From an uncultured Chloroflexia bacterium (lineage in GTDB: Bacteria; Chloroflexota; Chloroflexia; QHBQ01; JADMIH01), in contig CAWCNY010000008.1 in NCBI GenBank assembly GCA_963797095.1, forward strand, positions 111,431-175,430: a stretch of DNA of 64,000 bases, in the 5' to 3' direction. Numbering within the stretch: the first letter of the stretch is position 1; every line of letters begins with the position of its first letter. The notes under the pieces were generated by a model. The model saw nothing but the letters and a program-made list of their open reading frames with translations. It did no database searches and had not been told where the DNA came from. Shown one piece after another: positions 1 through 64,000 of this stretch. The translations under genes were made by a program, and so were the position numbers.

Positions 1-894
1 GGCCAGGTAATAAGTGAAGAGCGCGAAGTCGCCTACGGTGAAACTGCCGGAGGCCATCGCCTGCCCGGCCAGCAGTAGCATGACGCCCAGGCCGAAATCG
101 ATCGAGCCGCCCTCGAGGGCGCTGATCACCGCATTGATCAAGCTCACACGCACTTTCGCTTTGCGCCGTGTGTCGTTCAGTGCGTCAAAGTGGCCGATCA
201 CTTTGCTCTCGGCATTGGCAACCTTGACCGCCTGGACTGCCCCGAAAAGCTCGCCCAGGAAGCCTGTCACCGCGTCGGTGGTTTGACCGACCGCGGCCCA
301 GGCGAGGCGGATGCGCGCCCAGGCGAAGTAGCCCGTCAAGATCGAGACGACTAACGGCAGGAAGATGATCAGCGTGATCGGCAGGTTGATGCTTGCCATA
401 ATAACGACGGCGACGATGAACGCGGCGAGATGGCCGGCCATATAGGGCAACCAGGTAGGGAAGTCGCCGGTCTCGTCCACGTCGTCGCGGTAGCGGTTGA
501 CAGCTTCGCCCGACGATGTCGGTGGCGTAAGGGCACCAGGGCGGCGTAGCGCGGAGGCAAGCAGGTTGCGCCTCATCAAGGCACCCACCACGCCGCGGAA
601 GGTCCAGGAGCACCAGTTGTCCCCGACGTTGACAACCGCTCGGCCAAGCTCCACCGAGATGTAGAGGGCGATCAAGGCCCAGATGTCGAGCTGCACGGGC
701 GCTGCCCCCGTGAGCTTATCGAAGGCGACCTTCTCGATCAGGCCCGGCACGACGCGCGAGCCGAAGTAGAGCGAGTTACTGATGAGCAGCAGCAGAAACG
801 GCACAGGAGCATACCGGATCAGCAACCAGTTGAAGAATGCCGTGCTGATTTTGCGGCTTTTAGGGACTGAATTGGCGTTCGTGTTGGTGCTCAT
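1..894 (-). CDS. ABC exporter permease/ATP-binding protein, N-terminal part (runs off the window edge)
   Basis: Manual translation from the ATG at 894, which overlaps the upstream TGA (ATGA), gives MSTNTNANSVPKSRKISTAFFNWLLIRY...GEAVNRYRDDVDE...GSFTVGDFALFTYY. This is an ABC transmembrane domain and the partner of 891..2696. Confidence 0.85.
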   Translation of the reverse strand, partial: MSTNTNANSVPKSRKISTAFFNWLLIRYAPVPFLLLLISNSLYFGSRVVPGLIEKVAFDKLTGAAPVQLDIWALIALYISVELGRAVVNVGDNWCSWTFRGVVGALMRRNLLASALRRPGALTPPTSSGEAVNRYRDDVDETGDFPTWLPYMAGHLAAFIVAVVIMASINLPITLIIFLPLVVSILTGYFAWARIRLAWAAVGQTTDAVTGFLGELFGAVQAVKVANAESKVIGHFDALNDTRRKAKVRVSLINAVISALEGGSIDFGLGVMLLLAGQAMASGSFTVGDFALFTYYLA

Positions 895-2696
895 GCCAGC
901 GCCTCCTCAAGCCCGGTTTGCAGCAGGCTGTAGAAACGAGACCCGGCGTCGGCGCTCAGCTTTTCGCGTGGTCCATATTCAACTATGCGTCCGCCCTCAA
1001 GTATCAGGATATCGTCGGCCTGCTGTACTGTGTGCAAGCGGTGGGCGATAATGATTGCGCTGCGACTACCGCCCCCAGCCGGGTGTAGCAGAAGGTTGAT
1101 GGCCCGCTCCAGCCGCTGTTCGGTGATCGGGTCGAGCCGCGAGGCGGCCTCGTCCAGAATGATCAACCCTGGGTCCCTAAGCAGCAGGCGTGTAAAAGCG
1201 AGCATTTGCGCTTCGCCCGCCGACATACCGCCGCCGCCGACCGTCAGGCGCGTATCGAGGCCCTGCGGCATCGCGCCGATCCAGTCGCTCAGGCCCAGTG
1301 CGTCGAGCGCTGCAGCGATGCGCTCCTCGCTCACCGTGCGGTCGAAGAAAGCGATGTTGTCGCGCAGGGTGGCGCTGAAAAGCTGCACATCCTGCGTGAC
1401 CATGCCGACGCTGGCGCGTAGATCATCGAGCGCGACATCGCGTATATCGACATCGCCTAACCGGACCGCGCCGCGCGAGGGGTCGTAGAGGCGAAACAGG
1501 AGGCGCGTGAGCGTCGTCTTGCCTGAGCCGGTGCGCCCCAGCACGCCAAGCACGCGCCCGGCAGGCAGGTTGAATGTTACATCGCGCAACACCAGCCCGG
1601 CCTCCTTGTCCTCCTCTGTTTCGGCTGAAACCGGCTCATTGTCAGCATAGGCGAATGAGACGCCATCGAACCCGACCGCCAGCGCGCCCTGCGGCAGCGT
1701 CGCCGTTCCCCGGAAGTGCACGACCGGCTGTTTGCGTAACAACTCGCTGATGCGGTTTATGCCGGCGGTAGAGCGTTGCAGATTGGCGCTCTGGATGCGC
1801 AGGTTGTCGAGCGGTCCGGCCAGCATGCTGATATAGGCGACAATCAGAAAGACCGCGCCGATGGTGATCTGCCCCTGCGTGTAGAGGTAAGCCCCGATGC
1901 CAAGCCCCAGCGCCCAACCGATTGCAAAGAGGAGGCTTGTGATGCTCCAGGAGATGTATTCAACCATCTCGACCGAGCGGCGGGTGTTGAGCGCACGCCG
2001 CGTGAAGCCAAATAGCTTCGCGAGCACATAAGGAGTAGCGCCTATTCCTTGAATATCTTCGACACCGGATATGCGTTCCTCGATATAGCCGAACTGCTCA
2101 GCCGACGCCTGGCGCGCGAGGGTCCAGCGCCGCACGCCCAACCCTTGAACGGCGACTGAGGCAGCGATAGCGACGGCAGTATAGAGGGTGAGCGCCAGGC
2201 CGGCCAGCCAATCCTCGAAGAAGAGGAGGGCCAGCACCCCGATGATAAGAAGGCAATTGGTAACCACTCGGATGAGAAGTTGCGAGAAGAAGTCGGCCAG
2301 GCCGGTAACGTCGCCGTCGACGCGTTCGATCAACTCGCCTGGGGTGTGCGTCTTATGAAAAGGCATATCGAGCCGCAGGAGATGCTCGGTCAACGCCGAG
2401 CGGAGGGCGTTGGTGGCGCTCCAGCCGACGTTAGTGCTGATGTAGGCGGTGGTGACCGCGAGCAGCCGTTGGGCCAGGCTGATGGCGATAAAGGCGATGC
2501 CTGAGTAGATCAGCGGCGCAATATCGCTTTGGCGCTGCGTCGCGTCGATGAAATAGCGGATGATCTGCGGATTGATGAGCTGCAAAGCTACGCTGCCGAA
2601 CAGGAGGGCAGCCATGGCTATTACGCGCCCATGCTGGGGCCTTAGATAGGTACCAAGCAACCGGCGATAATCGGCCAGTGGGAGGGTCAAATGCAT
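891..2696 (-). CDS. ABC exporter (TMD+NBD fusion, MdlA/B-like)
   Basis: Six-TM domain followed by Walker A GRTGSGKT, signature-like MSAGEAQ, Walker B IILDEA and H-loop IAHRL. Confidence 0.92.
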   Translation of the reverse strand: MHLTLPLADYRRLLGTYLRPQHGRVIAMAALLFGSVALQLINPQIIRYFIDATQRQSDIAPLIYSGIAFIAISLAQRLLAVTTAYISTNVGWSATNALRSALTEHLLRLDMPFHKTHTPGELIERVDGDVTGLADFFSQLLIRVVTNCLLIIGVLALLFFEDWLAGLALTLYTAVAIAASVAVQGLGVRRWTLARQASAEQFGYIEERISGVEDIQGIGATPYVLAKLFGFTRRALNTRRSVEMVEYISWSITSLLFAIGWALGLGIGAYLYTQGQITIGAVFLIVAYISMLAGPLDNLRIQSANLQRSTAGINRISELLRKQPVVHFRGTATLPQGALAVGFDGVSFAYADNEPVSAETEEDKEAGLVLRDVTFNLPAGRVLGVLGRTGSGKTTLTRLLFRLYDPSRGAVRLGDVDIRDVALDDLRASVGMVTQDVQLFSATLRDNIAFFDRTVSEERIAAALDALGLSDWIGAMPQGLDTRLTVGGGGMSAGEAQMLAFTRLLLRDPGLIILDEAASRLDPITEQRLERAINLLLHPAGGGSRSAIIIAHRLHTVQQADDILILEGGRIVEYGPREKLSADAGSRFYSLLQTGLEEALA

Positions 2697-2717
2697 TTGT
2701 GCTCCTTAAGAAAGATA

Positions 2718-2739
2718 GACCACGGATCGATCCGTGGCC
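2718..2739 (-). terminator. Hairpin followed by a U-rich run just upstream of the ABC exporter RBS (possible attenuator)
   Basis: Perfect palindrome CCACGGATCGATCCGTGG at 2720-2737, followed on the minus strand by TCTATCTTTCTT and then the GGAG RBS. Confidence 0.4.
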
Positions 2740-3233
2740 CTACTCACCTTCTGATATGGTGCGGCCACGAACAGGAGCGCGCCCATGGCCGTTCTTTACT
2801 CTACGGCATATCTTCCGCCAATAACCGGCGTTGCAGCGATGCAGGCCACGCGAACAACGCAAACCGATCTTCCAAATAAGGTATGGAAGGGCGCTATCGC
2901 GAATCGCCGGATCGCTGGCCGTAATCTTTAGCTTTTTACTGCCAGGCGCTCTCCTAGAGATGCTCTCCTGTAACAGGGATAGAGCATCGTATAGTTTGCA
3001 GCATGGTCTTTGACATGTTGAGGCCTCCTTGGCAGAGGTTATAGCGTCGCAATAGGCGCTATAGCCTGACTTGTATGCTTGCAAGTATAGCCGCCTTCGC
3101 CTGATGCCGTATCGGTCGTTGGTCGTAAATCGCGGCGCAAATGAGGGCGCAGAATCTTGTAGGGGTGCTACCAGGCGCAAACGCCAGATAGAAGGAGAAG
3201 GGTTCACGGTTGATTTCAAGGTACAAGTTCTTG

Positions 3234-3358
3234 GCTGCTTGCGCAGGGAGCGCTACGCGCTGCTTGCGCAGGGAGCGCTACGCGCTGCTTGCGCAGGGAG
3301 CGCTACGCGCTGCTTGCGCAGGGAGCGCTACGCGCTGCTTGCGCAGGGAGCGCTACGC
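3234..3358. repeat. Tandem array of 5 x 25 bp GCTGCTTGCGCAGGGAGCGCTACGC (GTAG/REP-like family)
   Basis: Read directly; no spacers. Shares the core GCAGGGAGCGCTACGCGCTGCT with the arrays at 17641 and 54048. Confidence 0.95.
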
Positions 3359-3447
3359 CCTGCTGTGATAGTGCGACTGCCCGGCCTATGGCATCCTTCG
3401 ATGCATCGCACATCGAACAAGAAATGGAGATAAGCTATACTTAAAGC

Positions 3448-4134
3448 ATGGATCTTGAGCTGAATAAGCACCATCAACATGTGTTAGGGTTGGAACAACT
3501 GAGACGCAAACGCGGTTACAAAGAAGGCTGGCTGTACCATCTCTGCCTGGAAAAAGGTTTACTGAGAGAGCTTCAGGAATTGCAACTGGCCGGGCTGGTA
3601 GGTGACCGGGCGGACACTATCGGGGGCCATGCACTCAGGAGCGCGACCTCAATGGAGGTTGGTGGCGAAGGTGAGATCCTTTCGCCCCGCACGTTGCTCA
3701 CCGTTGAGCTTGTGCCCAGCACCTGCTGGTTCTCCAACCTGCGCTCCGAACTAAGCAAAGATCAATGGGACCAGCTAAGACGCCCCATCTTCAAGAGAGC
3801 AGGCAACCGGTGCGAAGTGTGCGGAGGAAAAGGCACCCACCACCCGGTGGAATGCCATGAAGTATGGCAGTATAACGATGAGCAGCATATACAGCGCCTG
3901 GTCGGGTTGGTGGCTCTATGTCCAGCGTGTCACGAAGCCAAACATATGGGCTTCGCCTCAAGCACGGGTAGAGGAGGGCAAGCACGCGCCCACCTGGCGC
4001 GTATGAACGGCTGGAGCATGGACGACGTGGAGCTTTACCTGGAGGCGCAGTTCGAGCAATGGTCGCGCCGTTCGCAGCATGAATGGTCGCTCGATCTTTC
4101 CTGGCTGCACCAGTTCGGCATAAACACCGAGTGA
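3448..4134 (+). CDS. HNH-family Zn-binding endonuclease-like protein
   Basis: CEVC...ECHEVW...LCPACHEAKH matches an HNH core with a CxxC/CxxC Zn site, preceded by an ELVPSTCWFSNLRS motif. Confidence 0.8.
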   Translation: MDLELNKHHQHVLGLEQLRRKRGYKEGWLYHLCLEKGLLRELQELQLAGLVGDRADTIGGHALRSATSMEVGGEGEILSPRTLLTVELVPSTCWFSNLRSELSKDQWDQLRRPIFKRAGNRCEVCGGKGTHHPVECHEVWQYNDEQHIQRLVGLVALCPACHEAKHMGFASSTGRGGQARAHLARMNGWSMDDVELYLEAQFEQWSRRSQHEWSLDLSWLHQFGINTE

Positions 4135-4166
4135 CGAGTAACGAGTAACGAGTGACGAGTAACGAG
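4128..4166. repeat. Heptamer microsatellite (CGAGTGA/CGAGTAA), about 5.5 units
   Basis: Read directly; the first unit supplies the TGA stop of the HNH gene. Confidence 0.9.
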
Positions 4167-4185
4167 ACGCTACGATCTTATGTAT

Positions 4186-5685
4186 CTATGTAAGCGGTCG
4201 CGGGTGGGCGGTCCCTATCTCGGCAGCGAGCCTGTATTGTGCGGCTGCCTTCTGATACTCGCCCCTGGCCCTCAGTATATTCCCGTATGCAAAGGCCACT
4301 ATGTGCGCTAGCTCCACCAGCCCTCTTCCTTGCACAAGTTGATGTGCCTTTTCGAACAGCGCATCGGCCTCACCCCTATGCCCGCGCTCCTCCTCGATCA
4401 GGCCACCTATATGCAATGCTTCCACCTATGCTGTTGTGATATCTATCGGTGGATGGCCTGCGGCAAGCTCCCAGTTCCGAGTCCCGATTTTGCTCCCCCT
4501 CTCCCTCCCTCATCACACATAGACCCAGCGTCGCGTGCTCGGCAGCCTTATCCAGTTCCCCCTTCTGCGGTACAGATCCGCGTAATCGTACTGCAAATTA
4601 CTCAGCAACACCCGATCGTCCGTCGCTTCCAGCATACCGGCGGCCTTTGCCAGCAACTCCTCCGCCTCATCATATCCGGTATGGCGCACAAGAAGTTCCG
4701 CCAGGTGCATACACACAGCAACTGCTCCCACTATATCATCGAGCGCCTCATAAATATGCAGCGCCCGAGCGGCATATACTTTCGCCTGGGGCCAGTCGTT
4801 GTCAGCCTTGTATGCCACAGCCAGCGCCCACAAGAGGCTGGCCTCCCTTTCCACTCCGTTCAGGTCCGCTATCAGCGCTAGGGCTTCTTTATAAGTGGCT
4901 ATGGCCTGGGGCACATCGCGCAGCGCCCAATTGTCGTTTGCCAGATTGTGCAGGATACTGAGGCGCGGGCTGCGGTCTTTCACCACGCCCTTTTCAATGG
5001 AATAGAGGCATTGCGGGTGGTGATGGAGCGCCGCAACCGGCTGTTCCATGAGATAGTATGCCACTCCAAGCATATTACGCACGATCGTGAGCGAGTCCTC
5101 GTCACCGCCAGCCGCCCCCTGGGCTTCCTCCAGGTGAACCTGAGCCAAGTGTGGTTGTGAACGTTGGAGATATGCCAGCCCTCGCAAGAAGTGGGGCCTG
5201 TAGAGTAGGCGTGGGGGCAGTTTCTTGCTGAAGATAGCGGCGCTTTGCTCCGCACACTCAACAAGAGCCAGCGCCATAGATTTCGCCTACCCCACCACCC
5301 GTATTTGATACGCAGCATTGGCTTCGTCGCCACTGCGTATCAACATTCGAGCGTAGTTGTACTGGTAATTGAGGCCCTCCTGTAATGTCTCCAACTCCGG
5401 CTCTCGAAACGCACCACCTATCCCACTACCCTGATCCTGGTAGCAGCTACCTGTGCCTACCGCTATCCCTACCAGGAAGTGCGATAGCGGTAATGCGAGG
5501 CGAGAGGAGATCTACTCCAGCACCTTCAGAGAAGGGCGCACAGCGCCGCGCTCGATCGCGCTCACATACCCCTCGGTGAAACGGGGGCCTGCCAATTGCT
5601 CTTGTGTCAGCCCTTGCTCCTTTCTCGCTTTGCGGATACGAGCGCCGACAACAGACCCAATATTGTGTCGAAACCCTGTGCGCAT
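4186..5685 (-). pseudogene. Decayed XRE-HTH + TPR transcriptional regulator
   Basis: The HTH (RIRKARKEQGLTQEQLA...YVSAIERGAVRPS) is cut by TAG at 5512-5514. The same frame continues through another TAG (~5288) into TPR ORF 4513..5277. There is a frameshift in a G-run at ~4560, then a further shift and TAG before the 4186..4425 fragment. Confidence 0.8.
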
Positions 5686-5852
5686 GGTTTGCCTTCGCTT
5701 ATCTCTTTCGATCTTGATGCCCCGCCAACCGTGCACATCCACCCGCTAAAGAGCAATTCACCCCTGTCATATCTAGCCAATGCACGTAAAATGCTCAACA
5801 GCGTACTGATTACATGGTAGCACAGGCATTCAAGGCAACACAAGACACACAG

Positions 5853-5884
5853 CTCGTCACTCGTCACTCGTCACTCGCTACTCG
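5853..5884. repeat. Heptamer microsatellite CTCGTCA/CTCGCTA, about 4.5 units
   Basis: Read directly in the divergent intergenic region. Confidence 0.9.
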
Positions 5885-5967
5885 GTGGTTATGCCGGCTT
5901 TTGCTGCTTGAGCGTTATGTGATACAATTCATAGGAAGAGTCAAGATTACGCTAATGGGGTATCAGG

Positions 5968-7536
5968 ATGGAGCCAATCCTCCGATGTATCACCGTTTCT
6001 AAGAGATTCGGCTCATTGTCCGTTCTCAGGCAACTTAGTTTTGAAGTTGCGCCAGGCGAGATCGTAGGGCTGGCGGCAGGGCATGGCGACGGTAAGTCGG
6101 TGCTGGCAGCGATCCTGGCGGGTACCGAGGCTCCCAGCGAAGGTGAAGTGTTCATAGCAGGTCAGCGTATGCGCTGGCCCTTCAGAGCGCGCTCGGTGGG
6201 CGTTGAAGTGATCCACCAGGAGCCGGAGTTTGTCGAGCACCTGGACATTACCGCCAACATCTTTCTCGGCCACGAATTGGGCTGGCTAAAAGGATCGCTT
6301 TTGCGACGGCCTGACGAAGCCCGAATGAACCAACTGGCAACCGATGCCCTCGCCCAACTTGACGCTCATGTAGCACCGCTACATGAACCTGTGGTCAACC
6401 TATCGAGCGAGCAACGCCAGCTTATCGAGATCGCTCGCGCGCTGGTGCACCCGGCACGGCTGGTGATCGTAGACGACCCCGCGCTCCCCCTGAGCTATAC
6501 CTACCAGCAAAAACTGCTGTCGGTGGTGCGCTCGTGGCAACAGCAGGGCACAGCGGTGCTCTTTATCAGCAACAATCTCGATCACCTGTTCGCCCTGGCC
6601 GACCGCATTATCGTGTTGCGGCAGGGCACCTGTGTGGCGAACCTGCGCACCGAGGCCACCGACCGCGAGGACGTGGTAGCAGCCCTGGTCGGCACGACAG
6701 ATCGACAGCAGCTTACGCCTATCATCTGGGCTTTGAGCAGCTACTATCGCGCCCGCGAAGAGGCCGAGAAGCTGGGCAACCGCCAGACCCTGCTGAAGCA
6801 AAATCTCGCCGAGCAGATCGCGGCTCTCGACAGCGCCAACCTGGCACTCCAGGATGCCCACCGCCGCTTGCTTACCGAGCGCGAGCAGGAACGAAAGGCT
6901 CTCGCCCGCGAATTGCACGACCAGGTCATCCAGGACCTGTTGAGTATGAACTACCAGCTAGAAGAGGTCGAAGCGGAGAGCCTTCCTGGGCGCGCCGACC
7001 ATTTCGCCGATGGACTGTCAGAGGTACGCGCCGGAATCAGGGGTCTGGTGGACGATTTGCGCCGCATTTGCGGCAATCTGCGCCCGCCCACCATAGACAG
7101 CCTGGGGGTTGGCGCGGCTCTACAATCGTATACTCGCGACTGGTCCGTGCGCACTGGAATCCCCTTGCGCTTTGAACTGGACGAGCGGCTTGGACGCCTT
7201 CCGGAAGCTCTTGAGCTATCGATCTTCCGGATAGTGCAGGAGGGCTTGAACAACATTCGGAACCATGCAGGGGCTACCGCAGTGCAGGTAGCGCTACGCC
7301 GTACTTCGCCCACCGCCGTGACAATCATCGTGTCGGACAACGGTCGTGGGCTTCCCGAGGATTTCGACCTGGCTATGCTGGCCGAGGGGGGTCATTATGG
7401 CGTGCTGGGGATCAGCGAGCGGGTGGCGCTGGTGGATGGGCGGTGGCAGTTCCAGAACCAGCTTGGGGGTGGCACCCTGCTTCAGGTGGAGATACCCCTC
7501 AAGCGAACAAGGGTGAAAGCTGCGAAAGAAAGATAA
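5968..7536 (+). CDS. Fusion of a degenerate sugar-ABC ATPase domain with a NarX-type histidine kinase (HisKA_3 + HATPase_c)
   Basis: The N-terminal ~245 aa align by eye to the ATPase at 11268 (AGHGDGKS, VIHQE, LSSEQRQ, LVIVDDP, ISNNL). A coiled coil leads to the H-box ERKALARELHDQV, N-box QEGLNNIRNHA and G-boxes DNGRG/GHYGVLG. No TM helices. Confidence 0.9.
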   Translation: MEPILRCITVSKRFGSLSVLRQLSFEVAPGEIVGLAAGHGDGKSVLAAILAGTEAPSEGEVFIAGQRMRWPFRARSVGVEVIHQEPEFVEHLDITANIFLGHELGWLKGSLLRRPDEARMNQLATDALAQLDAHVAPLHEPVVNLSSEQRQLIEIARALVHPARLVIVDDPALPLSYTYQQKLLSVVRSWQQQGTAVLFISNNLDHLFALADRIIVLRQGTCVANLRTEATDREDVVAALVGTTDRQQLTPIIWALSSYYRAREEAEKLGNRQTLLKQNLAEQIAALDSANLALQDAHRRLLTEREQERKALARELHDQVIQDLLSMNYQLEEVEAESLPGRADHFADGLSEVRAGIRGLVDDLRRICGNLRPPTIDSLGVGAALQSYTRDWSVRTGIPLRFELDERLGRLPEALELSIFRIVQEGLNNIRNHAGATAVQVALRRTSPTAVTIIVSDNGRGLPEDFDLAMLAEGGHYGVLGISERVALVDGRWQFQNQLGGGTLLQVEIPLKRTRVKAAKER

Positions 7537-7594
7537 AGCATAATAGAGATAAAGCATAATAAGGAAGTCAAATATGGTTGTTAGGAGTTCAACG

Positions 7595-8644
7595 ATGAAC
7601 ACGGCGCGAATAGTGGTTGCCGACGACCACGCGGTAGTGCGGGCGGGGATCGCTAATGCTCTACGGGGTCTATCCAATATTAAGATCGTGGGAGATGCAA
7701 GCGATGGTGAAACGCTGTTGTCCATCCTGGACAAGACACAGCCTGACTTGCTCGTAACCGACATCACTATGCCCAACTTCGAGCCGATTGAGGGTATCGG
7801 TAGCATCCGTGCGAGGTTCCCGAACCTCAAGATCCTCATTGTAAGCGCCTATGACGACGATATGTACATACAGGGACTGCTGAGGGCAGGCGTGAACGGC
7901 TATCATCTAAAAGACCAACCTCTCAGCGACCTGCGATTGGCCGTGCAGCAGGTGTTGGAAGGCAAGATGTGGGTAACAAGTCGCCTCGTTGAGAAACTGG
8001 TGCAAGAGCATAGTACGCCAACACCGGCCCGGGCCCTGACCGCCCGGCAGCGTGATATGCTACAACTGCTCAAACAGGGCCTGGACAATTATGCTATCGC
8101 ACGCCGCACGGGCTTGAGCGTCAAGACCGTAGAAAACCATCTGACGCGCCTCTACCGGCATTTAGATGTCCAGAGTCGCCTTGAAGCTGTCAATTACTGT
8201 ATGCAGCACCCGGAGGTGCTGGGCGATGCGAAGTTGGCTGCCAACCACTTCCAGGCTCTCACTGTGCAAGCTTCCCTCCAGCCGACCATCCTGATCGTAG
8301 ACGATAATACTCGCTATCGCACCCAGATGCGCCGAATGGTGGGCAAGAACTACCCCGAAGCAATGGTGTATGAGGCGGAGAACACCGCCCTCGCGCTGCG
8401 CTTCGTGGGCGAAGTCAAGCCTCGTCTGGTATTCGCCGACGTGGTGCTTGGCGACGAGAATGGCATTGAGTGTGCATCGCAAATTAAGGCCCTTTCGCCT
8501 GCCACCAGGGTCGTCTTGATCAGCGCGTACCCCGACCGTGAATTTCACCGCGCAGGACTCGAAGCAGGGGCGGTGGCCTTCCTGGACAAGAAGGACCTCA
8601 ACAACGCCACACTACGCGAGGTAATAGCTGATCTAGCAGGTTGA
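7595..8644 (+). CDS. NarL-family response regulator with an extra C-terminal receiver (REC-LuxR HTH-REC)
   Basis: REC1 VADDH...VTDITMP, HTH LTARQRDML...SVKTVENHL, REC2 IVDDN...FADVVL...FLDK. AGGAG RBS before ATG 7595. Confidence 0.9.
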   Translation: MNTARIVVADDHAVVRAGIANALRGLSNIKIVGDASDGETLLSILDKTQPDLLVTDITMPNFEPIEGIGSIRARFPNLKILIVSAYDDDMYIQGLLRAGVNGYHLKDQPLSDLRLAVQQVLEGKMWVTSRLVEKLVQEHSTPTPARALTARQRDMLQLLKQGLDNYAIARRTGLSVKTVENHLTRLYRHLDVQSRLEAVNYCMQHPEVLGDAKLAANHFQALTVQASLQPTILIVDDNTRYRTQMRRMVGKNYPEAMVYEAENTALALRFVGEVKPRLVFADVVLGDENGIECASQIKALSPATRVVLISAYPDREFHRAGLEAGAVAFLDKKDLNNATLREVIADLAG

Positions 8645-8650
8645 TCTTAT

Positions 8651-8666
8651 TAGGGGATTTCCCCTA
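8651..8666. promoter_or_regulatory. 7-2-7 inverted repeat TAGGGGA-TT-TCCCCTA, candidate operator for the response regulator
   Basis: Perfect palindrome with NarL-type 7-2-7 geometry between the regulator gene and the transporter operon. Confidence 0.5.
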
Positions 8667-8683
8667 TTCATTTTGGGGGAAAC

Positions 8684-8720
8684 AAGGGTAGCCAAGTTAC
8701 TTCAACTTGGCTACCCTTTA
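8684..8720 (+). terminator. Perfect 15-bp stem-loop, probable terminator
   Basis: AAGGGTAGCCAAGTT-ACTTC-AACTTGGCTACCCTT followed by TATTC. Confidence 0.55.
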
Positions 8721-8991
8721 TTCGACGTACAGGAATTTTATCCCGTGCGGTTTGATGACCGTAGCTATCGCCCTGTTTTCATGCTCCGTTTATCGCGTAG
8801 CGAGCAAGGATCCCGCGCCAACGAGCATCGTCGCAACTCGCCGGAACGGTCAAGAAGGAGGTGAGTCGCCGGAGACACGATGTTTGAAGCCCTATCTATA
8901 GCCCTATCTATATAGGTAGGCATGAGCATGGCCTTGTGACGGCCATTTTGGCAAGAACGAATTTCGATGAAGAAAAACAGGAGGAAAGTTT

Positions 8992-11187
8992 ATGAAACGG
9001 ACAACATCGTTGTTGGCGCTATTGATAATTGTATCTATGCTCCTATCGGCCTGTGGCGCAAATTCGACCCCCACCCCGCTCCCTGCTCCCACAAATACGG
9101 CCGCGCCGGTGGTAGTGCCAACAGACACCACAGCCCCCGCAGCCACAGCCACTACAGCACCTGTGGCCACGGCCACCACCCCGGCGGCGGCAGGAGGCAA
9201 GATAGCCATCCTGCTCCCTGAGACCAAGACAGCCAGGTATGAGAGCCAGGACCTCCCCAACTTCAAGGCCGAGCTCACGGCTCTAGGTTTCGACGTAGAC
9301 AACAATCTGATCTACAGCAACGCGAACCAGGACGCAGCCGCCCAGCAGCAGCAGGCTGAAGCTGCCCTCACTAACGGCGCGAAAGTGCTGGTGCTCGACC
9401 CTGTCGACTCCGATGCCGCTGCCGTGATTGCTGATGCAGCCAAAGCTAAGGGTGTGCCGGTCATCTCTTATGACCGCCTGATCAAGAACACGGATGCTGT
9501 GAATTACTACATCTCCTTCGACAACGAGCAGGTTGGCAAGCTCCAGGGTGAGAGCTTACTGACTGCTCTTGCCGGGGTTACGAACCCAAGCATCGTGATG
9601 ATCAACGGCTCGCCTACTGATAACAACGCTACCCTCTTCAAGCAAGGTGCTCACTCGGTGCTCGATGGCAAAGTAACCATCGCCAAAGAGTACGATACCC
9701 CCGACTGGTCCCCTGACAAGGCCCAGGAGGAGATGACCCAGGCTCTCACCGCCCTTGGCAACAAAGTAGATGGGGTGTATGCCGCCAATGACGGCACCGG
9801 TGGTGGCGCTATCGCTGCCATGAAGGCTGCTGGCATCTCCCCACTTCCTCCAGTCACAGGGCAGGATGCAGAGTTGGCAGCAATCCAGCGTATCCTGGCA
9901 GGTGAGCAGTACATGACCGTCTACAAGGCCATCAAGCCTGAGGCCGAAACTGCTGCCCAACTTGCCTTCATCCTGCTGGGTGGCGGCACCCCTAATACAT
10001 CGAGGATCAACGGCCAGGTCGACAACGGCAAGATCAATGTACCCTCCGTGCTGCTCGTGCCGGTAGCCGTGACTAAAGACAACGTCGCCAGCACCGTCAT
10101 AGCTGACGGTTTCTGGACAGCCGACCAGGTCTGCACAGCCGATTACGCCCAGGCGTGCACGGACGCTGGTATCGGTGGCGGGGGCTCAACAACAGTGCCA
10201 TCAGGCAAGATAGCCATCCTGCTCCCTGAGACCAAGACAGCCAGGTATGAGAGCCAGGACCTCCCCAACTTCAAGGCCAAGCTCACGGCTCTAGGTTTCG
10301 ACGTAGACAACAATCTGATCTACAGCAACGCGAACCAGGACGCAGCCGCCCAGCAGCAGCAGGCTGAAGCTGCCCTCACTAACGGCGCGAAAGTGCTGGT
10401 GCTCGACCCTGTCGACTCCGATGCCGCTGCCGTGATTGCTGATGCAGCCAAAGCTAAGGGTGTGCCGGTCATCTCTTATGACCGCCTGATCAAGAACACG
10501 GATGCTGTGAATTACTACATCTCCTTCGACAACGAGCAGGTTGGCAAGCTCCAGGGTGAGAGCTTACTGACTGCTCTTGCCGGGGTTACGAACCCAAGCA
10601 TCGTGATGATCAACGGCTCGCCTACTGATAACAACGCTACCCTCTTCAAGCAAGGTGCTCACTCGGTGCTCGATGGCAAAGTAACCATCGCCAAAGAGTA
10701 CGATACCCCCGACTGGTCCCCTGACAAGGCCCAGGAGGAGATGACCCAGGCTCTCACCGCCCTTGGCAACAAAGTAGATGGGGTGTATGCCGCCAATGAC
10801 GGCACCGGTGGTGGCGCTATCGCTGCCATGAAGGCTGCTGGCATCTCCCCACTTCCTCCAGTCACAGGGCAGGATGCAGAGTTGGCAGCAATCCAGCGTA
10901 TCCTGGCAGGTGAGCAGTACATGACCGTCTACAAGGCCATCAAGCCTGAGGCCGAAACTGCTGCCCAACTTGCCTTTACCCTGCTGGGTGGCGGCACTCC
11001 CGACGCATCTATGGTCAACGGCCAGGTCGACAACGGCAAGATCAACGTCCCGTCCATTCTGCTCGTGCCGGTAGCCGTGACTAAAGACAACGTCGCCAGC
11101 ACCGTCATAGCTGACGGTTTCTGGACAGCCGACCAGGTCTGCACAGCCGATTACGCCCAGGCGTGCACGGACGCTGGCATCAAGTAA
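8992..11187 (+). CDS. Sugar ABC substrate-binding lipoprotein (XylF-like) with two tandem binding domains
   Basis: Lipobox LSAC, P/T/A linker, then two copies of KIAILLPETKTARYE...ANDGTGGG...TGQDAE...VCTADYAQAC. AGGAGG RBS. Confidence 0.92.
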   Translation: MKRTTSLLALLIIVSMLLSACGANSTPTPLPAPTNTAAPVVVPTDTTAPAATATTAPVATATTPAAAGGKIAILLPETKTARYESQDLPNFKAELTALGFDVDNNLIYSNANQDAAAQQQQAEAALTNGAKVLVLDPVDSDAAAVIADAAKAKGVPVISYDRLIKNTDAVNYYISFDNEQVGKLQGESLLTALAGVTNPSIVMINGSPTDNNATLFKQGAHSVLDGKVTIAKEYDTPDWSPDKAQEEMTQALTALGNKVDGVYAANDGTGGGAIAAMKAAGISPLPPVTGQDAELAAIQRILAGEQYMTVYKAIKPEAETAAQLAFILLGGGTPNTSRINGQVDNGKINVPSVLLVPVAVTKDNVASTVIADGFWTADQVCTADYAQACTDAGIGGGGSTTVPSGKIAILLPETKTARYESQDLPNFKAKLTALGFDVDNNLIYSNANQDAAAQQQQAEAALTNGAKVLVLDPVDSDAAAVIADAAKAKGVPVISYDRLIKNTDAVNYYISFDNEQVGKLQGESLLTALAGVTNPSIVMINGSPTDNNATLFKQGAHSVLDGKVTIAKEYDTPDWSPDKAQEEMTQALTALGNKVDGVYAANDGTGGGAIAAMKAAGISPLPPVTGQDAELAAIQRILAGEQYMTVYKAIKPEAETAAQLAFTLLGGGTPDASMVNGQVDNGKINVPSILLVPVAVTKDNVASTVIADGFWTADQVCTADYAQACTDAGIK
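9196..11181 (+). repeat. Intragenic direct repeat of ~978 bp (9196-10173 and 10204-11181, period 1008)
   Basis: The copies read as identical apart from a change at ~9271, a divergent patch at ~9969-10050 and a synonymous change near the end. Confidence 0.95.
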
Positions 11188-11202
11188 GTAGATCCTAGTA
11201 TA

Positions 11203-11245
11203 ATAGGGGACCGGGGCGGGCTAACACCCTCCCTGGTTCCCTATT
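11203..11245 (+). other. Intergenic stem-loop between the SBP and ATPase genes (mRNA stabiliser or partial terminator)
   Basis: TAGGGGACCGGGGCGGG...CCCTCCCTGGTTCCCTA pairing, a typical position in ABC operons. Confidence 0.5.
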
Positions 11246-11267
11246 GTTCCCTATAGGAGGAACGTCA

Positions 11268-12098
11268 ATGGCGACATCGGAACGCACGCCAGTGCTCGAA
11301 TTACGCGGTATCAGCAAGCGTTTCGGCGCTGTGCAGGCGCTTACCGACGTAAACTTCGACGTATACGCAGCCGAGGTGGTGGGACTTGTGGGCGACAATG
11401 GCGCGGGCAAGTCTACCCTTATTAAATGCATCGCAGGTATTCATCCAATAGATTCGGGCGAGATCTACTTTGAAGGACGGCGCGTAACGATCTCAGGCCC
11501 TAAGGGCGCGCTGCAACTCGGAATATCTACTGTGTACCAGGACCTTGCTCTGTGTGACAACCTGGACGTAGTCGCCAACCTCTATCTGGGCCGCGAAGAG
11601 TCGCGCCCGATCATCCCCGGCATATTCAGCATCGTTAACGAGACAAAGATGGAGCAACGTGCTATCGACGTGCTCCGGGGTCTCTCCGTGACAATTCCGA
11701 GCGTAAGAACACTGATCGCCTCGTTGTCAGGCGGCCAGCGCCAGTCAGTAGCTGTCGCGAGGTCGGTCATGTGGAAGCCCAAGCTGGTTATCCTGGACGA
11801 GCCGACAGCCGCGCTGGGTGTTGCCCAAACTCGTCAGGTTCTGGACCTGATCCGCCGCCTGCGCGAGCAGGGGCTGGCTGTGATCGTGATCAGCCACAAT
11901 CTTGAAGATGTCTTCTCGGTCGTGGACAGGATTAGCGTATTGCGCCTGGGCCGTAACGCCGGCACATTCGATGTCAAGGATGTGAGCTATGAGCAGGTGG
12001 TAGCCGCTATCACAGGCGCGGAGTTCGGGACTTGGGAGCAAGGCGCTCACGAGGCTGAAGACGAGGTGGTTGCCCCGGCAGGAGGTGGAGTGTCATGA
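11268..12098 (+). CDS. Sugar ABC transporter ATP-binding protein (single NBD)
   Basis: Intact GDNGAGKST, VYQD, LSGGQRQ, VILDEPTAALG and ISHNL motifs. AGGAGG RBS before ATG 11268. Confidence 0.95.
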   Translation: MATSERTPVLELRGISKRFGAVQALTDVNFDVYAAEVVGLVGDNGAGKSTLIKCIAGIHPIDSGEIYFEGRRVTISGPKGALQLGISTVYQDLALCDNLDVVANLYLGREESRPIIPGIFSIVNETKMEQRAIDVLRGLSVTIPSVRTLIASLSGGQRQSVAVARSVMWKPKLVILDEPTAALGVAQTRQVLDLIRRLREQGLAVIVISHNLEDVFSVVDRISVLRLGRNAGTFDVKDVSYEQVVAAITGAEFGTWEQGAHEAEDEVVAPAGGGVS

Positions 12099-13309
12099 GC
12101 ACTATGATCGACGATCCACGCCTGATCAAGCAGGAGGCCGGCGGCAACTTCTTCAGCAACCTGCGCAAGCGCTTCGCCTATACCGACCTGGGCCAATTGC
12201 CCGTTTTGATCGGCCTGGTGCTGATCTGGGTGATCTTCCAGTGGGCCAACGCCAACTTCCTCAGCCCCGTCAACCTGACCAACCTGCTTTTGCAAAACGT
12301 GGCAATAGGGATCACGTCGGTGGGCATCACGTTGGTGCTGCTGCTGGGCGAGATCGACCTGTCGGTAGGTGCGGTAAGCGGGCTTACGGCCTCCATCATG
12401 GCCGTCCAAAATGTTAAGAACGGCATGCCCGGCATAGTGGCTATAGGGTTGGCGCTGCTGGCAGGGGCTGTAATCGGTCTTATTCATGGCCTCTGGCTCA
12501 CCAAGTTGCGCGTTCCCGCTTTCGTAGTAACCCTGGCAGGTCTACTTGGCTGGCAGGGAGCGCAATTGCAGGTGCTGGGCACCACAGGCACGGTCAACTT
12601 GCGGGACCCGACCATCACCGGGCTGACGCTCACATTCTTCCCGGCGTTCTGGTCCTGGGTGATTACAATAGCAGCTGTAGCGCTATACGCAATCGGATCG
12701 TTCTGGGAGCGGCAACAACGTGTTTCGGCGGGCCTAGTTTCTATCACCCGCAGCGCCCTTGTAGCGCGAATCGCGGCTGTCAGCATTGGCGTGCTGGCGG
12801 CCACCGCCATATTCACAGCCGACCGTGGCCTCCCCCTTTCCGTGGTGATCTTCCTTGGGGTCATAGTGGTCATGAACACGGTGACCAAGCGCACCAAATT
12901 CGGGCGGTACATCTATGCCGTGGGCGGTAACGCCGAGGCGTCCAGGCGTGCCAGCATCAACGTGGACAACATCCGCATCGCCGTCTTCACACTCTGTTCG
13001 TTACTGGCGGCGTTAGGGGGGGTGATGGCAGGCTCGCGACTCCTTGCGGTGAACCAAAGCTCAGGGGGGAGCGACTTCCTGCTGAACACTATTGCGGCGG
13101 CGGTTATCGGGGGGACGAGCCTGTTCGGTGGGCGGGGCACGGTGTGGGCAGCGCTGCTGGGTGCGCTGGTGATCGGGTCGATCTCGAATGGTATGGATCT
13201 GCTGGCGCTTCCCTCGCCGGTGAAGTTTATGATCACGGGCGGGGTGCTGCTGGCAGCGGTTACTCTGGACGCTCTGATCCGCAGGCGCAGAGTGGCCACG
13301 GGGCGATAA
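12095..13309 (+). CDS. Sugar ABC transporter permease (XylH-like)
   Basis: GEIDLSVG, FGRYIYAVGGNAEASRRA and IAAAVIGGTSLFGGRG motifs; multiple TM helices. Confidence 0.95.
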   Translation: MSTMIDDPRLIKQEAGGNFFSNLRKRFAYTDLGQLPVLIGLVLIWVIFQWANANFLSPVNLTNLLLQNVAIGITSVGITLVLLLGEIDLSVGAVSGLTASIMAVQNVKNGMPGIVAIGLALLAGAVIGLIHGLWLTKLRVPAFVVTLAGLLGWQGAQLQVLGTTGTVNLRDPTITGLTLTFFPAFWSWVITIAAVALYAIGSFWERQQRVSAGLVSITRSALVARIAAVSIGVLAATAIFTADRGLPLSVVIFLGVIVVMNTVTKRTKFGRYIYAVGGNAEASRRASINVDNIRIAVFTLCSLLAALGGVMAGSRLLAVNQSSGGSDFLLNTIAAAVIGGTSLFGGRGTVWAALLGALVIGSISNGMDLLALPSPVKFMITGGVLLAAVTLDALIRRRRVATGR

Positions 13310-13352
13310 ACTAGCCCAGGCTTCGTCTCAGCGATTGCTGAGGCAGATAATC

Positions 13353-13400
13353 GAGCCGGAAATGCCCTATCTAGAGCGCCCGGCTCTTTCTTTGTCTTTG
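13353..13400 (+). terminator. Rho-independent terminator candidate after the sugar ABC operon
   Basis: GAGCCGG...CCGGCTC followed by TTTCTTTGTCTTTG. Confidence 0.55.
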
Positions 13401-13484
13401 TGACCCATTCCACTCAGCAGAGAGATCAAACCTGACGCTGTTTCCCCTTCACATAGTTATTAAATATCTAGCAAAATAATATCT

Positions 13485-14093
13485 ATGCCGAGACAATTCA
13501 AACGTTCACCCCTCGCCCTGGCCATACTCGCCCTCTTTCACGAAGCGCCGATGCACCCATATCGAATGCAGCGGCTGATCAAAGATCGCGGCAAGGACCA
13601 GGTTATCAATGTCCAACAGCGTGCCAGTCTCTACCAGACCGTCGGCCAGCTCCTTCGCGCCGGGCTGATCACCTTCTGGGAGAATGAACGCAATGAAGGA
13701 TTTCCGGAGCGTACCGTCTACAAGCTCACCGATAAAGGCCACCACACAGCCGTGAATTGGATGCGGGAGATGCTCTCAACACCTGCTCAGGAATACCCGC
13801 AGTTCCCGGCGGCGATCTCCCTGCTACCACTTCTGACGACGAAGGACGCTATTCACCGGTTAGAGATACGGGAAGCCACGCTTGCCGGGCAAATAGCCTC
13901 CATTGATGCGGAAATACAAACATATGCGGTTAGCTTACCCAGGATCTTCTTGCTTGAATCAGAATACATGAGGACCATGCTTGACGCCGAACTGAAATGG
14001 GTGCGCTCGGTCATCGCAGACTTGGACAGCGGCCAGCTTACCTGGAACCAGGAATGGATGCAGCCATCTGAGCCGCCGCGGCCACAAGAGTGA
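13485..14093 (+). CDS. PadR-family transcriptional regulator
   Basis: PMHPYRM...ASLYQTVGQL...PERTVYKLTDKG winged helix plus a C-terminal helical domain. Confidence 0.9.
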   Translation: MPRQFKRSPLALAILALFHEAPMHPYRMQRLIKDRGKDQVINVQQRASLYQTVGQLLRAGLITFWENERNEGFPERTVYKLTDKGHHTAVNWMREMLSTPAQEYPQFPAAISLLPLLTTKDAIHRLEIREATLAGQIASIDAEIQTYAVSLPRIFLLESEYMRTMLDAELKWVRSVIADLDSGQLTWNQEWMQPSEPPRPQE

Positions 14094-14135
14094 TCGTCTT
14101 CCCACGCGAACATAGTCATTGAAAGGAGAATTCAA

Positions 14136-14825
14136 ATGGCAGTCAATACAGCAAACTCCAAAGCCCCAAAAGCTCACAAGGGATATAAAGGCATCGCCAT
14201 GGAAGGGCCTATCGCCACCTGGTACGCTCGGAATACTCGCTCCAGGATCGAGGATCAGCGGCGGTTAGCACACCTTTTCGCCGAGAGTGTCCCTGTGGGG
14301 GGCCGCGTGCTGGAAGTTGCACCTGGCCCGGGCTATCTATCAATTGAGCTTGCCAGGTTGGGGAAGTTTCGGGTCACGGGCCTCGATATCAGTCAAACCT
14401 TTGTCAAAATCGAGCGGCAGAATGCAGCGGAGGCAGGTGTCAACATTGATTTTAACCACGGAGATGCTACCAACATGCCGTTTGAGGATAACAGCTTTGA
14501 CTTTGCCGGGTGCGTAGCTGCTTTCAAGAATTTCGCACAACCTGTCCAGGCCCTCAACGAGTTCTCCCGGGTCCTCAAACCCGGCGGAACGGCCATGATC
14601 GTAGATCTTCGGCGAGATGCCTCCATCGAAGACCTCAATCAGGAAGTAAAGAGGATGAAGCTCAACCCACTAAACGCATTCCTCACCAGGTGGACGTTCA
14701 GACATGTGCTGCTCAAGAACGCCTACACCCGAGGCGAGTTCGAAGCGCTTGTGGCCGGGACGAACTTCAAACAGTGCGATATTCAGAACGACCTGATCGG
14801 CATGGAGATAACGCTCAAAAGATAG
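14136..14825 (+). CDS. Class I SAM-dependent methyltransferase
   Basis: VLEVAPGPG, GLDIS, GDATNMPFEDNSFD and RVLKPGG motifs. Confidence 0.92.
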   Translation: MAVNTANSKAPKAHKGYKGIAMEGPIATWYARNTRSRIEDQRRLAHLFAESVPVGGRVLEVAPGPGYLSIELARLGKFRVTGLDISQTFVKIERQNAAEAGVNIDFNHGDATNMPFEDNSFDFAGCVAAFKNFAQPVQALNEFSRVLKPGGTAMIVDLRRDASIEDLNQEVKRMKLNPLNAFLTRWTFRHVLLKNAYTRGEFEALVAGTNFKQCDIQNDLIGMEITLKR

Positions 14826-14856
14826 GCCAACATAAGGCGTAGAATAGAGTCGTTTC

Positions 14857-14895
14857 GGGGCCAGGGATGGCGATACGGTTGCGATCCCTGGCCCC
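14857..14895. terminator. GC-rich stem-loop downstream of the methyltransferase
   Basis: 12-bp stem GGGGCCAGGGAT/ATCCCTGGCCCC. Confidence 0.5.
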
Positions 14896-15203
14896 TCGCT
14901 ATGCGGCCTATATAGTACGAAAGTTCCGCCTCACCATTACTTAATGCTCAGTCCTACTTCTTGAGATTAATTCGCCGGTCACCCTATACTACCATTGATC
15001 GTGCCATGCCAGGTACCGGCAGATGGCATATCAAGTATGGGCATTCAGCACCGGGTAACACCTTACCTGACCGGCTTATTACCCGGCTTATTCTTCGTTT
15101 GTAAATGTTGACCTGGGGCCGGCCAAAACTCGTCACTCGTCACAAATGATCCTTCATGAGCGATATCGCCGGGACGCTACACTGAAATGAGGGTGCTGCA
15201 CAT

Positions 15204-15983
15204 ATGGAAGCCATAAACAGACAACTCGACGCCCAGGAGCTTGGAGAGAAACAGGAGCGATCCCTTGCCCGCATGGAGGAAGCCACAAGCTACCTCATCG
15301 GCATGGTCGAAAACCTTCATATAGGGGATATGGCTATGGTCGAAGATATGAAGTACCACCTCCATATCCTCCAAACCGAGCAGGAAACCTTCAAATCCAC
15401 TCTCACCAGGCAGAAAATGCAGTTAGCCTTCTACGGTTCATTCGACAAGCTGATTTACGATACCATCCAGCAGCCTGTATCCCAGGCAATTGACGTGGTA
15501 CGCTCCATCGTTGAGCAGGCCGAGCGACAGGCCGCCTCCATGGTAGAAGAAGCCCAGCACGAGCGCGACCTCATCCTGTCCAAAGCTCGTTTGCAGGCGA
15601 AGAAGATAAAGAGCAACGCCAACCAGGCTGCAACCAACGGTCCTGCGCAGGCCATGTCTATGTTTCCCACCACGCCCCTGCATCACCAGATGGACAAACA
15701 GACCGAACTGGTGGTCTCCGGCTTCAAGACATTCAGCCAGACGGTGGAGTTCCAGAAGGCGCTCATGTCCATTCCTGAGATCACACACGCCAAGGTACGA
15801 CTTATACAAAGGGGCCTGGTGAACCTGGAAGTGCGCCACGAGCCGGGCACCGACCTCGCCGAATGCATCGCTCAGCTTCCGGGCTTCGTATTCCGTACCG
15901 TGGCACAGGAGCAAGGTCTGCTCACCCTTGCCCTCGAGTCGGATTTGCCTTCCCACCAATCCCCGCCGGAACCGGCAGAGTAA
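15204..15983 (+). CDS. Hypothetical coiled-coil protein (DivIVA/FliH-like heptads plus a small C-terminal alpha/beta domain); first gene of the polysaccharide locus
   Basis: IVEQAERQAASMVEEAQHERDLILSKARLQAKKIK pattern; GAGG RBS. Confidence 0.7.
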   Translation: MEAINRQLDAQELGEKQERSLARMEEATSYLIGMVENLHIGDMAMVEDMKYHLHILQTEQETFKSTLTRQKMQLAFYGSFDKLIYDTIQQPVSQAIDVVRSIVEQAERQAASMVEEAQHERDLILSKARLQAKKIKSNANQAATNGPAQAMSMFPTTPLHHQMDKQTELVVSGFKTFSQTVEFQKALMSIPEITHAKVRLIQRGLVNLEVRHEPGTDLAECIAQLPGFVFRTVAQEQGLLTLALESDLPSHQSPPEPAE

Positions 15984-16001
15984 TAAGTCCCAGGACAAAA
16001 G

Positions 16002-16211
16002 TTGCAAGAATACTTACTGGCATTACTGGGCAGGATATGGCAGGTAATACACATCTGCGTGATCGTGCTCGTCTGGTTAGCCGTCTTCCTCGGGGCGTTC
16101 CTGGGTTATTTCGGATTGCTCGGAGTGGCGGTGGCTCTGTCGCTCTGTATCACTTACCTTATCGTGGCGCGCCGCGAGAAACAACGCTCCAAGAGCAACA
16201 AGCCCTGGTAA
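16002..16211 (+). CDS. Small two-TM membrane protein
   Basis: Hydrophobic 69-aa ORF with a basic tail, tightly filling the gap between operon genes; TTG start. Confidence 0.55.
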   Translation: MQEYLLALLGRIWQVIHICVIVLVWLAVFLGAFLGYFGLLGVAVALSLCITYLIVARREKQRSKSNKPW

Positions 16212-16228
16212 GTCAATAAGATACCGAG

Positions 16229-17989
16229 ATGATCACCGCACCAGTTTCTACCTCAAAACAAATCATATCGCTTGCAGGGCTCGTCCCGAACCCTGATGCG
16301 TTGCTGTTGCTTCAACCCCACGAAGCCTACGCCTGGAAGGTGCTGCCGCTAGGCTGGGAAAAGGAGAAACTGGTCGTCGCCACCCCGCAGCCGCTCGAAC
16401 CCCTCCAACTGAGTATGCTCAGGTTGAGGACCAGGTGGTCGATCATTCAGCGCGTCTGCTCTGAGATAGAGCTAAAGATAGCGCTGGACAAGTATTACGG
16501 CAAGCCAAGCCAGCCCCGGAACACGCTCCGCTCAATCGATCCGCTAGCCTTGTTGCGCGCCCTCGACATAGTGCCCAATGAGGTTGTGCGCCTCGCGCTC
16601 GGCCAGCAAGTCTACAATCGGGACGCCAGCGATAGCTGGCTTGATTGGTTGCAGCACCAGGGAGAGATCAGTGTTGAGCAGGTTACGCTGCTACGGGCGG
16701 CCCAGCACAACCGCCCCTACCTGCGCGTCACCCGGTTCAGCAGCCCACCCGGATTGGCCGTAATCGTCCCCGCGCTGCTCGCTGCTCGTTGGAATGCTGT
16801 GCCGTTCTATGCGGACGCCCATCGAGTATGGGTATATACGCCGGGCGATTCCCCGCTCCTGAATCCTGACGAGTTGTCGCGCACAGTTGGCCTTGAGGTG
16901 CGCCCTGTCTTCGTTACCAGGACCCAATGGGACATAGCCTTTATCCGCCTCTATAAAGGAGCGCAATCGCAATCCGGCCCGGCGCACACCGTAGACCACA
17001 TCCTCACAAATGAAGACTGGCTCAGCGCCTCCCAGAAGGCCCAGGCGCGTGAAGTGACGCGCCGCACCGGCACCCCCATATCTGCTCTGGCTCGCGGGAA
17101 AGGGTGGCTGGCAGAGCAAGATTGGCACAAAGTCGAGGCCCGCCGCTGGGGCCTCATCCCAGGTTACGAGGCGAAACCAGGTGATACCGCTACCCTGCAA
17201 GGGCTATCTTTCACAATCGATCTCTGCAAGCATTGGGGGGTGGTACCTCTCGCGTTGCGCGAAAATGACCTGCACATCGGCCTCTCTCAGACCGCACAAA
17301 GCCAGTTGATCTCGGCTGTATCCGCCATTACAAAGCACCCTGTCCACGCGCACCTGCTTACCAAAGAGCAATACAAACGAGCCTGGAGCCTCTATTTCGA
17401 GCAAGACCGTAATATAGTCTCGCCGGTGCCTACACTTGACGAGTGGCTCCTGGCCGGGGTGTATACCACCGCGGACCAGATGGAAAAAGCCCTGGAACAC
17501 GGCCAGGCCGAGAAGAAGCAGTTGGATGAAAGCCTTCTCGCGCTCGGCCTTGTAAGCACCACCGACCTCGCCGAGGTATTGAGCCTGCAAAGTGACCTCC
17601 CCTGGTTCCCCCTTGAAAACCCACCGCGCCCACTCTCCCTGGAGCAGCGCGTAGCGCTCCCTGCGGAGCAGCGCGTAGCGCTCCCTGCGGAGCAGCGCGT
17701 AGCGCTCCCTGCGGAGCAGCGCGTAGCGCTCCCTGCGGAGCAGCGCGTAGCGCTCCCTGCGGAGCAGCGCGTAGCGCTCCCTGCGGAGCAGCGCGTAGCG
17801 CTCCCTGCGGAGCAGCGCGCCAGGCTTGGTATGGCTCGCACAGTGGTGCCGTTGGTCGACCTCGGACGCTCACCTGATGGGGTAAAATCGGTGCTTGTGG
17901 CCGTGTCCGACCCATATGAATTGAGTGGGCAGAACAAAGGAGACCCGGAGGACGAAGGACAAAGGCCGGAAGGCGAAGGAGAGTTCTGA
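16229..17989 (+). CDS. Tandem MshEN/T2SSE_N-domain region; probably the N-terminal part of the GT2 synthase (frameshifted)
   Basis: Repeated modules (VLPL..LVVATPQP; AVPF..VWVYTP; VVPL..LHIGLS; VVPL..VLVAVSDP) with degenerate MshEN helices such as PTLDEWLLAGVYTTADQMEKALEHGQ. The last domain is cut after VAVSDPYEL. Confidence 0.75.
   Translation: MITAPVSTSKQIISLAGLVPNPDALLLLQPHEAYAWKVLPLGWEKEKLVVATPQPLEPLQLSMLRLRTRWSIIQRVCSEIELKIALDKYYGKPSQPRNTLRSIDPLALLRALDIVPNEVVRLALGQQVYNRDASDSWLDWLQHQGEISVEQVTLLRAAQHNRPYLRVTRFSSPPGLAVIVPALLAARWNAVPFYADAHRVWVYTPGDSPLLNPDELSRTVGLEVRPVFVTRTQWDIAFIRLYKGAQSQSGPAHTVDHILTNEDWLSASQKAQAREVTRRTGTPISALARGKGWLAEQDWHKVEARRWGLIPGYEAKPGDTATLQGLSFTIDLCKHWGVVPLALRENDLHIGLSQTAQSQLISAVSAITKHPVHAHLLTKEQYKRAWSLYFEQDRNIVSPVPTLDEWLLAGVYTTADQMEKALEHGQAEKKQLDESLLALGLVSTTDLAEVLSLQSDLPWFPLENPPRPLSLEQRVALPAEQRVALPAEQRVALPAEQRVALPAEQRVALPAEQRVALPAEQRVALPAEQRARLGMARTVVPLVDLGRSPDGVKSVLVAVSDPYELSGQNKGDPEDEGQRPEGEGEF
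17641..17820. repeat. Tandem array of 7.5 x 24 bp GGAGCAGCGCGTAGCGCTCCCTGC, in frame inside the CDS (EQRVALPA repeats)
   Basis: Read directly; same family as 3234-3358. Confidence 0.95.
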
Positions 17990-20426
17990 GGGTCTCAGCA
18001 AGCCCAACCTTAAGTTGCAGCCCTTGATTGTGCCCCGTGGCGCGCTGAAGTTGGCCGCCGATCTCAGCGAGGTAGGCTACAGTAGGCTGGAAGATTTCCT
18101 GCGCTATCTTGTGCAGAGGCGCTATCTGCGGCCTGAGCGCATGCCTGACATACTACAGGGCGCTCTCTCCGGCGCGCAGCCCCTCGATATGCTGCTAGTG
18201 CACGATCTGCCCGATGCCCTCACCGTCTATAAGGCCCTGGCAGACTTTACCGATCTGTCTCTCGTGCACCTGGAACCTGAATACAGGCAGGAAATGGTGG
18301 TAGACGCCCTGGGCAGGGTGAAGCGGCGTACCGCCATCCACGATCCTGTATCGACCAAGCCCAAACACTTTGCGCTTTTCGACGTGCAGCGCTGGACAGC
18401 TATGCCGGTATGGGAGGCCGATGGCCGCCTCATTGTAGCGATCGCCAACCCCCTGGATGAAGAGGCACGCAACGCCATCGAAGCAGCGATAGCCCCTGTT
18501 GGCGTCACCTGGGTGGTAAGCCCGCGCCATGAAGTGCTGGCGGCTATCTCTCGCAAAACCGGGCGCAAGACCATCGGCACCTATCTGCTGGAAGCAGGCA
18601 TCATCACCGCCGGTGCCCTGGACGAAGCCCTTGCCCTCTCGCAGAGGGTGGGTATTCGGGTGGGCCGTGCGCTGGTGCTATTGCGGCACACCAGCCAGGA
18701 GGAACTGGTATCGTTCCTGGCACGCCAGCAGCGCCTCCCCTTCTTCGACCTCGACCCTTCTATGATCGAACAACCTATCGCCCGCCTCCTGCCTGAGCGC
18801 GAGGCTCGCCTCTACGGGGCCCTCCCCGTGGCCGTCGACGACCAGAGCATCATGGTGGCAATGGTCGACCCCCTCGATACAGAGGCCATCAAAAATGTGG
18901 CCGCCATTCTTGACCGAGAGGTAGTGGTCGGGATCACCACCGAAGAAGCCTTCGAGCGCACCCTCGAAATGCTCTACCAGGAGGACTACACGTATAAAAG
19001 CACCCAGGACCTCTTCTTCCGCTACCCCGAAGAGTCGGCGTTCAGGGTCATCACCCCCTCCCAGAAGATCACGCTGGCCGTCATCGGGGTAGTCATCTTG
19101 CTCGCCCTCTTCTGGAATCCTGTGGTCCTGCTCGTCACAGCCAACGCTATCACAACTGCTTTCTACCTGGCCTTCTCGTTCCACCGGTTCTATCTCGTCT
19201 ACCGGGCGCTCTCTCATGACCTGGAGGTTCCCGTCAGCCGGGAGGAGATCGACGCCCTCGAAGATCGCGACCTGCCAATCTACACCATCCTTGTGCCCTT
19301 ATATAAGGAAGCCGCCGTGCTCCCCAAGCTCATGCACTCCATCACCGGGCTGGACTATCCACTCGCCAAGCTGGACGTAAAGCTGCTCATGGAGTTGAAC
19401 GATCAGGAGACGATCAGGGCAGCGCAGGCCCTCGACCTACCCCTCAACTTCGAACACCTCATCATCCCCAACTCCAAGCCCAAGACCAAGCCCAAGGCGT
19501 GCAACTACGGCCTGATCAAAGCAAAAGGTGAGTACGTGGTGATCTACGATGCCGAGGACATCCCCGACCACGACCAACTCAAGAAAGCCCTGGTGGCCTT
19601 CGAGAAGAGCGGCCCCCTAGTGGCGTGCATTCAGGCCAAGCTCAACTACTTCAACCGCAACCAGAACCTCCTTACCCGCTGGTTCACCACCGAGTACTCA
19701 ATGTGGTTCGACCTATTCCTGCCGGGGTTGGACGCCTCCGGCGCGCCCGTGCCCCTGGGCGGCACATCCAATCATTTCCGCCGCCGCCTGCTCGAAGAAT
19801 TGGGCGCGTGGGACCCCTTCAACGTGACCGAGGATGCCGACCTGGGCGTGCGCCTCTACAAGGCGGGCTACAAAACGGCCATGATAGACTCCACCACCTT
19901 CGAGGAAGCCAACAGCGACCTTGCCAACTGGGTGCGCCAACGATCCCGCTGGGTGAAGGGCTACATTCAGACCTGGCTGGTGCACATGCGCCACCCGGTC
20001 GCCCTGTGCCGGGAGATAGGGCCTAAAGCATTCCTCGGCTTCAACCTGACCGTGGGCGGCACCTTCATCGGCTTCCTGCTCAACCCCATTTACTGGCTCC
20101 TCACCGCCCTCTGGTTCCTCACCGAGTGGAGCGTGGTCCAACAGATGTTCCCGCCCGCCATCTATTACATAGGCGCGGTCAATCTCTTCATCGGCAATTT
20201 CGCCTTCACCTACATGAACGTGGCAGGATCTCTACGTCGTGAATTCTACGACATGGTCAAATACGCCCTTCTCAGCCCCATCTACTGGATTCTGATGAGC
20301 ATAGGCGCGTGGAAAGGCTTCATCCAGCTTCTCTACAAACCCTTCTACTGGGAAAAGACCATCCACGGCCTCGACAAAGGTGTGCCCAACATGCAGAAGG
20401 CCAACAGCCTGAAGGACCTGGTGTGA
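17925..20426 (+). CDS. Processive GT2 glycosyltransferase with N-terminal MshEN (c-di-GMP-binding-type) domains
   Basis: MshEN TIGTYLLEAGIITAGALDEALALSQRVGIRVGRALVLL..SQEELVSFLARQ; GT2 motifs VPLYKE, TKPKACNYG, YDAED, GGTSNHF, TEDADLG and QRSRW; flanking TM helices. Confidence 0.9.
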   Translation: MGRTKETRRTKDKGRKAKESSEGLSKPNLKLQPLIVPRGALKLAADLSEVGYSRLEDFLRYLVQRRYLRPERMPDILQGALSGAQPLDMLLVHDLPDALTVYKALADFTDLSLVHLEPEYRQEMVVDALGRVKRRTAIHDPVSTKPKHFALFDVQRWTAMPVWEADGRLIVAIANPLDEEARNAIEAAIAPVGVTWVVSPRHEVLAAISRKTGRKTIGTYLLEAGIITAGALDEALALSQRVGIRVGRALVLLRHTSQEELVSFLARQQRLPFFDLDPSMIEQPIARLLPEREARLYGALPVAVDDQSIMVAMVDPLDTEAIKNVAAILDREVVVGITTEEAFERTLEMLYQEDYTYKSTQDLFFRYPEESAFRVITPSQKITLAVIGVVILLALFWNPVVLLVTANAITTAFYLAFSFHRFYLVYRALSHDLEVPVSREEIDALEDRDLPIYTILVPLYKEAAVLPKLMHSITGLDYPLAKLDVKLLMELNDQETIRAAQALDLPLNFEHLIIPNSKPKTKPKACNYGLIKAKGEYVVIYDAEDIPDHDQLKKALVAFEKSGPLVACIQAKLNYFNRNQNLLTRWFTTEYSMWFDLFLPGLDASGAPVPLGGTSNHFRRRLLEELGAWDPFNVTEDADLGVRLYKAGYKTAMIDSTTFEEANSDLANWVRQRSRWVKGYIQTWLVHMRHPVALCREIGPKAFLGFNLTVGGTFIGFLLNPIYWLLTALWFLTEWSVVQQMFPPAIYYIGAVNLFIGNFAFTYMNVAGSLRREFYDMVKYALLSPIYWILMSIGAWKGFIQLLYKPFYWEKTIHGLDKGVPNMQKANSLKDLV

Positions 20427-20428
20427 CG

Positions 20429-22129
20429 ATGTCGCTTGTTACGACAAGAGACGAAAGACGCAGGACTGACGATGGGCTACGGACCGCAGACGATAGCTCC
20501 GCTCCTTCGGTTGCTGCCGTTCGTCCTGCGTCTTTCGCCCTTCGCCTTTCGTCCATCCTGGTGCGCAACCAGAATCTCCTCCTTTTTGTCGCGACAACAG
20601 CGCTCTTCATCGGGCTTGCGGCATGGCTGAGCTTCGGCGTGCAACTCGCCCTCGGTGATGCCCTTAGCCGCACTCTCAGCGCCGTTCGCATCGAGCACTC
20701 CCGCTTCCCCCGTCTGGCAGCCATAGGCTTCGTGTGGCCTCCCCTCCCCACGATGGCGCAACTTCCCCTCGTCATCAATCCCAACTGGGCCTATTACGGC
20801 TTCAGCGGCGGGATAATGACTGCCATCTCGGCGGGCGGCATGCTGGCCGTGCTCAACGGGGCTTTGCGATGGGCAGGCATAGGCGGCGGCTGGCGGGCGG
20901 GCGCGCTCCTCCTCTTCGCTATAAACCCCATGTGGCTCTTCTACGCTGGCAACGGCATGAGCGAGATGCCCTTCCTCCTCTTCTTCACCATAGCGAGCGC
21001 CGCTTTCATCCGGTGGCAGGCGGGCGGGCAGTGGCGCGACCTGGCCGTGGGCGGCATCGGAACCGCCCTCATGTTCGGCTGCCGCTACGATGGCATACCC
21101 TACGCTGGCGTCTTCGTGGTAGGTATGTGCCTCGTCTTCATCCTGCGGGGGCGCGCTTTCCACCCACCCCGCATCGAGGCCAACCTGCTTGCCTACCTCG
21201 TGCCCGTGACCTACGCGGTCGGCCTCTGGCTCTACTTCAACTACCTCATCATGGGCGACCCTCTCTTCTTCGCCCACAACCCCTACTCCAACACCTTCAT
21301 CGTGCGCAACGTCGCGTCCAACGCCGCCGTTATCGCCCTCGGTAGCTCGTGGGGGGCCACCGCCCAGTTCATGTTGATCACCCTCCTGGGCCTGTCGCCC
21401 CTCCTGCTTGCTCTGCTCGTGGCCGGCCTCGTCGAGATAGTGAGGCGGCGCGACGTGGGCATGGCGACTGTCATCCTCGTGCTATTTGCGGTGCCCCTGT
21501 TCCAGCTTTACAGCTATCGCACCGGGCAAACCTTCGGATTCTTGCGCTTCTTCATAAGTGTGCAACCCGCCGGGCTCCTCCTGGCCGCCGCTATCGTGCG
21601 CGACTGGAAGGGTTGGGCGCGGCGGGCGCTCCTCATCGGCACCCTGTTACTACTCGCCCTCGGCATGTGGACCAGCGCCGAAGCCATGCAGAAGGCGGGG
21701 CCGAAGCAGATATTTGCCGATCAGATCGTCTTTGAGGAAACCGGCTTCGTACACGCTCTGCTGAACCCAACCGCCCCCATCGACAACTACGCTGTCCAGC
21801 GCAACGCCGCCGATGTCCTGCAATCGCGCTTCCTGGATAAGCCTGTGACCATCATGGGCGACATCGATACAGACGAGGTTGTGCTCTTTAGCGCCATGCC
21901 GCAGAAGTTCATTGTGCCGAGCGACCCCGATTTCAACAGTGCCCTGCGCAGCCCCGCCTCCTATGCCGATTACATCCTGGTCTCCCAAACGAGCGCCGAT
22001 GATCCGCGGTTCAGGGTGATGCACGAAGCCTACCCGAACCTTTACGACAACGGCACGCCGGGCTTTGTGCTCGACAGCCAGATCGGGCCGTTCCGCCTCT
22101 ACCGCAGCCTCTCAAGGAGCGCCCCATGA
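20429..22129 (+). CDS. GT-C-fold (PMT/GT39-like) polytopic membrane glycosyltransferase
   Basis: About 11 TM helices with an acidic first loop GDALSR..AAIGFVWPPLP, NPMWLFYAGNGMSE, RYD and an extracellular C-terminal domain (FIVPSDPDF). ATG 2 nt after the upstream stop. Confidence 0.7.
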   Translation: MSLVTTRDERRRTDDGLRTADDSSAPSVAAVRPASFALRLSSILVRNQNLLLFVATTALFIGLAAWLSFGVQLALGDALSRTLSAVRIEHSRFPRLAAIGFVWPPLPTMAQLPLVINPNWAYYGFSGGIMTAISAGGMLAVLNGALRWAGIGGGWRAGALLLFAINPMWLFYAGNGMSEMPFLLFFTIASAAFIRWQAGGQWRDLAVGGIGTALMFGCRYDGIPYAGVFVVGMCLVFILRGRAFHPPRIEANLLAYLVPVTYAVGLWLYFNYLIMGDPLFFAHNPYSNTFIVRNVASNAAVIALGSSWGATAQFMLITLLGLSPLLLALLVAGLVEIVRRRDVGMATVILVLFAVPLFQLYSYRTGQTFGFLRFFISVQPAGLLLAAAIVRDWKGWARRALLIGTLLLLALGMWTSAEAMQKAGPKQIFADQIVFEETGFVHALLNPTAPIDNYAVQRNAADVLQSRFLDKPVTIMGDIDTDEVVLFSAMPQKFIVPSDPDFNSALRSPASYADYILVSQTSADDPRFRVMHEAYPNLYDNGTPGFVLDSQIGPFRLYRSLSRSAP

Positions 22130-23535
22130 TCCGGCAGCCTGCCAAATATCAGGTATCGCGTGGTCGCTACCGGGCGGAAAGCAAGGCGCACATATCCACG
22201 CCCGGCATCTGGTTGGCTGCGCTCGCCATCTTTCTGGCCTGTATAGCCCTGGCAACTTGGGCCACTACCGCCTTTGACCTGATAGCGCCCGATGTTCCTG
22301 CCCGCACAGGCACCGCAGCCGCCATGCTCTGGAGCCGCAACCCGCACTACGGAGCGCTCCTCACCGCCTGGCCTCCCCTCGCTACCGCTCTGCAATTGCC
22401 CCTGGTTTGGCTTATGGGCGCGGTCTTTAGCGCGCCCCAATTTGCGGCCAATCTCCTTTCCGCGCTTGCGACCGCCTTCTCTGTGCCGGTCCTGTACAAG
22501 ATGTTCGAGGCCCTTGACTTAAGGGGCGGCTGGCGCATGGCGCTCATGCTTCTTTATTTCGCCAACCCTCTGGTTCTCCTCTATACCGTGAGCGGCTCAA
22601 GCAACGCGCTTCTCCTTAGCTGCCTCATCTTCGCGACATACGGTTTCGTGCGCTGGTGGCGGCTCGACCAGGCAGGTTACATCGGCCTGAGCGGGCTGGG
22701 CGTGACCGCCGCCTTCCTGGTCAGCTACTGGGCGCTGCTCTTCGCCCCTCTATTGGCTGCCGCCTTCATCTACGGATCCCACAGGCGCGGCGCACCCCAC
22801 CCCTGGGTACGCCTCACCCTTTTCGCGATGACGCCCTTCTACACCCTCCTCTTCTGGCTCGCCTTCAACTTCATCTCAATGCGAGACCCCTTAGCCTTCC
22901 TGCACTCCAACACACTTGCTTCTTTGCCGGGCAACCCGCTCAACGACCCGGCAAGTGTATCGGTTTACGCTTTACCGGTCGCCTTCATTCTGCTTGCTTT
23001 GTTGCCCCAGAGCACAGCCAATTCTCCGCGCGCCTACGGAGTATGGATTGCGACGCTCCTCGCGGCCAGCCTCTTAGCCGCAGGCATCATTGTGTTGCCT
23101 GGTCAAGGCATAAATGGCGCATTGAACGATACAACCTCTCTATCCAACCCTACCCTCAACCTAACCGAAGAGCACGCTGTCGGCGACTACCTGCGCGCCC
23201 AGGTCCGCGCGAATGCCCTCATTCTGCTGGACGAGGGCGACAACTATTCGATTATTGAAAGAGCAGGCCATCCGCAACGCTTCGTCATACCGAGCGACCT
23301 CGACTACGACGACCTCGTAGCGAATGCACCTTCGCAAGTTGATTACATCCTGGTGCAGAAGAGCACAAGCCTACCGGGAGCGCTCCGGCAAGCCTATCCC
23401 ATGCTTTACGAGGGCAGATGGCTCTACTCCCAACTTGAACACGATTTCGGCGGAGAAATGGGCTGGCGACTCTACCGTGTCAGCCCCCCCAACGCTGGCG
23501 GTTGCCGATTGCCGGCCAAAGGAGATATATCATGA
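22126..23535 (+). CDS. Second GT-C-like membrane protein, diverged paralogue of 20429..22129
   Basis: Same motif order: SRNPHYGALLTAWPPL, NPLVLLYTVSGSS, FVIPSDLDY, YPMLY. ATGA overlaps at both ends. Confidence 0.65.
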   Translation: MIRQPAKYQVSRGRYRAESKAHISTPGIWLAALAIFLACIALATWATTAFDLIAPDVPARTGTAAAMLWSRNPHYGALLTAWPPLATALQLPLVWLMGAVFSAPQFAANLLSALATAFSVPVLYKMFEALDLRGGWRMALMLLYFANPLVLLYTVSGSSNALLLSCLIFATYGFVRWWRLDQAGYIGLSGLGVTAAFLVSYWALLFAPLLAAAFIYGSHRRGAPHPWVRLTLFAMTPFYTLLFWLAFNFISMRDPLAFLHSNTLASLPGNPLNDPASVSVYALPVAFILLALLPQSTANSPRAYGVWIATLLAASLLAAGIIVLPGQGINGALNDTTSLSNPTLNLTEEHAVGDYLRAQVRANALILLDEGDNYSIIERAGHPQRFVIPSDLDYDDLVANAPSQVDYILVQKSTSLPGALRQAYPMLYEGRWLYSQLEHDFGGEMGWRLYRVSPPNAGGCRLPAKGDIS

Positions 23536-25763
23536 AGCAAATTACAAATCGCAAAGGACGACTTACCAAACACTCGCCACTCGCCACTCGCCACTCGCTA
23601 CTCGCTCTAATCCTCCTAGCCTGCATCGCATGGCCTGCGGGAATAGCAGGCGCGCAGAGCGCTACGCCCGATCCCAACTCCTTTACGCTCAAGGACCGGG
23701 GTTACGACGTTACAACCGTGCGGGGGCTTGTGGCATCCACCGAGTTTTACCTGCCCGGCCCTGGCGCTGTGCAGTTGAGCACCGCCACCTCTGTCCGCCT
23801 CCACTTCAGCTATTCAGATGCCTTACAGGGCAACAAATCGAGCTTCAGCGTGCGCCTCAACGACCACGACATGATGGGCGCACCCCTCGTAGCTGGCAAA
23901 GGCTCCGATCAGTGGCTCGACGTACCCGTGCCTCCTCAGTTCGTCAGCCCCGACTTCAACAGGTTGGAAGTGGTCTTCTACATGCGCAGGGACACCGATA
24001 ACCAGACCTGTAGCGACCCCTACGACCCCCTCCTGTGGGCCACCGTCTTCCCCGATACTAAAATCACCTATGTCACGAGCGGACCTATGCAGTTCGATAC
24101 CACGCTGGACCTGGCCGACTATCCGGCCCCCATTTACAGGACCGCTTTCGGCCCCGACCCTGCCGTGCAAGTTGTACTACCCTCGACCCCCTCGGATACC
24201 GTAGTGTCTGCCGCCTCGTCGCTGGTGGCGTGGCTGGGCCAGGCAAGCGTCGGGCGTACCCTCCACCCGGTTGTGCACAACGTCAGCACGACGCAAGACC
24301 TGCCAACAATAGCCTCGGTAGCCATCGGCACGGGCAAGGACTTCGCCTGGGTAAGCGACCAGCCCTTGACTCTTCCCTACAGCAATACTATTGGCCTCTA
24401 CCTGGACACTCAGGGCAAACCTATTCCGGCTGATACAGGCGTGCTGCAACTTTTCATGCGGCAACAGGGCGGCAAGCCCGTAGCCCCCCTTCTTCTCGTC
24501 ACAGGCGGCAGCGATGAGGGAGCAAGACGTGCGGCTCTCAGCCTGGCGTCCAGCTCCTACATTAAATTGCTCCACGGGCAGTATGCCCTCATCTCCCAGC
24601 CTCCCGATATTGATAACCTCTCCGTCGGAGATATCATCCCCGGCTCGCGCACCTTTGGCGAGCTTACCGTCAGCACAAACGACCCCACCGTGCGCGGGAG
24701 CGGGCGGCAGTCGGTCAGCGTGTCGTTCTTCGTGCCCCAGAGCTTTACGTTCGACAGCCAGCCGCAGGTCACAGTTCATTTCAGCCACGCCGACGGCCTG
24801 GATGACAGGTCCCTCCTGATCGTGGAGGTGAACGGTACGGCGGTGGGCAGCACTCGCCTGGACGAAAAAAACGCCACCGGCGGCACCCTCACCCTTGCTA
24901 TCCCACCTTCGGTGATCCGTCCCGGCGGAAACTCCCTCTCGGCCATCTTCGATATGCGTCCACAAGACGACAACCCGTGCGACTCGGCTTTCGATGACGT
25001 GGCCTGGGGCACCATCCACCACGACAGCGACCTCAACCTCCCCTTCGGCGAATCCACCTCCCAGCCCGACCTGGGCACGCTTGGTGCACCTTTCATCCAG
25101 GCGGGCGCTATACGCGACACCACGCTGGTCCTCCCTCAGGCCCCCGACACACAGGTAGTATCCCAGACCCTCACGCTGGCCGCCAGGCTGGGCGAGCAGA
25201 CGCGCAGCGATATGACCTACCTGCCGGTCGTATTGGCTAACGAGCCCGCATCCCTACCATCCACTCATCTCATCGCCCTAGGGGTTCCCGGCGCTCAACC
25301 CCTTATATCCGCCTTGCAAGCGTCGCTGCCTCTGCAGTTCAACTCGTCGGGACAACTGGAATGGCGCGGCAAGAAGGTAAGCGAAGCCGCCGACGCCCCT
25401 GTCCTCCTGTCCGTGCAGGACCAACAGCCGGTAGGAATCCTGCAAATGGTGTCATCCCCCTGGCAAAATGGCCGCACCGTGCTGCTGGTGAGCGGCACCA
25501 GCAGGACCTCGGTAGGCTGGGCCGTTGATGCCGTCACCGCTGGCTCCCTGACTGGCAACCTGGCGGTTATTGCCGAAGATGGGCACGCCTCTACCCTTAC
25601 CTTGCAAGAGAGCAAGCCAATCACCGTTGTAACCATCCAGCAGGGGTCGCCCGTGTGGGCCGCTATACTTGCGGGTGTGGTCGCGATAGTTTTATTAGTA
25701 GTAACCGTCATCCTGACTGCTGCGAGGATGCGGGCAACAGCTCCGGAGGCCGCCAGTGAATAA
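23532..25763 (+). CDS. BcsB-like (cellulose synthase regulatory/co-polymerase) membrane-anchored extracellular protein
   Basis: Signal peptide, then two repeats of a beta-sandwich (LHFSYS..SVRLND..FNRLEVVF..C..LWATV / VHFSHA..VEVNG..NSLSAIF..C..AWGTI), each followed by an alpha/beta domain; SPWQNGRTVLLVSG; C-terminal TM helix. Confidence 0.8.
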   Translation: MKQITNRKGRLTKHSPLATRHSLLALILLACIAWPAGIAGAQSATPDPNSFTLKDRGYDVTTVRGLVASTEFYLPGPGAVQLSTATSVRLHFSYSDALQGNKSSFSVRLNDHDMMGAPLVAGKGSDQWLDVPVPPQFVSPDFNRLEVVFYMRRDTDNQTCSDPYDPLLWATVFPDTKITYVTSGPMQFDTTLDLADYPAPIYRTAFGPDPAVQVVLPSTPSDTVVSAASSLVAWLGQASVGRTLHPVVHNVSTTQDLPTIASVAIGTGKDFAWVSDQPLTLPYSNTIGLYLDTQGKPIPADTGVLQLFMRQQGGKPVAPLLLVTGGSDEGARRAALSLASSSYIKLLHGQYALISQPPDIDNLSVGDIIPGSRTFGELTVSTNDPTVRGSGRQSVSVSFFVPQSFTFDSQPQVTVHFSHADGLDDRSLLIVEVNGTAVGSTRLDEKNATGGTLTLAIPPSVIRPGGNSLSAIFDMRPQDDNPCDSAFDDVAWGTIHHDSDLNLPFGESTSQPDLGTLGAPFIQAGAIRDTTLVLPQAPDTQVVSQTLTLAARLGEQTRSDMTYLPVVLANEPASLPSTHLIALGVPGAQPLISALQASLPLQFNSSGQLEWRGKKVSEAADAPVLLSVQDQQPVGILQMVSSPWQNGRTVLLVSGTSRTSVGWAVDAVTAGSLTGNLAVIAEDGHASTLTLQESKPITVVTIQQGSPVWAAILAGVVAIVLLVVTVILTAARMRATAPEAASE
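23571..23605. repeat. Heptamer microsatellite CACTCGC x5 within the signal-peptide region
   Basis: Read directly; encodes HSPLATRHSLL. Confidence 0.9.
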
Positions 25764-26604
25764 AATATACACCCCTAGGGTCCTTACGAGCCTGGGCGTA
25801 ACAGGTTTCGCGGCCATTATCGCTGCGGCCATCTGGAACCGCCCCTCAGATATACAGTTCCTAATGCTTGCCCTGCTGACCATGACCGCACTGGGCGCGG
25901 TCACCCACCCCCACTGGCTGGTCAGCGCCTGCGCTGCCGGCTGTGCGATCACCCTGTACGTCACGGTGTGGGTTGTGAGCGGCGGCGCGACCTTCAGCAT
26001 GCAAGAGGGCTTACTCGGTATATGCCTCCTGGTGGTCACCGCCCTGGGAGCCTGGAGTTTGTCTCGCGGGCTGCGTGGCACCGAGCAGAGATTGGTCCAT
26101 CAAGCTCAATTGATTGAAGACCTCACCATATACGACCAGCAGACCGGCGCTGTGCGAGCCGGGCACACCCAGCAGATTCTCAACTACGAGATAATGCGTG
26201 CTCGCCGGTATAGTGAGCCCCTTACGGTGTCTGTCATACAGATGGTGGACGAGCAGAGTCGCAAGCCGGTAAGCAACATGGGAGTCGACAAGGAGAGGCG
26301 CAAGAAGGTAACCGAGCTATTCCTCAATAAGCTGCGCGCTGTGGACCGTGTCGGCTATGGCCCGTCGCTCGAATGGGTGCTGATCTTGCCCAACACGCCG
26401 CGCACGGGTGCGGAAACCCTGGCCGTCAGACTGATACATATGGTCGCCGAGCAGATCGGGGTAACCATCCTGGTAGGTTTAGCCAGTTTCCCCGAAGACG
26501 GAAGCGATACCGAAAGCCTCATGAATGAGGCACGCGCCGCCCTCGAATTTGGCCGCATGAACGCCGTATCGATGGTCAGCCAGTCTCTCTTCGACACCCT
26601 CTAA
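25756..26604 (+). CDS. Four-TM protein with a degenerate GGDEF domain retaining the RxxD I-site (PelD/PssE-like c-di-GMP receptor)
   Basis: DQQTG..EIMRARRYSEPLTV..LRAVDRVGYGPSLEWVLILPNT..GLASFPEDG. RAVD is present, and GGDEF is replaced by GPSLE. Confidence 0.8.
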   Translation: MNKIYTPRVLTSLGVTGFAAIIAAAIWNRPSDIQFLMLALLTMTALGAVTHPHWLVSACAAGCAITLYVTVWVVSGGATFSMQEGLLGICLLVVTALGAWSLSRGLRGTEQRLVHQAQLIEDLTIYDQQTGAVRAGHTQQILNYEIMRARRYSEPLTVSVIQMVDEQSRKPVSNMGVDKERRKKVTELFLNKLRAVDRVGYGPSLEWVLILPNTPRTGAETLAVRLIHMVAEQIGVTILVGLASFPEDGSDTESLMNEARAALEFGRMNAVSMVSQSLFDTL

Positions 26605-26984
26605 AAGGCCATCCCGCCCGACAACCTGCAACCTGGCTCTAAACATGAAACATCCCGAATTTTAGCGCCAGCTTCGCGGGCGCGCAATCTGGTTCTAAAA
26701 ACTGTACTAAAGTATACCCCAGAACCTGTCCGGTTTTGCCCCACCAATGCCTTTATGTTAACGAGGGCAAGAATAATCATCTTCCAACCGACCTCCCAAA
26801 AAACCGATCACCGACTGTACCAAAGTACACAAGTACAGTAAGAGCCTGCGACTCCAGCCCTCCCACCAAAGAAGGTCCGCAAAAGTGCCTCGCTAAAGGT
26901 TAGTGTGGTACAATTCCTCAGATCAACTTCAAGGATTGATTATTACTCAAATCACCCAATTACAAAATAGTAGGCTCAAAGGTG

Positions 26985-27977
26985 ATGAATAAACCAAGCG
27001 TTCAGGTGCGAAACACGGCAAGCAACAAGCAAACCACAACCAGCTCCGCACACCTGGCATTCACCCGCCAGCGAATTACCAGGCTGAAATGGATCACCAC
27101 GCTGGCACCCACCGCAGCCGTGTTCCTCTCCGAAACCATCCGCCACGATCTGTTCGAGCACCTTTTACCGCTACCTGTCGCCTATGGCAACCTCCTTACA
27201 GGCTTGTTGGTCCTGGTACTCGCCTATGGCTTCTCGGAGGTGATCTTTGGCATCGTGTTGCGCCTGCAAGACCAGGCACTGGCGCGAAGTCGAGAGGTAG
27301 CCGCTCTCGAAGCGGCGGTGCAGGAGCGCGAGCGTCTGAGCCGTGAGCTTCATGATGGCGTGGCCCAACTCGTCTCCTACCTGATGATACGGCTCGATAC
27401 GGTCGAATCGCTCGTCGAAAGCGAGCAGCGAGAGCAAGCCCTGGCCGAGTTAGAGCAGTTGCATGGCGTGGCCGATGATATCTACGTCGACATTCGCGAG
27501 TCGATTGCAGGGCTGCGCACCAATCTCAACGGTAAGCTGCTGGTGCCCGCCCTGCGAGATTATCTTGACGCGTTCGAGGAGCGGCACAATTTGCCCATAA
27601 AGCTAGAAACGAAAGGACAGCCTTTTCGCTTGCCAACTCAGGTGGCGGCCCAGATTTTCAGAATAGTGCAGGGAGCGCTGGCCAACGTGCGTAAGCACTC
27701 GGCGGCGCAACATGCCTGGGTCTTACTGAGCTATAGCCCAAGCAAACTGGAAATGACAATTGGTGACGATGGCGTTGGCTTCGACGTTGCTAACCTGTCT
27801 GGCACAGACACAGTAGGGCTTGACGCCATGCGCGAGCGCGCCGCCACGTTGGGCGGCACCTGCCGGGTGGAGAGCCTGCCAGGCCGGGGCACTCGCGTAA
27901 TCGTCAATGTGCCCTTATCAAAGAGAGAGAAGGTAGGCAATGCAACCGCCCCACCCCTTGAAGTTGCTGCTCGTTGA
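26985..27977 (+). CDS. Two-TM NarX-type sensor histidine kinase (HisKA_3)
   Basis: ERERLSRELHDGVAQ, QGALANVRKHS and DDGVGF motifs. Confidence 0.9.
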   Translation: MNKPSVQVRNTASNKQTTTSSAHLAFTRQRITRLKWITTLAPTAAVFLSETIRHDLFEHLLPLPVAYGNLLTGLLVLVLAYGFSEVIFGIVLRLQDQALARSREVAALEAAVQERERLSRELHDGVAQLVSYLMIRLDTVESLVESEQREQALAELEQLHGVADDIYVDIRESIAGLRTNLNGKLLVPALRDYLDAFEERHNLPIKLETKGQPFRLPTQVAAQIFRIVQGALANVRKHSAAQHAWVLLSYSPSKLEMTIGDDGVGFDVANLSGTDTVGLDAMRERAATLGGTCRVESLPGRGTRVIVNVPLSKREKVGNATAPPLEVAAR

Positions 27978-28626
27978 TGATCACGACCTCTTTAGAGAGG
28001 GGCTGGTAGCGCTCTTTTCGTACCAGCACGATTTCGTGGTGGTCGGTGAGGCGGGGGACGCCGAAAGCGCTATCGCCCAGGCTCGCAAGCTCCGGCCCGA
28101 CCTCGTGCTGATGGATATCGACCTGTCCGGTGGCGATGGTGTGCTCGCCACCCAGCAAATCAAGAGTGAGATGCCTGGTGTTGCCGTCGTGATGCTCACA
28201 GTCTACGACGATACCGAGAAACTGCTGGAAGCCATCAAAGCCGGTGCTGAGGGCTATCTGGTCAAGAACATTCGCGCCTCTGAGTTAATTGTGCAATTGC
28301 GCGGCCTGGCTCATGGCGAGGCTGCCATAACAAGGCGTATGGCGACGCGCGTCCTCAACGAGTTCCGCAAGCAAGATAATGATGGCGAGTCCGAGCAACC
28401 CACCGGAACCGACCCGCAGCTAACGCCCAGGGAGCTTGAGGTGCTCGAACTGGTGGCTGCTCGCAACTCCAATCGAGAGATCGCCGATACCCTCACGATC
28501 AGCGAGTATACGGTCAAGAACCACATCAAGAGTATTCTCACCAAGCTGCAATTGCGTAGCAGACACCAGGCAGCCATGTATGGAGTAGCTCGCGGCTGGA
28601 TACACCCTACGGATAGCACTCAGTAG
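27940..28626 (+). CDS. NarL/LuxR-family response regulator
   Basis: LVDDHDLFREG, LMDID and LTPRELEVL..SNREIA..TVKNHI motifs. Confidence 0.93.
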   Translation: MQPPHPLKLLLVDDHDLFREGLVALFSYQHDFVVVGEAGDAESAIAQARKLRPDLVLMDIDLSGGDGVLATQQIKSEMPGVAVVMLTVYDDTEKLLEAIKAGAEGYLVKNIRASELIVQLRGLAHGEAAITRRMATRVLNEFRKQDNDGESEQPTGTDPQLTPRELEVLELVAARNSNREIADTLTISEYTVKNHIKSILTKLQLRSRHQAAMYGVARGWIHPTDSTQ

Positions 28627-28696
28627 CCCTTTCCCAATCCAAGGGCTGGCCCTTTAAGTCCAATGGCGATCGCCAGAATAGCCCTTTTATAGCCCT
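28624..28696. promoter_or_regulatory. Cluster of TRGCCCT heptamer half-sites, candidate binding sites for the adjacent response regulator
   Basis: TAGCCCT at 28624, 28679 and 28690, TGGCCCT at 28647 and an inverted AGGGCTG at 28642, all upstream of the copper cluster. Confidence 0.45.
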
Positions 28697-28789
28697 CCAT
28701 TCACGCCGGTAGGCATTGCGGCTCACATGCCCACGCCCTATCCTAAGAACCATGACTATCCGGGCAGGGTAGAGGAGGTAGTGAAAGGT

Positions 28790-29428
28790 ATGTTCACATC
28801 ACATGGCAGCCTTGCTGCTCACAAGGAGAAAGCTGACGATGCCTCATATGGGGGCCGGACGCGGGCCGCGCGCACGCTCTGGCCGGTGTTACTGCTACTC
28901 ATCCTATCGCTGGTACTGTCGGCGTGCGGCGGGACGGGCACAGACAGCGGAAATTCCGGCAATACGAAAATAGACCTCACCGTATCGCCCAACCCCCCTG
29001 TCGTTGGCCCCGCCCAATTGACCATCACCCTCAAAGACGGTTCCGGCAACGCGATCAACGATGCCACTGTGACGGTCGAGGGCGACATGACCCACGCGGG
29101 CATGGTGCCGGTGCAAGCCGATGCCACCAGCATGGGTAATGGCACCTACATGGTCAACAATTTCAATTTCAATATGGGCGGCGATTGGGTGCTCACCGTA
29201 TCGGCTACCTTGCCCGGCGGCGACAAAGCCCAGGGCACTTTCAACTACAATGGGGTTGCCGGTGGGATGGAGATGACAGGCACGATGACCCCTGGCATGG
29301 AGATGACAGGCACGATGACCCCTGGCATGGAGATGACAGGCACGATGACACCAGGCCTGAGTGATAACATGGAAATGCAGGGAATGCCAACGCCAACTGA
29401 CACGCCCTGTCCTTGTAGCAGTCCTTGA
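28790..29428 (+). CDS. YtkA/FixH-like lipoprotein with a Met-rich C-terminal tail (candidate Cu chaperone)
   Basis: Lipobox LSAC; GDMTHAGMVP..GTY..FNMGGDWVLTV; (GMEMTGTMTP)x3; terminal CPC; GAGGAGG RBS. Confidence 0.8.
   Translation: MFTSHGSLAAHKEKADDASYGGRTRAARTLWPVLLLLILSLVLSACGGTGTDSGNSGNTKIDLTVSPNPPVVGPAQLTITLKDGSGNAINDATVTVEGDMTHAGMVPVQADATSMGNGTYMVNNFNFNMGGDWVLTVSATLPGGDKAQGTFNYNGVAGGMEMTGTMTPGMEMTGTMTPGMEMTGTMTPGLSDNMEMQGMPTPTDTPCPCSSP
29267..29356 (+). repeat. 3 x 30-bp in-frame repeat encoding MEMTGTMTPG
   Basis: Read directly. Confidence 0.95.
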
Positions 29429-29466
29429 GAGCGAAAGCAAGCTGAAAAACGGGTCGAGGTTAGTAA

Positions 29467-31101
29467 ATGGGTGGAGCAGTAACAACGTCAGTAACACGAT
29501 CTTCGAAAGCGGCACCCAGAGGTTTCGACTTGCTGCGCGTACCTCTTGTGGGGCGCTTCCTCAAGTGGCGGTACGCCCGCGCGGCTATGCAAATACCCAT
29601 GCTGTTGGCCTCGGCGCTGATCCTTTACGATGGCTTCTGGGGACCACAGCTTGCGCCGAAGAACCTGGCAGGCGTGGCCCCCTGGGTGCACTGGCGCGGC
29701 TTCGTGGTGCTGGCGATCCTGGTGGCAGGCAATCTCTTTTGCATGGCCTGTCCTTTCATGCTGCCTCGCAAGCTCGCCAAGAAACTGCTGCCTGCGAATC
29801 GCCCCTGGCCCAGTTGGCTGCGCTCAAAGTGGCTCGCCGCCGGTTTGCTCGTGGCCTTCTTCTGGAGCTACGAAGGCTTCAACCTGTGGGCAAGCCCCTG
29901 GCTCACCGCCTGGGTAGCGCTGGCCTATTTCGCGGTCGCCTTTGTCGTGGATGGCTTCTTCAAAGGCGCTGCCTTCTGCAAGTACGTGTGCCCTATCGGT
30001 CAATTCCACTTTGTTAACTCCCTTTCCTCGCCCCTGGAAATAAAGGTCCGGCAACCCACCGTATGCGCGTCGTGTACCACTAAAGACTGCATAAAGGGGC
30101 ACTACGAGAATGCCGACCTGACCCGTGTAGCAGCGCCGCTGGCGGCCCCTGCTGCGCCCGAGCCCACTCCTTCCTCGGCGTCCGCACCGCTTACCTTGAT
30201 GGCGGCCCCAAAGACTCGCCCGGAAGCCTCTGCTGCCCCGGCAACTCGCGCACAGCAGAGAGGACGGCTGGTCCAGAATGGCTGCGAGCTGTGGCTCTTC
30301 CAGGAGCGCAAGGTCGGCAATATGGACTGCACATTCTGCCTCGATTGCGTTCATGCTTGCCCGCACGACAACGTGGGCATCCTGGCCCGTGTGCCAACCA
30401 GCGAGATATGGGACGATTCGCGCCGTTCAGGCGTTGGGCGCTTCAGCGACCGGCCCGACCTGGCCGCCCTGGCGCTGGTGCTTGTGTTTGCTTCTTTCTT
30501 CAACGCCTTCGGTATGGTCACACCCGTTTATCCCATCGAGCAGTGGCTGGCTACAACACTTGGCACCGACTCCAAGGCTGTAGTGCTGTTGGTCATGGTC
30601 GCACCAGCACTGATCCTCCTGCCTCTCTTGCTGGTGGGCGTGACCGGGTGGGCCAGTCTCATTCTTACAGGCGCGCGCGATAGCATTGTCAAGGTAGCTA
30701 CCCGCTACAGCTTCGCGCTGGTGCCTCTTGGCTTCGGGATGTGGCTGGCGCACTACAGCTTTCACTTTCTTATCGGGGCGTTGACAATCATACCGGTGAT
30801 GCAGAACTTCGCGGCCATGCTGGGTATAACTCTGCTCGGCTCGCCCAACTGGAGCCTCGGCCCCCTTGTGCCGACCAGCATGTTGGTCCCGATAGAGTTG
30901 ATGTTCCTGGATGCAGGGCTTGCGGCTTCTTTGTATTCAATCTACCGGATATCGCGTCGCGAGCACTCCGGCTCCGATTCGGGGAATCTGTGGCGAGCGG
31001 CCTTCCCCTGGATGGTGCTGGCTGTCGTCCTCTTTGTACTGGGGGCATGGCTTATGCTACAACCTATGGAGATGCGCGGCACGCTCTTCAGCGGAGCCTG
31101 A
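29467..31101 (+). CDS. Polytopic membrane 4Fe-4S protein (NapH/FixG/NosR-C-terminal-like)
   Basis: FCMACPF, FCKYVCPIG, CASCTTKDC and CTFCLDCVHACP motifs; many TM helices. Confidence 0.82.
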   Translation: MGGAVTTSVTRSSKAAPRGFDLLRVPLVGRFLKWRYARAAMQIPMLLASALILYDGFWGPQLAPKNLAGVAPWVHWRGFVVLAILVAGNLFCMACPFMLPRKLAKKLLPANRPWPSWLRSKWLAAGLLVAFFWSYEGFNLWASPWLTAWVALAYFAVAFVVDGFFKGAAFCKYVCPIGQFHFVNSLSSPLEIKVRQPTVCASCTTKDCIKGHYENADLTRVAAPLAAPAAPEPTPSSASAPLTLMAAPKTRPEASAAPATRAQQRGRLVQNGCELWLFQERKVGNMDCTFCLDCVHACPHDNVGILARVPTSEIWDDSRRSGVGRFSDRPDLAALALVLVFASFFNAFGMVTPVYPIEQWLATTLGTDSKAVVLLVMVAPALILLPLLLVGVTGWASLILTGARDSIVKVATRYSFALVPLGFGMWLAHYSFHFLIGALTIIPVMQNFAAMLGITLLGSPNWSLGPLVPTSMLVPIELMFLDAGLAASLYSIYRISRREHSGSDSGNLWRAAFPWMVLAVVLFVLGAWLMLQPMEMRGTLFSGA

Positions 31102-31164
31102 TCCAATCGCGGAAAAATAGTGCCGCTTTCATTGGCGCGACGGTGAAGGTGGTGATAATGTCAA

Positions 31165-31848
31165 ATGATCGATCAAACACATACCGGCATAGTGGGCAAG
31201 CTCATGCCACTGCTGGTTGGCGCAGTCCTCTTGGTACTGGCTACGGTGGCGCTGGCAGTTGGCGGCTTACCGTTTCAGAGTAGCTCCCCTCCGCAGTTAG
31301 CGGGCACCACCCTCGCTGCTCAGCCCGCACCCGATTTTGAGCTATCAGACCAATCCAACACACAGGTGCGGCTGTCCGACTTGCGTGGCAAGATAGTTTC
31401 GCTGTCGTTCCTCTACACTAGTTGCCCCGATGTTTGTCCTCTGACGGCGTCCAAGTTACTTGCCGCCTACGCACGGCTGCCCCAATCCGAGCAAAGCCGC
31501 ATTGAAATCCTGGCAGTGACGGTCGATCCAGAACACGACAATCAACAGCGGAGGGCGAATTTCGTCCATGCGCAAGGGTTGGATGGTGTGCTACACTTCC
31601 TTGGGGGTGATCAATCTGACGTGAGCAAGGTTTGGGATTCATACCACATCGGCGTGTCGCTGCCTACACCCGGCACAGAGAGTGCGGGTATCTCAACCAT
31701 CAACCACAACGCCGTGACTTACCTGGTTGATGCCGACGGTAATGAGCGCGTGCTGATGGACGATCGCGACTTTACGCCTGACGAGCTTGCCGGTAATTTC
31801 ACGGCTTTGTTGCCTCCCCTTGCCTCTGTGAGCATGAGTACACCGTGA
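31165..31848 (+). CDS. SCO1/SenC copper chaperone
   Basis: N-terminal TM helix; FLYTSCPDVCP, VTVDPEHD and distal His (INHNAVTYLVD). Confidence 0.92.
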   Translation: MIDQTHTGIVGKLMPLLVGAVLLVLATVALAVGGLPFQSSSPPQLAGTTLAAQPAPDFELSDQSNTQVRLSDLRGKIVSLSFLYTSCPDVCPLTASKLLAAYARLPQSEQSRIEILAVTVDPEHDNQQRRANFVHAQGLDGVLHFLGGDQSDVSKVWDSYHIGVSLPTPGTESAGISTINHNAVTYLVDADGNERVLMDDRDFTPDELAGNFTALLPPLASVSMSTP

Positions 31849-32705
31849 CCATCAACCTGACGTTTGACCCGATAGTCGCACGAATTGGGCAGGTAGATAT
31901 AAGCTGGCAAGGTATCTTCACCGCGTTGGCGCTTGCGCTGGGCGTGTGGCTCGCCGTGCGTAACGCCAGTCGGCTGAGCATAACCATCGCGACGTGCGGG
32001 CACCTGATCCTCCTGACCTTATTAGGCGGTGTGATAAGCGGGCGATTAGTACACCTGGCAACTCATTGGCTCTACTATTCAGCCAATCCGGGCGAGGCGG
32101 CCACCCTCTGGGATGGTGGAGCGTCTCTGTACGGGGCGTTGCTGGGAGGTAGCCTCGTACTCTGGTTGGCGGCACGACGACAAAGGCTAGCCCCCTGGGC
32201 CCTGCTCGATGCTGCCGCGCCCGCTGCTCTCGCGGGAGTGGCTTTGGGCAGGATAGGTTGCTTGCTGGTTGGGGCTGCCTGGGGTGTTCCGACAGATGCT
32301 CCCTGGGGCGTCATTTACTGGAATCCCGGCGATGTGCTGCCGCCGAACCTGTTGAGTTTGCCTTTGCACCCTTACCCGTTGTACGAATTTGCGGCTGTGC
32401 TGGCGGTACTGGGGGGCCTGTGGCTCCTGCGACGCAGATTGACGTTCACCGGCAGCACGTTCCTGGTGGCGGCCACAGGTTACGCGATCATCAGGCTTGG
32501 GCTGGCAGGCTTTCGTCCGGAGCCGGAAGCCGTACAGTTGCTGGCACTGACGAGCGGTTTGATCTGCTGCTGCTTGTTGCTCCTGATAGCGCCTGGCAGG
32601 CGGTGGGTACATATTGCACTCAGCGATAGAAAGATTGTATCCATTGACAGCTTACCCTTTGAAAACAACCACACCAACACTACGAGAGACAGACATGCGA
32701 CATAG
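31845..32705 (+). CDS. lgt: Prolipoprotein diacylglyceryl transferase family protein
   Basis: WDGGASLYGALLGG, ALGRIGC, WGVPTDAPWGVIY and HPYPLYE motifs. Confidence 0.78.
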   Translation: MTINLTFDPIVARIGQVDISWQGIFTALALALGVWLAVRNASRLSITIATCGHLILLTLLGGVISGRLVHLATHWLYYSANPGEAATLWDGGASLYGALLGGSLVLWLAARRQRLAPWALLDAAAPAALAGVALGRIGCLLVGAAWGVPTDAPWGVIYWNPGDVLPPNLLSLPLHPYPLYEFAAVLAVLGGLWLLRRRLTFTGSTFLVAATGYAIIRLGLAGFRPEPEAVQLLALTSGLICCCLLLLIAPGRRWVHIALSDRKIVSIDSLPFENNHTNTTRDRHAT

Positions 32706-33360
32706 TACGGAATATGATGGCAAGAGAGGGCAACGGCTCGCGCCCCACAATCCGAGAATACGAAAACCCATAACATGTGTGATATCGCAATTGCTGGCGC
32801 TTAGCTTCGTGCTTCAACTCCTTGTGCAGGCACAACCCGCTTCGGCGAACGGCGGCACGATTCAGGTGTCGAGCGAGCCGGTAGGGCCATATGAAGTTAC
32901 AGTGCTCACAAGTCCCAGCCCTCTGGTAGCAGGCACAGCGGATATAACAGTTGCCGTGATCGACCCGCGTATCGTCTCCCCCTCGCAAGATCCGACGGCC
33001 CTGGATGCGCAGGTGGAGGTGACTGCCCAACCCGCAGACAATAGCTCCCCCCCGGCCTCATTTCCGGCGACACATGATCAGGCGACAAACAAACTGCTGT
33101 ACCAGGCGAACGTTGCCTTGCCGTCGAGCGGCCAATGGCAGTTTACTGTGCGGGTTAGCGGCCCTGACGGCGGCGGCAGCGTGCAGTTTGCAGCTGATGT
33201 AAGCCCCTCCCTTTTCGCGATGGACCCCACCCAGTTCATCTGCACGGCGATCCCCGTTCTTATTATTGTCACTGTCGGGATAGTGGCACTGGTCAGGAGC
33301 AGACGCAAGCAATCGACACCGGGTTCAGGCTCTGAACCGCTCCCGGAGCCTGAGTCATGA
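32695..33360 (+). CDS. Secreted/membrane-anchored YtkA-like Ig-fold protein
   Basis: Signal-like segment ending PASA; GPYEVTV..SPSPLVAG; THDQATNKLLY..LPSSGQWQFTVRV; C-terminal TM helix. Start uncertain. Confidence 0.6.
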   Translation: MRHSTEYDGKRGQRLAPHNPRIRKPITCVISQLLALSFVLQLLVQAQPASANGGTIQVSSEPVGPYEVTVLTSPSPLVAGTADITVAVIDPRIVSPSQDPTALDAQVEVTAQPADNSSPPASFPATHDQATNKLLYQANVALPSSGQWQFTVRVSGPDGGGSVQFAADVSPSLFAMDPTQFICTAIPVLIIVTVGIVALVRSRRKQSTPGSGSEPLPEPES

Positions 33361-33800
33361 TCGGCGTAAGGGATATCTATTCAAGGTTCACCCACCGTAC
33401 TATACACTCGCGAACTACATGGTACGCTTTGCTGATAGTGCTGAGCCTGGCGCTCGGATTGGGGTTGAACGCGGGTACGATACCCGAAAGCCCGGGTCGC
33501 TGGCAACCCGACGGTGCGAAAGCCGCCATATTGGAGAGCAATTGGGCTTACGATTATCTCACGGTGCAACCCCGCGATGGAGACCACATCTCCTCGAACC
33601 TGTATGTGGCACTGGCCGAAGGGGAGAATGCATGGGCCGCTGCCTATCTTGAGCGGCAAAGAGATGCCCTGGCTCGTGCATCAGGGCGTGCTACACCCGC
33701 AAGTGCCGTACAGGTCCAGAGCGTAGTGCATCTGTTGGAGTGCTATGAGTTGCTGCTGAAGACTGCGCCGTTGCCGGCTATTCCGAGGTGTGACTTCTAA
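33357..33800 (+). CDS. Hypothetical protein with an N-terminal TM helix
   Basis: ATGA overlap with the upstream gene; no recognisable motif. Confidence 0.45.
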   Translation: MIGVRDIYSRFTHRTIHSRTTWYALLIVLSLALGLGLNAGTIPESPGRWQPDGAKAAILESNWAYDYLTVQPRDGDHISSNLYVALAEGENAWAAAYLERQRDALARASGRATPASAVQVQSVVHLLECYELLLKTAPLPAIPRCDF

Positions 33801-33911
33801 TTTTTCAGACTTGTCGGGCCCGCCTGGCTCAGATTATAGCTTGACATAAATGTGGCGGAGATATTCTGGGCCTACTTCAAGGGTAGCTAATGGGGATGCC
33901 GGGCTGATCGA

Positions 33912-34700
33912 CTATGTTGTGCTCAGGAACTTCAGCAGACAGGCGTTAAACATCTCCGGTTGCTCGATATTCGATAGATGGGCGGTGTTGGGGAAAATGA
34001 TCAGCTTACTACCGGCGATGGCGTTGTGCAGTTGCTTCGATTGTATTGGGGGTGTGCTCTCGTCCAATTCACCGCTAATGATAAGCGACGGCACCCGAAT
34101 GATAGGTACGATCACGCTCAGATCGGCATCGCGCAAAGCTGCACATGCTGCTATGTAACCCTCCGGATCTGTGGCTTCAAGCATATCGCCAATCACATCC
34201 GTTACAATCGGTTGACGCTCACGAAACTCCCGGCTGAGGAAGCGTTTGATGCCGATTTCTCGCGCAGCGGCCATCCTACCTTCACGCACCAACTTTATGC
34301 GCGTGGCCCAGCTTTCAATAGAGCCGATTCGGGCCGAGGTATTCGCGAATACCGCGCGATGAACACGCTCACGGTGCATGGCTGCGACCCAGAGAGCAAC
34401 CATACCGCCAAGCGAGATGCCACAGATATGAGCGCGCTCGATCTCAAAGTGGTCGAGCACTGCCAGCAGATCACGCTCAAGACGTTCAATGGTAGCAGGC
34501 TCATCGGGCACGTCAGATTGGCCGTGACCACGCATATCGTAGCGAACGATACGAAAAGCGGACCTCAAGGCGATGGCCTGGGCATCCCACAAATGCATAT
34601 TGGTGCCTATGGAGTTGGAGAACACCAGCGCAGGAGCGTCCGAATTCCCCTCGATCTGGCAGGCGATCTGCACACCATCAACTGGCACATACTCTATCAT
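33912..34700 (-). CDS. pcaD: 3-oxoadipate enol-lactonase
   Basis: SNSIGT, RYDMRGHGQS, GISLGG nucleophile elbow and AHLSNIEQP; pca context. Confidence 0.92.
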   Translation of the reverse strand: MIEYVPVDGVQIACQIEGNSDAPALVFSNSIGTNMHLWDAQAIALRSAFRIVRYDMRGHGQSDVPDEPATIERLERDLLAVLDHFEIERAHICGISLGGMVALWVAAMHRERVHRAVFANTSARIGSIESWATRIKLVREGRMAAAREIGIKRFLSREFRERQPIVTDVIGDMLEATDPEGYIAACAALRDADLSVIVPIIRVPSLIISGELDESTPPIQSKQLHNAIAGSKLIIFPNTAHLSNIEQPEMFNACLLKFLSTT

Positions 34701-36049
34701 GCGTTTTCGGCACTCATCATCGCTTGATAGCCCTCAAGGGCGCGGTCAATGAACGCGTCTGTGCTGCCAAGGTAGCTGGCAGGATCAAGTGCGGCCTCGA
34801 TGGCATCGGGGGGCAGAATGGCGCGAATTTGTTCGTCGCTCAAGGAGGCGTCTTGCAAGCTGATCCCTTGTTCAAGCGCACGCGCGCCCACAGCCTGGAC
34901 CAGATGTTGGGCTTGCTGCTTCCCTATGTAGGGTGCGAGTGCTACCAGTAGCGCCTCGGACATCAGCAATCCGCCGCTCTGCTGGAGGTTGGCGTGCATT
35001 CTTTGGGGATCTACCTGCAAGTCCCGTAGGGCGTTGCCCACGCGGGCTACCGCGCTGCTTGTAAAGCAGAACAGGTCTGGGATGGCCTGCCATTCGGCCT
35101 GCCAGGCTCCTGCTGCGCGTTCGTGCTCCTGGGCCATCGATGCCAGCATGATGGGAACCTGTCCAAGCGCCAGCCGCGACGCTGCAAGGGCCATAGTAGC
35201 ATCAACCGGGTTGCGCTTCTGGGGCATGGCCGAGGAGCCGCCTTTGCCTGGGGCTGCCTCTTCTGATACTTCTCCAACCTCTGTTTGGGCGAGGAGCACC
35301 AGGTCGCTTGCGATCTTCGCCATAGAGCCAGCGGTGATGCCAAGTGTGGCGGCGACGGTGGTAAAGCGGTCGCGCTCGGTGTGCCAGGGGAGATCCGGCA
35401 AGGGTAGATTGAGACCCTGGGCGACTATGCGCACAACCTCCAATCCTTTGTCTCCGAGCACGGCAAGGGTGCCCGCAGCACCGCCCAATTGGAGGGCCAA
35501 CGATTGGGCGCGGCTGCGGCGTAATGCCTCTATTTGACGGGTCGCGAGGGCGAGCCAGCGGGCGGCCTTCAGTCCGAAGGTGATCGGCATGGCCTGCTGT
35601 AGTAAGGTCCTTCCGGCCATGAGGGTATGGCGGTGCTGCTCGGCGAGGGTGGCTGCAGACTTGCACAGGTCGCGCAGGCTGTCTACGAGGAGGTTCAGGC
35701 CGTCGCGCATTTCTAGCGCAAGGGCTGTGTCTATGGCATCCTGACTGGTAGCGCCCCAATGTATGTAGGATTTCGCGGGATCGGCTATGTGCTCGCCTAG
35801 CATTCGGACCAGAGGAATGGCCGGTGTGCCCGCGAGGGATACCTCTTCGAATATGCGTGGCACATCAAATAGCTCGACCCGGCAACCGGCTTCTATAGCG
35901 TCAGCCGCTTCTTGAGGGATCACCCCGGCTTCGGCCTCGGCGCGGGCCAGGGCTGCCTCGAAGGCAAGCATCTTCTGTACGTGGGATTCCGCCGAGAAGA
36001 TGGCGTCCATCTCGGTGGTAGTGAAGAGATTGCCCGTGGGCGTGCCCAT
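34697..36049 (-). CDS. pcaB: 3-carboxy-cis,cis-muconate cycloisomerase
   Basis: HWGATSQD, GRTLLQQA, GGSSAMPQKRNP and EHERAAG motifs. Confidence 0.93.
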   Translation of the reverse strand: MGTPTGNLFTTTEMDAIFSAESHVQKMLAFEAALARAEAEAGVIPQEAADAIEAGCRVELFDVPRIFEEVSLAGTPAIPLVRMLGEHIADPAKSYIHWGATSQDAIDTALALEMRDGLNLLVDSLRDLCKSAATLAEQHRHTLMAGRTLLQQAMPITFGLKAARWLALATRQIEALRRSRAQSLALQLGGAAGTLAVLGDKGLEVVRIVAQGLNLPLPDLPWHTERDRFTTVAATLGITAGSMAKIASDLVLLAQTEVGEVSEEAAPGKGGSSAMPQKRNPVDATMALAASRLALGQVPIMLASMAQEHERAAGAWQAEWQAIPDLFCFTSSAVARVGNALRDLQVDPQRMHANLQQSGGLLMSEALLVALAPYIGKQQAQHLVQAVGARALEQGISLQDASLSDEQIRAILPPDAIEAALDPASYLGSTDAFIDRALEGYQAMMSAENA

Positions 36050-36829
36050 TTAGGTTGCCTCCTGGCTGTGGGCTTGGGCCGTACGAGCTTGTAAATCTCG
36101 GAGGACCGCCAGTTCGGTTTGATCGGGTGGGGGCGTTTGCTCGATCTGTTTCGCGAAACGGATGGGCCAGCCTGTGTTTACGCTAATTTGCTCACGAGTG
36201 ACGCCTGCGTGGATGGAGACAACTGTTAGTTCCTTTGTGCTGGGGTCGGGGCGCATGAGGCAAAGGTCGGTTATTACGAGGGTAGGGCCTTGCGTGCGCA
36301 GGCCGAGGCGTTGGCGGTGATCGCCACCTTCGCCATGCCCGAATGAGGTAATGAAGTCAACATGTTGCACGAATGAGCGGGCGGTCTGTGCCATGACGAC
36401 ATAGACTTGTTTGCAGTGGCTTGCGATCTGCGGCGCGCCGCCGCCCCCCGGCAGGCGTACTTTGGGTTGGGTGTAGCTGCCTATCACGCTGGAATTGATG
36501 TTGGCGAAGCGGTCGATCTGAGCACCCCCCAGGAAGCCAACGGAGATGCGGCCACCCTGAAGCCAGTAGCTGAACATTTCAGGCACAGAGACCGTGCAGA
36601 GGGCGGTTTCGCATAGCTCAGGATCGCCTATGGAGAGGGGGAGTACATCGGGCTTGGTGCCGATCGTGCCCGATTCGTAAATGAGGGTGATATCGGGCGC
36701 GTGGGTGAGGCGGGCGAGATTACAGGCCAGCGAGGGCGCGCCAATACCGACGAAGCAAATGTCGTCGTTAGTCAAGGCGCGGGCTGCGGCGACTGCCATC
36801 ATTTCGGAGGTTGTGTAAGGTGTAGTCAT
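36050..36829 (-). CDS. pcaJ: 3-oxoadipate CoA-transferase subunit B (CatJ/GctB type)
   Basis: FVGIGAPS, LIYESG, GFLGGAQIDRFANINS and RLPGGGGAP motifs. Confidence 0.88.
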   Translation of the reverse strand: MTTPYTTSEMMAVAAARALTNDDICFVGIGAPSLACNLARLTHAPDITLIYESGTIGTKPDVLPLSIGDPELCETALCTVSVPEMFSYWLQGGRISVGFLGGAQIDRFANINSSVIGSYTQPKVRLPGGGGAPQIASHCKQVYVVMAQTARSFVQHVDFITSFGHGEGGDHRQRLGLRTQGPTLVITDLCLMRPDPSTKELTVVSIHAGVTREQISVNTGWPIRFAKQIEQTPPPDQTELAVLRDLQARTAQAHSQEAT

Positions 36830-36880
36830 TCGTTATTAGTTTTTCTTGTCTCTTCAAGAAACGATAAAAGAGAGAGTAGA

Positions 36881-36933
36881 GTTGGGGATATCCCCCAATG
36901 ACCCCGGCAGGCAGTTCCGCCTGCATCCCCTAC
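36881..36933 (-). repeat. GTAG-initiated double-hairpin REP/MITE-like element between pcaI and pcaJ
   Basis: Minus strand reads GTAGGGGATGCAGGCGGAACTGCCTGCCGGGGTCATTGGGGGATATCCCCCAAC. Stems are GCAGGC/GCCTGC and TTGGGG(G)/CCCCAA; the TAG of GTAG is the pcaI stop. Confidence 0.55.
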
Positions 36934-37736
36934 GCAAGCACGTGCTCTTTTATCCAAAGCAGGAAGGTTTCGCGCTCTTTGGCTATGGCGTCCCAGGCGG
37001 TGTAGAAGGCGTTGTCGCGGCCATAGTAGCCGTGGGCGTAGGATGGGCGAGCGCCGCCGGGGGTTTCGGCTATGGCGGTTACGGTCCAGTTGGGGAGAAT
37101 GGTGGAGTTGAGGCTGGGGGGACGCAGGTCGTCTACTATCTCTTCTACTGTTACTATGGCTTGCCTGGATGCAAGCACTACTTCTTTCTGGACGCCGGTT
37201 ATGCCTTCGATGAGGACGTTGCCTGTGCGGTCGGCGCGTTGCGCGTGGACGATTGCCAGGTCGGGGCGGAGGGCGGGTACGGCGGCCAACTGCTCGCCTG
37301 TGAAGGGGCAAGTGATAGAGCGGATGTTGGAGTTGACGGTTGCGAGGTCGGTGCCGGTGTAGGCGCGCAGGACCGCGCAAGGCAGCCCGGCGGCTCCTGC
37401 TGCGTAGGCAGAGGCCATGGCGGCGTGGCTATGCTCCTCGATCTCCAGGGGGCGGGGCCAGCCGCGTTCGACGGCGTCGCGCAGGCGGTGGAGGGAGCCA
37501 ACGCCGGGGTTACCTCCCCAGGAGAAGATCACCTTGCGAACGCAGCCCATCCCTATCATCTGGTCGTAGATGAGGTCGGGTGTCATGCGCATAAGGACCA
37601 GGTCGCGTTTGCCCTGGCGTATGATCTCGTGCCCGGCGGCGAACGGGATCAGGTGTGTGAAGCCCTCCAGTGCGAGCGTCATGCCATCTTGAACGTAGGT
37701 GGCGATCGCTTCACTCAGGGATAGGAAAGATGTCAT
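36930..37736 (-). CDS. pcaI: 3-oxoadipate CoA-transferase subunit A (CatI/GctA type)
   Basis: ALEGFTHLIPFAAGHEIIRQ, MTPDLIYDQMIG and FSWGGNPGVGSLHR motifs. Confidence 0.9.
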   Translation of the reverse strand: MTSFLSLSEAIATYVQDGMTLALEGFTHLIPFAAGHEIIRQGKRDLVLMRMTPDLIYDQMIGMGCVRKVIFSWGGNPGVGSLHRLRDAVERGWPRPLEIEEHSHAAMASAYAAGAAGLPCAVLRAYTGTDLATVNSNIRSITCPFTGEQLAAVPALRPDLAIVHAQRADRTGNVLIEGITGVQKEVVLASRQAIVTVEEIVDDLRPPSLNSTILPNWTVTAIAETPGGARPSYAHGYYGRDNAFYTAWDAIAKERETFLLWIKEHVLA

Positions 37737-37749
37737 CGGCCCGGCTCCA

Positions 37750-38334
37750 TCACAGGTTGAAGAAGACCGTTTCACCTGCCCCTTGTAGCACCACGTCGAA
37801 GCGGTAGCTGGCAACCCCATCGCGCTCGACGGGCTGCGCGAGCAGGGTTGCCCTGCGCTCGGCAGGCACACACATCAGTACGGGGTCGTTTGCGTTGGCT
37901 GGGTCGTCGGCGAAGTAGAGGCGGGTGTAGAGGTGATTCAGGAGGCCACGAGCAAAGACGGCCACGCAGATGTGGGGGGCTTGCATCTGCTGCGCGTCGT
38001 AGGGCACAGCGCCAGGCTTGATCGTCTCGAATAGGTATGCACCTTCGTCGTTCGTGCCGCAACGCCCGAAGCCTGTGAAGGTCGGATCTAGGGGGAGGTC
38101 CCGGTTGTCGGTGGAGTGGTTATAGCGGCCTGACGCATTAGCCTGCCAGATCTCAAGCATGGCATCCGGCACGGGTTGGCCGTCGCCATCGTACACGTAC
38201 CCCTCGATGTTGATGCGAGTGCCTTCGGTGGCGGGCGCGACCAGCACGTTGGCACACTGCCTATCGTCGCGCAGCAGACAAGGCTCGAAGAAGGGGCCGA
38301 CGGTTTGGGAGGGGGTGAGTGCGAAAGTGTTCAT
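37750..38334 (-). CDS. pcaG: Protocatechuate 3,4-dioxygenase alpha subunit
   Basis: TPSQTVGPFF, EIWQANASGRY, QAPHI..FARGLL and GETVFF motifs. Confidence 0.95.
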   Translation of the reverse strand: MNTFALTPSQTVGPFFEPCLLRDDRQCANVLVAPATEGTRINIEGYVYDGDGQPVPDAMLEIWQANASGRYNHSTDNRDLPLDPTFTGFGRCGTNDEGAYLFETIKPGAVPYDAQQMQAPHICVAVFARGLLNHLYTRLYFADDPANANDPVLMCVPAERRATLLAQPVERDGVASYRFDVVLQGAGETVFFNL

Positions 38335-38335
38335 A

Positions 38336-39064
38336 TCAGTGGGTATCCCTCGGCGGCTCGAACGGGGTGGCTTCGGGGCCGCCCAGCACGATGTTCCAAC
38401 TCCAGCCAAGTGCCCACTCAGGCTCGGTAATATCATGGCGATATTTGGCGATCAGCCTTTGTCTGGCTGCTTCTGTCGGCACAGAGTTGAAAATGGGGTC
38501 GTACGGGAAAAGAGTATCGCCCTCAAAGTACATCTGAGTTATCAGGCGGGATGTCCAGGTTCTGCCGAAGAATGAGAAGTGGATGTGGGCCGGTCGCCAG
38601 GCGTTGGGGTGGTTCTTCCATGGATAAGCGCCGGGCTTGATGGTGAGGAACCGGTAGACTCCTTCCGAGTCGGTCAGGCAGCGCCCGATGCCGAGGAAGT
38701 TGGGATCGAGGGGGCCAGGCCACCGGTCATTGCGGTGGATGTAGCGCCCGCAGGCATTGGCCTGCCATACCTCTATGAGAGTGTGAGGCACGGGCGCGCC
38801 GTGCTCGTCCAGTACCCGACCCGTGACGATAATGCGCTGGCCGATGGCCTCGCCGCCTGTGCCTGCGTTGCGTGTTAGGTCGGCATCTTCCGGCGTGGTC
38901 GCACCCATTATTGGCCCAGGCCCGGTCAACTCCGAAATCGTGAGGGGCACATCAACTAGCGGCATCGTGGGGGCGCGCTTGATGGTCGAGCGGTAGGCGT
39001 CGTAGAGAAAAGGCGGGAAAATCTCTCGGTCGCCTCGTATGATTTCTCCTATGGTTGTTATCAT
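38336..39064 (-). CDS. pcaH: Protocatechuate 3,4-dioxygenase beta subunit
   Basis: WQANACGRYIH and PGAYPWKNHPNAWRPAHIHFS (Fe ligands); GGAGG RBS. Confidence 0.95.
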   Translation of the reverse strand: MITTIGEIIRGDREIFPPFLYDAYRSTIKRAPTMPLVDVPLTISELTGPGPIMGATTPEDADLTRNAGTGGEAIGQRIIVTGRVLDEHGAPVPHTLIEVWQANACGRYIHRNDRWPGPLDPNFLGIGRCLTDSEGVYRFLTIKPGAYPWKNHPNAWRPAHIHFSFFGRTWTSRLITQMYFEGDTLFPYDPIFNSVPTEAARQRLIAKYRHDITEPEWALGWSWNIVLGGPEATPFEPPRDTH

Positions 39065-39111
39065 CGGTGTTCCTCCTGTGACGAGAGCAACTTGTGGTCC
39101 GGCGCTTGCCA

Positions 39112-39495
39112 TCACTCATCATCGGTCGCGGACGTTAGCTCCTTTTTGGCGATAGCGAAAGCTGTGTTGGCGGCGGGGATGCCGGCGTAAACGGCCACGT
39201 GGAGCAGCGCCTCAGCTATCTCATCGGGCGTCGCGCCTGTATTGCGGGTGGCGTGCAGGTGCAGCGCCAACTCTTCAGTGCGCCCAAGCGCAGCCAGCAC
39301 AGCGATTGTGATCAGGCTGCGCGTTCGCGGGTCGAGGCCGGGCCGCGCCCACACCGATCCCCAGGCTGTCTCTGTGATGAAACGCTGGAAATCGGCGTCC
39401 AACTCCGTTATGCCCGCCTCCGCCCTGTCTACGTGCGCATCGCCTAACACCGCCCTGCGAACACGCATTCCTTTGTCGTAGCTCGATTCTTCCAA
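39112..39495 (-). CDS. pcaC: 4-carboxymuconolactone decarboxylase
   Basis: GMRVRRAVLGDAHVDR, FQRFITETAWGSVWARPGL and YAGIPAAN motifs. Confidence 0.93.
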   Translation of the reverse strand: MEESSYDKGMRVRRAVLGDAHVDRAEAGITELDADFQRFITETAWGSVWARPGLDPRTRSLITIAVLAALGRTEELALHLHATRNTGATPDEIAEALLHVAVYAGIPAANTAFAIAKKELTSATDDE

Positions 39496-39509
39496 CTAGA
39501 TTGCCCTTC

Positions 39510-40685
39510 CTAGACCCGTTCCAGGCCGACGTAGTTCTCGGCGAGGCTTGTGGCGGCTGGCTGCGATGTGCAGACGTATCTCAGTTGAGACAGTTGTAGT
39601 TGCTGCTGGAACCCGCCATCATCGTCGTAAAAGCGGTGCAGCATGGAGGTCATGTACCACGAAAAGTGCTCGGCCCGCCAGACGCGGCGCAGACAAATCT
39701 TCGAGTATGACTCCAGTTTCTGAGTGTGGCCCTGCTCGTACCAATCAACGAGAGCATCGGCAAGCACGCGCACGTCGGCGACGGCGAGATTCAGCCCTTT
39801 GGCCCCGGTGGGTGGCACCAGGTGGGCTGCGTCGCCCGCCAGGTAGAGCCGCCCGTATTGTATCGGGTCGTACACAAAGCTACGCATAGTGGTGATGCTC
39901 TTTTCGAGGACCTCGCCTTCCTGAAAAGTCCAGCCGTTTATCTCCAGGCGCTCGTGTAGCTCGTGCCAGATAAGCTCGTCGGGCCATTGCTCAATTTCGT
40001 CGTCGGGGGAGCACTGAATATATAGGCGGCTCAACTGGGGTGAGCGCATACTGTAGAGGGCGAAGCCGCGCTCGTGGTAGGCGTAGATTAGTTCGTGGGT
40101 AGCGGGCGGCGCGGCGGCGAGGATGCCTAACCAGGCGAAAGGGTAGACTTTCTGGTAGCACCGCAACGCTTCTTCGGGCACGCTTGGGCGACATGGGCCG
40201 TGGAAGCCATCGCACCCCGCGATGAAATCGGCGTGTAGCTCCTCCTCTTTACCCTGGTACTGGAAGCGGACGTAAGGGTGGTCGGTGTCTATATTGTGGA
40301 GGCTGACGGCCTCGGCCTCGAACAGGATTTGCCCGCCGGCTGCCAACCGCGCCGCAATCAGGTCTTTTACTACTTCTTGCTGCCCGTAGACGGTAATGGC
40401 GCGCCCGCCGGTGAGTTCGCTCAAAGGGATGCGGTGGCGCTCACCCCCGAACTGGAGGTTGATCCCGTGGTGCACTAACCCCTCGCGGGTCATGCGCTCG
40501 CCAACCCCTGTTGAATTGAGCAGATCAACCGTGGTCTGCTCCAGCACTCCCGCTCTCAAGCGATGCTCTACATATATGCGATCATGCCGCTCCAGCACGA
40601 CCAACTCGATGCCATGCAGGTGCAGTAAATGGGAGAGCACCAGCCCCGCCGGACCCGCGCCCACGATAGCTACCTGTGTACGCAT
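39510..40685 (-). CDS. pobA: 4-hydroxybenzoate 3-monooxygenase
   Basis: MRTQVAIVGAGPAG, RAGVLEQ, GCDGFHG, GDAAHLVPPTGAKGLN and AENYVG motifs. Confidence 0.95.
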   Translation of the reverse strand: MRTQVAIVGAGPAGLVLSHLLHLHGIELVVLERHDRIYVEHRLRAGVLEQTTVDLLNSTGVGERMTREGLVHHGINLQFGGERHRIPLSELTGGRAITVYGQQEVVKDLIAARLAAGGQILFEAEAVSLHNIDTDHPYVRFQYQGKEEELHADFIAGCDGFHGPCRPSVPEEALRCYQKVYPFAWLGILAAAPPATHELIYAYHERGFALYSMRSPQLSRLYIQCSPDDEIEQWPDELIWHELHERLEINGWTFQEGEVLEKSITTMRSFVYDPIQYGRLYLAGDAAHLVPPTGAKGLNLAVADVRVLADALVDWYEQGHTQKLESYSKICLRRVWRAEHFSWYMTSMLHRFYDDDGGFQQQLQLSQLRYVCTSQPAATSLAENYVGLERV

Positions 40686-40702
40686 CGTACTCACCTCTTT
40701 CG

Positions 40703-41803
40703 TTAGTTTTCTCCCCAAACCTCGCGTGCCACATCGGCTACCAGCTTTAGCTTGGCCTCCTCGTCGGAGGGGGTGAGGAGGTTGCCCGCCTCGGTGGAGG
40801 CAAAGCCGCATTGGGGGCTTATGGCTAGCCTCTCCAGCGGTATATATGTGGATGCTTCCTCGATGCGGCGCTTAAGTTCTTCTTTGTTCTCCAGAGCTGG
40901 TTTCTTGGTTGTGACCAGGCCAAGCACTATGGTCCTATCTCCTGGAACGTGGCGTAACGGCTCAAAGCCGCCGGATCGTTCGTCGTCGTATTCCAGCAGG
41001 AAGCGCCCGAACTTTGTACGCTCGAACACCGAGGCGATTGGTTCGTAATCTCCACTCGCGTAGAACTTGCTCTGGTTGTTGCCCCGGCAGAGGTGCACCC
41101 CGAAGGTGATCTCAGGATTGCCCAGGTAGTCACTGATAACGGCATTATCCATCTCGATACAGCGGTCGAGGAGGCGATCGGGGTCGGTGCCACGCTTGCG
41201 GTAGCCCTCGCGGATCGAGGCGTCGAGTAAGCCCGCGTACTGTGGTGCATCCAGTTGGATATAGGTACAACCGAGATGGATCAACTCGGCAATTTCGCCA
41301 CGCAAGATGTCTACAACGTCGGCCAGATAAGCGTCAATTGTAGAGTAAGCCCCCTTTGATTTCTCCGCGTCGTAGTACGCCGCGGCCTGTTGTGCGTTGA
41401 TAAGAGTGACCTTTATGGGTTTGTCGGTTCTTGCGCGCACATACGCGAACTCCTCGGTGCTCATGGGCCGTATTCGCTTGAGCCGAGAAACCACCACAGG
41501 CCGCTTGAGCACAAGTTCGTTGCCCTGCTCGTCTCGGAAGGGGATGGCCCAGCCGCCATATTTGTCGAAGCCCTCAACCGCGTCGATAAAGTGCCCGTAG
41601 AAGGCGTAGCGGCGCATCTCGCCATCTGTAATTACGTCCATGCCTGCCTCTAGTTGCAGGTCAACCGCCTCGTTTACGGCCCGGTCTTCAACGCGTTTGA
41701 AGGCGGCGTCGCTGAGCGTGCCCGCCTCATGTTCTTTGCGGGCCTCCTTCAAGTAGTCAGGCCGGAGCAGGCTCCCGATCACGTCGTTATGATAATTAGG
41801 CAT
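40703..41803 (-). CDS. Cobalamin-independent methionine synthase II-family protein (single-barrel MetE-like Zn enzyme)
   Basis: VIGSLLRP, TDGEMRR, YIQLDAP, HLCRGN, FLLEYDD and SPQCGFAST motifs; only 366 aa, with no N-terminal folate-binding barrel. Confidence 0.88.
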   Translation of the reverse strand: MPNYHNDVIGSLLRPDYLKEARKEHEAGTLSDAAFKRVEDRAVNEAVDLQLEAGMDVITDGEMRRYAFYGHFIDAVEGFDKYGGWAIPFRDEQGNELVLKRPVVVSRLKRIRPMSTEEFAYVRARTDKPIKVTLINAQQAAAYYDAEKSKGAYSTIDAYLADVVDILRGEIAELIHLGCTYIQLDAPQYAGLLDASIREGYRKRGTDPDRLLDRCIEMDNAVISDYLGNPEITFGVHLCRGNNQSKFYASGDYEPIASVFERTKFGRFLLEYDDERSGGFEPLRHVPGDRTIVLGLVTTKKPALENKEELKRRIEEASTYIPLERLAISPQCGFASTEAGNLLTPSDEEAKLKLVADVAREVWGEN

Positions 41804-41889
41804 AATTGCACTCCTTTCTTAGTGCTACCACTCTTTGTACAGCTTATATTCATGGATGGAGTCAGGGGACACCCCTGGTACTCACTCCA

Positions 41890-42900
41890 CTATTTGCTTT
41901 TGGCCAGGCGTGCGCGCCACCACCGCTGCAATCGCGTCCACGCCTCCACCAACCCGCCAGGGAACACAAGCACTACTATAATGAACAATATGCCGAAGAT
42001 GATCTGGTAGCTTTCTTGCAGGCTCAGCGAGAGTTGCTGCTGTACCACGATAAAGAAGATCGCGCCGATTATTGGCCCAACAATCGTACCCAAGCCGCCG
42101 ATGTAGGCGATGAGCAGGGCATCGAAGGTCCATGATGCGCCGAATGGAGCGGCAGGGTAGTAGCTGGCTTGCTGGTATGCAAAAACGCCACCCGCCAGCC
42201 CCGCAAGTAAGCTGGACAGGCCAAGAGCGAGCAGTTTGTGTGCCAGTATACTTACCCCGGTGGCGCGGGCCGCCTCCTCGTCTTCTCGCACCGCCTCCAG
42301 GCCAAGCCCCAGCGCCGAGTAGCGCAAGGCAGCCGCTATTCCGGTGGTTGCCAGGGCCACCCCCAGCGCGAGGTAGTAGCGCGAGTCAAGGTTGTAGTTG
42401 GCGATCTCAGGGCCGGGCAGCGACGTGATCAGGGGAAACTGCCGAGCCACCGTAATGCGCAATACCTCTGCGACACCCAGCGTTCCGATAGCGAAGTAGG
42501 CCCCACGCAGGCGAAAAGTCGGAACGCCGATCACAAGCGCGAAGGCGGCGGAAGCCAAACCACCCAGGAGCAGGGCAAGGAAGAAGGGCACCCCGCCCAA
42601 CCAGAGCGGGCGAGTGACAAGCGCTCCAATGCCAAAGAACGCCGCGTGTCCCAGGCTGGTTTGTCCTGCGAAGCCGGCCAGGATATTCCAACTCTGGGCC
42701 AGAGTTATGAACAGGCAAACCTGAAAGAGAAGGTTGAGGATATCATCACGAGTAACGAACCGTGGCACGAGGGCCGCGACGACCACTAACGCCAGAATTA
42801 GCAGACCTAACACCAGGCGACGCATGGCGGAGGGCGCTGGCAGCACTGCTGTCCTTTGCACATCGCTGTTTGTCGTTTGTCGCTCGGTAGTCTGGCTCAC
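41890..42900 (-). CDS. Branched-chain/aromatic-acid ABC transporter permease (LivM-like)
   Basis: SWNILAGFAGQTSLGHAAFFGIGA, RLRGAYFAIGTL and AVREDEEAA motifs. Confidence 0.92.
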   Translation of the reverse strand: MSQTTERQTTNSDVQRTAVLPAPSAMRRLVLGLLILALVVVAALVPRFVTRDDILNLLFQVCLFITLAQSWNILAGFAGQTSLGHAAFFGIGALVTRPLWLGGVPFFLALLLGGLASAAFALVIGVPTFRLRGAYFAIGTLGVAEVLRITVARQFPLITSLPGPEIANYNLDSRYYLALGVALATTGIAAALRYSALGLGLEAVREDEEAARATGVSILAHKLLALGLSSLLAGLAGGVFAYQQASYYPAAPFGASWTFDALLIAYIGGLGTIVGPIIGAIFFIVVQQQLSLSLQESYQIIFGILFIIVVLVFPGGLVEAWTRLQRWWRARLAKSK

Positions 42901-42907
42901 GATTATC

Positions 42908-43780
42908 CTATTCCCTCCCGAAAAGTCCGCCGGGCCTGAGCACCAGCACCAGCAGGAACATCACCAACCCCACGATTTCTCGGTAGCTGGAGCCGAGCAG
43001 GGTGCCGCTTAGCGCCTCCACAAGTCCAAGCAACAGCCCGGCAGGAAACACCCCGATGATACTTCCTGTGCCAGCGAGGACGATAACTACGAGGGCCTTG
43101 AGGGTCCAGGTCAGGCCGATATCAGGCTCGATCCCGTAGCCGACGACAACCAGGCTGCCAGCCACACCGGCCAGCGCCGCGCCGATCCCGAGGGTGTACA
43201 TGTAGGTACGCTGAACATCGACCCCGGCCAGGGCCGCGCTCTCGTTGTTCTCAGAGACGGCCCGGATCGCTTTGCCGGGGTAGGTGCGGTGAAGGAACTG
43301 GTGCAGAGCTACTATCGCGATCAGCGCCACTGCGAAACTGAGTAAGCGTGTGTATGGAAAAGCTATGCCGAACAGGTTAAGGCCGTTGCCGGAGTAGCTT
43401 AGTTGCACCGAACGCTGATCCGCTGTGAAGAAGACCTGCGCCGAGTTCTGAAGGATGAGCGTTAAGCCGAAGCTGACTAACAGTGAGTTCTTGAGCTTGG
43501 CCTCTCCATGAAGATGCACGAGGAACCTGAAGAGAACACGGTCAAGCACAATACCGAACAAGAAAAGAAGGGGTATGCACACCAGCAGCGAGATGAACGG
43601 ATCGAGGCCCACCAATACGAACAGCCAGAAAGTAACATAGCCGCCAAGCATCAGTAGCTCGCCGTGTGCGACGTTGAGCATCTTCAGCACACCGAACACA
43701 AGGGCCAGCCCCGCGGCGGCAACGCCGTAGATGCTGCCGACAAATAATCCGAAGACTAGATTTTGTACGAGGGTTTGCAA
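42908..43780 (-). CDS. Branched-chain/aromatic-acid ABC transporter permease (LivH-like)
   Basis: GLALVFGVLKMLNVAHGEL and GKAIRAVSEN..AALAGV motifs. Start is TTG 43780 or 43834 (uncertain). Confidence 0.9.
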   Translation of the reverse strand: MQTLVQNLVFGLFVGSIYGVAAAGLALVFGVLKMLNVAHGELLMLGGYVTFWLFVLVGLDPFISLLVCIPLLFLFGIVLDRVLFRFLVHLHGEAKLKNSLLVSFGLTLILQNSAQVFFTADQRSVQLSYSGNGLNLFGIAFPYTRLLSFAVALIAIVALHQFLHRTYPGKAIRAVSENNESAALAGVDVQRTYMYTLGIGAALAGVAGSLVVVGYGIEPDIGLTWTLKALVVIVLAGTGSIIGVFPAGLLLGLVEALSGTLLGSSYREIVGLVMFLLVLVLRPGGLFGRE

Positions 43781-43786
43781 TGTCCG

Positions 43787-43853
43787 TTCCGAGTTCCGAG
43801 TTCCGAGCTTCTGATTGCGTAGAGCAGATAACAACCAGGAACCAGGAGCCAGG
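43787..43853. repeat. Two short heptamer runs (TTCCGAG x3; AACCAGG/AGCCAGG x3)
   Basis: Read directly between the LivF-like and LivH-like genes. Confidence 0.8.
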
Positions 43854-43859
43854 ACACTT

Positions 43860-44573
43860 TTACGGGGTGTAACCGAGATATGCCTCTTGCACTGTATTGT
43901 CGTGTAAAAGGGCTTTGCCTGTGCCGGAGTCTGCGACGTGGCCTTGTTCTATTATGTAGGCGCGGTCGGCCAACTCTAGAGCGGCGCGGGCGTTCTGCTC
44001 TACCAGCAGCACCGTTACGCCCTGCTGGTTGATGGCGCTCACGATCTCAAAGATGTGCTGGACGAGGAGAGGTGCCAGTCCGAGCGATGGCTCATCGAGC
44101 ATCAACAGGCGTGGAAGTGCCATCATCGCCCTTCCGATCGCGAGCATTTGCTGTTCGCCACCGCTCATCGTTTGTGCGCGCTGGGTCCTCCTGTCGGCCA
44201 GAACCGGAAAAGTTTCAAAGACTCGACTGAGGGTTTGTGTGCGCTGCTGCCTGGCTCCGGGGGTGAACGCACCCATCTCCAGATTCTCTAAGACAGACAT
44301 TCCACCGAACAGCCTACGACCTTCGGGGACCAGCACGATGCCGCGCTGAACGATTTCGTGAGGCCGCAGGATATGAAGCGGTTTACCTTCGAAACTGATG
44401 CTGCCCGACAACGGAGATTGCAGTCCTGAGATCGCTCGCATTAGGGTGGTTTTGCCTGCCCCATTTGACCCGATCAGCACTACGATCTCACCGGTATCAA
44501 CGGCGAGAGAGATGTCCCAGAGAACCTGGACATCGCCGTACGCGACTGCAAGATTCGTAACCTCAAGCAGCAT
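43860..44573 (-). CDS. ABC transporter ATP-binding protein (LivF-like)
   Basis: GSNGAGKTT, MSGGEQQML, LMLDEPSLGLAP and VEQN motifs. Confidence 0.94.
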   Translation of the reverse strand: MLLEVTNLAVAYGDVQVLWDISLAVDTGEIVVLIGSNGAGKTTLMRAISGLQSPLSGSISFEGKPLHILRPHEIVQRGIVLVPEGRRLFGGMSVLENLEMGAFTPGARQQRTQTLSRVFETFPVLADRRTQRAQTMSGGEQQMLAIGRAMMALPRLLMLDEPSLGLAPLLVQHIFEIVSAINQQGVTVLLVEQNARAALELADRAYIIEQGHVADSGTGKALLHDNTVQEAYLGYTP

Positions 44574-45297
44574 GGGCTGTTCCCAGGTATGCATCGATCA
44601 CTCGCTGGTCGTTGGCAACCCCGGCGGGTGTGCCTTCGGCGATGCGCTCTCCGGCGTTCATCACTGCCACGCGATCGGATAGGTCGAAGATCGCTTTGAC
44701 AACATGCTCCACGATGATCACGGTAATCCCGGAATCACGAAGCTCGCGAATCAGGTCCATTGCCTGGAGCACTTCGGTCGGGTTGAGACCCGCCAGTAGC
44801 TGATCCAGCAGCAACAGGGTTGGGCGCGTCGCCAGGGCGCGGGCCAATTCAAGGCGTTTGCGATCTACCAATGTAAGATGCTTGGCGTATTCATAGGCGC
44901 GTCCCGCTAACCCTACGCGCTGAAGTAAATCGAGCGCCTGGACCTCGGCCCGGCGGCGATTCCACACAGCATCGCGTCCGTAGACCCTGCCCACGGCCAC
45001 GTTTGCCAGCACAGTCAGGTCCTGGAACGGTCGCACCAATTGAAAGCTACGTGCGATACCAAGTTTGCACCGCCGGTGCGCGCCGAGGCGGGTTACGTCG
45101 GTGCCATCAAACAGGATTCGCCCGGACGATGGCCGAATGGAGCCTGCGATCATGTTGAAAAGCGTTGTTTTGCCGGCTCCATTCGGCCCAATCAGGCCCA
45201 GGATTTCGCCTCGCTGAACGCTCAGCGAGACGCCATTTACTGCCATTAGCCCACCAAAGGATTTGTAGATGTGATCTAGTTGAAGAAGCTGCGACAT
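44563..45297 (-). CDS. ABC transporter ATP-binding protein (LivG-like) with Walker B DQ
   Basis: GPNGAGKTT, RSFQ, KRLELARAL, LLLLDQLLAGLN and VEH motifs. Confidence 0.9.
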   Translation of the reverse strand: MSQLLQLDHIYKSFGGLMAVNGVSLSVQRGEILGLIGPNGAGKTTLFNMIAGSIRPSSGRILFDGTDVTRLGAHRRCKLGIARSFQLVRPFQDLTVLANVAVGRVYGRDAVWNRRRAEVQALDLLQRVGLAGRAYEYAKHLTLVDRKRLELARALATRPTLLLLDQLLAGLNPTEVLQAMDLIRELRDSGITVIIVEHVVKAIFDLSDRVAVMNAGERIAEGTPAGVANDQRVIDAYLGTAHAA

Positions 45298-45305
45298 GGT
45301 TGGAT

Positions 45306-45418
45306 GACGAGTGACGAGTGACGAGTGACGAGTGACGAGTGACGAGTACAGAGTTCCCAACTCCGACTACCGACTACCGACTACCGACTACCGACTACCG
45401 ACTACCGACTACCGACTG
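45306..45418. repeat. Adjacent heptamer arrays GACGAGT x6 (45306-45347) and CCGACTA x~8 (45363-45418)
   Basis: Read directly. Confidence 0.95.
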
Positions 45419-45464
45419 CCCGGTAGTTTAGTATTCACGGCTCGATTACGCAAGCCATACCGGT

Positions 45465-46778
45465 CTAGCGGTCGCTGAACGCGGGAGCAGGATAGATTAC
45501 AGGCTTGGCTGCCTGCTCCTTAGGCCAGACCGCCACCTGCTCGCCGTTCTGGTACTGTGTGACAATTGAGATCACCTGCCCGGTGCCATCCGGATTGAAC
45601 TTGACCGGGCCGATAACGGTATCGCTCATGTCAGTCTTGGCGAGGGCGTCACGTATGGCCTGGCGGTCGGTGCTGCCTGCGCGGCTGATGGCGTCGGCAA
45701 GGATCTGTACAACCGCATAGGCGGAACCTACACTCGATTGGGCGGGCGCGTTGTACTTGGCCTGGTAGCGCGCTGCCATATCTTGCGAGCCGGGGAAGGT
45801 AACATTAGCGGCCCACCCCTGGATTAGCATAACATCATCGCCATCTTTGCCCAGGTTAGTTGCCCAGGTTGTGCTATCGGGAGCGCGGATCAAGAACATG
45901 GCTTTGGGTGTATAGGCAAGCTCTTTCAACTGCTTGACCAGGGCTGTGCCGTCGGGAGGACTAGGCAGCGCGAGAAGCACCTCTGCCCCGCCATCCTTCG
46001 CCTTGCCTATAAGCCCCGAGTAGTCGGTTGCCCCAGGGGTGTACTGTTCGTCAGCCACGATGTCATAACCGCGATTTTGGGCTTCGGTGCGCCAGAGGCC
46101 GCCCAACTCGGCTCCCCAGTCGGTAGTCTCAGCGAAGATCGCCACTTTGGTCGGTTTGGGGTCGAGGCTATCGAGGAGGTCAAAGGTGGCCTTGGCTACA
46201 TCAGGCGACTTGGGGAAGGGAGAGAAGAGGTACCGGTAGCCTTGCTCGTGAATCTTCTTGAGCGCGAAGGCAATGCCCAGGTAAGGTATTTTATTCTTTT
46301 CAGCGATTGCTGCCGCAGCGGCATGCAGATCGCTGCCGAAACCACCCAGGTAGGCAGATACGTTATTGCTGGAGTTGAGGGTTTCCAGTTGCTGGGTGGT
46401 CTTGGTCGGGTCGGATGCATCGTCGAGCACAGTCAATTCTAGCTGCATCTTCTGCCCGCCCACATCTACACCACCGGCGTTATTGATGTCTTCCACGGCC
46501 AACTCGTAGCCATTCTTGACCAGCGCGCCGCCTGCCGCGTACTTGCCCGTGAGCGGGACCACCGCTCCGATGGAGATTGTCCCACCGGATGTGGTGCTTG
46601 CTGTCGTGGCGGTAGGCGCGACCGGTGCCGGTGTAGCGGTATCGGCTGCCGGTGCCGTTGTGTTGGTGGCGGCAGGTGGAGGCGAGGTCGGTGTGGCTTC
46701 TTCGCCGCATGCCGCCAGCAGCAGGAGTAAGACAATCAAAATACTGAATACGCGGAACTGTTGGGCCTTTGAAATCAT
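45465..46778 (-). CDS. ABC substrate-binding lipoprotein (LivJ/K fold, likely aromatic acid)
   Basis: Lipobox LAAC, P/T/A linker, IGAVVPLTG..INNAGG..DDASDP; GGAGG RBS before ATG 46778. Confidence 0.9.
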   Translation of the reverse strand: MISKAQQFRVFSILIVLLLLLAACGEEATPTSPPPAATNTTAPAADTATPAPVAPTATTASTTSGGTISIGAVVPLTGKYAAGGALVKNGYELAVEDINNAGGVDVGGQKMQLELTVLDDASDPTKTTQQLETLNSSNNVSAYLGGFGSDLHAAAAAIAEKNKIPYLGIAFALKKIHEQGYRYLFSPFPKSPDVAKATFDLLDSLDPKPTKVAIFAETTDWGAELGGLWRTEAQNRGYDIVADEQYTPGATDYSGLIGKAKDGGAEVLLALPSPPDGTALVKQLKELAYTPKAMFLIRAPDSTTWATNLGKDGDDVMLIQGWAANVTFPGSQDMAARYQAKYNAPAQSSVGSAYAVVQILADAISRAGSTDRQAIRDALAKTDMSDTVIGPVKFNPDGTGQVISIVTQYQNGEQVAVWPKEQAAKPVIYPAPAFSDR

Positions 46779-46929
46779 CTGCATCCTCCTTTGTGGACGC
46801 GCTGATCTGCTCCTTGCCAGGCATCAGCGCCCGATCAACTCTGGCCGGTGTTGTGCGCCGTGGGTTATTATCGCCTCGGTGGGCTTCTATTCAAGGCTCC
46901 ACCTCCCGGAAAATCGGTAGCGGAGCGAA

Positions 46930-47661
46930 TCAAGCAACTGAGTTCGAAAGGATACCCATATCCACGACTTTGTCAAGCAGAGCGGCATTGTGCGCAACTG
47001 CTCGCACAGTCCTTATGGCAAGACGCGCGTGCTCCCGCGCCAGGGCTTCGGCGCGAGCGCCTTCGCGGTGCTCGATCGCTTCCACGATCCCTTTATGGTG
47101 TTCTTGTGCTGTGAAGAACACTTTCCACTCTTGCCCGAATTCCCACTCAGCAAGCACGAAAGCATTGGGAGAAGCAAAAGGTAAGGTGAGAATATGCTCG
47201 ATCGTGCGCATGACGATGAAGCTTTCGGGGAGCGCAAGCAACTGCTGGTGGAAGTTCTGGTTGTATTCCAGATAGCGGTCAATAGTATCGCCGGTTATTT
47301 CGTGCTTCTCGGTCAGCTCATCGATCTGGGCAACGCATGCTTTGAGCTTGACAAGGGCAAGCCCGCTAACACCTCGTTCGGCGGCGAGGCGGGCCGCCAG
47401 GCCCTCGATGGTGCCGCGTATTTCGACGGCATCGAGGATATCGCGCTGAGTAAAGGTGCGTACCCTGTAGCCCGTTCCGGGCATCTTCTCCAGCAAGCCT
47501 TCCTGGGCCAGTTGCGCGAGGGCAGCGCGAACCGGCGTGCGCGATACTCTGAGACGCTCAACCAGCGCGGTTTCGATCAGGTGCTGGCCCGATGATAGCT
47601 CGCCCTGAAGTATAAGCTCTCTCAGGCTGACCAAAGCTTTGGTTGTTTGCGACATTGCCAT
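46930..47661 (-). CDS. vanR: GntR/FCD-family regulator, VanR-like
   Basis: SQT.KAL..LRELIL.GEL..VSRTPVRAAL, EIRGTIEGLAARLAAERG, LPFASPNAFV and EGARAEALAREHARLA, motifs I recognise from vanillate repressors; GGAGGAG RBS. Confidence 0.75.
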   Translation of the reverse strand: MAMSQTTKALVSLRELILQGELSSGQHLIETALVERLRVSRTPVRAALAQLAQEGLLEKMPGTGYRVRTFTQRDILDAVEIRGTIEGLAARLAAERGVSGLALVKLKACVAQIDELTEKHEITGDTIDRYLEYNQNFHQQLLALPESFIVMRTIEHILTLPFASPNAFVLAEWEFGQEWKVFFTAQEHHKGIVEAIEHREGARAEALAREHARLAIRTVRAVAHNAALLDKVVDMGILSNSVA

Positions 47662-47714
47662 GGCACGCAACTCCTCCAACTTTGAGGGGGTTCGGGGTTT
47701 CATGAGTATACGCC

Positions 47715-47724
47715 ATGTATACAT
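47715..47724. promoter_or_regulatory. Palindrome ATGTATACAT, candidate GntR/VanR operator 1
   Basis: Perfect palindrome with a GTATAC core ~55 nt upstream of the regulator start; repeated at 47869. Confidence 0.6.
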
Positions 47725-47868
47725 AAAAGGCAAGATGGACTTTCGACAATTTTGCGATCAAAATAGTCAAAAGTCCATCAATCCCTCAATTTTGTTCGTC
47801 TTGCGTGCCCTGCACGAGCTATTTTTGGCTAGCTGGATCAGGAAACCCGCTTTATGCTCTTTCAAGAG

Positions 47869-47878
47869 ATGTATACAT
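47869..47878. promoter_or_regulatory. Palindrome ATGTATACAT, candidate GntR/VanR operator 2
   Basis: Identical second copy 154 bp from the first. Confidence 0.55.
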
Positions 47879-47940
47879 GATGGCCTCTCCACTGTTATGT
47901 GGAGAGGCCAAACGAGTGGTTGCTAATGCTGTTGGGCTGT

Positions 47941-48375
47941 CTAGCCTGGCAAACCTAGCTGGCGAAGCATAGAGGCAGTGTCCTGGTAGTTGTGGAGAGT
48001 TGCGATCTTGCCGTCGCGAACCGTGCATACCTCGACCACGGGCCACTCGGCGGTCTTGCCTGTGGCGGGGATGGGGCCGGCAGGGCCGAGCAAGGGGCCT
48101 GTGTGCGTGCCGCGTGCGATAAATTCGGTGACGACAGCGCCAGGGGTTACAACCTGGTTGGTGACAATGAGATCGACATCGGGCATGGCGGTCTTGAAGG
48201 TCATGAAGAACTGCTCGAATTCCTCCTTGCCCCGGAACACCTGTCCCGTCGGCTCAAAGATAGCCTCGATGTCGTCGGTGACCAGCGACAGCACCTTGCC
48301 GTAATCGCATGCGCTGAAAGCCGCATATACTTCTCTTGCCAGTGTGCCGTTGTCTTGCGAGGTTATGGTTGCCAT
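47941..48375 (-). CDS. SnoaL-like/ester cyclase (NTF2 fold) protein
   Basis: FKTAMPD, ARGTHTGPL..IPATGK and RDGKI...Y.DTASMLRQLG motifs. Confidence 0.88.
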   Translation of the reverse strand: MATITSQDNGTLAREVYAAFSACDYGKVLSLVTDDIEAIFEPTGQVFRGKEEFEQFFMTFKTAMPDVDLIVTNQVVTPGAVVTEFIARGTHTGPLLGPAGPIPATGKTAEWPVVEVCTVRDGKIATLHNYQDTASMLRQLGLPG

Positions 48376-48535
48376 TTTCGTTTCTCCTTCTGTTTATCTA
48401 TTTTGATTGGTTGGTTTCTTGTAGTCCTGCGCGCCGCGCTCTTGTTTGCGCATCGACTGACACAAGTTTACCCGCCAACCTCAGCCGAAACAGTGGGAGA
48501 AATACGAAGATTTATCTGAGCAGGTACGTATGTTT

Positions 48536-48625
48536 TATTGCGTATTGCGTATTGCGTATTGCGTATTGCGTATTGCGTATTGCGTATTGCGTATTGCGTA
48601 TTGCGTATTGCGTATTGCGTATTGC
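48536..48625. repeat. Heptamer microsatellite TATTGCG, about 13 units
   Basis: Read directly; perfect array. Confidence 0.97.
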
Positions 48626-48774
48626 ATGTCCGTCACACAATTACGGACCACCGGATGTGGACTTCTGGCTGATCACAGGATGGATTTTGGTGATTGTGCG
48701 ATTGTGGTGTTGGACTCTGCCTCATATACTAAAAGACATTAGTGGGACAAAACGGGACAGGTTTTGGGGTGTAC

Positions 48775-51700
48775 TTAAGTACGGTTTTTCGAGGAGCGCT
48801 CTTGTGGGCTGTTCCGCCCCAGGCCGCGCTCGGTGGCCCAGGCTGCTATTTGAGCGCGTGACGTAAACCCCAGTTTGCCGAGGATGTTTTCGACATGCTT
48901 CTCGACTGTGCGCTCGCCTACCACCATTTCCTGGGCGATGGCGCGGTTGATCATGCCGAGGGCTATGTGCGTGGCAACTTCGCGCTCCCTGGCGGTGAGG
49001 CCGTTATACTCGCGTTTGGCTGCCTGCCCGGATGTGGGCGAATTTGCCGGTATGCGGGCGTCTACTCCGCCCAGGAAGCGGTCGCGCATATCCGGGTTTG
49101 GAACTTTATTCGCCAGCAGGTGCGCCGAATCGCGCGCTCTTTGGAAAGCGGCCCTGGCGTCGTCTCGCCGGCCTTGCACCCTGTATACCCTGCCCAAAAC
49201 GGCCTGAATCTGCCATAAGATGGGATAGAATCCGAGGGCTTGCGCTCCCTCCTCGCCTTCGATAAGAATTGCCTCGGCTTCACTATAGCGGTGGAGGGCC
49301 GCCAGCGTTTCGCCCAGGAGACGGGCCATGTACGGCACAGCACGCAAACCTTCAACATCTATATTTGGGGTGGCCTGGATCAGCTTATCGGCTATATCCA
49401 GCGCGCCTTCGGGGTCGCCCTTTGCCAGTTTAAGGTGAGCCAGAGAAAACCAGGCCATCCTCTGACCTATAGTCTCCATAGGAGTGTATGAGTCAAGGAT
49501 GCCGTAAAGTAATTCTTCAGCGCGGGCATAGTCACCCGTGGCGGTATTTATGAGAGCAAGGAAGGCGGTACCCAGGAAAATGACGAACGGCGAGTTGATC
49601 ACCCTGGCCATCGCAAATGCCGCCTCGAAACGGGCCTTCGCTTCGGCGAAATCGAAAAGCTCCATTTGCGTACCGCCGAGGGCAAAACCATTGGAGATCA
49701 TCCATTGCTGGTGCTCGATCTCCTCGGCGAGCGCCAACCCGCGCCTGCCATCCTCAAGGGCGCGTGCCACCTCGCCCCTCACAGAGAGCAGGAGCGCCGA
49801 GTAGCCGTATGTCATTGCCTCGCCCGCGCGCCAGCCAATTTGCCGGGCGAGAGGTAGGGCCTCATCAATATCCTTCAGACAATCATCAAGAGAGGCGGGT
49901 CTGAGCGCCGACAGGATCACCATATAGCCTCCGCCACGCGCCGCCATAGTGGAGAGAGCCTCTACCAGTCCAGGCTTGTTGCCGAGGTCGCGCAACAGTG
50001 CCACCGCCCGCTTGTAGTAGCCCACCCCGCCGATCACATCGCACGACATATAGCAGGTGATCCCAAGAAGGTCGAGAGTAGCGGCTACCCCGCGTTTGTC
50101 ACCGATCTGCTGAAAAAGGGCCAGGGCTTCCTCGTGGCATTTGCGCCCGGCGACCGGGTGGCCCTGGTGCACATGCCAGTTGCCCAGGCGGTTGAGCGTT
50201 TGAGCAAGGGCAGCAGGGTCATCCATCCGGCGTGCCAACTCGATAGCGCGTTCGATCAAAACGCCCGCCTGAGCGTAGTCGCGGCCTGTCCAGAGCCACC
50301 CGAGGTTCAAAGCAGCCCGCCATTCGGTACGGAGATCGGCCACAAGACGTGCGGCTTCGATACTTCTGGTGTAATCGTCGCAGGCTCCCTCGAAGTTGCC
50401 CATGGTCTCGTTGGCCTGGCCCCTGGCGCGCAACAACTCAGGTTCGACCACCGATAGATGCTCTGCCGCCTCATAAGCGCGCGTGAAATGCTCTATGGCT
50501 GCCTGGGGAGAGTAGAGCGCCTGCGCGCGCTCGCCCGCTCGCTTGCTGTACTCCAGCGCCTTATTCCATTCCCCGGCCTGATAAAAGTGGTAACTCAGCT
50601 CGGCCAGGTGGGCTTCAAGCGCGCCGGCGTTCAACTGTTCAAGCGCCTCACCCACCAGCCTGTGGAGGCCCCTGCGCTCGCGGGCAAGGAGATTGGCGTA
50701 GACGGCCTCTCTCGTCAGGGCATGGCGGAATGCAAAGGTATCTACGGATTCCTCGACGACAAGTTGGGCGGCCAGAAGCTCTTTCATCAAGCGGAGAAGC
50801 GCCTGCTCGGTGTCGCCAGTGAGATTGTGCAACAGATCGAAGTCGAATCTGCGACCCGCCACAGCCGCCAGCGACAGCACATACTGTGCAGGTTCGCTCA
50901 AACCCTCCAGGCGGCGTTGCACAGCGACCTGCACGCTGCGCGGGATGCCCATCTGCTCGATAGGCGTGCGGTCCCAACTGCCATCGGCATAGAAGATCGC
51001 GCCCAACTCGAGGAGCGATTTGAGGGTCTCCTCCACAAAGAATGGGTTGCCCTCGGTCAGCCTGTAGATAGCGTCCAGCAGATCGGTGTGGATGGGGCGA
51101 TCGAGGTTGAAGATGGCCCTCATCATTCCATCCACCTCGCCCATGTGCAGGCGCGCGAGCTTCAATTCAGTAGCCAGGCGTTCGCGGTCGAGCGACGCCA
51201 GTAATCTCGCGAGAGCAGGCTGCACCTCGTCGCTCCTGTACGTCATCAGGAGCCGGATGGGGTGAGCCGTGATACGCCTTGCGAAGGTCAGCAAGAACTC
51301 AAGGCTGATCTCATCGCTCCAATGCAGGTCTTCGATCACGATCATGAGCGGCCTGCGTGCGGCCTCTTGAAGAAAGAGTCCGGTAAGAGCCGCGAAAATA
51401 CGCCGTTTGGCGCTGTCAGGCTCCGCAGGCGATTCTTCGGGAGTGTCATGGGTGCCTTGCAGGATGTACTGCATTTCGGGGAAGTCAGGGAAGAGCCGGG
51501 CGACCTCACGCGTGGCGGGCGTCAATCTGGCAGCGATTTCCATGGGAGGGTGGGAGAGGAAGAAGGTACGCAGCAGATCGAGCAGAGGGGCATAGGGGAG
51601 GGAGTGGTCGGTTTCGAAGCAATTGCCCTGCGCTATCTCATACCCTGCACGTCGCGCAAAAGAGCAGGCTTCGCTCACAAAGCGCGACTTGCCTATACCC

Positions 51701-51837
51701 GCCTCGCCTGAGATGAGCATGGTGTGAACTCCGGCTTCCTCGACTTCGCCCGTCAGGCCCACGAAGCGCCGGCAGATATCGAGGTGCTGGGCGCGACCGA
51801 TCATTATGGGGCAGGTAGTGCGATGTCCCGGCTGCAT
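48775..51837 (-). CDS. Large ATP-binding LuxR regulator (AAA/STAND + TPR + LuxR HTH; LAL/MalT-like)
   Basis: GEAGIGKS, IVIEDLHWSD, TEGNPFF, FAFRHALTRE, TPRs and LTAREREVA..TVEKHVENILGKLG. Confidence 0.92.
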   Translation of the reverse strand: MQPGHRTTCPIMIGRAQHLDICRRFVGLTGEVEEAGVHTMLISGEAGIGKSRFVSEACSFARRAGYEIAQGNCFETDHSLPYAPLLDLLRTFFLSHPPMEIAARLTPATREVARLFPDFPEMQYILQGTHDTPEESPAEPDSAKRRIFAALTGLFLQEAARRPLMIVIEDLHWSDEISLEFLLTFARRITAHPIRLLMTYRSDEVQPALARLLASLDRERLATELKLARLHMGEVDGMMRAIFNLDRPIHTDLLDAIYRLTEGNPFFVEETLKSLLELGAIFYADGSWDRTPIEQMGIPRSVQVAVQRRLEGLSEPAQYVLSLAAVAGRRFDFDLLHNLTGDTEQALLRLMKELLAAQLVVEESVDTFAFRHALTREAVYANLLARERRGLHRLVGEALEQLNAGALEAHLAELSYHFYQAGEWNKALEYSKRAGERAQALYSPQAAIEHFTRAYEAAEHLSVVEPELLRARGQANETMGNFEGACDDYTRSIEAARLVADLRTEWRAALNLGWLWTGRDYAQAGVLIERAIELARRMDDPAALAQTLNRLGNWHVHQGHPVAGRKCHEEALALFQQIGDKRGVAATLDLLGITCYMSCDVIGGVGYYKRAVALLRDLGNKPGLVEALSTMAARGGGYMVILSALRPASLDDCLKDIDEALPLARQIGWRAGEAMTYGYSALLLSVRGEVARALEDGRRGLALAEEIEHQQWMISNGFALGGTQMELFDFAEAKARFEAAFAMARVINSPFVIFLGTAFLALINTATGDYARAEELLYGILDSYTPMETIGQRMAWFSLAHLKLAKGDPEGALDIADKLIQATPNIDVEGLRAVPYMARLLGETLAALHRYSEAEAILIEGEEGAQALGFYPILWQIQAVLGRVYRVQGRRDDARAAFQRARDSAHLLANKVPNPDMRDRFLGGVDARIPANSPTSGQAAKREYNGLTAREREVATHIALGMINRAIAQEMVVGERTVEKHVENILGKLGFTSRAQIAAWATERGLGRNSPQERSSKNRT

Positions 51838-51885
51838 GTATTGATTATATCTCGCAAAGACGATGGATCATAGGTGGCAACTATA

Positions 51886-51894
51886 TGCTATAGT
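51886..51894 (+). promoter_or_regulatory. Extended -10 element TGCTATAGT driving the structured RNA
   Basis: TGnTAnnnT located 5-7 nt before the 5' end of the predicted RNA stem. Confidence 0.55.
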
Positions 51895-51898
51895 GCTT

Positions 51899-52039
51899 GG
51901 AGCGTACGCTTCGAGCTTCATCCTGAAATGGCCGGGAGGCCTAGTGAAGCGGGTGTGGGCGTACAGACGTTCAATGCGCTATACTCAGAGCGTCAACCTT
52001 AAGCCCAGGGCCGGAGTTTGATATTGGGCGTCGCTTTCC
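51899..52039 (+). ncRNA. ssrS: 6S RNA-like rod-shaped ncRNA
   Basis: Nested pairings GGAGCG-ACGC/GCGT-CGCT-CC, TCGAGCTTC/GGAGTTTGA and CCTG/CAGG, a central bubble, and an apical GGGTGTGG-GCGTA/TGCGC-TATACTC stem. The CATCCT..GGGAGG..TAGTG and GAGCGTCAACCTTAAG..CAGG motifs resemble, from memory, 6S RNAs of monoderm bacteria. Confidence 0.6.
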
Positions 52040-52086
52040 GCATTCCATACTCCGCGTTCCCAATCCCTGGTTCACAAATACACCAT

Positions 52087-54016
52087 ATGGAACCTAGCAC
52101 TCCTTTTGCTCCTCTACTGCTCATAACCCTCCTGGCCGTCGTAGTGCCTTTGCTGGTTAATCGCATACAGTTTGTTCGGCTCCCCGGCGTGGTGGGCGAG
52201 ATCGTCGCCGGGATAATCATAGGCCAGAGCGGTTTCCAGTTGGTCCAGCCCTCCGAGACGCTTGATTTCCTCGCCGAATTCGGTTTCACTTTCCTCATGT
52301 TCCTTTCGGGTCTGGAAGTGAACTTCGGGTTGTTGTTCAGCCCGTCCAATGGCAACGGTTCGGGTAAAACCGGGACGCCACCGCCGCTATGGCAGCGACC
52401 AATGCCACTGGCCGCTACCACTTTTTTGTTGACTGTTGTACTGGCGATCACTACAGGCTGGCTCCTTGTAAGCTTCAATCTGGCCCGCAACGCCGTGCTG
52501 ATGGGCCTGATCTTGAGCACAACCTCTCTCGGAATCGTGGTGCCAGTGCTGAAGGAGCGCAGGCTAACCGCCAGCAAATACGGGCAAACCTTGCTTGCCG
52601 CCGCTCTTATCAGTGACTTCGTGACGCTCCTCCTTCTAAGCGTGTCTATTGCCGCTGTCAGCCAGGGGCTGAACCTGGAACTGCTGCTGTTGATGGTGTT
52701 GCTGGTAGCATTTATCGCGGCAGCCAAAGTCGGGCAGTGGGTCACACGCAACCGTCCTCTTACCAGGATAATTGAGGAGCTTTCGCATGCCACGTCCCAG
52801 GTGAGGGTGCGCGGGGCATTTGCCCTGATGATCGGCTGGGTGGTGCTTTCGCAATCGTTGGGCGTGGAGGTAATACTGGGGGCGTTCCTGGCGGGGGCTG
52901 TGATCAGCCTGAGCAGCCGCCGCTCCCAATCAACACTCCGGGAAAAACTCGATGCTATTGGGTACGGCTTTTTCATCCCGATCTTCTTCATTATGGTGGG
53001 GGCCAGGTTTGACCTGCGAGCTTTGCTCGAACTCGCCCTCGGCCCTCCTGCTGGTACCTCTCCTTATAGTGGCCGCCTACCTGGTCAAGATGATACCTGC
53101 CCTTCTCTTCCGAACCATGTTCTCCTGGCGTGAGACGTTCGGCGCGGGCGCGCTCCTTTCGTCCAGGCTATCGCTGATCATCGCGGCATCGGCCATCGCC
53201 TATGATTTGCAATTGATCAGCAGTTCCACCAACGCCGCCATAGTGCTCGTGGCGGTAGTAACCTGCACCGCCTCTCCAATCCTCTTTTCTCGTATCCTGC
53301 CTCAGAGAGACGAGAGCGAGCGCAAAGGTGTTATCATATTAGGGACCGATCAACTCGCCCGCCTGGTAGCAACAAGATTGCGCTCTGCGGGTGAGCCTGT
53401 GACCTTTGTGAGCCGGGATAGCTCTCAGTTGGACCAGCTTGCCCAGCATGGATTCAACGTCGTAAAAGGCAACCCATCTACGGATGGCGTGCTGGCCCAG
53501 GCAGGTGCCGCCAAAGCTCGTGCTCTTGTGGCTGTGCCGACAGTATCCGATATACTGGTTGATGTGTGCCGCCTGGCACGCGAACAGTTCGGCATTCCAC
53601 AGATCGTGGCCCGCGTCGAGGACAACCAGCTAATACAGAAATTGCAGCCGCTCGAAGCGCGGGTGATCCAACCGCCCTTTGCTATCGCTCTGGCGCTTGA
53701 GGGCGCTCTCCTTTATCCTGCTACCTATGATATGCTACTCGACCAGAGTGATAACGTGGAATTGTTAGACGTTCAAGTAGGCAATCCCACGATGTCGGCC
53801 ATGTCGCTCAGGCGGCTCAGGTTGCCCGGCAACGTGCTTATCATGGGCATACGCAGGCAGGGCGAGGTTATCGTACCGCACGGCGACACCACCTTACAGA
53901 TAGGCGATGTACTTATGCTTGTGGGCAATCCTGAGGACCTGAAAGACACCCAAACGCTGATCGGAGACCAGGCAAGTACACCTGCAAGAGGCCGGAGGGC
54001 GGTGCGGAAAGAGTAA
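52087..54016 (+). pseudogene. CPA2 cation:proton antiporter with TrkA-N/TrkA-C (RCK) domains, YjbQ/CpaA-like; +1 frameshift at ~53029
   Basis: ORF1 (FLMFLSGLE, TSLGIVVPVLKE, GYGFFIPIFF) continues in ORF2 (NSPSALLLVPLL..LLSSRLSLIIA, RCK domains). Removing one base near CTCGAAC restores FDLRALLNSPSALL. This could be a sequencing error. Confidence 0.8.
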
Positions 54017-55216
54017 GGTGTGGGGAGGATTTGCAGCCAATCGAGGTGGAGCAGCGCGTAGCGCTCCCTGCGGAGCAGCGCGTAGCGCTCCCTGCGGAGC
54101 AGCGGAAGGCGAGGGCACGGGAGTTGCTGTTGTGGTCTTTGTCTCCACCGTGGGCACCGCTGTAGGCACCGCTGTAGGCACCGCTGTAGGCACCGCTGTA
54201 GGCACCGCTGTCGGGGGCGCTGTGGGATCGAGGAGTGTTATGGGCACGATCAGCAGCTTGAGGGCTACGGGTTGGCCCAGTTGGGCCGCGATATCTTCTT
54301 GCATGGATAGTGCCTCTTCGCGAGTGATAATGTCGGGCGAGCGAACGGTGGCTTCCACCTGGAAATGGTCTCCCTGCCATAGCTTTTCGAAACTGACCAG
54401 CCTGCTACCGTCGAGAGCGGCCAGTTCTCTTATGAGAGTAGAACGAATCGATAGATTATCGTTGGAATCGTGGGCGATCTGTAACAAGAAGCCGCCGAGC
54501 GGGATGGCAACGGTCAAAATGAGGCCACTCGATATGAGGAGAGCGTGGGGCACCGGTTGCTCCTCCCTGATGCTGGCTATAGGTCCAAAGCCTACTATGG
54601 TGAAGACAACACAACCTGCGAAAGCTATCGCCACCAGGTTAGCCAGAAAGAGGAGCAGCGCCCCTAAACTGACATCGCCGCGCCCTTGCGAAAGGCCGAT
54701 GCCGACCACGCAGAGAGGAGGCATCAGGGCGGTGGCAATGGCAACTCCGGGCAAAGTGGCCGAAAGTTCAGGCTGTGCCAGCGCGTATGCTCCCGCCGCC
54801 CCGCCCGCGAGTGCCACAGCCATATCGAATAGAGTAGGATGGATGCGCGTCGTCACCTCGGTGGGCAATTCTTCGAGGAAGTTGAGACCGCCGACCGACA
54901 CAAGAGTGCCAAGCAAAGCGCTCAAGACCACGGCCAGCACCATACCACCCACCAGGGTGGCAAACGCCCTGCCGAAGCGGCGCAGGTCGCCTCGGACCAG
55001 CGATAGGGCCGTGCCCAGGATAGGAGACATGAGGGGGGCGATAAGCATCGCTCCAATGATCACCGCGCCGCTGTTCAGCACAAGGCCGAAGGTCGCGATG
55101 ACACCGCTTAGAAAGACCATTAGTAAGTAGTCTCGGAGCGCGCTGACCGACCGATCCAGGTCGTGGATGACCTCCAGCCTCCGCTCCGCAGACACACGAC
55201 CGACAACGTTTTGCAC
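53894..55216 (-). CDS. DUF389/TIGR00341-family membrane protein with a repetitive C-terminal tail
   Basis: GLVLNSGAVIIGAMLIAPLMSP, VALAGGAAGA, PGVAIATALMPPL and LFLANL motifs; GGAG RBS before GTG. Confidence 0.88.
   Translation of the reverse strand: MQNVVGRVSAERRLEVIHDLDRSVSALRDYLLMVFLSGVIATFGLVLNSGAVIIGAMLIAPLMSPILGTALSLVRGDLRRFGRAFATLVGGMVLAVVLSALLGTLVSVGGLNFLEELPTEVTTRIHPTLFDMAVALAGGAAGAYALAQPELSATLPGVAIATALMPPLCVVGIGLSQGRGDVSLGALLLFLANLVAIAFAGCVVFTIVGFGPIASIREEQPVPHALLISSGLILTVAIPLGGFLLQIAHDSNDNLSIRSTLIRELAALDGSRLVSFEKLWQGDHFQVEATVRSPDIITREEALSMQEDIAAQLGQPVALKLLIVPITLLDPTAPPTAVPTAVPTAVPTAVPTAVPTVETKTTTATPVPSPSAAPQGALRAAPQGALRAAPPRLAANPPHTLLFPHRPPASCRCTCLVSDQRLGVFQVLRIAHKHKYIAYL
54048..54104. 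repeat. About 2.4 x 24-bp GTAG-family repeat GGAGCAGCGCGTAGCGCTCCCTGC
   Basis: Unit identical to 17641-17820; translated here from the opposite strand as AAPQGALR. Confidence 0.92.
54153..54212. repeat. 5 x 12-bp repeat GGCACCGCTGTA encoding PTAV
   Basis: Read directly. Confidence 0.93.
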
Positions 55217-55343
55217 TACAGTTCTCCATTATGATAGCTTTTTACGAATTGCATATTAGAAGTCACGAATTAGCCGATATACCTGTAATTCGTGATTATC
55301 CCACCGACCTGACTGTGGTGCCGGAAAGGGGTTATTAACAGAG

Positions 55344-57473
55344 ATGAGTATACTACAGGGGGGCCGGCAAGAAACGGGTGTATCACCGGGAACCCAAAAA
55401 AGAAGCTGGCTTCCGCAATGGCCGAGACGCGATATTTTGAACGGCACAGGTTTTGAGGGGCAGCGATATCTCGCCAAATGGTTGTTGCTGGGGACATTGA
55501 TTGGCATCGTGGCCGGGCTGGGAGCGGTTCTATTCTATCTTGCGATCCAGTGGGCCACAGATTTCTTCCTGGGCATGATCGTGGGCTATTTCCCCCCCTC
55601 ACCTGCCGGTGAGGGAGCGGGCAAGGCACAGATTGTTGACGCTACGCGGCCCTGGCTTCTGCCGTTCGTGACGGCGCTGGGTGGGCTTATATCAGGTGTG
55701 TTAGTTTTCAAGTTCGCACCCGAAGCTGAGGGGCACGGCACCGATTCGGCCATTGATGCTATTCACCACAAAGGGGGGCGCATCCGGGCGCGCATCCCTC
55801 CGATCAAGCTGATCGCTTCGGCCATCACCATCGGCTCAGGCGGCTCAGGTGGGCGCGAGGGGCCTGCTGCTCAGATATCCGCCGGGTTCGGCTCTCTCCT
55901 CGGCCAGTGGCTCAAACTCGATGCTTCCGACAGGCGCATCGCCGTGTCGGCGGGCATGGGAGCCGGGATCGGGGCGATCTTCCGCGCACCATTGGGTGGG
56001 GCGGTGATGTCCGCCGAGATCCTGTACCTGCACGACCTTGAGGTGGAAGCGCTGATCCCTTCGTTGATCGCTTCGATTGTCGGCTACAGCGTCTATGGGG
56101 CCTTTTTCGGCTACTCGGCTGTATTCGGCGCGCAGCCGCAACTCGCTTTCGACCACCCAATACAGCTTCTATACTACGCCGCGCTTGGCATCCTGTGCGG
56201 GCTGGTGGGCATACTGTACGCCAGAACATTCTACGGGATTACAGACTTGTTTCACAAGATAGCCCTGCCTCGCTGGGTAAAGCCCGCGATTGGCGGCCTC
56301 ATGGTGGGCGCGTTGGGCATAGTGCTGCCTGGCGCTCTGCATATGGGCTACGGTTGGGTGCAGATCGGCATGAGCCAGGACCTGCTTACGCTGCCTTTAT
56401 GGGTGGTGCTTGTGTTTCCCTTCGCGAAGATAGTAGCTACCTCGCTATCCATTGGCTCAGGTGGCTCAGGCGGCATATTCGGCCCTGGAATGGTGGTTGG
56501 TGGGATGTTGGGCGCTGCCTTCTGGCGGATAGGCCACGACCTGCTCCCCCAGATGACATCCGGGCCTGCACCCTTCGTGATCGTGGGCATGATGGCGCTC
56601 TTCGGCGGCATAGCCCACGCACCTCTGGCCGTGATGCTGATGGTCGCCGAGATGACCGGTAACCTGTCGCTGCTTGCCCCCGCGATGGTTGCGGTGGCTA
56701 TCTCTACGGCCCTCGTGGGCGATAATACGATCTACCGCAGCCAATTGCCGAGCCGGGCCGATTCGCCCGCCCATCGAGTGCGCTTTAGTTTTCCACTGAT
56801 GTCGTCGCTGCTGGTGCGCGATGCCCTGTCAGCCCCCGATCCCGTTGTAAAGGCTGACGCTTCCGTCGGGGAGGTAGAGGCAGTGCTGGCCCGCGACACG
56901 ACGCCCGGCGTCATCGTCGTGGACGGTGAGAGAGGCGATGAGTTTGTGGGCGTAATCACGCGCGAAAAACTCCAACGCGAGAATTCATCTGTTTCGCTGG
57001 ATCAGCCGGTGCGGTCGCTTATATCGGGCCATGCGCTTACACTCGATCCCGGCGAGAGCTTGCAGGATGCTCTTGAAAAGCTGTCCGAGCGAACGCTGAG
57101 CTGGGCGCCCATAGTGGATGGAAAGCGGCTTATCGGCAGGCTGACCGCCCGCAATATCATGCGGGTGTACAAAGCGACCTTGCAGCGAAGCGTCAGCCGC
57201 GCCCGCACTTTAACGGACAATACCGCTATGTTCGAGGCGCGCGTTGGCCCTTCATCGCCTCTGGCCGGGCGTACGCTGCGGGAGATCAAGTGGCCTCCCA
57301 ATACGCTGGTAGTGTCAGTGAACAGGGGGGGCGAAACGATCTTCCCCAGAGCCGACACCATGCTGGAAGCAGGTGACGTGGTCAACGTCATGGCTGATAT
57401 TGATCATGAAGAAGTGTTGCGAGCCTTCCTTGAAGGCTCATGGGGAAGTGTGCCATCTCTGGATGGGCATTAG
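55344..57473 (+). CDS. CLC-family anion channel/transporter with a CBS pair and a TrkA-C (RCK_C) domain
   Basis: GHGTD, GGREGP, FRAPLGG, GGIFGP and IY motifs; CBS repeats; LAGRTLREI..LVVSVNRGGETIFPRADT. Confidence 0.92.
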   Translation: MSILQGGRQETGVSPGTQKRSWLPQWPRRDILNGTGFEGQRYLAKWLLLGTLIGIVAGLGAVLFYLAIQWATDFFLGMIVGYFPPSPAGEGAGKAQIVDATRPWLLPFVTALGGLISGVLVFKFAPEAEGHGTDSAIDAIHHKGGRIRARIPPIKLIASAITIGSGGSGGREGPAAQISAGFGSLLGQWLKLDASDRRIAVSAGMGAGIGAIFRAPLGGAVMSAEILYLHDLEVEALIPSLIASIVGYSVYGAFFGYSAVFGAQPQLAFDHPIQLLYYAALGILCGLVGILYARTFYGITDLFHKIALPRWVKPAIGGLMVGALGIVLPGALHMGYGWVQIGMSQDLLTLPLWVVLVFPFAKIVATSLSIGSGGSGGIFGPGMVVGGMLGAAFWRIGHDLLPQMTSGPAPFVIVGMMALFGGIAHAPLAVMLMVAEMTGNLSLLAPAMVAVAISTALVGDNTIYRSQLPSRADSPAHRVRFSFPLMSSLLVRDALSAPDPVVKADASVGEVEAVLARDTTPGVIVVDGERGDEFVGVITREKLQRENSSVSLDQPVRSLISGHALTLDPGESLQDALEKLSERTLSWAPIVDGKRLIGRLTARNIMRVYKATLQRSVSRARTLTDNTAMFEARVGPSSPLAGRTLREIKWPPNTLVVSVNRGGETIFPRADTMLEAGDVVNVMADIDHEEVLRAFLEGSWGSVPSLDGH

Positions 57474-57566
57474 CGCACGACAAGCCCCTGAAGTAACCTC
57501 CATAAACTGCTGGCCGCGACATAAGGTAAGCCTGTTTGGTTGCCCTGTTCCTGTCTGCACACACCA

Positions 57567-57615
57567 TTGACAGTGGTAAAAGGGAGATGCTATGCTATAT
57601 TGTTGGCATAGCAAC
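57567..57615 (+). promoter_or_regulatory. Sigma-70 promoter (TTGACA-18-TATGCT) overlapping the operator-like GTTGGCATAGCAAC
   Basis: Consensus -35, TG-extended -10 and an imperfect palindrome at 57602-57615. Confidence 0.6.
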
Positions 57616-57637
57616 GATTCTAATTGATGAGGTGGCT

Positions 57638-58063
57638 GTGGAATCTCCTGAAAGGTTGGGTACTCTGGTTAGGCGGCTGGCCCGGTTGATGTCGGCTGAG
57701 ATATCGCGCCGCCTAAAAGCATATGATGTCACCCTGGCTCAACTGCAATTGCTCAAGCAGCTTTGGAAACGGGAAGGTCGCTCGCAAGCCGAATTACAGG
57801 AACTGCTGGACCTGGATCGGGCTACGGTGGCCGGGCTGGTGCAACGTATGATCGCGCAAAACCTGATTGAGCGCCAACCTGACCCGGTTGATAAACGCAT
57901 CCAGCGCGTATTTACAACTGAACGAGGCCGCTCTTTGCAGAGCGTCCCCGCCATAATTGAGGACGAAGTGACAGCTAAAACCCTGCAAGGCTTTAGCGAA
58001 GATGAGCGGATGTTCTTGACTCGCCTCCTGGCGCGTGCCCTGCAAAATATCGATAGTGGCTAA
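57638..58063 (+). CDS. MarR-family regulator
   Basis: VTLAQLQLL..SQAEL..LDRATV..RQPDPVDKRIQRVFTTERG; GAGGT RBS before GTG 57638. Confidence 0.92.
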   Translation: MESPERLGTLVRRLARLMSAEISRRLKAYDVTLAQLQLLKQLWKREGRSQAELQELLDLDRATVAGLVQRMIAQNLIERQPDPVDKRIQRVFTTERGRSLQSVPAIIEDEVTAKTLQGFSEDERMFLTRLLARALQNIDSG

Positions 58064-58103
58064 GCGGGACAACGGAGTAGGGTCTCTTTTTGCCCTGCGA
58101 TTG

Positions 58104-58117
58104 GTTGGTATACCAAC
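58104..58117. promoter_or_regulatory. Perfect palindrome GTTGGTATACCAAC, candidate MarR operator for the MFS gene
   Basis: 12/14 identical to the site at 57602 upstream of marR. Confidence 0.65.
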
Positions 58118-58275
58118 GACACATAAGTGGCCGAACAATACTAAAGTGAGAAATAGAAAGACCGCAAAAAGAGGTTGAGACAGACAACCTCATAGAGCCG
58201 ATCGAGGAAAGGCAGGACGGGGAAATTGGCACAAATAGATTTAATACAGCACATCCAACGCAAGGTAATATTGGC

Positions 58276-59628
58276 ATGAACTCCGAAGCCTCCGAGCGTA
58301 CGGCGGCAGCGACTCCCACTGTCGAGACCATCGGGCCGTCCGACGCGCCGACGGAATACGCCCAACCGGAGCCTGCCGAGCGTCGTCGATCGTTCACCGG
58401 CCTGAAAGCGGGCTTTCGCGCCCTGGAAGTCCGCAACTATAGGCTCTTCTGGACCGGTCAATTGATCTCGCTTACCGGCACCTGGATGCAACGCACCGCG
58501 CAAGATTGGCTGGTGATCCAATTAACCCACTCGCCGTTCGATATAGGGCTGGTTACTGCCTGCCAGTTCCTGCCGGTCATGCTGCTCGCCCTGGTCGGCG
58601 GTGTGATTGTTGACCGCCTGCCCAAACATGCGCTGCTCGTCACCACGCAGACTGTACTTCTCGTGCAGGCGGCAGTGTTCACCGTGCTGGTCGCTACCGG
58701 GGTGATCCAGATATGGCACGTCTTCATCCTCGCCGCCGTGCAGGGTCTCGCCAATGCATTGGATGGCCCGACACGCCAGGCGTTCGTACCCGAACTGGTG
58801 GGTCGCAAGCACCTGGTGAACGCGGTGGCTCTCAACTCAATGATTTTCAACGGCGCTCGTATCATAGGGCCGGCGACCGCCGGGGCGCTGATCGGCCCCA
58901 TCGGCATCGCCGCCGCGCTGGGAGTGAATGCTGTCAGTTTCATCCCGGTGATCGGCGGGCTTTTGCTGATGGATCGGCGGGCGCTCTCGCAGGTATCCCC
59001 GGCAGCGAACGGGCGGATCATGGAGCGGCTCCTGGAGGGACTGCGCTACGCCTGGGATACACCGCGCGTGCGTATTATCATGATCATTGTGGCATTCATC
59101 GGCACATTCGGCTACAACTTCAGCGTGGTGCTGCCATTGGTAGCAGGCTTCATCCTGAAAACTGACGCCCAGGGCTTCGGCAGCCTGTCGGCCTTCCTCG
59201 GCATCGGCTCACTGGTGGGGGCGTTTTCGACAGCCTACGCCAAGCAAGTAACGCTGAGCCGACTGCTGGCGGGCGCTGCGGCGTTCAGTCTGCTGCTCGG
59301 GGCGGTAGCTCTTTCAACGAACTACTACCTGACGGCGGGCTTGCTGATGGTTCTCGGCTTCTCCGGTATAGTGTTCCTCACCTCCAGTAACACACTGCTT
59401 CAACTGACTGTGCCTGATGCCCTGCGGGGCCGGGTGCTCAGCATCTTTCTCCTGTTGGGGGCAGGCACCACACCCATCGGCGGTCTGCTGATCGGCACGC
59501 TGTCCAGTCATTTCGGCGTATCCTGGGCGCTGGCGGTTTGTGCCGCGCTGTGTATTGTCGGCGTGGTAGGCGGGTTCCTCTACAGGAGGCGCACACACAA
59601 CTCGGCGGCTGGCCCATCAGATGCGTAA
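58276..59628 (+). CDS. MFS transporter (DHA3/EntS-like)
   Basis: RNYRLFWTGQLISLTGTWMQ, GGVIVDRLPK, PTRQAFVPELV and VPDALRGRV motifs; about 12 TM helices. Confidence 0.93.
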   Translation: MNSEASERTAAATPTVETIGPSDAPTEYAQPEPAERRRSFTGLKAGFRALEVRNYRLFWTGQLISLTGTWMQRTAQDWLVIQLTHSPFDIGLVTACQFLPVMLLALVGGVIVDRLPKHALLVTTQTVLLVQAAVFTVLVATGVIQIWHVFILAAVQGLANALDGPTRQAFVPELVGRKHLVNAVALNSMIFNGARIIGPATAGALIGPIGIAAALGVNAVSFIPVIGGLLLMDRRALSQVSPAANGRIMERLLEGLRYAWDTPRVRIIMIIVAFIGTFGYNFSVVLPLVAGFILKTDAQGFGSLSAFLGIGSLVGAFSTAYAKQVTLSRLLAGAAAFSLLLGAVALSTNYYLTAGLLMVLGFSGIVFLTSSNTLLQLTVPDALRGRVLSIFLLLGAGTTPIGGLLIGTLSSHFGVSWALAVCAALCIVGVVGGFLYRRRTHNSAAGPSDA

Positions 59629-59750
59629 GAGCGACAACGTTCTATGATGGGCGATTGAGCAGCGTGCAGGTCATAACGCAATGCTCGCACGCTTAGCACA
59701 TCCGGGCATCGGAATTCATACCAGGCTCCAGTGGCGGGATTCACCTGAGG

Positions 59751-61370
59751 TCAGGAGTCGTGGTTGGGTTCACGGGTGAGATTGCGGTCTATCTCTTCGG
59801 TCAGCCCGCGGAACGATTGCTCGTCGATTGCCCCTTCAATGGCAAGTTGCTTTAGGGCGTTGCGCTCAATGGCAAGCAAGTAACGCTGCAACGAATGTCG
59901 CTGCCGCTCGCGCAGGGCGCTATCGTGGGAATCTATTTCTTCCAGGCGCTCCACCAACTCCCGTTCCCGCGCAATGTACTCGGCTTTTAGCTCCTCGGTA
60001 ATGCCCGGCACAAGCACTCCCGAATAGCCGTGCCCATCGAGTGTGGAAAGCGCCGCTTGTGTGGCACGCAACTGGGCCAGCACGCGGGCGTATTCTCTCC
60101 TTTGCTCACCGCCTGTTGGGACCAACCGCAACCACTTCATCAGCGGGCCTATAGTCAGGCCCTGCACCAGCAGCGTGAAAAGGATCACCCCGAAGGTCAT
60201 AGCCACGATCTCAGGGCGATGGGGGAAGGGCTCACCTGTGCCAGCCGCCCCAGGCTCGCCTCCGGAAGTGCCGCCCAACGTGAACGGAAGGGAGAGAGCC
60301 ATCGCCAGCGAAAGAGCCCCACGAAGACCGCCCCACACCAGCACAGCCTGCCATGTCAGCGGCGGGGCGCGCTCCCCCAGGTTGAAAGTTCCGAATACCG
60401 CGCTGACCGCAGCCACGGTAACGATGCGCGACAGCAACACGGCCACAATGGCCGCCAGTACATACCAGATGCTATTAGCCAGCACATCCAGGCGCACCTG
60501 CAAGCCCACTAGCAGGAATATGAGCGAGTTGGCAAGGAAGCCGAAGAATTCCCAGGACAGACCCACCGAAATCTGGGTGGTAGCCGAAAAGCTCATGCTT
60601 GGTCCATAGTTGCCGACCAGCAGCCCGGCAGCTACTACAGCTATTACGCCTGAAACCTGTAGCTGTTCGGCCAGGAAATATGTGCCGTAGGCGAGGATAA
60701 GGGTCAGGGCCGTCTCCACCAGGTAATCGTCGAACCGGCTCATGAGATAGGAGGTGGCAAACCCCACGATCAGCCCGATGAATGCCCCACCCACGATCAC
60801 GAAGATGAACTGACCGACCCCGGCACCTACATCGACCTGGCCCACCAGGATGATAGCCAGCAGTACCCGGAATAGTACGAGCGATGTGCCATCATTGAAC
60901 AAGCTTTCTCCCTCCATGATGGTGCGCAAGCGCGACGGCGCGCCCAGTTGCTTGAACGTGGAGACTACCGATACCGGGTCGGTGGCTGCTACGATAGCGC
61001 CGAACAACAGGGCCACCGGCCAGTCGAAATCGGCCAGGAAATGCACGAGCACCCCCACCACTCCCGCTGTAAGAAGCACACCAGGGATCGCGAGAGCGGT
61101 GATCATGCGCCAGTTGTCGCGCAGGTGGGGCAATTGCAGGTTATAGGCGGCCTCGAACACCAGCACGGGCAGAAAGACAGCCAGGATCAGGTCTGGCGTC
61201 AGCACGACTGTGGGCATACCGGGTATCAGGGCGGTGATCAGCCCGGCCAGCACCAACGCCACAGCATAAGGCAAACGAATACGCTTGGTGGCGAGGGCCA
61301 CAATCGCCACAGTCACCAGCATCCAGAAAATGGTAAGCGCGCTGCTTCCGGCCAGGGTCTCGTTTTCCAT
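59751..61370 (-). CDS. Na+/H+ antiporter (CPA1, NhaP-like)
   Basis: FLPVLVFEAA, ATDPVSV, EGESLFNDG and WGGLRGALSLAMAL motifs. Confidence 0.93.
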   Translation of the reverse strand: MENETLAGSSALTIFWMLVTVAIVALATKRIRLPYAVALVLAGLITALIPGMPTVVLTPDLILAVFLPVLVFEAAYNLQLPHLRDNWRMITALAIPGVLLTAGVVGVLVHFLADFDWPVALLFGAIVAATDPVSVVSTFKQLGAPSRLRTIMEGESLFNDGTSLVLFRVLLAIILVGQVDVGAGVGQFIFVIVGGAFIGLIVGFATSYLMSRFDDYLVETALTLILAYGTYFLAEQLQVSGVIAVVAAGLLVGNYGPSMSFSATTQISVGLSWEFFGFLANSLIFLLVGLQVRLDVLANSIWYVLAAIVAVLLSRIVTVAAVSAVFGTFNLGERAPPLTWQAVLVWGGLRGALSLAMALSLPFTLGGTSGGEPGAAGTGEPFPHRPEIVAMTFGVILFTLLVQGLTIGPLMKWLRLVPTGGEQRREYARVLAQLRATQAALSTLDGHGYSGVLVPGITEELKAEYIARERELVERLEEIDSHDSALRERQRHSLQRYLLAIERNALKQLAIEGAIDEQSFRGLTEEIDRNLTREPNHDS

Positions 61371-61506
61371 TGCGTCAATACTCCAATGTGCCCGGGGTTC
61401 TGAGGCCAGGACAGGGCAAAGACCATTTAGCCACACCGAAAATATGTGCAGATGAATAGCAATTATACTGACTGTACGGAAAATGTCGAGGAAAGACCCC
61501 GCCTAT

Positions 61507-62904
61507 CTACTTGCTTTTTCGAGATTGGAGGAAGGCTACCAGGTCGTTCATCTCCTGCGGCGTGAGGATACTTCCGTATGCGGGCATATTGGTGCCCCCA
61601 TTCAGGATGCGGATCGTCATCTGGTCGGCTGACAGGCGATCTCCCACGAAAGTAAGGTTCGGCCCGCGTTTACCCCCTGTGTCGCCCAGAGTATGGCAGG
61701 ATATACACCCCTTCTGTTGGAACAACTGAGAGCCGGAATAGACTGGCCCGGTTGTCGTCCCGATAACGCTTTCAGGGATCGGCGCTGGGTTGAAGTTTGG
61801 CGACCAGTCTGCCTGCACACCTGCTATCCAGAGAGTGCCTACCATCAATACGGCAGTTACCACAACCCCCACTGCCCAGGGACGGCGCGCGGGGTTGCGC
61901 TCGCCCTTGTTGGATACAAATGGAAGCACAAACAAAAGGAAGCCCAGGAAAAGAGGACCGCCAATAATCACGATCGATTCAAGCGCAGGCGGGATCAGGG
62001 CAAGTGCAGCGAAATACCAGAGGAAGTACCAATCGGGGCGCGGGTAAGCCTGGATGATCGTGGGATCGGGCGGTTTGTCCAACTCAGGTGGACCTACTGC
62101 GATGGCAAGCGTAGTAATAGCGACTACCACCACGAGCGCGCCAACCACGTCTCGCCATACTACATCGGGCCAGAACGGCACGCCTTTGGTCTTGAGCAGG
62201 TTATGATACCAGCTTCTATATGTTTTGGGATCTACAGGGTGGCCTTTCTCAGGAGGCTCGGAAATGCCATTGCGTATCACGAGAAAGAGGTGGATACCCA
62301 GGACAAGGAAGATGATAGCAGGAATGAAAAAGACGTGAAATGCGAAGAAACGGCTGAGGGTAGCCCCACCTACCGTATCGCCCGCCAGTATAAACCGCGC
62401 CAGCGGATCGCCCACGATCGGAGCGCGCCCGACCTGCTCGGCAGCCACTATGGTTGACCATACGGCGTTCTGGTCCCAACGCAATAACTGGCCGGTGAAC
62501 GCCATGCCAAGTGTAACCAACAGAAGTACCGAGCCGGTAAGCCAGTTCATCTCGCGTGGGAACTTGAACGACCCCATGAGAAATACGCGCGCCATGTGCA
62601 GGCCGATCAGAAGCACCATCGCCCCCGCACCCCAGTAATGCATACCCCTCAATAGATTGCCCAGGAAGGCTTCATGAGTGATGAATTGAAGGCTATCGTA
62701 GGCGTCAGAGGTAGAGGTAACGAAGGCAGTGGCGAGTGCGATGCCGGTGACGACCTGTACAATGAAAGCAGTAAGCGTGGCGCTCCCCAGGATATACCAC
62801 CATCCCGTGTTTGGCGGCACTGGGTGTTCCGCAATAGGCTTCACAAACTCGCTGGCCCCTGTGCGGTCGTCGATCCAGTGCCACATTCGTTTCAGTATAT
62901 TCAT
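61507..62904 (-). CDS. Cytochrome b (b6 + subunit IV fused) with a C-terminal c-type cytochrome domain
   Basis: Heme ligands RGMHYW..LHMARV and FHVFF..IHLFLV; PDWY motif; CISCH plus distal Met (NMPAY). Confidence 0.92.
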   Translation of the reverse strand: MNILKRMWHWIDDRTGASEFVKPIAEHPVPPNTGWWYILGSATLTAFIVQVVTGIALATAFVTSTSDAYDSLQFITHEAFLGNLLRGMHYWGAGAMVLLIGLHMARVFLMGSFKFPREMNWLTGSVLLLVTLGMAFTGQLLRWDQNAVWSTIVAAEQVGRAPIVGDPLARFILAGDTVGGATLSRFFAFHVFFIPAIIFLVLGIHLFLVIRNGISEPPEKGHPVDPKTYRSWYHNLLKTKGVPFWPDVVWRDVVGALVVVVAITTLAIAVGPPELDKPPDPTIIQAYPRPDWYFLWYFAALALIPPALESIVIIGGPLFLGFLLFVLPFVSNKGERNPARRPWAVGVVVTAVLMVGTLWIAGVQADWSPNFNPAPIPESVIGTTTGPVYSGSQLFQQKGCISCHTLGDTGGKRGPNLTFVGDRLSADQMTIRILNGGTNMPAYGSILTPQEMNDLVAFLQSRKSK

Positions 62905-62966
62905 CAGCACCGCTCCTGTTTATGGTGAGAAATCCGGGCAGGGTGAAAGACCTGCGACTTCTGCTC

Positions 62967-63503
62967 CTAAGTAATAGGTATTGGGCTTGCTTTGATCTCT
63001 ACCTGCCCATCTTGCACGCGCACATCGTAGTGCACAAGCGGTTTCGGGGGTGGGCCCGCGGCTACCGTACCATCTTTGTAGTAGACGCCGCCGTGGCAGG
63101 GGCACAGGAACAGATCCGCGTTCTGCAACCAGTTCACCGGGCAGCCCAGGTGAGTGCAGTTCACCGAGAAAGCCACGAAGGCATCTTCGCTATCGCGGCG
63201 GAGCCATGCGGCGGTCAGGGCGGCGACCCCAGCCCACGGCAGGGGAGACGCGTCTTCAAACTTGACCTGGGTGGTGGTGCCTATTGTGAAGTCGTTCACC
63301 GATCCCACAGGTCTCCATACTTCTGGGGGCTTGCTCAGCAGAGGTGCCAGCAGGAACCCGATCACGGGGAGGCCCACTATGCCTGCAATAGCTCCACTCA
63401 GGCCCAGGCTCAGCTTGTTGAGGAAGGCACGACGCGTAAGCAGCTCGGGGCTTTCCTGCTTCTCTTGCTGCTCCTCGTTTTCAATATCGCTATTCGCTTT
63501 CAT
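62967..63503 (-). CDS. Rieske 2Fe-2S subunit of a Rieske/cytochrome b complex
   Basis: Tat motif TRRAFL, CTHLGC and CPCHGG. Start uncertain (63503 or 63530). Confidence 0.92.
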   Translation of the reverse strand: MKANSDIENEEQQEKQESPELLTRRAFLNKLSLGLSGAIAGIVGLPVIGFLLAPLLSKPPEVWRPVGSVNDFTIGTTTQVKFEDASPLPWAGVAALTAAWLRRDSEDAFVAFSVNCTHLGCPVNWLQNADLFLCPCHGGVYYKDGTVAAGPPPKPLVHYDVRVQDGQVEIKASPIPIT

Positions 63504-63903
63504 GTCGAATATCTCCAATCCAGCCCGCAAGGGACATCACGAATAGGATGAAGCCCAGGCCGAGAATGAAAGGGGAAGTCACGAAGCCCCACAGCAGCAG
63601 CACGATACCGACCGACATGACAATGGGCCAGTACGTTGGCTTTGGAAGATCGGGCGGGGGAAGAGCGGTCCAACCCTGCTTCAATACATAGTTCCTCCTA
63701 TGCGCCGGACCTTCGTTCTCGCCTGCTGCTCTCTCGATGTCCTCACGTTGTGTCTGCATCGCTGCAACTCTACCGGCGGTGGGTCCTGAACCCAGAACCG
63801 GCTCTTCCCTATCCACGAGGCGGGAGAACGCCCCCACCGTCAACAAGGCGCTGAGTAAAGCACCGAAAAACCCGACAATGGCGTTCTTGATCTTATCCCA
63901 CAT
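63490..63903 (-). CDS. Cytochrome c oxidase subunit IV-like small membrane protein
   Basis: LPKPTYWPIVMSVG..WG...LAGWIGDI two-TM hairpin in a respiratory operon. Confidence 0.6.
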   Translation of the reverse strand: MWDKIKNAIVGFFGALLSALLTVGAFSRLVDREEPVLGSGPTAGRVAAMQTQREDIERAAGENEGPAHRRNYVLKQGWTALPPPDLPKPTYWPIVMSVGIVLLLWGFVTSPFILGLGFILFVMSLAGWIGDIRHESE

Positions 63904-64000
63904 CTAAACTTCCTCCCTCGGTATCAGGGTTACGGGTATGTCTCTTTCCTCATCTTCGGGCATGGAGTACCACCTGATCACGGTGCCTATGATCCCGCTC
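63904..64000 (-). CDS. 3' end of an upstream membrane protein of the respiratory operon (possibly a CtaG-type assembly factor), partial
   Basis: Open frame SGIIGTVIRWYSMPEDEERDIPVTLIPREEV* abuts the next ATG. Confidence 0.45.
   Translation of the reverse strand, partial: SGIIGTVIRWYSMPEDEERDIPVTLIPREEV

Follow-up and report, generated by a model that had tools for sequence, protein, structure and literature searches.

A soluble histidine kinase with a degenerate CUT2-type ABC nucleotide-binding domain, encoded beside a sugar importer in an uncultured Chloroflexia bacterium

The NBD-kinase and its neighbouring genes

All coordinates are positions in the window, the whole 64,000-nt stretch of DNA that was analysed. 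Five genes on its plus strand encode a histidine kinase, a response regulator, a sugar-binding protein, an ATPase and a permease (Table 1). The first product is a soluble HisKA_3 histidine kinase with a CUT2-type ABC nucleotide-binding domain (NBD) as input module. The start codon fits the MEPLLR consensus of the family. The only Pfam domains are ABC_tran (PF00005, residues 20-172, 69.7 bits for a cutoff of 25), HisKA_3 (residues 308-374, 48.7 bits for a cutoff of 24) and HATPase_c (residues 416-512, 36.5 bits for a cutoff of 26.4). No PAS or GAF domain was found by Pfam, and no membrane helix is expected as the maximum 19-residue Kyte-Doolittle mean is 1.21, in agreement with the preliminary description of a kinase devoid of these elements.

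The N-terminal region aligns with the N-terminal halves of AraG (E 3.6e-44) and XylG (E 3.4e-42) in NCBIfam, and over 243 residues with the neighbouring ATPase (33% identity, E 2e-43). The assignment as a sugar-ABC NBD therefore holds, but the NBD is not specially matched to the neighbouring ATPase, as had been proposed, since its identity to a CUT2 ATPase encoded at a different place in the genome is 36%. The CUT2 ATPase equivalog cutoffs are missed, the best score being 150.9 bits against 689 for AraG, over the N-half only. In the AF2 model (mean pLDDT 83.5), one 92-residue helix according to DSSP joins the NBD to the phospho-His helix of the DHp domain, which corresponds to the coiled-coil link previously suggested. 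The kinase half is that of a HisKA_3 kinase: both domains score above cutoff, His317 is invariant, and the N, G1 and G2 boxes are conserved across the 80 family rows. The nearest solved piece to the ATP-binding domain is that of VraS (4gt8, E 2.2e-6).

Table 1. Features of the NBD-kinase locus, in window positions
Feature	Position	Strand	Basis
NBD-kinase, 522 aa: ABC NBD, signalling helix, HisKA_3, HATPase_c	5968-7536	+	ORF, Pfam, AF2 model
Degenerate CUT2-type nucleotide-binding domain, residues 1-241	5968-6690	+	ATPase alignment, NCBIfam AraG/XylG N-half matches, family motif counts
Kinase NBD Walker A	6076-6102	+	
Kinase NBD Q-loop Gln	6217-6219	+	
Kinase NBD signature LSSEQ	6400-6414	+	
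Kinase NBD Walker B Asp-Asp	6472-6477	+	
Kinase NBD Asn at H-switch His position	6571-6573	+	
Single continuous helix, residues 246-337, from NBD to first DHp helix	6703-6978	+	DSSP on AF2 model
Phospho-acceptor His317	6916-6918	+	Invariant in 80/80 family rows
Kinase catalytic ATP-binding domain, residues about 400-510	7165-7497	+	Pfam HATPase_c, conserved N/G1/G2 boxes
Response regulator REC-LuxR(GerE)-REC, 356 aa	7574-8644	+	Pfam: Response_reg in two stretches, GerE
Terminator-like hairpin just after regulator gene	8651-8666	+	Consensus scan only
Tandem 12-mer (two copies) overlapping a palindrome; candidate operator	8888-8920	.	
Secreted double sugar-binding protein, 731 aa, two Peripla_BP_4, XylF/ChvE-like	8992-11187	+	Pfam, NCBIfam
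Genuine single-NBD CUT2 ATPase, 284 aa	11244-12098	+	ABC_tran 105.9 bits (Pfam); all catalytic motifs canonical
CUT2 permease, 404 aa, BPD_transp_2, GguB/XylH-like	12095-13309	+	Pfam, NCBIfam

The acceptor Asp of both receivers of the regulator is conserved in 65/65 family regulators. Terminator-like sites such as the hairpin that follows its gene are no more numerous than in shuffled sequence. The tandem 12-mer and palindrome lie about 70 nt upstream of the binding-protein gene, and a related CCTA-N7-TAGG frame is concentrated upstream of regulator genes at seven related loci. The two halves of the binding-protein gene (9195-10179 and 10203-11187) share 97.7% DNA identity. The neighbouring genes thus supply a Peripla_BP_4 binding protein and a BPD_transp_2 permease. 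The ATPase consists of one canonical NBD and not of two fused NBDs, one with a consensus and one with a degenerate site. The permease gene is the sole CUT2 permease gene near the kinase, and the remaining CUT2 permeases of the genome are confined to a canonical locus on contig C3.

Motif degeneration in the NBD

The four motif changes that had been described relative to the neighbouring ATPase are all present: GDNGAGKST to AGHGDGKSV in Walker A, LSGGQ to LSSEQ in the signature, DEP to DDP in Walker B, and SHN to SNN in the H-switch. The segments VIHQE and LDITANIFLGHE are kept. The catalytic motifs are truly altered in three places, the signature, the catalytic Glu that follows the Walker B Asp, and the H-switch His. 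Walker A is only mildly altered because Gly-Lys-Ser is still present; AGHGDGKS conforms to GxxGxGK[ST] with Ala for the first Gly only.

Motifs were counted over 80 rows, the window and 79 other loci. The H-switch His is kept in none of them (Asn in the window), nor is the second signature Gly, which is replaced by Glu in 75/80. The degeneracy of these two motifs is a property of the whole family, whereas the Walker A Gly-to-Ala change at residue 37 occurs in 1/80 rows, that of the window; the first Walker A Gly is kept in 70/80 and the Lys in 75/80. The position of the catalytic Glu is occupied by Glu in 34 rows, Asp in 31, as in the window, and Asn in 9. The Q-loop Gln is kept in 72/80 rows, and the post-Q-loop residues N97, F99, G101 and E103 are invariant in 47 sequences.

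Walker A is not disabled, and the kinase NBD retains the P-loop Lys-Ser, Walker B Asp and Q-loop Gln; judging from these motifs, it can probably bind ATP. A consensus hydrolytic site cannot form, since neither the H-switch His nor the second signature Gly is found anywhere in the family and the catalytic Glu is here an Asp. With the Glu kept in 34/80 members, some hydrolysis may occur in the family. The 28 canonical double NBDs encoded beside family kinases at related loci associate one consensus and one degenerate site. Both kinds of defect are combined in the kinase NBD, so that no pairing yields a consensus site.

These counts bear on the idea of a true transceptor, with the NBD-kinase as the working ATPase of an importer whose permease has no ATPase gene of its own (an orphan permease), signalling while transporting. 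The 34/80 members with the catalytic Glu and the 75/80 with the Walker A Lys speak for it, as does the lack of any other ATPase encoded near orphan permeases. We regard it as very unlikely, since 80/80 rows have neither the H-switch His nor the second signature Gly, the window copy has in addition Asp for the catalytic Glu, and a homodimer would contain two degenerate sites where canonical CUT2 ATPases keep one consensus site.

Association with sugar-importer permeases

The same three domains are present in 120/120 best database relatives of the kinase; the fusion is therefore no accident of this assembly. Relatives are encoded in 478 species genomes, and the 80/80 examined belong to Chloroflexota, as labelled in database records. 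The same type of NBD also heads GAF-HisKA kinases, PAS-HisKA_3 kinases and a MalT-like LuxR regulator. No published description of an NBD-kinase receptor was found in the literature; the family is large, unstudied and so far only machine-named.

The expected co-occurrence with CUT2 transporters was found. At the 43 loci where the kinase gene is flanked by 5 kb or more on each side (long-flank loci), a CUT2 permease, a binding protein and a REC-LuxR-REC regulator are each encoded in 42; the regulator is found at 72/80 of all loci. No permease lies within 10 kb of the kinase at locus L063, and at L088, which represents one genus, there is no transporter or regulator gene up to 9.5 kb on either side. 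Across the family, the NBD-kinase is linked to genes for CUT2 permeases and binding proteins. As the family adjoins the membrane genes of sugar importers, the kinase probably turns an importer into a receptor.

A free cytoplasmic sensor of nucleotides is a different possibility, the NBD dimerizing on ATP and reporting the energy charge with no contact to a permease. ATP-driven NBD dimerization is the basic ABC mechanism, the Walker A Lys-Ser and Walker B Asp are kept, and the L088 kinase gene stands apart from transporter genes. This proposal is nevertheless quite unlikely given the permease and binding protein at 42/43 long-flank loci, and the presence, just before the kinase gene, of orphan permeases and of permeases fused to the binding protein. 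Moreover, the Q-loop and post-Q-loop are conserved although they have no role in nucleotide binding alone, and 75/80 rows have Glu in place of the signature Gly, the residue by which the ATP sandwich is closed.

A permease without its own ATPase gene lies directly upstream of the kinase at about 30/79 loci. In 22 rows the permease, with or without a binding protein, directly precedes the kinase with no NBD gene between, and 8 more rows have the order permease, binding protein, kinase, ATPase, permease. Eight loci of 11-22 kb (L011, L016, L021, L027, L029, L038, L047, L075) are without any other NBD gene, and the upstream permease is fused to the binding protein at L007 and L011. In a sample of 401 genomes, the four closest orphan-permease orthologues (at least 55% identity) are all 1-2 kb upstream of the NBD-kinase gene. 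At L089, L068, L069, L070 and L073, the permease gene of the transporter is directly followed by the kinase gene. The "orphan" permease of L001 and L002 comes after a complete transporter, of which it could be the second permease. No chain uniting permease, NBD and kinase was found among longer proteins, which is weak evidence as there were only three matches.

The nearest relatives of the window kinase are those of L001 and L002 (support 99), both with an orphan permease, and none was found in the window's genome; the partner may thus have been lost here, not replaced. Columns that differ between partner classes are scattered over the whole kinase protein. Because the genome has no orphan permease, docking on the permease at 12095-13309 is proposed for the window from the gene neighbourhood and a weak complex prediction. 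The prediction of this permease with kinase residues 1-250 scored 0.49, against 0.00 for the best of three controls, and was graded as weak support. The complex-score mark is reached by 58/80 solved complexes and 2/110 mismatched pairs, and of those that reach it, only 7 of the 80 solved complexes but both mismatched pairs do so at 0.60 or under. The runs agree in at least 78% of contacts with a partner pLDDT of at least 77. Any CUT2 NBD should give a comparable score. Sequence comparison found no solved relative of the permease. The earlier proposal that the NBD docks on the XylH-like permease is thus supported in part: at the family level there is the linkage, including the orphan permeases, and in the window proximity and this weak prediction.

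It had also been suggested that the NBD replaces one or both copies of the ATPase. Replacement of one copy would make a flux sensor, one kinase NBD and one genuine ATPase on the permease, with the kinase following the transport cycle of a working importer in the manner of BceS with BceAB. The single-NBD ATPase of the window, in place of the usual fused double CUT2 NBD, leaves room for such a mixed dimer, and the 8 rows with the order permease, binding protein, kinase, ATPase, permease encode exactly two NBDs and two permeases. We consider it unlikely. The mixed dimer would have no consensus site, as the degenerate signature of the kinase would face the good Walker motifs of the ATPase, and the His-less site of the kinase the good signature of the ATPase. 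Orthologues of the single-NBD ATPase occur in 103 of 401 Chloroflexota genomes and the kinase in 26, a tally that includes the unpublished genome G173, so the kinase is not needed by the ATPase. The arrangement is impossible at the 8 long loci with permease and kinase but no other NBD gene. Kinases of the HisKA_3 class are dimers, and a dimeric kinase would need to bridge two transporters. With a dimeric kinase and no consensus site formed with the real ATPase, replacement of both copies is likelier.

Proposed mechanism and relation to known systems

We lean, if only slightly, towards a reading in which the kinase NBD docks on the CUT2 permease dimer as a non-hydrolysing receptor head and signals to the REC-LuxR-REC regulator. 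The kinase dimer would present two NBDs, which would dock on the cytoplasmic coupling helices of the permease dimer, in the usual place of the ATPase, with ATP bound and presumably not hydrolysed. Landing of the sugar-loaded binding protein on the permease would change its conformation and thereby the spacing of the NBDs, and helix 246-337 would carry this change to His317; the direction of signalling, from permease to kinase, is part of the proposal. The phosphorylated regulator would control the adjacent operon of binding protein, ATPase and permease, its putative target. In many relatives the partner would be a dedicated permease without its own ATPase. In the window it would be the permease of the transporter itself, which the genuine ATPase would also use, so that one permease pool would import while another would signal.

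A broader view is possible but doubtful: the degenerate CUT2 NBD could be a general plug-in input domain that makes cell-surface receptors of binding-protein/permease pairs for various cytoplasmic outputs, with ATP as bound glue and not fuel, and the window kinase could have given up a dedicated permease to time-share the one that serves a working single-NBD importer. Transport and signalling would then each draw on a part of one permease pool. If the receptor reading is true, it defines a large receptor class in Chloroflexota, abundant inhabitants of soil, sediment and activated sludge, and shows that signalling proteins can reuse ABC NBDs as input domains. The range of permeases, from dedicated sensor to shared transporter component, would be a natural evolutionary experiment. 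Sensing through transporters is known, and the route from transporter motion to the kinase is unclear even for Bce systems (PMC8534201). The coupling would here be covalent and structurally simple, comprising permease coupling helices, an NBD dimer, one long helix and a phospho-His. The system would be tractable for studying how ABC membrane domains talk to NBDs and how helix motion switches a HisKA_3 kinase.

The kinase half resembles HisKA_3 kinases such as NarX, DesK, LiaS, VraS, UhpB and MctS: it matches the MctS, UhpB, NarX and LiaS models, has an ELHD phospho-His box and a LuxR-type regulator partner. It differs in that all scores are below the equivalog cutoffs, transmembrane helices and HAMP are absent, and the regulator has a second receiver after the DNA-binding domain. 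The NBD matches the N-halves of AraG, XylG, RbsA and related ATPases of CUT2 importers (RbsABC, XylFGH, GguAB/ChvE, AraFGH), and a Peripla_BP_4 binding protein, a BPD_transp_2 permease and an ATPase adjoin its gene. Unlike in these importers, it shares a chain with a histidine kinase, its scores fall far short of all the equivalog cutoffs, and it lacks the H-switch His, the signature Gly and, in the window copy, the catalytic Glu, while the real ATPase has a single NBD.

In Bce modules (PMC9169098, PMC3023708, bioRxiv 10.1101/2020.02.28.969956, PMC8534201), BceS has no sensor of its own, takes its input from an ABC transporter and regulates the genes of the latter. The window kinase likewise has no sensor of its own and, as gene linkage suggests, would depend on an ABC transporter. 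BceS, however, is a separate membrane protein, an intramembrane-sensing kinase with two transmembrane helices, and BceAB is of exporter type with an active ATPase, whereas the window kinase is soluble and of one chain with the NBD, beside an importer-type permease and binding protein.

Known transporter-kinase co-sensing had been said to use separate proteins, but fusions are known. As in the window, part of a transporter forms one chain with a histidine kinase in KsAmt5, whose transporter part binds its substrate without translocating it and serves as a receptor (PMC8534201), and in CbrA/CrbS (PMC7096432, PMC5715377); none of these fusions involves an ABC NBD. The fused part is there a membrane domain, taken from a secondary or channel-type transporter. 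In the window, it is the ATP-binding engine on the cytoplasmic side of a primary ABC transporter, the kinase chain has no transmembrane segment and the membrane part is separate.

E. coli MalK is also an importer NBD that passes the status of its transporter to a LuxR-family activator, MalT. MalK is an active ATPase that binds MalT non-covalently through an extra C-terminal domain, with no phosphorelay, whereas the window NBD is fused to a kinase. In the related fusion P0260, an ABC NBD is joined to MalT-like TPR and LuxR domains. Finally, in ChvE-VirA, LuxP-LuxQ, TorT-TorS and XylFII-LytS, the kinase receives its ligand signal from a binding protein, of the same fold class, that touches the kinase's own periplasmic domain. 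The window kinase has no extracytoplasmic part, so that a permease must stand between the binding protein and the kinase.

The kinase and its neighbouring genes

The five genes for kinase, regulator, binding protein, ATPase and permease lie head to tail on one strand. As stated in the preliminary description, the kinase has no transmembrane, PAS or GAF input: Pfam finds only three domains, and no membrane helix is expected, no 19-residue stretch being hydrophobic enough. Residues 2–243 align to the N-terminal half of AraG and XylG, far under the equivalog cutoffs of NCBIfam, which groups the transporter parts of the window with xylose, arabinose, ribose and multiple-sugar (CUT2) importers. The AlphaFold2 model, built on 47 relatives (mean pLDDT 83.5, pTM 0.54), consists of a nucleotide-binding domain (NBD, residues 1–241), an unbroken helix (246–337) that carries the phospho-acceptor His317, a second helix (344–371) and the catalytic domain. 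The genome (6.02 Mb, 8 contigs, 93% complete) contains one copy.

Features of the window
Feature	Length	Position	Strand	Content
NBD-kinase	522 aa	5968–7536	+	ORF; Pfam ABC_tran 20–172, HisKA_3 308–374, HATPase_c 416–512 only
Regulator	356 aa	7574–8644	+	Pfam REC-GerE-REC
Tandem 12-mer and palindrome		8888–8920		upstream of binding-protein gene
Binding protein	731 aa	8992–11187	+	Pfam: two Peripla_BP_4 domains
Binding-protein halves		9195–10179 and 10203–11187		97.7% identical DNA over 985 nt
ATPase	284 aa	11244–12098	+	Pfam: one ABC_tran domain
Permease	404 aa	12095–13309	+	Pfam BPD_transp_2
ORF	586 aa	16229–17989		eight tandem ALPAEQRV peptide copies near the C-terminus (translation)

Given the DNA identity of the two binding-protein halves, their tandem duplication or conversion is, by this measure, very recent. 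Related loci repeatedly have double binding-protein fusions and even triple ones, the latter with three domains, for example, in L022, L040, L041 and L046. In the regulator, the LuxR DNA-binding domain is followed by a second complete receiver, as in those of 64 related loci; the acceptor Asp is found in both receivers of all 65 proteins, and the remaining active-site residues of both are also conserved. Across 1.27 Mb of loci the frame CCTA-N7-TAGG was found at 14 sites, 7 of which precede a regulator gene by no more than 320 nt (L017, L024, L047, L048, L056, L068 and L069), and the site upstream of the window's binding-protein gene differs from it in spacing. The 12-mer and palindrome, with this frame, are a possible candidate operator, a hint read from the nucleotide sequence.

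A conserved family with a degenerate NBD

The possibility that the fusion is unique to this assembly was rejected, relatives being found in many genomes. A word-index protein search returned 2623 relatives among 8000 scored candidates. The best 120 all have the same three domains at 59–100% identity, under automatic names only ('ATP-binding cassette domain-containing protein', 'signal transduction histidine kinase' or similar). When each species is represented by one genome, a relative is encoded in 478 stretches; of these, 80 were fetched, and all bear Chloroflexota names (Anaerolineae, Caldilineae, Ardenticatenaceae, Chloroflexia and several Candidatus filament genera, which we take to be Chloroflexota). 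Of 401 genomes sampled evenly from the phylum, the window's own included, 26 encode a full-length match (E 1e-90 or better).

Alignment to the neighbouring ATPase confirmed every motif change listed in the preliminary description. The altered Walker A requires qualification, as Gly-Lys-Ser is kept and the Ala in place of the first Gly is peculiar to the window copy (1/80 rows). The NBD had also been thought matched to the adjacent transporter, but there is no special match: over 243 residues its identity to the neighbouring ATPase is 33%, and a CUT2 ATPase on another contig reaches 36%.

The motifs were counted over 80 aligned members, the window and 79 loci, the truncated L080 being left out. 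The degenerate state is conserved: no member has the H-switch His (Asn in 42, Asp in 17, others in 21) or the second Gly of the signature, which is Glu in 75. The Walker A Lys is present in 75 members, the Q-loop Gln in 72 and the phospho-His in all 80. The catalytic position following Walker B is Glu in 34, Asp in 31, Asn in 9 and another residue in 6. In the 47-sequence alignment, N97, F99, G101 and E103 of the segment following the Q-loop are invariant. The conserved signature Glu argues for selection rather than decay. Of 156 conserved columns, the window kinase deviates at 12 (the median is 5, and it ranks 4th among 80); a decaying gene was considered and rejected, the departures being mostly conservative and all kinase boxes intact.

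The transporter ATPases of the same loci provide a comparison. The 23 single NBDs, which are window-like, for the most part have all five motifs in canonical form. In the 28 double NBDs the two halves differ, leaving one consensus and one degenerate site. Walker A, Walker B and His are good in the N-half, whose signature is degenerate (LGVGK); in the C-half the signature is good (LSGGN), but Arg replaces the Walker A Lys, Glu replaces the Q-loop Gln and the His is absent. Since the kinase NBD joins a degenerate signature with an absent His, it is predicted from these motifs that no consensus site can form in its homodimer or in a pair with a real ATPase. A flux sensor, in which the kinase NBD would sit in a mixed dimer with the transporter ATPase, is unlikely on the same motifs. 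It is also at odds with the abundance of the single-NBD ATPase type, which occurs in 103 of the 401 genomes (a tally including the unpublished genome G173) versus 26 with the kinase, so that the single-NBD transporter works without the kinase. An obligate mixed dimer was judged unlikely on both counts. A transceptor that also transports is very unlikely.

Linkage to CUT2 permeases

ORFs called in every locus were assigned to classes by BLASTP, with sequences from the window and the loci as references. Over all 80 loci, a CUT2 permease was found in 68, a binding protein in 66 and a REC-LuxR-REC regulator in 72. The association with CUT2 transporters is borne out by the loci with 5 kb or more on either side of the kinase gene: of these 43, each of the three occurs in 42, L063 being the exception for permease and binding protein.

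Arrangements were counted in 79 loci and the window. A permease, with or without a binding protein, lies directly upstream of the kinase with no NBD gene between in 22. The order permease, binding protein, kinase, single ATPase, permease is found in 8, and in 4 the kinase directly follows the permease of a complete double-NBD transporter. A double-NBD transporter is adjacent in 20 and a single-NBD transporter in 16, including the window and a few calls that are fragmented or doubtful, such as L037 and L066. Nothing was seen in 9, nearly all short contigs, and 1 is cut at a contig end. Pfam confirmed the orders regulator, 338-aa BPD_transp_2 protein, kinase in L010 and permease, binding protein, kinase, ATPase, permease in L032, as well as a 710-aa permease-binding-protein fusion directly before the kinase in L011. 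Over 11–22 kb each, L011, L016, L021, L027, L029, L038, L047 and L075 have no NBD gene besides the kinase's own. A search for longer proteins gave 3 matches, none of them a single-chain permease-NBD-kinase fusion, which is weak evidence.

The orphan permeases, which have no ATPase gene of their own, are 53–96% identical to that of L010 or 68–93% to that of L032. Among the 401 genomes, the L010 permease has four best matches that each lie 1–2 kb upstream of the kinase gene. Matches of 40–52% identity occur also in genomes without the kinase, so the type is not exclusive to it. Kinase columns were compared between loci with an orphan permease (31 rows) and with a transporter only (40 rows), a comparison confounded by descent: columns 87, 85 and 108, beside the Q-loop, rank 2nd, 3rd and 6th, and the top 40 fall in all domains, with 10 in the Q-loop/helical region, 8 in CA, 7 in DHp and 7 in the linker.

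In L019/L020, a binding protein and a permease orthologous to those of the window (43% and 42% identical, ~2230–4560) have no ATPase gene of their own; the two genes come after a complete double-NBD transporter and are followed by a convergent gene. They resemble an orphan pair with a permease of the window's type. Some single-NBD loci have a secreted-type FG-GAP/ASPIC-UnbV gene between transporter permease and kinase (L028, 8214–9959; L046, 7266–9035); it has no match in the window's genome, which shows little.

The kinase of L088 (genome G223, ~9602–11203) has no regulator or transporter gene within 9.5 kb; its neighbours are radical SAM, RNase H, AhpC, a LacI regulator, a PTS EIIA-HPr-EI fusion and PfkB. 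This is the single neighbourhood taken from the kinase-bearing genomes of family f3, where the kinase is present in 7/7 sampled genomes. A single-NBD ATPase lies 467 kb from the kinase in that genome, and ~1.3 kb upstream on the same strand in a sister genus. A sensor of free nucleotide, which would read the cytoplasm through the NBD, is quite unlikely as an account of the family, given the linkage in the long-flank loci.

The window kinase groups with L001 and L002 with a support of 99 in a FastTree tree. Their order is regulator, binding protein, double ATPase, permease, orphan permease, binding protein, kinase, where the 'orphan', placed after a complete transporter, could be a second permease of that transporter. 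The window order differs, running kinase, regulator, double binding protein, single ATPase, permease. No orphan-type permease was found in the 93% complete genome, the best matches being the two permeases of a canonical locus on another contig, C3 (34–35% identity). The window lineage appears to have lost, or never had, a dedicated permease. Other single-NBD loci carry orthologues of the window's transporter genes (ATPase 57–64%, permease 42–46% identical), and the window transporter's own permease is the sole nearby candidate partner. It is a plausible one, since the kinase directly follows the transporter permease in L089, L068, L069, L070 and L073.

Complex prediction with this permease and kinase residues 1–250, both as alignments, gave the verdict 'weak support'. 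The score was 0.49 (runs 0.46, 0.49 and 0.49), against 0.00 for the best of three controls; the runs share at least 78% of contacts, with a partner pLDDT of at least 77. The mark is reached by 58/80 solved complexes and 2/110 mismatches, and at a score of 0.60 or under only 7 of those 80 solved complexes reach it, as do both mismatches. Any CUT2 NBD might score similarly. A sequence search gave no solved relative of the permease, which makes it less likely that the score reflects memory of a like complex. The model of the preliminary description has support at the level of the family; at the window locus it is plausible but unproven.

Proposed signalling and known systems

HisKA_3 kinases are dimers, and the Q-loop region of an NBD contacts the coupling helix. 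From the observed architecture, motif state, conservation and linkage, we infer that the kinase dimer would set two ATP-binding, non-hydrolysing NBDs on a CUT2 permease dimer, with binding protein and permease as the receptor. NBD spacing would be conveyed to His317 through the 92-residue helix, and the double-receiver LuxR regulator would control the adjacent transporter operon. This whole reading is somewhat favoured. The same kind of NBD, mostly with a degenerate signature, heads other proteins among the 50%-identity representatives: a GAF-HisKA kinase (P0209), two PAS-HisKA_3 kinases (P0138, P0172) and a MalT-like TPR and LuxR regulator (P0260). Its presence at the head of several types of signalling protein suggests that the CUT2-like NBD is a reusable input module.

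The preliminary description had all known transporter-kinase pairs as separate proteins; the accounts of KsAmt5 and CbrA/CrbS contradict this. No ABC case of a transporter-kinase fusion was found in the literature, and in the open-access full texts covered, which include a review, a histidine kinase fused to an ABC NBD is nowhere described. In the proposed reading, the NBD-kinase would work like the Bce kinase, which depends on an ABC transporter. It likewise resembles KsAmt5, where a non-translocating transporter domain is the receptor of a fused kinase. Having no transmembrane helices, FtsX-type permease or in-chain membrane domain, it is a member of neither type. The NBD-kinase architecture is real, conserved and uncharacterised, and is a new variant of transporter-coupled sensing.

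Follow-up and report, generated by a model that had tools for sequence, protein, structure and literature searches.

Organization of the locus

Eight ORFs (O1 to O8) are tightly packed on the plus strand between 15204 and 26604 of the window, the 64,000-nt stretch of Chloroflexia DNA whose coordinates are used throughout, with gaps of 18, 17 and 2 nt and overlaps of 4, 4 and 8 nt at their junctions. In order, they encode a coiled-coil protein, a small hydrophobic protein, a putative synthase that combines MshEN modules with a GT2 glycosyltransferase and is split here over O3 and O4, two GT-C-like membrane proteins, a BcsB-like protein and a membrane-anchored degenerate GGDEF protein. The locus is probably an uncharacterised but conserved surface-polysaccharide synthase operon under probable c-di-GMP control. 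This agrees with an earlier sequence-only reading, whose gene set and coordinates were confirmed; domain searches also bore out its statement that a PilZ domain, a deacetylase, a GH8 hydrolase and an outer-membrane pore (porin) are missing from the operon and its flanks.

MshEN array and GT2 synthase

O3 (16229-17989) is a 586-aa open frame that matches Pfam MshEN in three stretches (2.5e-25), and O4 (17925-20426), an 833-aa open frame, matches it twice. An HMM of our own counts six modules, the approximate number first estimated, with four in O3 (residues 14-92, 114-244, 256-393 and 402-479) and two in O4. The N-terminal four-helix subdomain is missing from module 1. Among solved structures, PilF of Thermus matches the array best (1.3e-69, four stretches). 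Module 6, which directly precedes the first TM helix, is the sole module in the window to pass the curated c-di-GMP motif model NF053729 (O4 217-268, 40.5 bits against a cut-off of 38); module 4 stays under that cut-off (O3 407-454, 30.5 bits). A relaxed 24-residue motif has 1 and 3 mismatches in module 6 and 4 and 2 in module 4, and module 6 passes it in only 9 of 18 homologs. Among the homologs, c-di-GMP motifs are retained only by modules 4-6. The two types of receptor first proposed, MshEN and an RxxD-bearing degenerate GGDEF domain, are both present, but judged by motif no more than one or two of the six MshEN modules seem able to bind the ligand.

Downstream of module 6, O4 contains a TM region and a domain matching GT2 families (Glyco_trans_2_3, 5.4e-27). 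The motifs DAED (DxD; residue 542), TED (635) and QRSRW (QxxRW; 672) are present as described before and are invariant across 19 homologs. The BcsA structure matches the GT and TM regions together (7e-8), with several TM helices following the catalytic domain, and Xanthomonas XagB is 43% identical over residues 214-826. By homology, the GT2 is of the processive type and belongs to the XagB family. The CelA model reaches 77 bits (cut-off 699). Assignment to NfrB was rejected, as the NfrB model covers only the MshEN part of O3/O4 (54-57 bits against a cut-off of 1170).

GT-C proteins

O5 (20429-22129; the ORF spans 20309-22129, with ATG 20429 as its likely start) is confirmed as a GT-C fold from its AF2 model (pLDDT 89.4, pTM 0.90), which has a small extracytoplasmic C-terminal domain. 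The top Foldseek match is ArnT (5f15, E 1e-6, TM 0.53-0.55), and each match listed among the 31 at E<=0.001 is a GT-C enzyme; the model resembles ArnT, STT3, ALG12, DPY19, AftA and PMT. O6 (22126-23535) matches PMT_2 (9.8e-9) and is a paralog of O5 by BLASTP (2e-19 for the TM part and 8e-11 for the C-terminal domain), so that the predicted pair of paralogous GT-C-like proteins holds. The D and R of the first loop align between the two proteins. An acidic residue in this loop is typical of active GT-C enzymes, and at the one that follows TM1 of O5 (D77), 32 of 36 homologs have D or E. XagC aligns with the O5 profile at an hhalign E of 7e-6, and the link between the two relies on the hhalign probability of 84.6% together with gene position.

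The pair had been suggested to decorate or anchor the product from a lipid-linked donor. In L023, the GT-C gene and xagB are separated by a gene for a GT2 with a fused GtrA/DPMS TM domain, and relatives of this GtrB/GtrA-type gene adjoin the GT-C/XagB pair in L015, L016, L019, L020 and L038. These genes inside six Firmicutes loci support decoration from a polyprenyl-phosphate sugar donor. The operon in the window contains no GtrB-like donor synthase, flippase, hydrolase or sugar-nucleotide gene, and decoration here is therefore inferred from other phyla; DPMS/GtrB-like candidates occur elsewhere in the genome.

BcsB-like protein, receptor and accessory proteins

O7 (23532-25763, likely start 23532 in an ORF of 23502-25763) matches Pfam BcsB over profile positions 5-606 of 606 (2.4e-71). 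Hydropathy shows a signal or anchor at its N-terminus and a TM helix at its C-terminus, in keeping with the anchored BcsB-like protein initially described; NCBIfam BcsB models are far under their cut-offs (124 bits against 750).

O8 (25756-26604) has four N-terminal hydrophobic segments by hydropathy. Single GGDEF models fall below cut-off (TIGR00254, 5e-6), but a profile of ten O8 orthologs matches solved GGDEF domains at 5e-23 and aligns the RxxD on the I-site. O8 itself reads RAVD, then five residues, then PSLEW in place of GGDEF. The R and D of the RxxD are invariant in 10 of 10 orthologs and the GGDEF is degenerate in all ten, which upholds the proposed 4-TM degenerate GGDEF protein with an intact RxxD. 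Its architecture is closest to that of YdaK/PssE, not to PelD. Intact DGCs lie beside the synthase in nine related loci, and the genome of the window encodes at least 11 GGDEF proteins.

O1 (15204-15983) is a predicted cytoplasmic coiled-coil protein, an accessory specific to Chloroflexota. Its AF2 model (pLDDT 81.6) has three long helices at 2-36, 43-75 and 83-142 and a beta-alpha-beta domain at 165-244. The conserved C-terminal domain of about 85 aa is predicted to have a ferredoxin-like fold. The model has no PDB match at E<=0.001, and a DivIVA match is weak and below cut-off (E 1.4e-4). O1 homologs precede the synthase in L002, L003, L082, L084-L087 and L089-L091 and follow it in L088 and L092. 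O2 (16002-16211) encodes 69 aa with two hydrophobic segments by hydropathy, and has homologs at the equivalent position in nine Chloroflexota loci.

Distribution of related loci

Of 80 loci drawn from many phyla, 63 have an O5-like gene (counted at >=250 aa and E<=1e-20) no more than 3 kb from the GT2, and 36 have a BcsB-like gene within the same distance. The Actinomycetota BcsB-like matches are weak, and L069, the one tested, was unconfirmed by Pfam. The survey HMMs were built from the loci they score, with some drift and short out-of-frame matches. In 8 of 40 Chloroflexota loci a single ORF of 957-1234 aa encodes GT2 and GT-C as a fusion, with both halves confirmed by BLASTP. The array-GT2, one to three GT-C copies, BcsB and the receptor occur together in 7 of 12 array-type Chloroflexota loci (L082, L084, L085, L087, L089, L091 and L093), each from a different family, and L065 has the same set. 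The genes named in the sequence-only reading are thus conserved together, and by homology all eight parts occur together in seven or more Chloroflexota families. The operon is patchy in the phylum, and representative genomes of its class contain nothing closer than 66% identity. Related operons of other phyla include GH113/GH5 polymer hydrolases, a hint by analogy that those versions may make a mannan-like backbone.

Comparison with known systems

A GT2 with a GT-C-like partner, often with BcsB, is by homology the core of a widespread Xag-type system (XagB/XagC), genetically named and biochemically uncharacterised, that occurs in many phyla. XagB consists of MshEN and a GT2 of the same family as O4, and is directly followed by the polytopic XagC, a distant O5 homolog. 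The gammaproteobacterial locus L035 has BcsB ahead of XagB (BcsB-XagB-XagC-GH113), as does the bcsB-xagBCD cluster reported from stalk-forming iron oxidisers (PMC4643136). The Xanthomonas xag genes are described as needed for biofilm under disturbed c-di-GMP turnover (PMC3609779). Unlike the window, Xanthomonas xagABCD has one MshEN rather than six and one XagC rather than two. Xag systems also have the GH113 hydrolase XagD and an extra upstream GT2, both absent from the window, and lack the RxxD receptor, O1 and O2. The operon had been regarded as a mix of three systems, a view that is only partly right. It is no ad hoc assembly of pieces from Nfr, Bcs and Pel/Pss, since the identity to XagB, the profile match to XagC and the L035 gene order all point to a Xag-type core.

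Bacillus subtilis YdaJKLMN and Listeria PssA-E resemble the window in combining a GT2 synthase and a BcsB-like protein with a degenerate GGDEF receptor anchored in the membrane. YdaK is reported to have four TM helices and an RxxD five residues before the degenerate motif, and to be required for EPS (PMC5422440). PssE is reported to bind c-di-GMP with a Kd of 0.79 uM, and the receptor to be essential for EPS (PMC4125290). The Listeria polymer, described as a beta-1,4-ManNAc backbone with alpha-1,6-Gal branches (PMC13492145), is a decorated synthase product, as proposed for the window. The Yda/Pss GT2s are reported without MshEN, and these systems have a GH8 hydrolase that the window lacks. The comparison with Yda/Pss is one of gene content and receptor architecture as published.

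E. coli NfrB is described as a GT2 exopolysaccharide synthase with a fused, c-di-GMP-binding MshEN that is needed for activation (PMC8669469). Unlike O4, NfrB has a single, C-terminal MshEN, and it pairs with the outer-membrane protein NfrA (NfrBA-YbcH) and lacks a BcsB or GT-C protein. The window shares with BcsA-BcsB a BcsB homolog that is full-length and anchored at its C-terminus, and a GT2 with DxD, TED and QxxRW, but has no PilZ, BcsZ, BcsC or other Bcs subunits. Thermus thermophilus PilF is a comparable tandem array, of three GSPII/MshEN domains, only some of which are reported to bind c-di-GMP (PMC12002112). Its three modules are on a type IV pilus ATPase and the six of the window on a glycosyltransferase.

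Proposed mechanism and alternatives

We favor, with some confidence, a Xag-type synthase-dependent exopolysaccharide machine in a Chloroflexota-specific elaborated form. c-di-GMP from one of the 11 or more GGDEF proteins of the genome would bind module 6, possibly module 4, and also the RxxD site of O8. Both inputs would release or activate the GT2, as for the MshEN of NfrB and for YdaK/PssE of Bacillus/Listeria. The GT2 would use a nucleotide sugar to polymerise a beta-linked backbone and thread this chain through its own channel, and O7 would take over the chain outside the membrane. O5 and O6, complexed with the synthase, would modify the emerging chain at the outer face with polyprenyl-phosphate sugars whose synthesis is encoded elsewhere in the genome. 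O1 and O2 may form a scaffold or localisation device together with the four degenerate MshEN modules.

It seems unlikely that, in the same machine, the GT-C proteins are instead ligases that move or anchor the finished chain to a lipid, protein or wall polymer serving as acceptor in the envelope, or non-catalytic structural subunits of the translocation complex. Their near-universal pairing with the GT2 and the fusions suit an integral subunit equally well as an enzyme, a dedicated donor synthase is absent from most loci including this one, and GT-C copy number varies from 1 to 3. The retained acidic first-loop residue speaks against such roles, however, as do the GtrB/GtrA-type genes in Firmicutes, which are expected for a polyprenyl-phosphate monosaccharide donor. 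Obligate GT2 and GT-C pairing is also a hallmark of two-step systems (ArnC/ArnT, GtrB/GtrC, DPMS/PMT), in which case the GT2 would be non-processive and make a lipid-linked sugar or glycolipid, the GT-C protein would transfer the sugar outside and BcsB would bind the acceptor. An XagB-like protein was once annotated as a monoglucosyl-diacylglycerol synthase (PMC4643136). This arrangement is highly improbable given the invariant QxxRW and TED, the BcsA match across the GT and TM regions with several TM helices after the catalytic domain, the association of BcsB with the GT2, the separate GtrB-like GT2 in the same Firmicutes operons and the polymer hydrolases of related operons.

The preferred machine may be impaired in this particular copy, since the synthase is split and module 4 carries a repeat insertion. 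The array and GT2, previously taken as one ORF, occupy two frames in this assembly, a break that the sequence-only reading missed. Three-frame translation has the O4 frame opening at 17923 and the O3 frame closing at 17989, and a by-eye linker alignment with P0002-P0004 requires the frame to change within these 67 nt (17923-17989, the module 4-5 linker) relative to the fused homologs. Close homologs are all single proteins of about 1320 aa (P0002-P0006 are fused, 1318-1367 aa), and none of the 18 six-module homologs examined is split. O3 terminates in the context AAGGAG-AG-UUC-UGA, and no good start or ribosome-binding context was seen for O4. Upstream of the break, a 24-bp tandem repeat of 7.5 copies (17641-17819; TRF score 358, 100% matches) encodes eight LPAEQRVA units, a 56-aa insertion between the two subdomains of module 4, at which the closest homolog (P0002, 83% identical) has a single LSPEQRAA. 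A decaying or switched-off locus, in which a real 1-nt indel split the synthase and the repeat, recently expanded, disrupts module 4, would account for these features and for the patchy occurrence of the operon, but we consider it doubtful. The indel may lie in the assembly, with public contigs giving no coverage of 17941-18074. The break falls in a variable linker, and two polypeptides could therefore still cooperate. Both halves are open without further damage, and all other genes of the operon are intact and tightly coupled.

Operon core and family membership

The operon comprises eight consecutive ORFs on the plus strand (15204-26604), with gaps of 18, 17 and 2 nt and overlaps of 4, 4 and 8 nt, and is bordered on both sides by about 380 bp of non-coding DNA. 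O1 (15204-15983) encodes a coiled-coil protein and O2 a 69-aa protein with two TM segments. O3 (16229-17989) and O4 (17925-20426) encode the synthase array, with MshEN modules 1-4 in O3 and modules 5 and 6 in O4, where they precede the GT2 domain. O5 (20429-22129) and O6 (22126-23535) are GT-C-like paralogs, O7 (23532-25763) is BcsB-like, and O8 (25756-26604) is a degenerate GGDEF protein with an RxxD motif. The domains named in the sequence-only reading are borne out by Pfam and NCBIfam for MshEN, GT2, PMT_2 (O6) and a full-length BcsB in O7 (Pfam 2.4e-71, positions 5-606 of 606).

The GT2 part of O4 matches the Pfam and NCBIfam GT2 families and has the motifs DAED at 542, TED at 635 and QRSRW at 672. 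The homologous Xanthomonas locus (L037) is 43% identical over O4 residues 214-826 (tblastn); its XagB protein contains MshEN and GT2 domains by Pfam, and JGI annotates homologs as 'glycosyltransferase XagB'. XagC, encoded directly after XagB in Xanthomonas, aligns with the O5 profile (hhalign probability 84.6%, E 6.8e-6, 187 columns). In a gammaproteobacterial locus (L035) XagB is succeeded by a gene that matches the O5 HMM at 1e-93 and then by a GH113 gene, giving the order BcsB-XagB-O5-like-GH113. XagD is itself a GH113. Based on the placement of XagB in the GT2 family, the match of XagC to O5 and the L035 gene order, the operon core is of the Xag type. Stalk-forming iron oxidisers have a bcsB-xagBCD arrangement, the same order as in L035 (PMC4643136, in excerpt), and the Xag type is known from genetics only (PMC3609779, in excerpt). 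GH113 is present in L037 and L035 and absent from the operon and its flanks, where no protein matched any glycoside hydrolase family.

Model scores and missing parts led to the rejection of membership in three other systems. For the BcsAB cellulose synthase, O4 lacks PilZ and scores 77 bits against 699 for TIGR03030 and 60 against 992 for PRK11498. The NfrB model NF008411 aligns to the MshEN part alone (profile 469-645), with a score of 54-57 bits where the cut-off is 1170, and NfrB has its MshEN domain at the C-terminus, the reverse of the domain order in this synthase. For Pel, the operon has no GAF, GT4 or Pel family.

Distribution and conservation of the gene set

A genome scan with the GT2 family returned at least 601 stretches. 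Among the best 80 of these, scored with HMMs trained on the same loci, an O5-like gene (≥250 aa, E≤1e-20) lies within 3 kb of the GT2 in 63, a BcsB-like gene within 3 kb in 36, and both partners in 31. Seven of the 36 BcsB matches are weak and actinobacterial, and the one tested was not confirmed by Pfam. The order BcsB-GT2-GT-C is found in Mucilaginibacter, Alpha- and Gammaproteobacteria and Ignavibacteria, and the order GT2-GT-C in Nocardioides, Rhodococcus, Mycolicibacterium, Solirubrobacterales, Paenibacillus and candidate phyla radiation (CPR) lineages.

Within the phylum, the GT2 is found at E≤1e-60 in 57 of 400 other genomes, a sample without any genome of the window's own family. Forty of the matching Chloroflexota loci were fetched, and 12 of the 40 encode the array form. 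The joint conservation that the sequence-only reading had proposed to survey is seen in seven of these 12 (L082, L084, L085, L087, L089, L091 and L093, from seven families), which have one to three GT-C copies, BcsB and the RxxD receptor. Two of the others are cut by contig ends, and three are without BcsB within the fetched range. A Brevefilum locus (L065) has the same gene set in a different order, and another locus (L003) has every part except BcsB. Genes like O1 and O2 lie upstream of the synthase in most of these loci. Among the window's class mates the gene is either missing or present in a one-module form (46-48% identity), which makes the distribution of the operon in the phylum patchy.

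In eight loci (L094-L100 and L120) a GT2 without MshEN is fused to GT-C in a single ORF of 957-1234 aa (for example L096:6294-9686). Both halves were verified by BLASTP, and the fusions belong to one Chloroflexota family and its relatives. Such natural fusion argues for physical coupling of GT2 and GT-C.

GT-C partners and putative lipid-linked donors

O6 matches PMT_2 at 9.8e-9. O5 has no Pfam match, but is a paralog of O6 (BLASTP 2e-19). Since the O5 family profile gave nothing meaningful against PDB sequences (best E 0.071), a fold search was needed. The AlphaFold model, built with 36 homologs, has a pLDDT of 89.4 and a pTM of 0.90, and 31 Foldseek matches reach E≤0.001. All of those listed are GT-C enzymes, led by ArnT (E 1e-6, TM 0.53-0.55) and followed by STT3, ALG12, DPY19, AftA, PMT and PglB. 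O5 is therefore predicted from its model to have the GT-C membrane fold. Residue D77 (motif D-A-x-S-R) lies just after the first TM helix and is an aspartate in 27 and a glutamate in 5 of the 36 homologs; O6 keeps the aligned D. By alignment this appears to be the conserved acidic residue of the first extracytoplasmic loop, as in GT-C enzymes. Public annotation of O5 relatives is mixed, including GT39/ArnT family, hypothetical and 'ABC transporter'.

In a Clostridium MAG (L023:2536-3675) a GT2 fused to a GtrA/DPMS TM domain lies between a GT-C-like gene and an XagB-like synthase. Relatives of this gene flank the GT-C/XagB pair in five more Firmicutes loci, six in all. We take this gene set to be the signature of three-component extracytoplasmic glycosylation, with a polyprenyl-phosphate-sugar synthase, a flippase and a GT-C transferase. 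From the context of the six Firmicutes loci, the putative donor for the GT-C proteins is polyprenyl-phosphate-linked. A GtrB/GtrA-like gene is absent from the window operon, and candidates occur elsewhere in the genome. Genes similar to that of L023 were seen in Paenibacillus, Sporolactobacillus and Oscillospiraceae loci.

The MshEN array

Pfam and NCBIfam detect three MshEN stretches in O3 and two in O4. With an HMM based on the canonical last module, six modules are counted in the window and in 18 of 20 array-type homologs examined; the remaining two have five, one of them being cut by a contig end. Module 1 always lacks the N-terminal four-helix subdomain, which is the c-di-GMP-binding one.

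The modules were scanned with the relaxed 24-residue MshEN motif (PMC5013675, in excerpt), where a pass is two half-motifs about 5 residues apart in the four-helix subdomain, both with at most two mismatches. Modules 1-3 pass in none of 18 homologs, module 4 in six, module 5 in five and module 6 in nine. In the window, the two halves have 1 and 3 mismatches in module 6 and 4 and 2 in module 4, and modules 1-3 and 5 have no half-motif with two or fewer. The curated NCBIfam c-di-GMP-motif model NF053729 scores module 6 at 40.5 bits, above its cut-off of 38, and module 4 narrowly below it at 30.5 bits. Among solved structures the array is matched best (1.3e-69) by Thermus PilF, a pilus ATPase in which three MshEN/GSPII domains lie in tandem; its modules differ in binding according to the abstracts of PMC11731258 and PMC12002112. 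In the window's genome MshEN is restricted to this locus, and there are at least 11 GGDEF proteins.

The putative I-site receptor O8

O8 falls below the cut-offs of the GGDEF models. A profile of ten orthologs matches the GGDEF domains of solved diguanylate cyclases at 5e-23 and places RxxD on the template I-site RQSD. The O8 sequence reads RAVD, five residues, and then PSLEW where GGDEF is expected, and four hydrophobic segments lie at the N-terminus. All ten receptor orthologs keep R194 and D197, and none of them has GG[DE]EF. YdaK of B. subtilis has four TM helices and an RxxD that is followed five residues later by a degenerate motif, and EPS is lost in its I-site mutants (PMC5422440, in excerpt); Listeria PssE has a Kd for c-di-GMP of 0.79 uM (PMC4125290, in excerpt). 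O8 thus has the predicted architecture of a YdaK/PssE-type I-site receptor. A GT2 and a BcsB-like protein are the partners of both YdaK and PssE. In the Listeria product, alpha-1,6-Gal branches are attached to a beta-1,4-ManNAc chain (partial text of PMC13492145), demonstrating that a synthase/BcsB system is able to make a decorated polymer.

In nine related loci an intact diguanylate cyclase adjoins the synthase, and in one of them the degenerate receptor occurs too. The operon of L091 (G068:C10), one of the full-set loci, opens with a 1043-aa ORF upstream of O1 that has an intact GGDEF and closes with the degenerate RxxD receptor, so that a local cyclase and a receptor are both encoded in one operon.

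The synthase split in this assembly

The sequence-only reading described a GT2 preceded by about six MshEN modules; in this assembly array and GT2 are not a single ORF, since O3 and O4 sit in different frames. The O4 frame is open from 17923 and the O3 frame is closed at 17989, and the variable module 4-5 linker is where the frame changes. Close homologs (83%, 72%, 68%, 63% and 60% identity) are single proteins of 1318-1367 aa, and the six-module relatives are unsplit in 18 of 18 examined. A search of O3 against 1.84 billion representatives gave 182 matches at E≤0.001, many only to the low-complexity repeat at 472-532, and no convincing natural split form. Public reads contain parts of the stretch in only three low-depth soil-metagenome runs of one study (shares 0.29, 0.23 and 0.09), and no contig of these three sets covers 17941-18074.

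Within module 4, a perfect (100%-identical) 24-bp tandem repeat of 7.5 copies (17641-17819) encodes LPAEQRVA eight times and adds about 56 residues. In the 83%-identical homolog the unit occurs once and the expansion is missing, so the repeat could be unstable or variable in length. The O3 stop lies in the context AAGGAG-AG-UUC-UGA-GGG (17972-17992), and a +1 step at UUC|U would run exactly into the O4 frame (…EGEGEF-EGLSKPNLKLQPLIVP). The layout, with an SD-like AAGGAG, 2 nt and UUC UGA, recalls prfB-type frameshift sites, and such a site could set how much free array is made relative to full-length synthase. Programmed frameshifting is unlikely, however, given the purine-rich linker, the poor re-pairing to be expected and the unsplit relatives, and the stop context is probably due to chance or a recent indel.

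Proposed function and alternatives

The locus probably encodes a polysaccharide machine of the Xag type that is synthase-dependent and gated by c-di-GMP. In it the GT2 would polymerise and export the chain, BcsB (O7) would take up the emerging chain, and O5 and O6 would use lipid-linked donors to modify it outside. Control would be exerted by MshEN module 6, perhaps with module 4, and by the I-site receptor O8. It is a good deal less probable that the GT-C proteins anchor the chain or merely scaffold the complex. That the GT2 merely primes a lipid-linked sugar for the GT-C proteins is very improbable, since QxxRW and TED are invariant, the TM region is BcsA-like, BcsB is present and separate GtrB-like genes exist. 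Compatible with the c-di-GMP-gated machine as with its alternatives is an inactivated operon copy in this genome, which we consider unlikely.

The system probably belongs to c-di-GMP-regulated, synthase-dependent EPS, and what stands out most in it is the coupling of GT2 and GT-C across the family. A broader proposal, which as a whole is tentative and less likely than not, is that XagB/XagC loci represent an unrecognised hybrid assembly route. In this route a processive, self-translocating GT2 would have a GT-C enzyme as its obligate partner, covalently fused to it in some lineages, and this enzyme would decorate or anchor the emerging chain from polyprenyl-phosphate sugars. The Chloroflexota form would then be gated by two c-di-GMP receptors, the YdaK-like I-site protein and the six-module MshEN array, whose four ligand-blind modules may dock the coiled-coil proteins of the operon. 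A literature search, with most subscription journals outside its scope, found no account of the XagC fold, of BcsB paired with GT-C or of multi-module MshEN synthases.

The chief output of c-di-GMP signalling is the synthase-dependent exopolysaccharide systems (cellulose, PNAG, alginate, Pel, Nfr, Pss). The Xag-type family is as widespread as several of these: over 600 loci were detected, spread across Chloroflexota, Actinomycetota, Bacillota, Bacteroidota, Pseudomonadota, CPR groups and others. A processive GT2 constantly paired with GT-C, and in some genomes fused to it, would link two pathways kept apart in textbooks. The six-module array and second I-site receptor offer a test case for multi-input c-di-GMP integration and for the role of ligand-blind MshEN modules. 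In filamentous Chloroflexota the operon may supply the genes for a polymer of the sheath or matrix.

Flanking regions and base composition

The upstream flank encodes a sugar ABC transporter, PadR and a methyltransferase, and directly 3' of the operon (26982-28626) are a HisKA_3 kinase and a LuxR-type response regulator; both flanks appear unrelated to it. An ORF at 5968-7536 joins an ABC-transporter ATPase to HisKA_3 and HATPase_c, either an unusual combination or a mis-joined ORF. An Rfam search of 13000-29000 (E≤1) found no c-di-GMP riboswitch or other family, only two chance snoRNA rows, and promoter and terminator scans gave nothing above shuffled expectation. The G+C content of 16001-26000 is slightly raised (0.60-0.62, against 0.54-0.58 in the flanks), and GC skew is strongly negative. 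The nearest relatives of the operon belong to other classes of the phylum, so its horizontal acquisition is possible.

A fold search with O1 gave no match at E≤0.001, and an atlas search returned Chloroflexota hypothetical clusters alone (0.83-0.85), which are leads only. Several operons contain a second O1 paralog (L002:8317-9135, L084:12630-13625, L085:2171-3289 and L086:12784-13977), in which an N-terminus that by eye is receiver-like replaces the coiled coil and the conserved C-terminal domain of about 85 aa is retained.

What the first reader, a model, noticed from the sequence alone, without database searches (positions are those of the whole stretch)
40703..41803. MetE-like Zn enzyme sits where a vanillate/anisate O-demethylase is expected: candidate new thiol-dependent aryl-O-demethylase
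Seen: a single-barrel MetE-family gene (Zn ligands HxC, E, C intact; no folate-binding N-terminal barrel) lies between the aromatic-acid importer and pobA (17 bp gap). The operon is headed by a VanR-like repressor, and the window has no vanAB, ligM/desA, P450 or corrinoid demethylase. Established: VanR normally controls vanAB. The MetE superfamily activates thiols on Zn for alkyl transfer (homocysteine in MetE/Mes enzymes, coenzyme M in epoxyalkane:CoM transferase), and many single-barrel members have unknown substrates. Inference: it may transfer the methyl of a methoxybenzoate (4-methoxybenzoate to 4-hydroxybenzoate for PobA, or vanillate to protocatechuate) onto homocysteine or another thiol. 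Alternatively it disposes of methyl groups from a demethylase encoded elsewhere, or catalyses another upstream step.
Basis: partly seen in the sequence, partly recalled or inferred. Interest (0 to 1): 0.8.

Follow-up and report, generated by a model that had tools for sequence, protein, structure and literature searches.

The report
MetE-like enzyme in aromatic breakdown operon
A half-size, zinc-dependent relative of methionine synthase sits inside a soil bacterium's operon for importing and breaking down plant aromatic acids, under a repressor type known to control vanillate demethylation, which makes it a good but unproven candidate for a new kind of enzyme that removes methyl groups from lignin-derived aromatics.

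Summary
Window 40703-41803 (-) encodes a 366-aa single-barrel MetE-family protein. It has intact Zn ligands (H237, C239, E271, C332) and the homocysteine-binding triad (S11, E62, D185). It lies 17 nt upstream of pobA in a 15-gene operon: regulator, ABC importer, this gene, pobA, pcaCHG, two CoA-transferase-like genes, pcaBD.

New here:
- The regulator is a close relative of Agrobacterium fabrum Atu1419, the repressor of the vanillate O-demethylase genes.
- Two exact copies of Atu1419's operator (ATGTATACAT) lie upstream of the regulator gene; one sits in a promoter spacer.
- The enzyme belongs to a tight clade (60-87% identity) found in several phyla.
- 49 of 80 clade loci carry aromatic-catabolism genes, against 0 of 20 paralogue loci.
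- In 401 Chloroflexota genomes, 25 of 41 clade carriers have pcaH, against 16 of 360 others.
- All 6 carriers checked also have MetH and/or MetE.

Best reading (0.45): methyl transfer from an imported methoxy-aromatic acid to homocysteine.

Against a simple vanAB replacement: 22 of 41 carriers also have VanA-like genes. No methyl sink is visible, and nothing is biochemically tested.

The scan noted the same idea before on other DNA. My four searches found no paper describing it.

The parts
47869..47878 (.). Operator palindrome 1, exact ATGTATACAT. It lies just after the hairpin that follows the SnoaL-like gene.
   Evidence: There are only two exact copies in 64 kb, and both lie here. The sequence is identical to the Atu1419 operator (PMC7797058).
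47715..47724 (.). Operator palindrome 2, exact ATGTATACAT, 154 bp from palindrome 1. It lies in the 17-nt spacer of a promoter-like site.
47705..47733 (-). Promoter-like site TTGCCT-17-TATACT upstream of the regulator gene (9 of 12 matches).
   Evidence: This is a consensus match only.
46930..47733 (-). Atu1419-type (VanR-group) GntR/FCD repressor. The true start is probably M25 or M27 of the listed ORF, downstream of the promoter.
   Evidence: Pfam GntR+FCD. PDB 6Z74 at E 1.5e-53, with R45, R86, Y133, N137, H141, H192 and H214 conserved.
45465..46784 (-). Lipoprotein-type substrate-binding protein (Peripla_BP_6, HAAT family). Its ligand is unknown.
43860..45360 (-). Two ABC ATPase genes (ORFs 44563-45360 and 43860-44594). 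The first ORF's listed N-terminus runs into a heptamer repeat array, so the true start is probably later.
   Evidence: Translations (Walker motifs read by eye, not scanned with Pfam). Repeats.
41890..43834 (-). Two BPD_transp_2 permease genes (42908-43834 and 41890-42900).
40703..41803 (-). The finding: a single-barrel MetE-family Zn enzyme of 366 aa.
39510..40685 (-). pobA, 4-hydroxybenzoate 3-monooxygenase.
   Evidence: NF006091 610.9 bits; TIGR02360 540.7 against a cut-off of 538.7.
39112..39495 (-). pcaC, 4-carboxymuconolactone decarboxylase.
   Evidence: PDB 4G9Q E 1.2e-29; 2AF7 E 7.8e-18.
37750..39115 (-). pcaH (38336-39115) and pcaG (listed ORF 37750-38436), protocatechuate 3,4-dioxygenase.
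   Evidence: Dioxygenase_C, PCDO_beta_N.
36050..37871 (-). Two CoA-transferase-like genes (listed ORFs 36930-37871 and 36050-36829), presumed pcaIJ.
   Evidence: Read from the translations only. Not scanned against any family library.
33912..36049 (-). pcaB-like lyase (34697-36049) and an alpha/beta hydrolase, presumed pcaD (33912-34700).
   Evidence: For pcaB, tblastn links it to a cluster whose representative is Lyase_1+ADSL_C. For the hydrolase.

Best explanation
The gene encodes a specialised member of the single-barrel 'methionine synthase II' branch of the MetE family. It binds Zn and homocysteine as MetE does, but it lacks the folate-side barrel.

Most likely it takes the methyl group directly from the methoxy group of an imported aromatic acid (vanillate-type, or 4-methoxybenzoate). 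A Zn-activated homocysteine thiolate attacks the O-methyl carbon in an SN2 step and the phenolate leaves. The products are methionine plus protocatechuate (or 4-hydroxybenzoate). PobA and PcaHG, encoded just downstream, then consume the aromatic product.

The operon is probably transcribed from a promoter that an Atu1419-type repressor occludes at two ATGTATACAT operators.

Shown: the fold, the Zn and homocysteine residues, the operon layout, the regulator type and operators, and the clade-specific linkage to aromatic ring-cleavage genes. Inferred: the methyl donor, the products, the importer's substrate, co-transcription, and the effector of the repressor.
For: 1. Catalytic apparatus. The Zn ligands and the homocysteine triad are kept in 67 of 67 clade sequences. 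The model is a confident MetE-type barrel.

2. It is the only unassigned enzyme in an otherwise complete importer plus pobA/pcaCHG/CoA-transferase-like/pcaBD operon.

3. Tight clade. In a 50%-identity library there is one full-length representative at 67%, and the next are at 52% and 48%. The top 120 relatives are 75-87% identical. The best 80 genome loci are 69-83% identical in Chloroflexota, Acidobacteriota, Verrucomicrobiota, Gemmatimonadota and Binatia.

4. Neighbourhoods. A ring-cleavage dioxygenase gene (pcaHG or catechol 2,3-dioxygenase) is in 25 of 80 loci, and any aromatic marker is in 49 of 80. For the 63 loci with at least 10 kb of flank the figures are 22 and 44. There are at least five different architectures: importer-gene-pobA; gene-pobA-pcaHG; pobA-gene-pcaHG; pcaHG-PQQ dehydrogenase-gene; and meta-cleavage operon-gene. 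Control: 0 of 20 paralogue loci (42-56% identity, same phylum) carry any marker.

5. Co-occurrence in 401 Chloroflexota genomes. pcaH is in 25 of 41 carriers against 16 of 360 non-carriers, odds ratio 34. Kin are not independent.

6. L040 has CoA ligase, Amidohydro_2, MaoC hydratase, SDR, this gene and PobA in one string, so the gene sits where the A. fabrum ferulate pathway has its O-demethylase.

7. The regulator matches Atu1419, repressor of the vanillate O-demethylase gene atu1420. It keeps the DNA-reading Arg, the three Zn histidines and 6 of 7 shared pocket residues. Two exact operator copies lie upstream of the gene. The 80%-identical relative L011 has regulator, importer and this gene with one operator copy upstream, and no pob/pca in the locus. 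The conserved module is therefore regulator + importer + enzyme.

8. It is not the housekeeping synthase. MetH and/or two-barrel MetE are present in 6 of 6 carriers checked. There is no riboswitch in the window.

9. This genome has no VanA_C and no LigM/DesA. 12 of the 25 carriers with pcaH have no VanA_C match.

10. Chemistry (established knowledge, recalled). LigM removes aryl methyl groups with the N5 of tetrahydrofolate and no metal, so a Zn thiolate is a competent nucleophile.

11. Clade-specific invariant residues cluster in the loops after the barrel strands and are rich in Tyr, Trp, Lys and Arg: Y66, H71, W85, R101, Y143, Y144, K148, K150, Y201, K246, Y248, R290.
Against: - No experiment exists on any clade member that I could find.
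- Carriers have VanA-like genes more often than non-carriers do (22 of 41 against 62 of 360). A VanA-like gene is in the locus in 10 of 80 loci. P450 genes adjoin it in two loci, L013 and L025. So it is not simply a substitute for known demethylases.
- The four g7 carriers have 3-4 LigM/DesA-like genes and no pcaH. In the one g7 carrier whose locus I read (G171), the gene stands alone among housekeeping genes.
- 31 of 80 loci show no aromatic marker.
- One methionine per aromatic molecule needs a methyl sink to regenerate homocysteine, and none is in the operon.
- Atu1419's proposed effector is methylene-tetrahydrofolate, which points to folate-bound C1 units rather than methionine.
- The binding protein's ligand is unknown.
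- Three full-length P450s elsewhere in the genome cannot be excluded as demethylases.
Confidence: 0.45

Rival explanations
1. It is an accessory methionine synthase that does not touch the aromatic ring. It uses a C1 carrier loaded by other demethylases (methyl-tetrahydrofolate monoglutamate, a methyl-corrinoid protein or similar). It thereby drains or harvests the methyl groups, and frees the carrier, during growth on methoxylated aromatics.
For: - The homocysteine triad is intact.
- It associates positively with VanA-like genes: 22 of 41 against 62 of 360.
- All four g7 carriers have 3-4 LigM/DesA-like genes.
- P450 or VanA-like genes are adjacent in some loci.
- The regulator's characterised relative senses methylene-tetrahydrofolate and controls a MetF-like recycling gene together with the demethylase.
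Against: - This genome has no VanA_C and no LigM/DesA, and its operon has no demethylase.
- 12 of the 25 carriers with pcaH also lack VanA_C. LigM-like genes were found in only 8 of 401 genomes.
- Characterised single-barrel synthases do not use methyl-folate (PMC7857596, passages).
- The regulator + importer + enzyme module in L011 suggests the imported compound is the enzyme's own substrate.
- MetH or MetE is already present in 6 of 6 carriers checked.
Confidence: 0.25
2. It is a Zn-thiol alkyltransferase acting on a non-methyl electrophile made during catechol metabolism. Examples would be an o-quinone, an epoxide or formaldehyde, by analogy with epoxyalkane:coenzyme M transferase. On this reading it is a detoxifying or side-reaction enzyme.
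For: - Its common partners are enzymes that make or cleave catechols: PobA, PcaHG, catechol 2,3-dioxygenase and VanA-like proteins.
- HxlR-family regulators are present in 17 of 80 loci.
- Paralogues are fused to aromatic-ring flavin hydroxylases.
Against: - The homocysteine-contact residues are invariant, as in true methionine synthases.
- This operon has no formaldehyde source.
- A detoxifying role does not explain a dedicated regulator + importer + enzyme module (L011).
- There is no precedent in this branch of the family.
Confidence: 0.08
3. It is an ordinary housekeeping B12-independent methionine synthase that lies in the operon by chance.
For: Public annotations call it 5-methyltetrahydropteroyltriglutamate-homocysteine methyltransferase. 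The catalytic residues are intact.
Against: - It has no folate-side barrel.
- TIGR01371 scores 56.6 bits against a cut-off of 929.95.
- MetH and/or MetE are present in 6 of 6 carriers checked.
- There is no SAM or B12 riboswitch.
- The aromatic linkage is clade-specific, with 0 of 20 in paralogue loci.
Confidence: 0.03

Closest known systems
MetE, cobalamin-independent methionine synthase (EC 2.1.1.14), C-terminal catalytic barrel
   Same: The fold matches (Foldseek TMq 0.77-0.78 to T. maritima MetE). The Zn ligands His, Cys, Glu and Cys and the homocysteine contacts Ser, Glu and Asp are the same.
   Different: It is half the size, with no N-terminal Meth_synt_1 barrel. Foldseek reports 18-20% identity. 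It scores far below TIGR01371's cut-off. It is not under methionine-type regulation and lies in a catabolic operon.
YxjG/YxjH-type 'methionine synthase II' family (NCBIfam NF005085/PRK06520 and NF004875/PRK06233; PDB 1YPX, Listeria)
   Same: These are the best family and structure-sequence matches: 265.8 and 236.3 bits and 1YPX at E 1.6e-57. The length and single-barrel layout are the same.
   Different: It scores below both curated cut-offs (313 and 576). It forms its own tight clade, with the next relatives at 52% or less. Relatives at 42-56% identity show no aromatic context. To my knowledge (recalled), the family's own methyl donor has never been established.
Core, folate-independent methionine synthases MesA, MesB, MesC and MesD/MesX (Price, Deutschbauer and Arkin 2021, PMC7857596)
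   Same: These are also single-barrel enzymes with conserved Zn and homocysteine residues that use a methyl donor other than methyl-folate (passages).
   Different: The match to MesD structure 3RPD is only 32.9 bits over part of the protein. The matches to the archaeal-type core-synthase models are weak. The contexts differ: Wood-Ljungdahl or MtrA for MesA-C and DUF1852 for MesD, against aromatic catabolism here. I did not search this genome for DUF1852.
LigM/DesA tetrahydrofolate-dependent aryl O-demethylases (Sphingobium sp. SYK-6; Atu1420 of A. fabrum)
   Same: The proposed job is the same: non-oxidative SN2 removal of an aryl methyl group to feed protocatechuate cleavage. The position in the pathway and the type of repressor and operator are the same as for atu1420.
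   Different: The fold is unrelated (GCV_T against the MetE barrel). The acceptor would be homocysteine rather than tetrahydrofolate. No LigM/DesA gene is in this genome.
Atu1419 regulon of Agrobacterium fabrum (VanR-group GntR repressor; PMC7797058)
   Same: The regulator matches at E 1.5e-53. The Zn histidines, the DNA-reading arginine and most pocket residues are conserved. The 10-bp operator is identical and present in two copies, one inside a promoter spacer.
   Different: In A. fabrum it controls a LigM-type demethylase and a MetF-like gene. Here it heads an importer + MetE-like + pob/pca operon. The operator spacing is 154 bp, against 190 and 109 bp in A. fabrum. Pocket residues N221, K175 and R183 differ. 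The effector here is untested.

Membership tests
MetE (EC 2.1.1.14) | Two (beta/alpha)8 barrels, with an N-terminal Meth_synt_1 barrel that helps bind the folate. | tested here: not met
   The protein is 366 aa with only PF01717. No PF08267 match was found anywhere in the genome.
MetE (EC 2.1.1.14) | Zn site His-x-Cys, Glu, Cys. | tested here: met
   H237, C239, E271 and C332, kept in 67 of 67 clade sequences.
MetE (EC 2.1.1.14) | Homocysteine contacts equivalent to E. coli S433, E484 and D599. | tested here: met
   S11, E62 and D185, kept in 67 of 67 clade sequences. The residue list comes from PMC7857596.
MetE (EC 2.1.1.14) | Reaches the curated equivalog score (TIGR01371). | tested here: not met
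   56.6 bits against a cut-off of 929.95.
MetE (EC 2.1.1.14) | Uses 5-methyltetrahydropteroyl-triglutamate as methyl donor. | not testable with these tools
   This needs an enzyme assay.
Methionine synthase II family (NF005085/PRK06520; NF004875/PRK06233; 1YPX) | Single barrel of about 365-375 aa that aligns end to end with the family model. | tested here: met
   Residues 2-363 align to positions 6-368 of 368. 1YPX aligns over residues 4-365.
Methionine synthase II family (NF005085/PRK06520; NF004875/PRK06233; 1YPX) | Reaches the curated family cut-off. | tested here: not met
   265.8 against 313, and 236.3 against 576. It is a sister clade rather than a member by NCBI's thresholds.
Core methionine synthase MesD/MesX | Close similarity to MesD (Price et al. 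required at least 390 bits to ACIAD3523). | tested here: not met
   MesD structure 3RPD matches at 32.9 bits over residues 42-195 only. ACIAD3523 itself was not available to me.
Core methionine synthase MesD/MesX | A partner gene mesX (DUF1852) next to it. | tested here: inconclusive
   The ORFs on either side are a permease and pobA. DUF1852 was not searched in the genome.
Rieske-type vanillate O-demethylase VanAB | Rieske domain plus VanA_C oxygenase domain. | tested here: not met
   This protein has neither domain. The genome has no VanA_C match.
LigM/DesA aryl O-demethylases | GCV_T fold that reaches NF047885 or NF047633. | tested here: not met
   This protein has no GCV_T domain. The genome's only GCV_T gene is gcvT (370.5 bits to the GcvT model, 74.6 to LigM) and is followed by gcvH.
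Epoxyalkane:coenzyme M transferase | MetE-family Zn enzyme that alkylates coenzyme M with an epoxide. | not tested
The resemblance is recalled only.
Atu1419 / VanR-group GntR repressors (the regulator, not the enzyme) | GntR winged helix plus FCD effector domain with a three-histidine Zn site. | tested here: met
   Pfam GntR+FCD. H141, H192 and H214 are conserved in the alignment to 6Z74.
Atu1419 / VanR-group GntR repressors (the regulator, not the enzyme) | Operator 5'-ATGTATACAT-3' at its own promoter, in more than one copy. | tested here: met
   There are two exact copies, at 47715-47724 and 47869-47878, and no other exact copy in 64 kb. Matches with up to two mismatches number 11, against 10.8 expected.
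Atu1419 / VanR-group GntR repressors (the regulator, not the enzyme) | Released from DNA by N5,N10-methylenetetrahydrofolate. | not testable with these tools
   Of the pocket residues, R86, Y133, N137, H141, H192 and H214 are conserved, while N221, K175 and R183 differ. Testing needs a gel-shift assay.

The most novel reading that the evidence does not exclude
This clade is a fifth mechanistic class of aryl O-demethylase. The other four are Rieske, P450, tetrahydrofolate-dependent and corrinoid-dependent enzymes. It would be an oxygen-, folate- and corrinoid-independent Zn enzyme that moves the methoxy methyl of lignin-derived aromatics (vanillate-type acids) straight onto homocysteine. Plant methoxy groups would then become methionine in one step, in soil Chloroflexota, Acidobacteriota and other phyla. 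It would also name a physiological methyl donor for the uncharacterised 'methionine synthase II' branch of the MetE family.
Probability: 0.4. Interest if true: 0.85.

Novelty: new variant of a known kind. Interest (0 to 1): 0.7.

Why it matters
O-demethylation is the gateway, and often the bottleneck, for turning lignin-derived aromatics into central metabolites.

All four known enzyme classes have a cost. They need oxygen and reductant and release toxic formaldehyde, or they need tetrahydrofolate recycling, or they need a corrinoid protein with an activation system. A Zn enzyme that passes the methyl group to homocysteine would be a simpler catalyst for lignin valorisation.

It would also do three other things:
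- link soil aromatic turnover to methionine and C1 budgets;
- explain how PCA-pathway organisms without any known demethylase could use methoxylated aromatics;
- give a first function to a very large family that is currently mis-annotated as MetE.

The regulator finding extends the Atu1419 repressor and operator pair from Agrobacterium to Chloroflexota.

Tried and rejected
- **Literature.** Four full-text searches found no paper describing a MetE-family aryl demethylase or this clade's function. One search used cobalamin-independent methionine synthase / O-demethylase / 4-hydroxybenzoate. One search used methionine synthase, O-demethylation, homocysteine, methoxylated aromatic, vanillate. One search used MetE-like / methionine synthase II / lignin / demethylase / protocatechuate. 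One search used aryl methyl ether, homocysteine, zinc, O-demethylase. Subscription journals are not covered.
- **Price et al. (PMC7857596).** The main text does not mention YxjG/YxjH, 1YPX or aromatics. Its supplementary tables were not open to me and may list this clade.
- **Plasmid collection.** The best relatives are below 50% identity (Rubrobacter 47%, Rhodococcus opacus 43%) and are not in aromatic clusters. They give no cultured model.
- **Sequencing runs.** No RNA holder is listed. Only two soil-metagenome DNA runs from one study hold a small share of the words.
- **Fusion search.**
  - P0271 (MetE-like + PcaH domain, one metagenome gene call) has a low-complexity 130-residue linker. 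It is probably a read-through of two adjacent genes and not a true fusion.
  - P0273 and P0295 look like merged gene calls.
- **Complementary distribution with VanA.** Rejected: the association is positive.
- **Sole methionine synthase.** Rejected.
- **Riboswitch control.** No Rfam match in the window.
- **Binding-protein specificity from solved structures.** Uninformative.
- **Naming the genome's three full-length P450s.** No specific family match.
- **Operator near the binding-protein gene.** No match with up to two mismatches between 46785 and 46930.
- **Operator in other loci.** One exact copy in L011 upstream of its regulator. One in L064 that I did not explain.
- **Complex prediction.** Not used, because no protein-protein claim is made.
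Full report
**What is there.**

The window is G000:C8:111431-175430 of a 6.0-Mb genome that is 93% complete. On the minus strand, ORF 40703-41803 encodes 366 aa.
- Pfam finds only the MetE catalytic domain (Meth_synt_2, E 2.3e-25, residues 8-338).
- The best NCBIfam matches are the 'methionine synthase II' models. NF005085/PRK06520 scores 265.8 bits against a cut-off of 313. NF004875/PRK06233 scores 236.3 against 576. The true MetE equivalog scores 56.6 against 929.95.
- The closest solved structure by sequence is the uncharacterised Listeria protein 1YPX (E 1.6e-57). MetE structures match at about 1e-12, and MesD (3RPD) at 3.3e-7 over part of the protein.
- An AlphaFold2 model built on 106 sequences has mean pLDDT 95.1 and shows one barrel.
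- Foldseek places it on the C-terminal barrel of MetE (TMq 0.77-0.78), 1YPX and 3RPD.

**Catalytic residues.**

I fetched E. coli metE and verified the published functional residues in it. Those are S433, E484, D599, H641, C643, E665 and C726, as listed in PMC7857596 (passages). I then aligned it with the clade.
- S11, E62 and D185 (homocysteine contacts) and H237, C239, E271 and C332 (Zn ligands) are present in the query and in 67 of 67 clade sequences taken from related loci.
- MAFFT offset the HxC motif by two columns. The motif alignment is unambiguous by eye.
- Across 106 broader family members, S11, D185, H237 and C332 are invariant. E62, C239 and E271 are conserved in at least 90%.

So the thiol substrate is very likely homocysteine or a close amino-acid analogue.

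**The operon.**

All genes are on the minus strand.

| Gene or site | Coordinates | Basis |
|---|---|---|
| Promoter-like site | 47733-47705 | |
| GntR/FCD regulator | 46930-47733 | |
| Peripla_BP_6 binding protein | 45465-46784 | |
| Two ATPases | 43860-45360 |, by eye |
| Two permeases | 41890-43834 | |
| The MetE-like gene | 40703-41803 | |
| pobA (17-nt gap) | 39510-40685 | |
| pcaC | 39112-39495 | |
| pcaH, pcaG | 37750-39115 | |
| Two CoA-transferase-like genes | 36050-37871 | translation only, |
| pcaB-like lyase | 34697-36049 | |
| alpha/beta hydrolase | 33912-34700 | |

The MetE-like gene is the only enzyme in the string without an obvious role. No Rfam family, and hence no SAM or B12 riboswitch, matches anywhere in the window.

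Its best PDB match, by a wide margin, is 6Z74 and its four sibling entries (E 1.5e-53, 185 bits, residues 29-250 against 9-229). These entries are Atu1419 of Agrobacterium fabrum (data-availability passage).

What is published on Atu1419 (PMC7797058; I read the abstract, passages, and sections 20 and 24):
- It is a VanR-group GntR repressor.
- It represses atu1420 (a LigM-type vanillate O-demethylase), atu1418 (a MetF-like gene) and itself.
- It binds the palindrome 5'-ATGTATACAT-3'.
- It is released by N5,N10-methylenetetrahydrofolate, and not by pathway intermediates.

In the alignment the following are conserved: DNA-reading R45, the Zn histidines H141, H192 and H214, and pocket residues R86, Y133 and N137. 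N221, K175 and R183 differ.

Searching the window for the palindrome gave exactly two perfect copies, at 47715-47724 and 47869-47878.
- They are 154 bp apart, and both lie upstream of the regulator gene.
- The first sits in the 17-nt spacer between the TTGCCT and TATACT hexamers.
- A random 64-kb sequence is expected to hold about 0.06 exact copies (my arithmetic). Matches with up to two mismatches are at chance level, 11 against 10.8.
- L011, whose enzyme is 80% identical, has the same regulator (70%), importer and enzyme. It has one exact palindrome upstream of its regulator and no pob/pca genes in the locus.

The conserved module is therefore repressor + importer + enzyme.

**A tight, widely spread clade.**
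- The 120 best of more than 8000 scored relatives are 75-87% identical.
- In a library clustered at 50% identity, only one full-length representative is close (67%). The next are at 52%, 48% and 47%.
- A scan of one genome per species gave 560 confirmed relatives. The best 80 are 69-83% identical. They come from Chloroflexota, Acidobacteriota (most of them), Verrucomicrobiota, Gemmatimonadota, Binatia and others.
- In 401 Chloroflexota genomes there is a clean gap. 41 genomes have a copy at 60% identity or more, and all other matches are at 53% or less, apart from one partial copy.

**Neighbourhoods.**

I called ORFs in the 80 loci, clustered them and named cluster representatives with Pfam and NCBIfam.

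Recurrent partners, as loci out of 80:

| Partner | Loci |
|---|---|
| CoA ligase | 36 |
| PQQ/cytochrome c alcohol dehydrogenase (often immediately upstream) | 35 |
| TonB-dependent receptor | 34 |
| Thiolase | 22 |
| pcaHG | 18 |
| Aldehyde dehydrogenase | 17 |
| HxlR-type regulator | 17 |
| pcaB | 11 |
| pcaCD | 11 |
| VanA-like Rieske oxygenase | 10 |
| PobA | 9 |
| 4-hydroxybenzoyl-CoA-type thioesterase | 9 |
| Amidohydro_2 decarboxylase-type | 9 |
| Catechol 2,3-dioxygenase with a meta-cleavage set | 8 |
| Tannase/feruloyl esterase | 5 |

- A ring-cleavage dioxygenase is present in 25 of 80 loci, and any aromatic marker in 49 of 80. Among the 63 loci with at least 10 kb of flank the figures are 22 and 44.
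- 31 loci show no marker. 19 of these have long flanks. Several of them still carry the PQQ dehydrogenase/CoA ligase set or the importer, which I did not count as markers.
- As a control I fetched 20 loci around paralogues (42-56% identity) from the same phylum and ran the same procedure. None of the 20 had a marker.
- More distant plasmid-borne relatives (43-47%) also lack aromatic context.

**Co-occurrence** (same 401 genomes; relatives are not independent, and G038 in the sample is unpublished).
- pcaH is found in 25 of 41 carriers and in 16 of 360 others, an odds ratio of 34.
- Of the 16 carriers without pcaH, I fetched the loci of five (G111, G156, G171, G240, G328). G111 and G156 have the gene beside a catechol 2,3-dioxygenase or a full meta-cleavage operon. 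In the other three I recognised no aromatic gene.
- VanA_C is found in 22 of 41 carriers and in 62 of 360 others. This association is positive, not complementary.
- LigM-like genes are rare, in 8 of 401 genomes. They include genus g7.
  - All five g7 genomes have a LigM-like match, and four of them carry the clade gene.
  - The four carriers have 3-4 LigM/DesA-like genes each, and no pcaH or VanA_C.
  - In the one g7 carrier whose locus I read (G171), the gene stands alone among housekeeping genes.
- 12 carriers have pcaH but neither VanA_C nor a LigM-like gene. This genome is one of them.

**Not the housekeeping synthase.**
- This genome has a 1213-aa MetH-type ORF and a 685-aa S-methyl_trans protein.
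- It also has a second single-barrel Meth_synt_2 gene on another contig.
- It has no Meth_synt_1.
- Five other carriers checked all have MetH and/or a two-barrel MetE.

**Interpretation.**

The apparatus says 'homocysteine S-alkylation on Zn'. The missing barrel says 'not methyl-folate-triglutamate'. The context points to plant aromatics at the step that makes catechols, in five or more independent gene arrangements and at least two well-sampled phyla. The regulator is of the kind that guards an O-demethylase.

O-demethylation is the one recurrent function that these clusters otherwise lack.
- L040 is the clearest case. It has CoA ligase, Amidohydro_2, hydratase, dehydrogenase, this gene and PobA in a row. 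That mirrors the A. fabrum ferulate route, in which the O-demethylase follows side-chain shortening.
- The chemistry is plausible. LigM does the same SN2 step with a weaker nucleophile (recalled; the LigM structure papers appear in the reference list seen).
- Clade-specific invariant residues lie in the loops after the barrel strands and are rich in aromatic and cationic side chains. Y143 aligns with E. coli W561. From memory, I believe that is the pterin-stacking tryptophan of MetE. This is suggestive only.

I put this reading at 0.45.

**What speaks against it.**
- VanA-like, P450 or LigM-like genes often accompany the clade. This fits 'several demethylases for several substrates', but it fits equally well an enzyme that handles C1 units made by the others.
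- Atu1419's effector is a folate, not methionine.
- One methionine per aromatic ring needs a route back to homocysteine, and none is encoded nearby.
  - Betaine-homocysteine methyltransferase shows that catabolic homocysteine-dependent demethylation exists. This is recalled; I saw only the title of Barra et al. 2006 in a reference list.
- The binding protein's ligand is unknown.
- Three unassigned P450s exist elsewhere in the genome.

I therefore keep the C1-draining methionine synthase at 0.25, a non-methyl thiol alkylation at 0.08 and chance placement of an ordinary synthase at 0.03. The remainder is unassigned.

**Novelty and earlier notes.**
- I found no paper on this in four searches.
- The scan itself has noted the same idea several times on other DNA. 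Those are unchecked AI notes, not independent support.
  - the Atu1419-type regulator with its exact operators;
  - the paralogue negative control;
  - the 401-genome co-occurrence tables, including the result against a simple vanAB replacement;
  - the check that canonical methionine synthases coexist with the clade gene;
  - the hydroxylase-MetE-like fusions in a paralogous clade.

Noticed in passing
P0276, P0277, P0278 (proteins): Three distinct proteins of 926-941 aa fuse an N-terminal aromatic-ring flavin hydroxylase (FAD_binding_3, plus Rng_hyd_C in one) to a C-terminal MetE-like barrel. The barrel is 44-45% identical to this gene and keeps all Zn and homocysteine residues. This is a physical link between the wider family and aromatic hydroxylation.
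   Followed up: partly
L020, L022, L028, L029, L033-L035, L042, L051-L053, L057, L062, L067, L085 (Acidobacteriota loci): A second, 339-aa Meth_synt_2 gene lies divergently next to the clade gene. It has intact Zn ligands in 16 of 16 sequences. It is paired with a 557-aa protein carrying AprA_N, WH_AprA and Methyltransf_36 domains, and often a VanA-like Rieske oxygenase follows. This may be a methyl-handling module. Its function is unknown.
   Followed up: partly
L088:10001-13500 approx.: Three tandem copies of the clade gene lie in one MAG chromosome.
   Followed up: no
window 45305-45347, 45363-45417 and 48536-48625: Perfect heptanucleotide tandem arrays lie in intergenic DNA: TGACGAG x6.1, CCGACTA x7.9 and TATTGCG x12.9. 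Two of them lie between the binding-protein gene and the first ATPase gene inside the operon. They create spurious repeat peptides at ORF starts.
   Followed up: partly
window 47881-47910 (- strand): An 11-bp-stem hairpin (GGCCTCTCCAC...GTGGAGAGGCC) lies directly after the SnoaL-like gene (47941-48375) and directly before operator palindrome 1. It is probably the terminator that separates that gene from the operon.
   Followed up: no
G171, G239, G303, G311 (genus g7, about 3-Mb genomes): Each has 3-4 LigM/DesA-like genes (489-588 bits to NF047885) but no pcaH and no VanA_C. These organisms seem to strip methyl groups from aromatics without the usual ring-cleavage route.
   Followed up: partly
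P0271: An apparent fusion of a clade member (63% identical) with a PcaH-type dioxygenase domain. The 130-residue linker looks like translated spacer, so it is probably two adjacent genes read through.
   Followed up: yes
L064:15384-15393: A lone exact ATGTATACAT in an acidobacterial locus that has no recognisable Atu1419-type regulator among the clustered genes.
   Followed up: no
window 48775-51837 (-): A 1020-aa STAND-type regulator (AAA_16, TPR, LuxR/GerE HTH) lies upstream of the SnoaL-like gene. Any relation to the operon is unknown.
   Followed up: no
L069, L070, L077, L079, L082 and others (Acidobacteriota): TPP-dependent E1 alpha/beta genes without an E2 lie a few genes downstream of the clade gene, in the same aromatic island. 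An earlier scan note (e1-4121587) describes this module.
   Followed up: no
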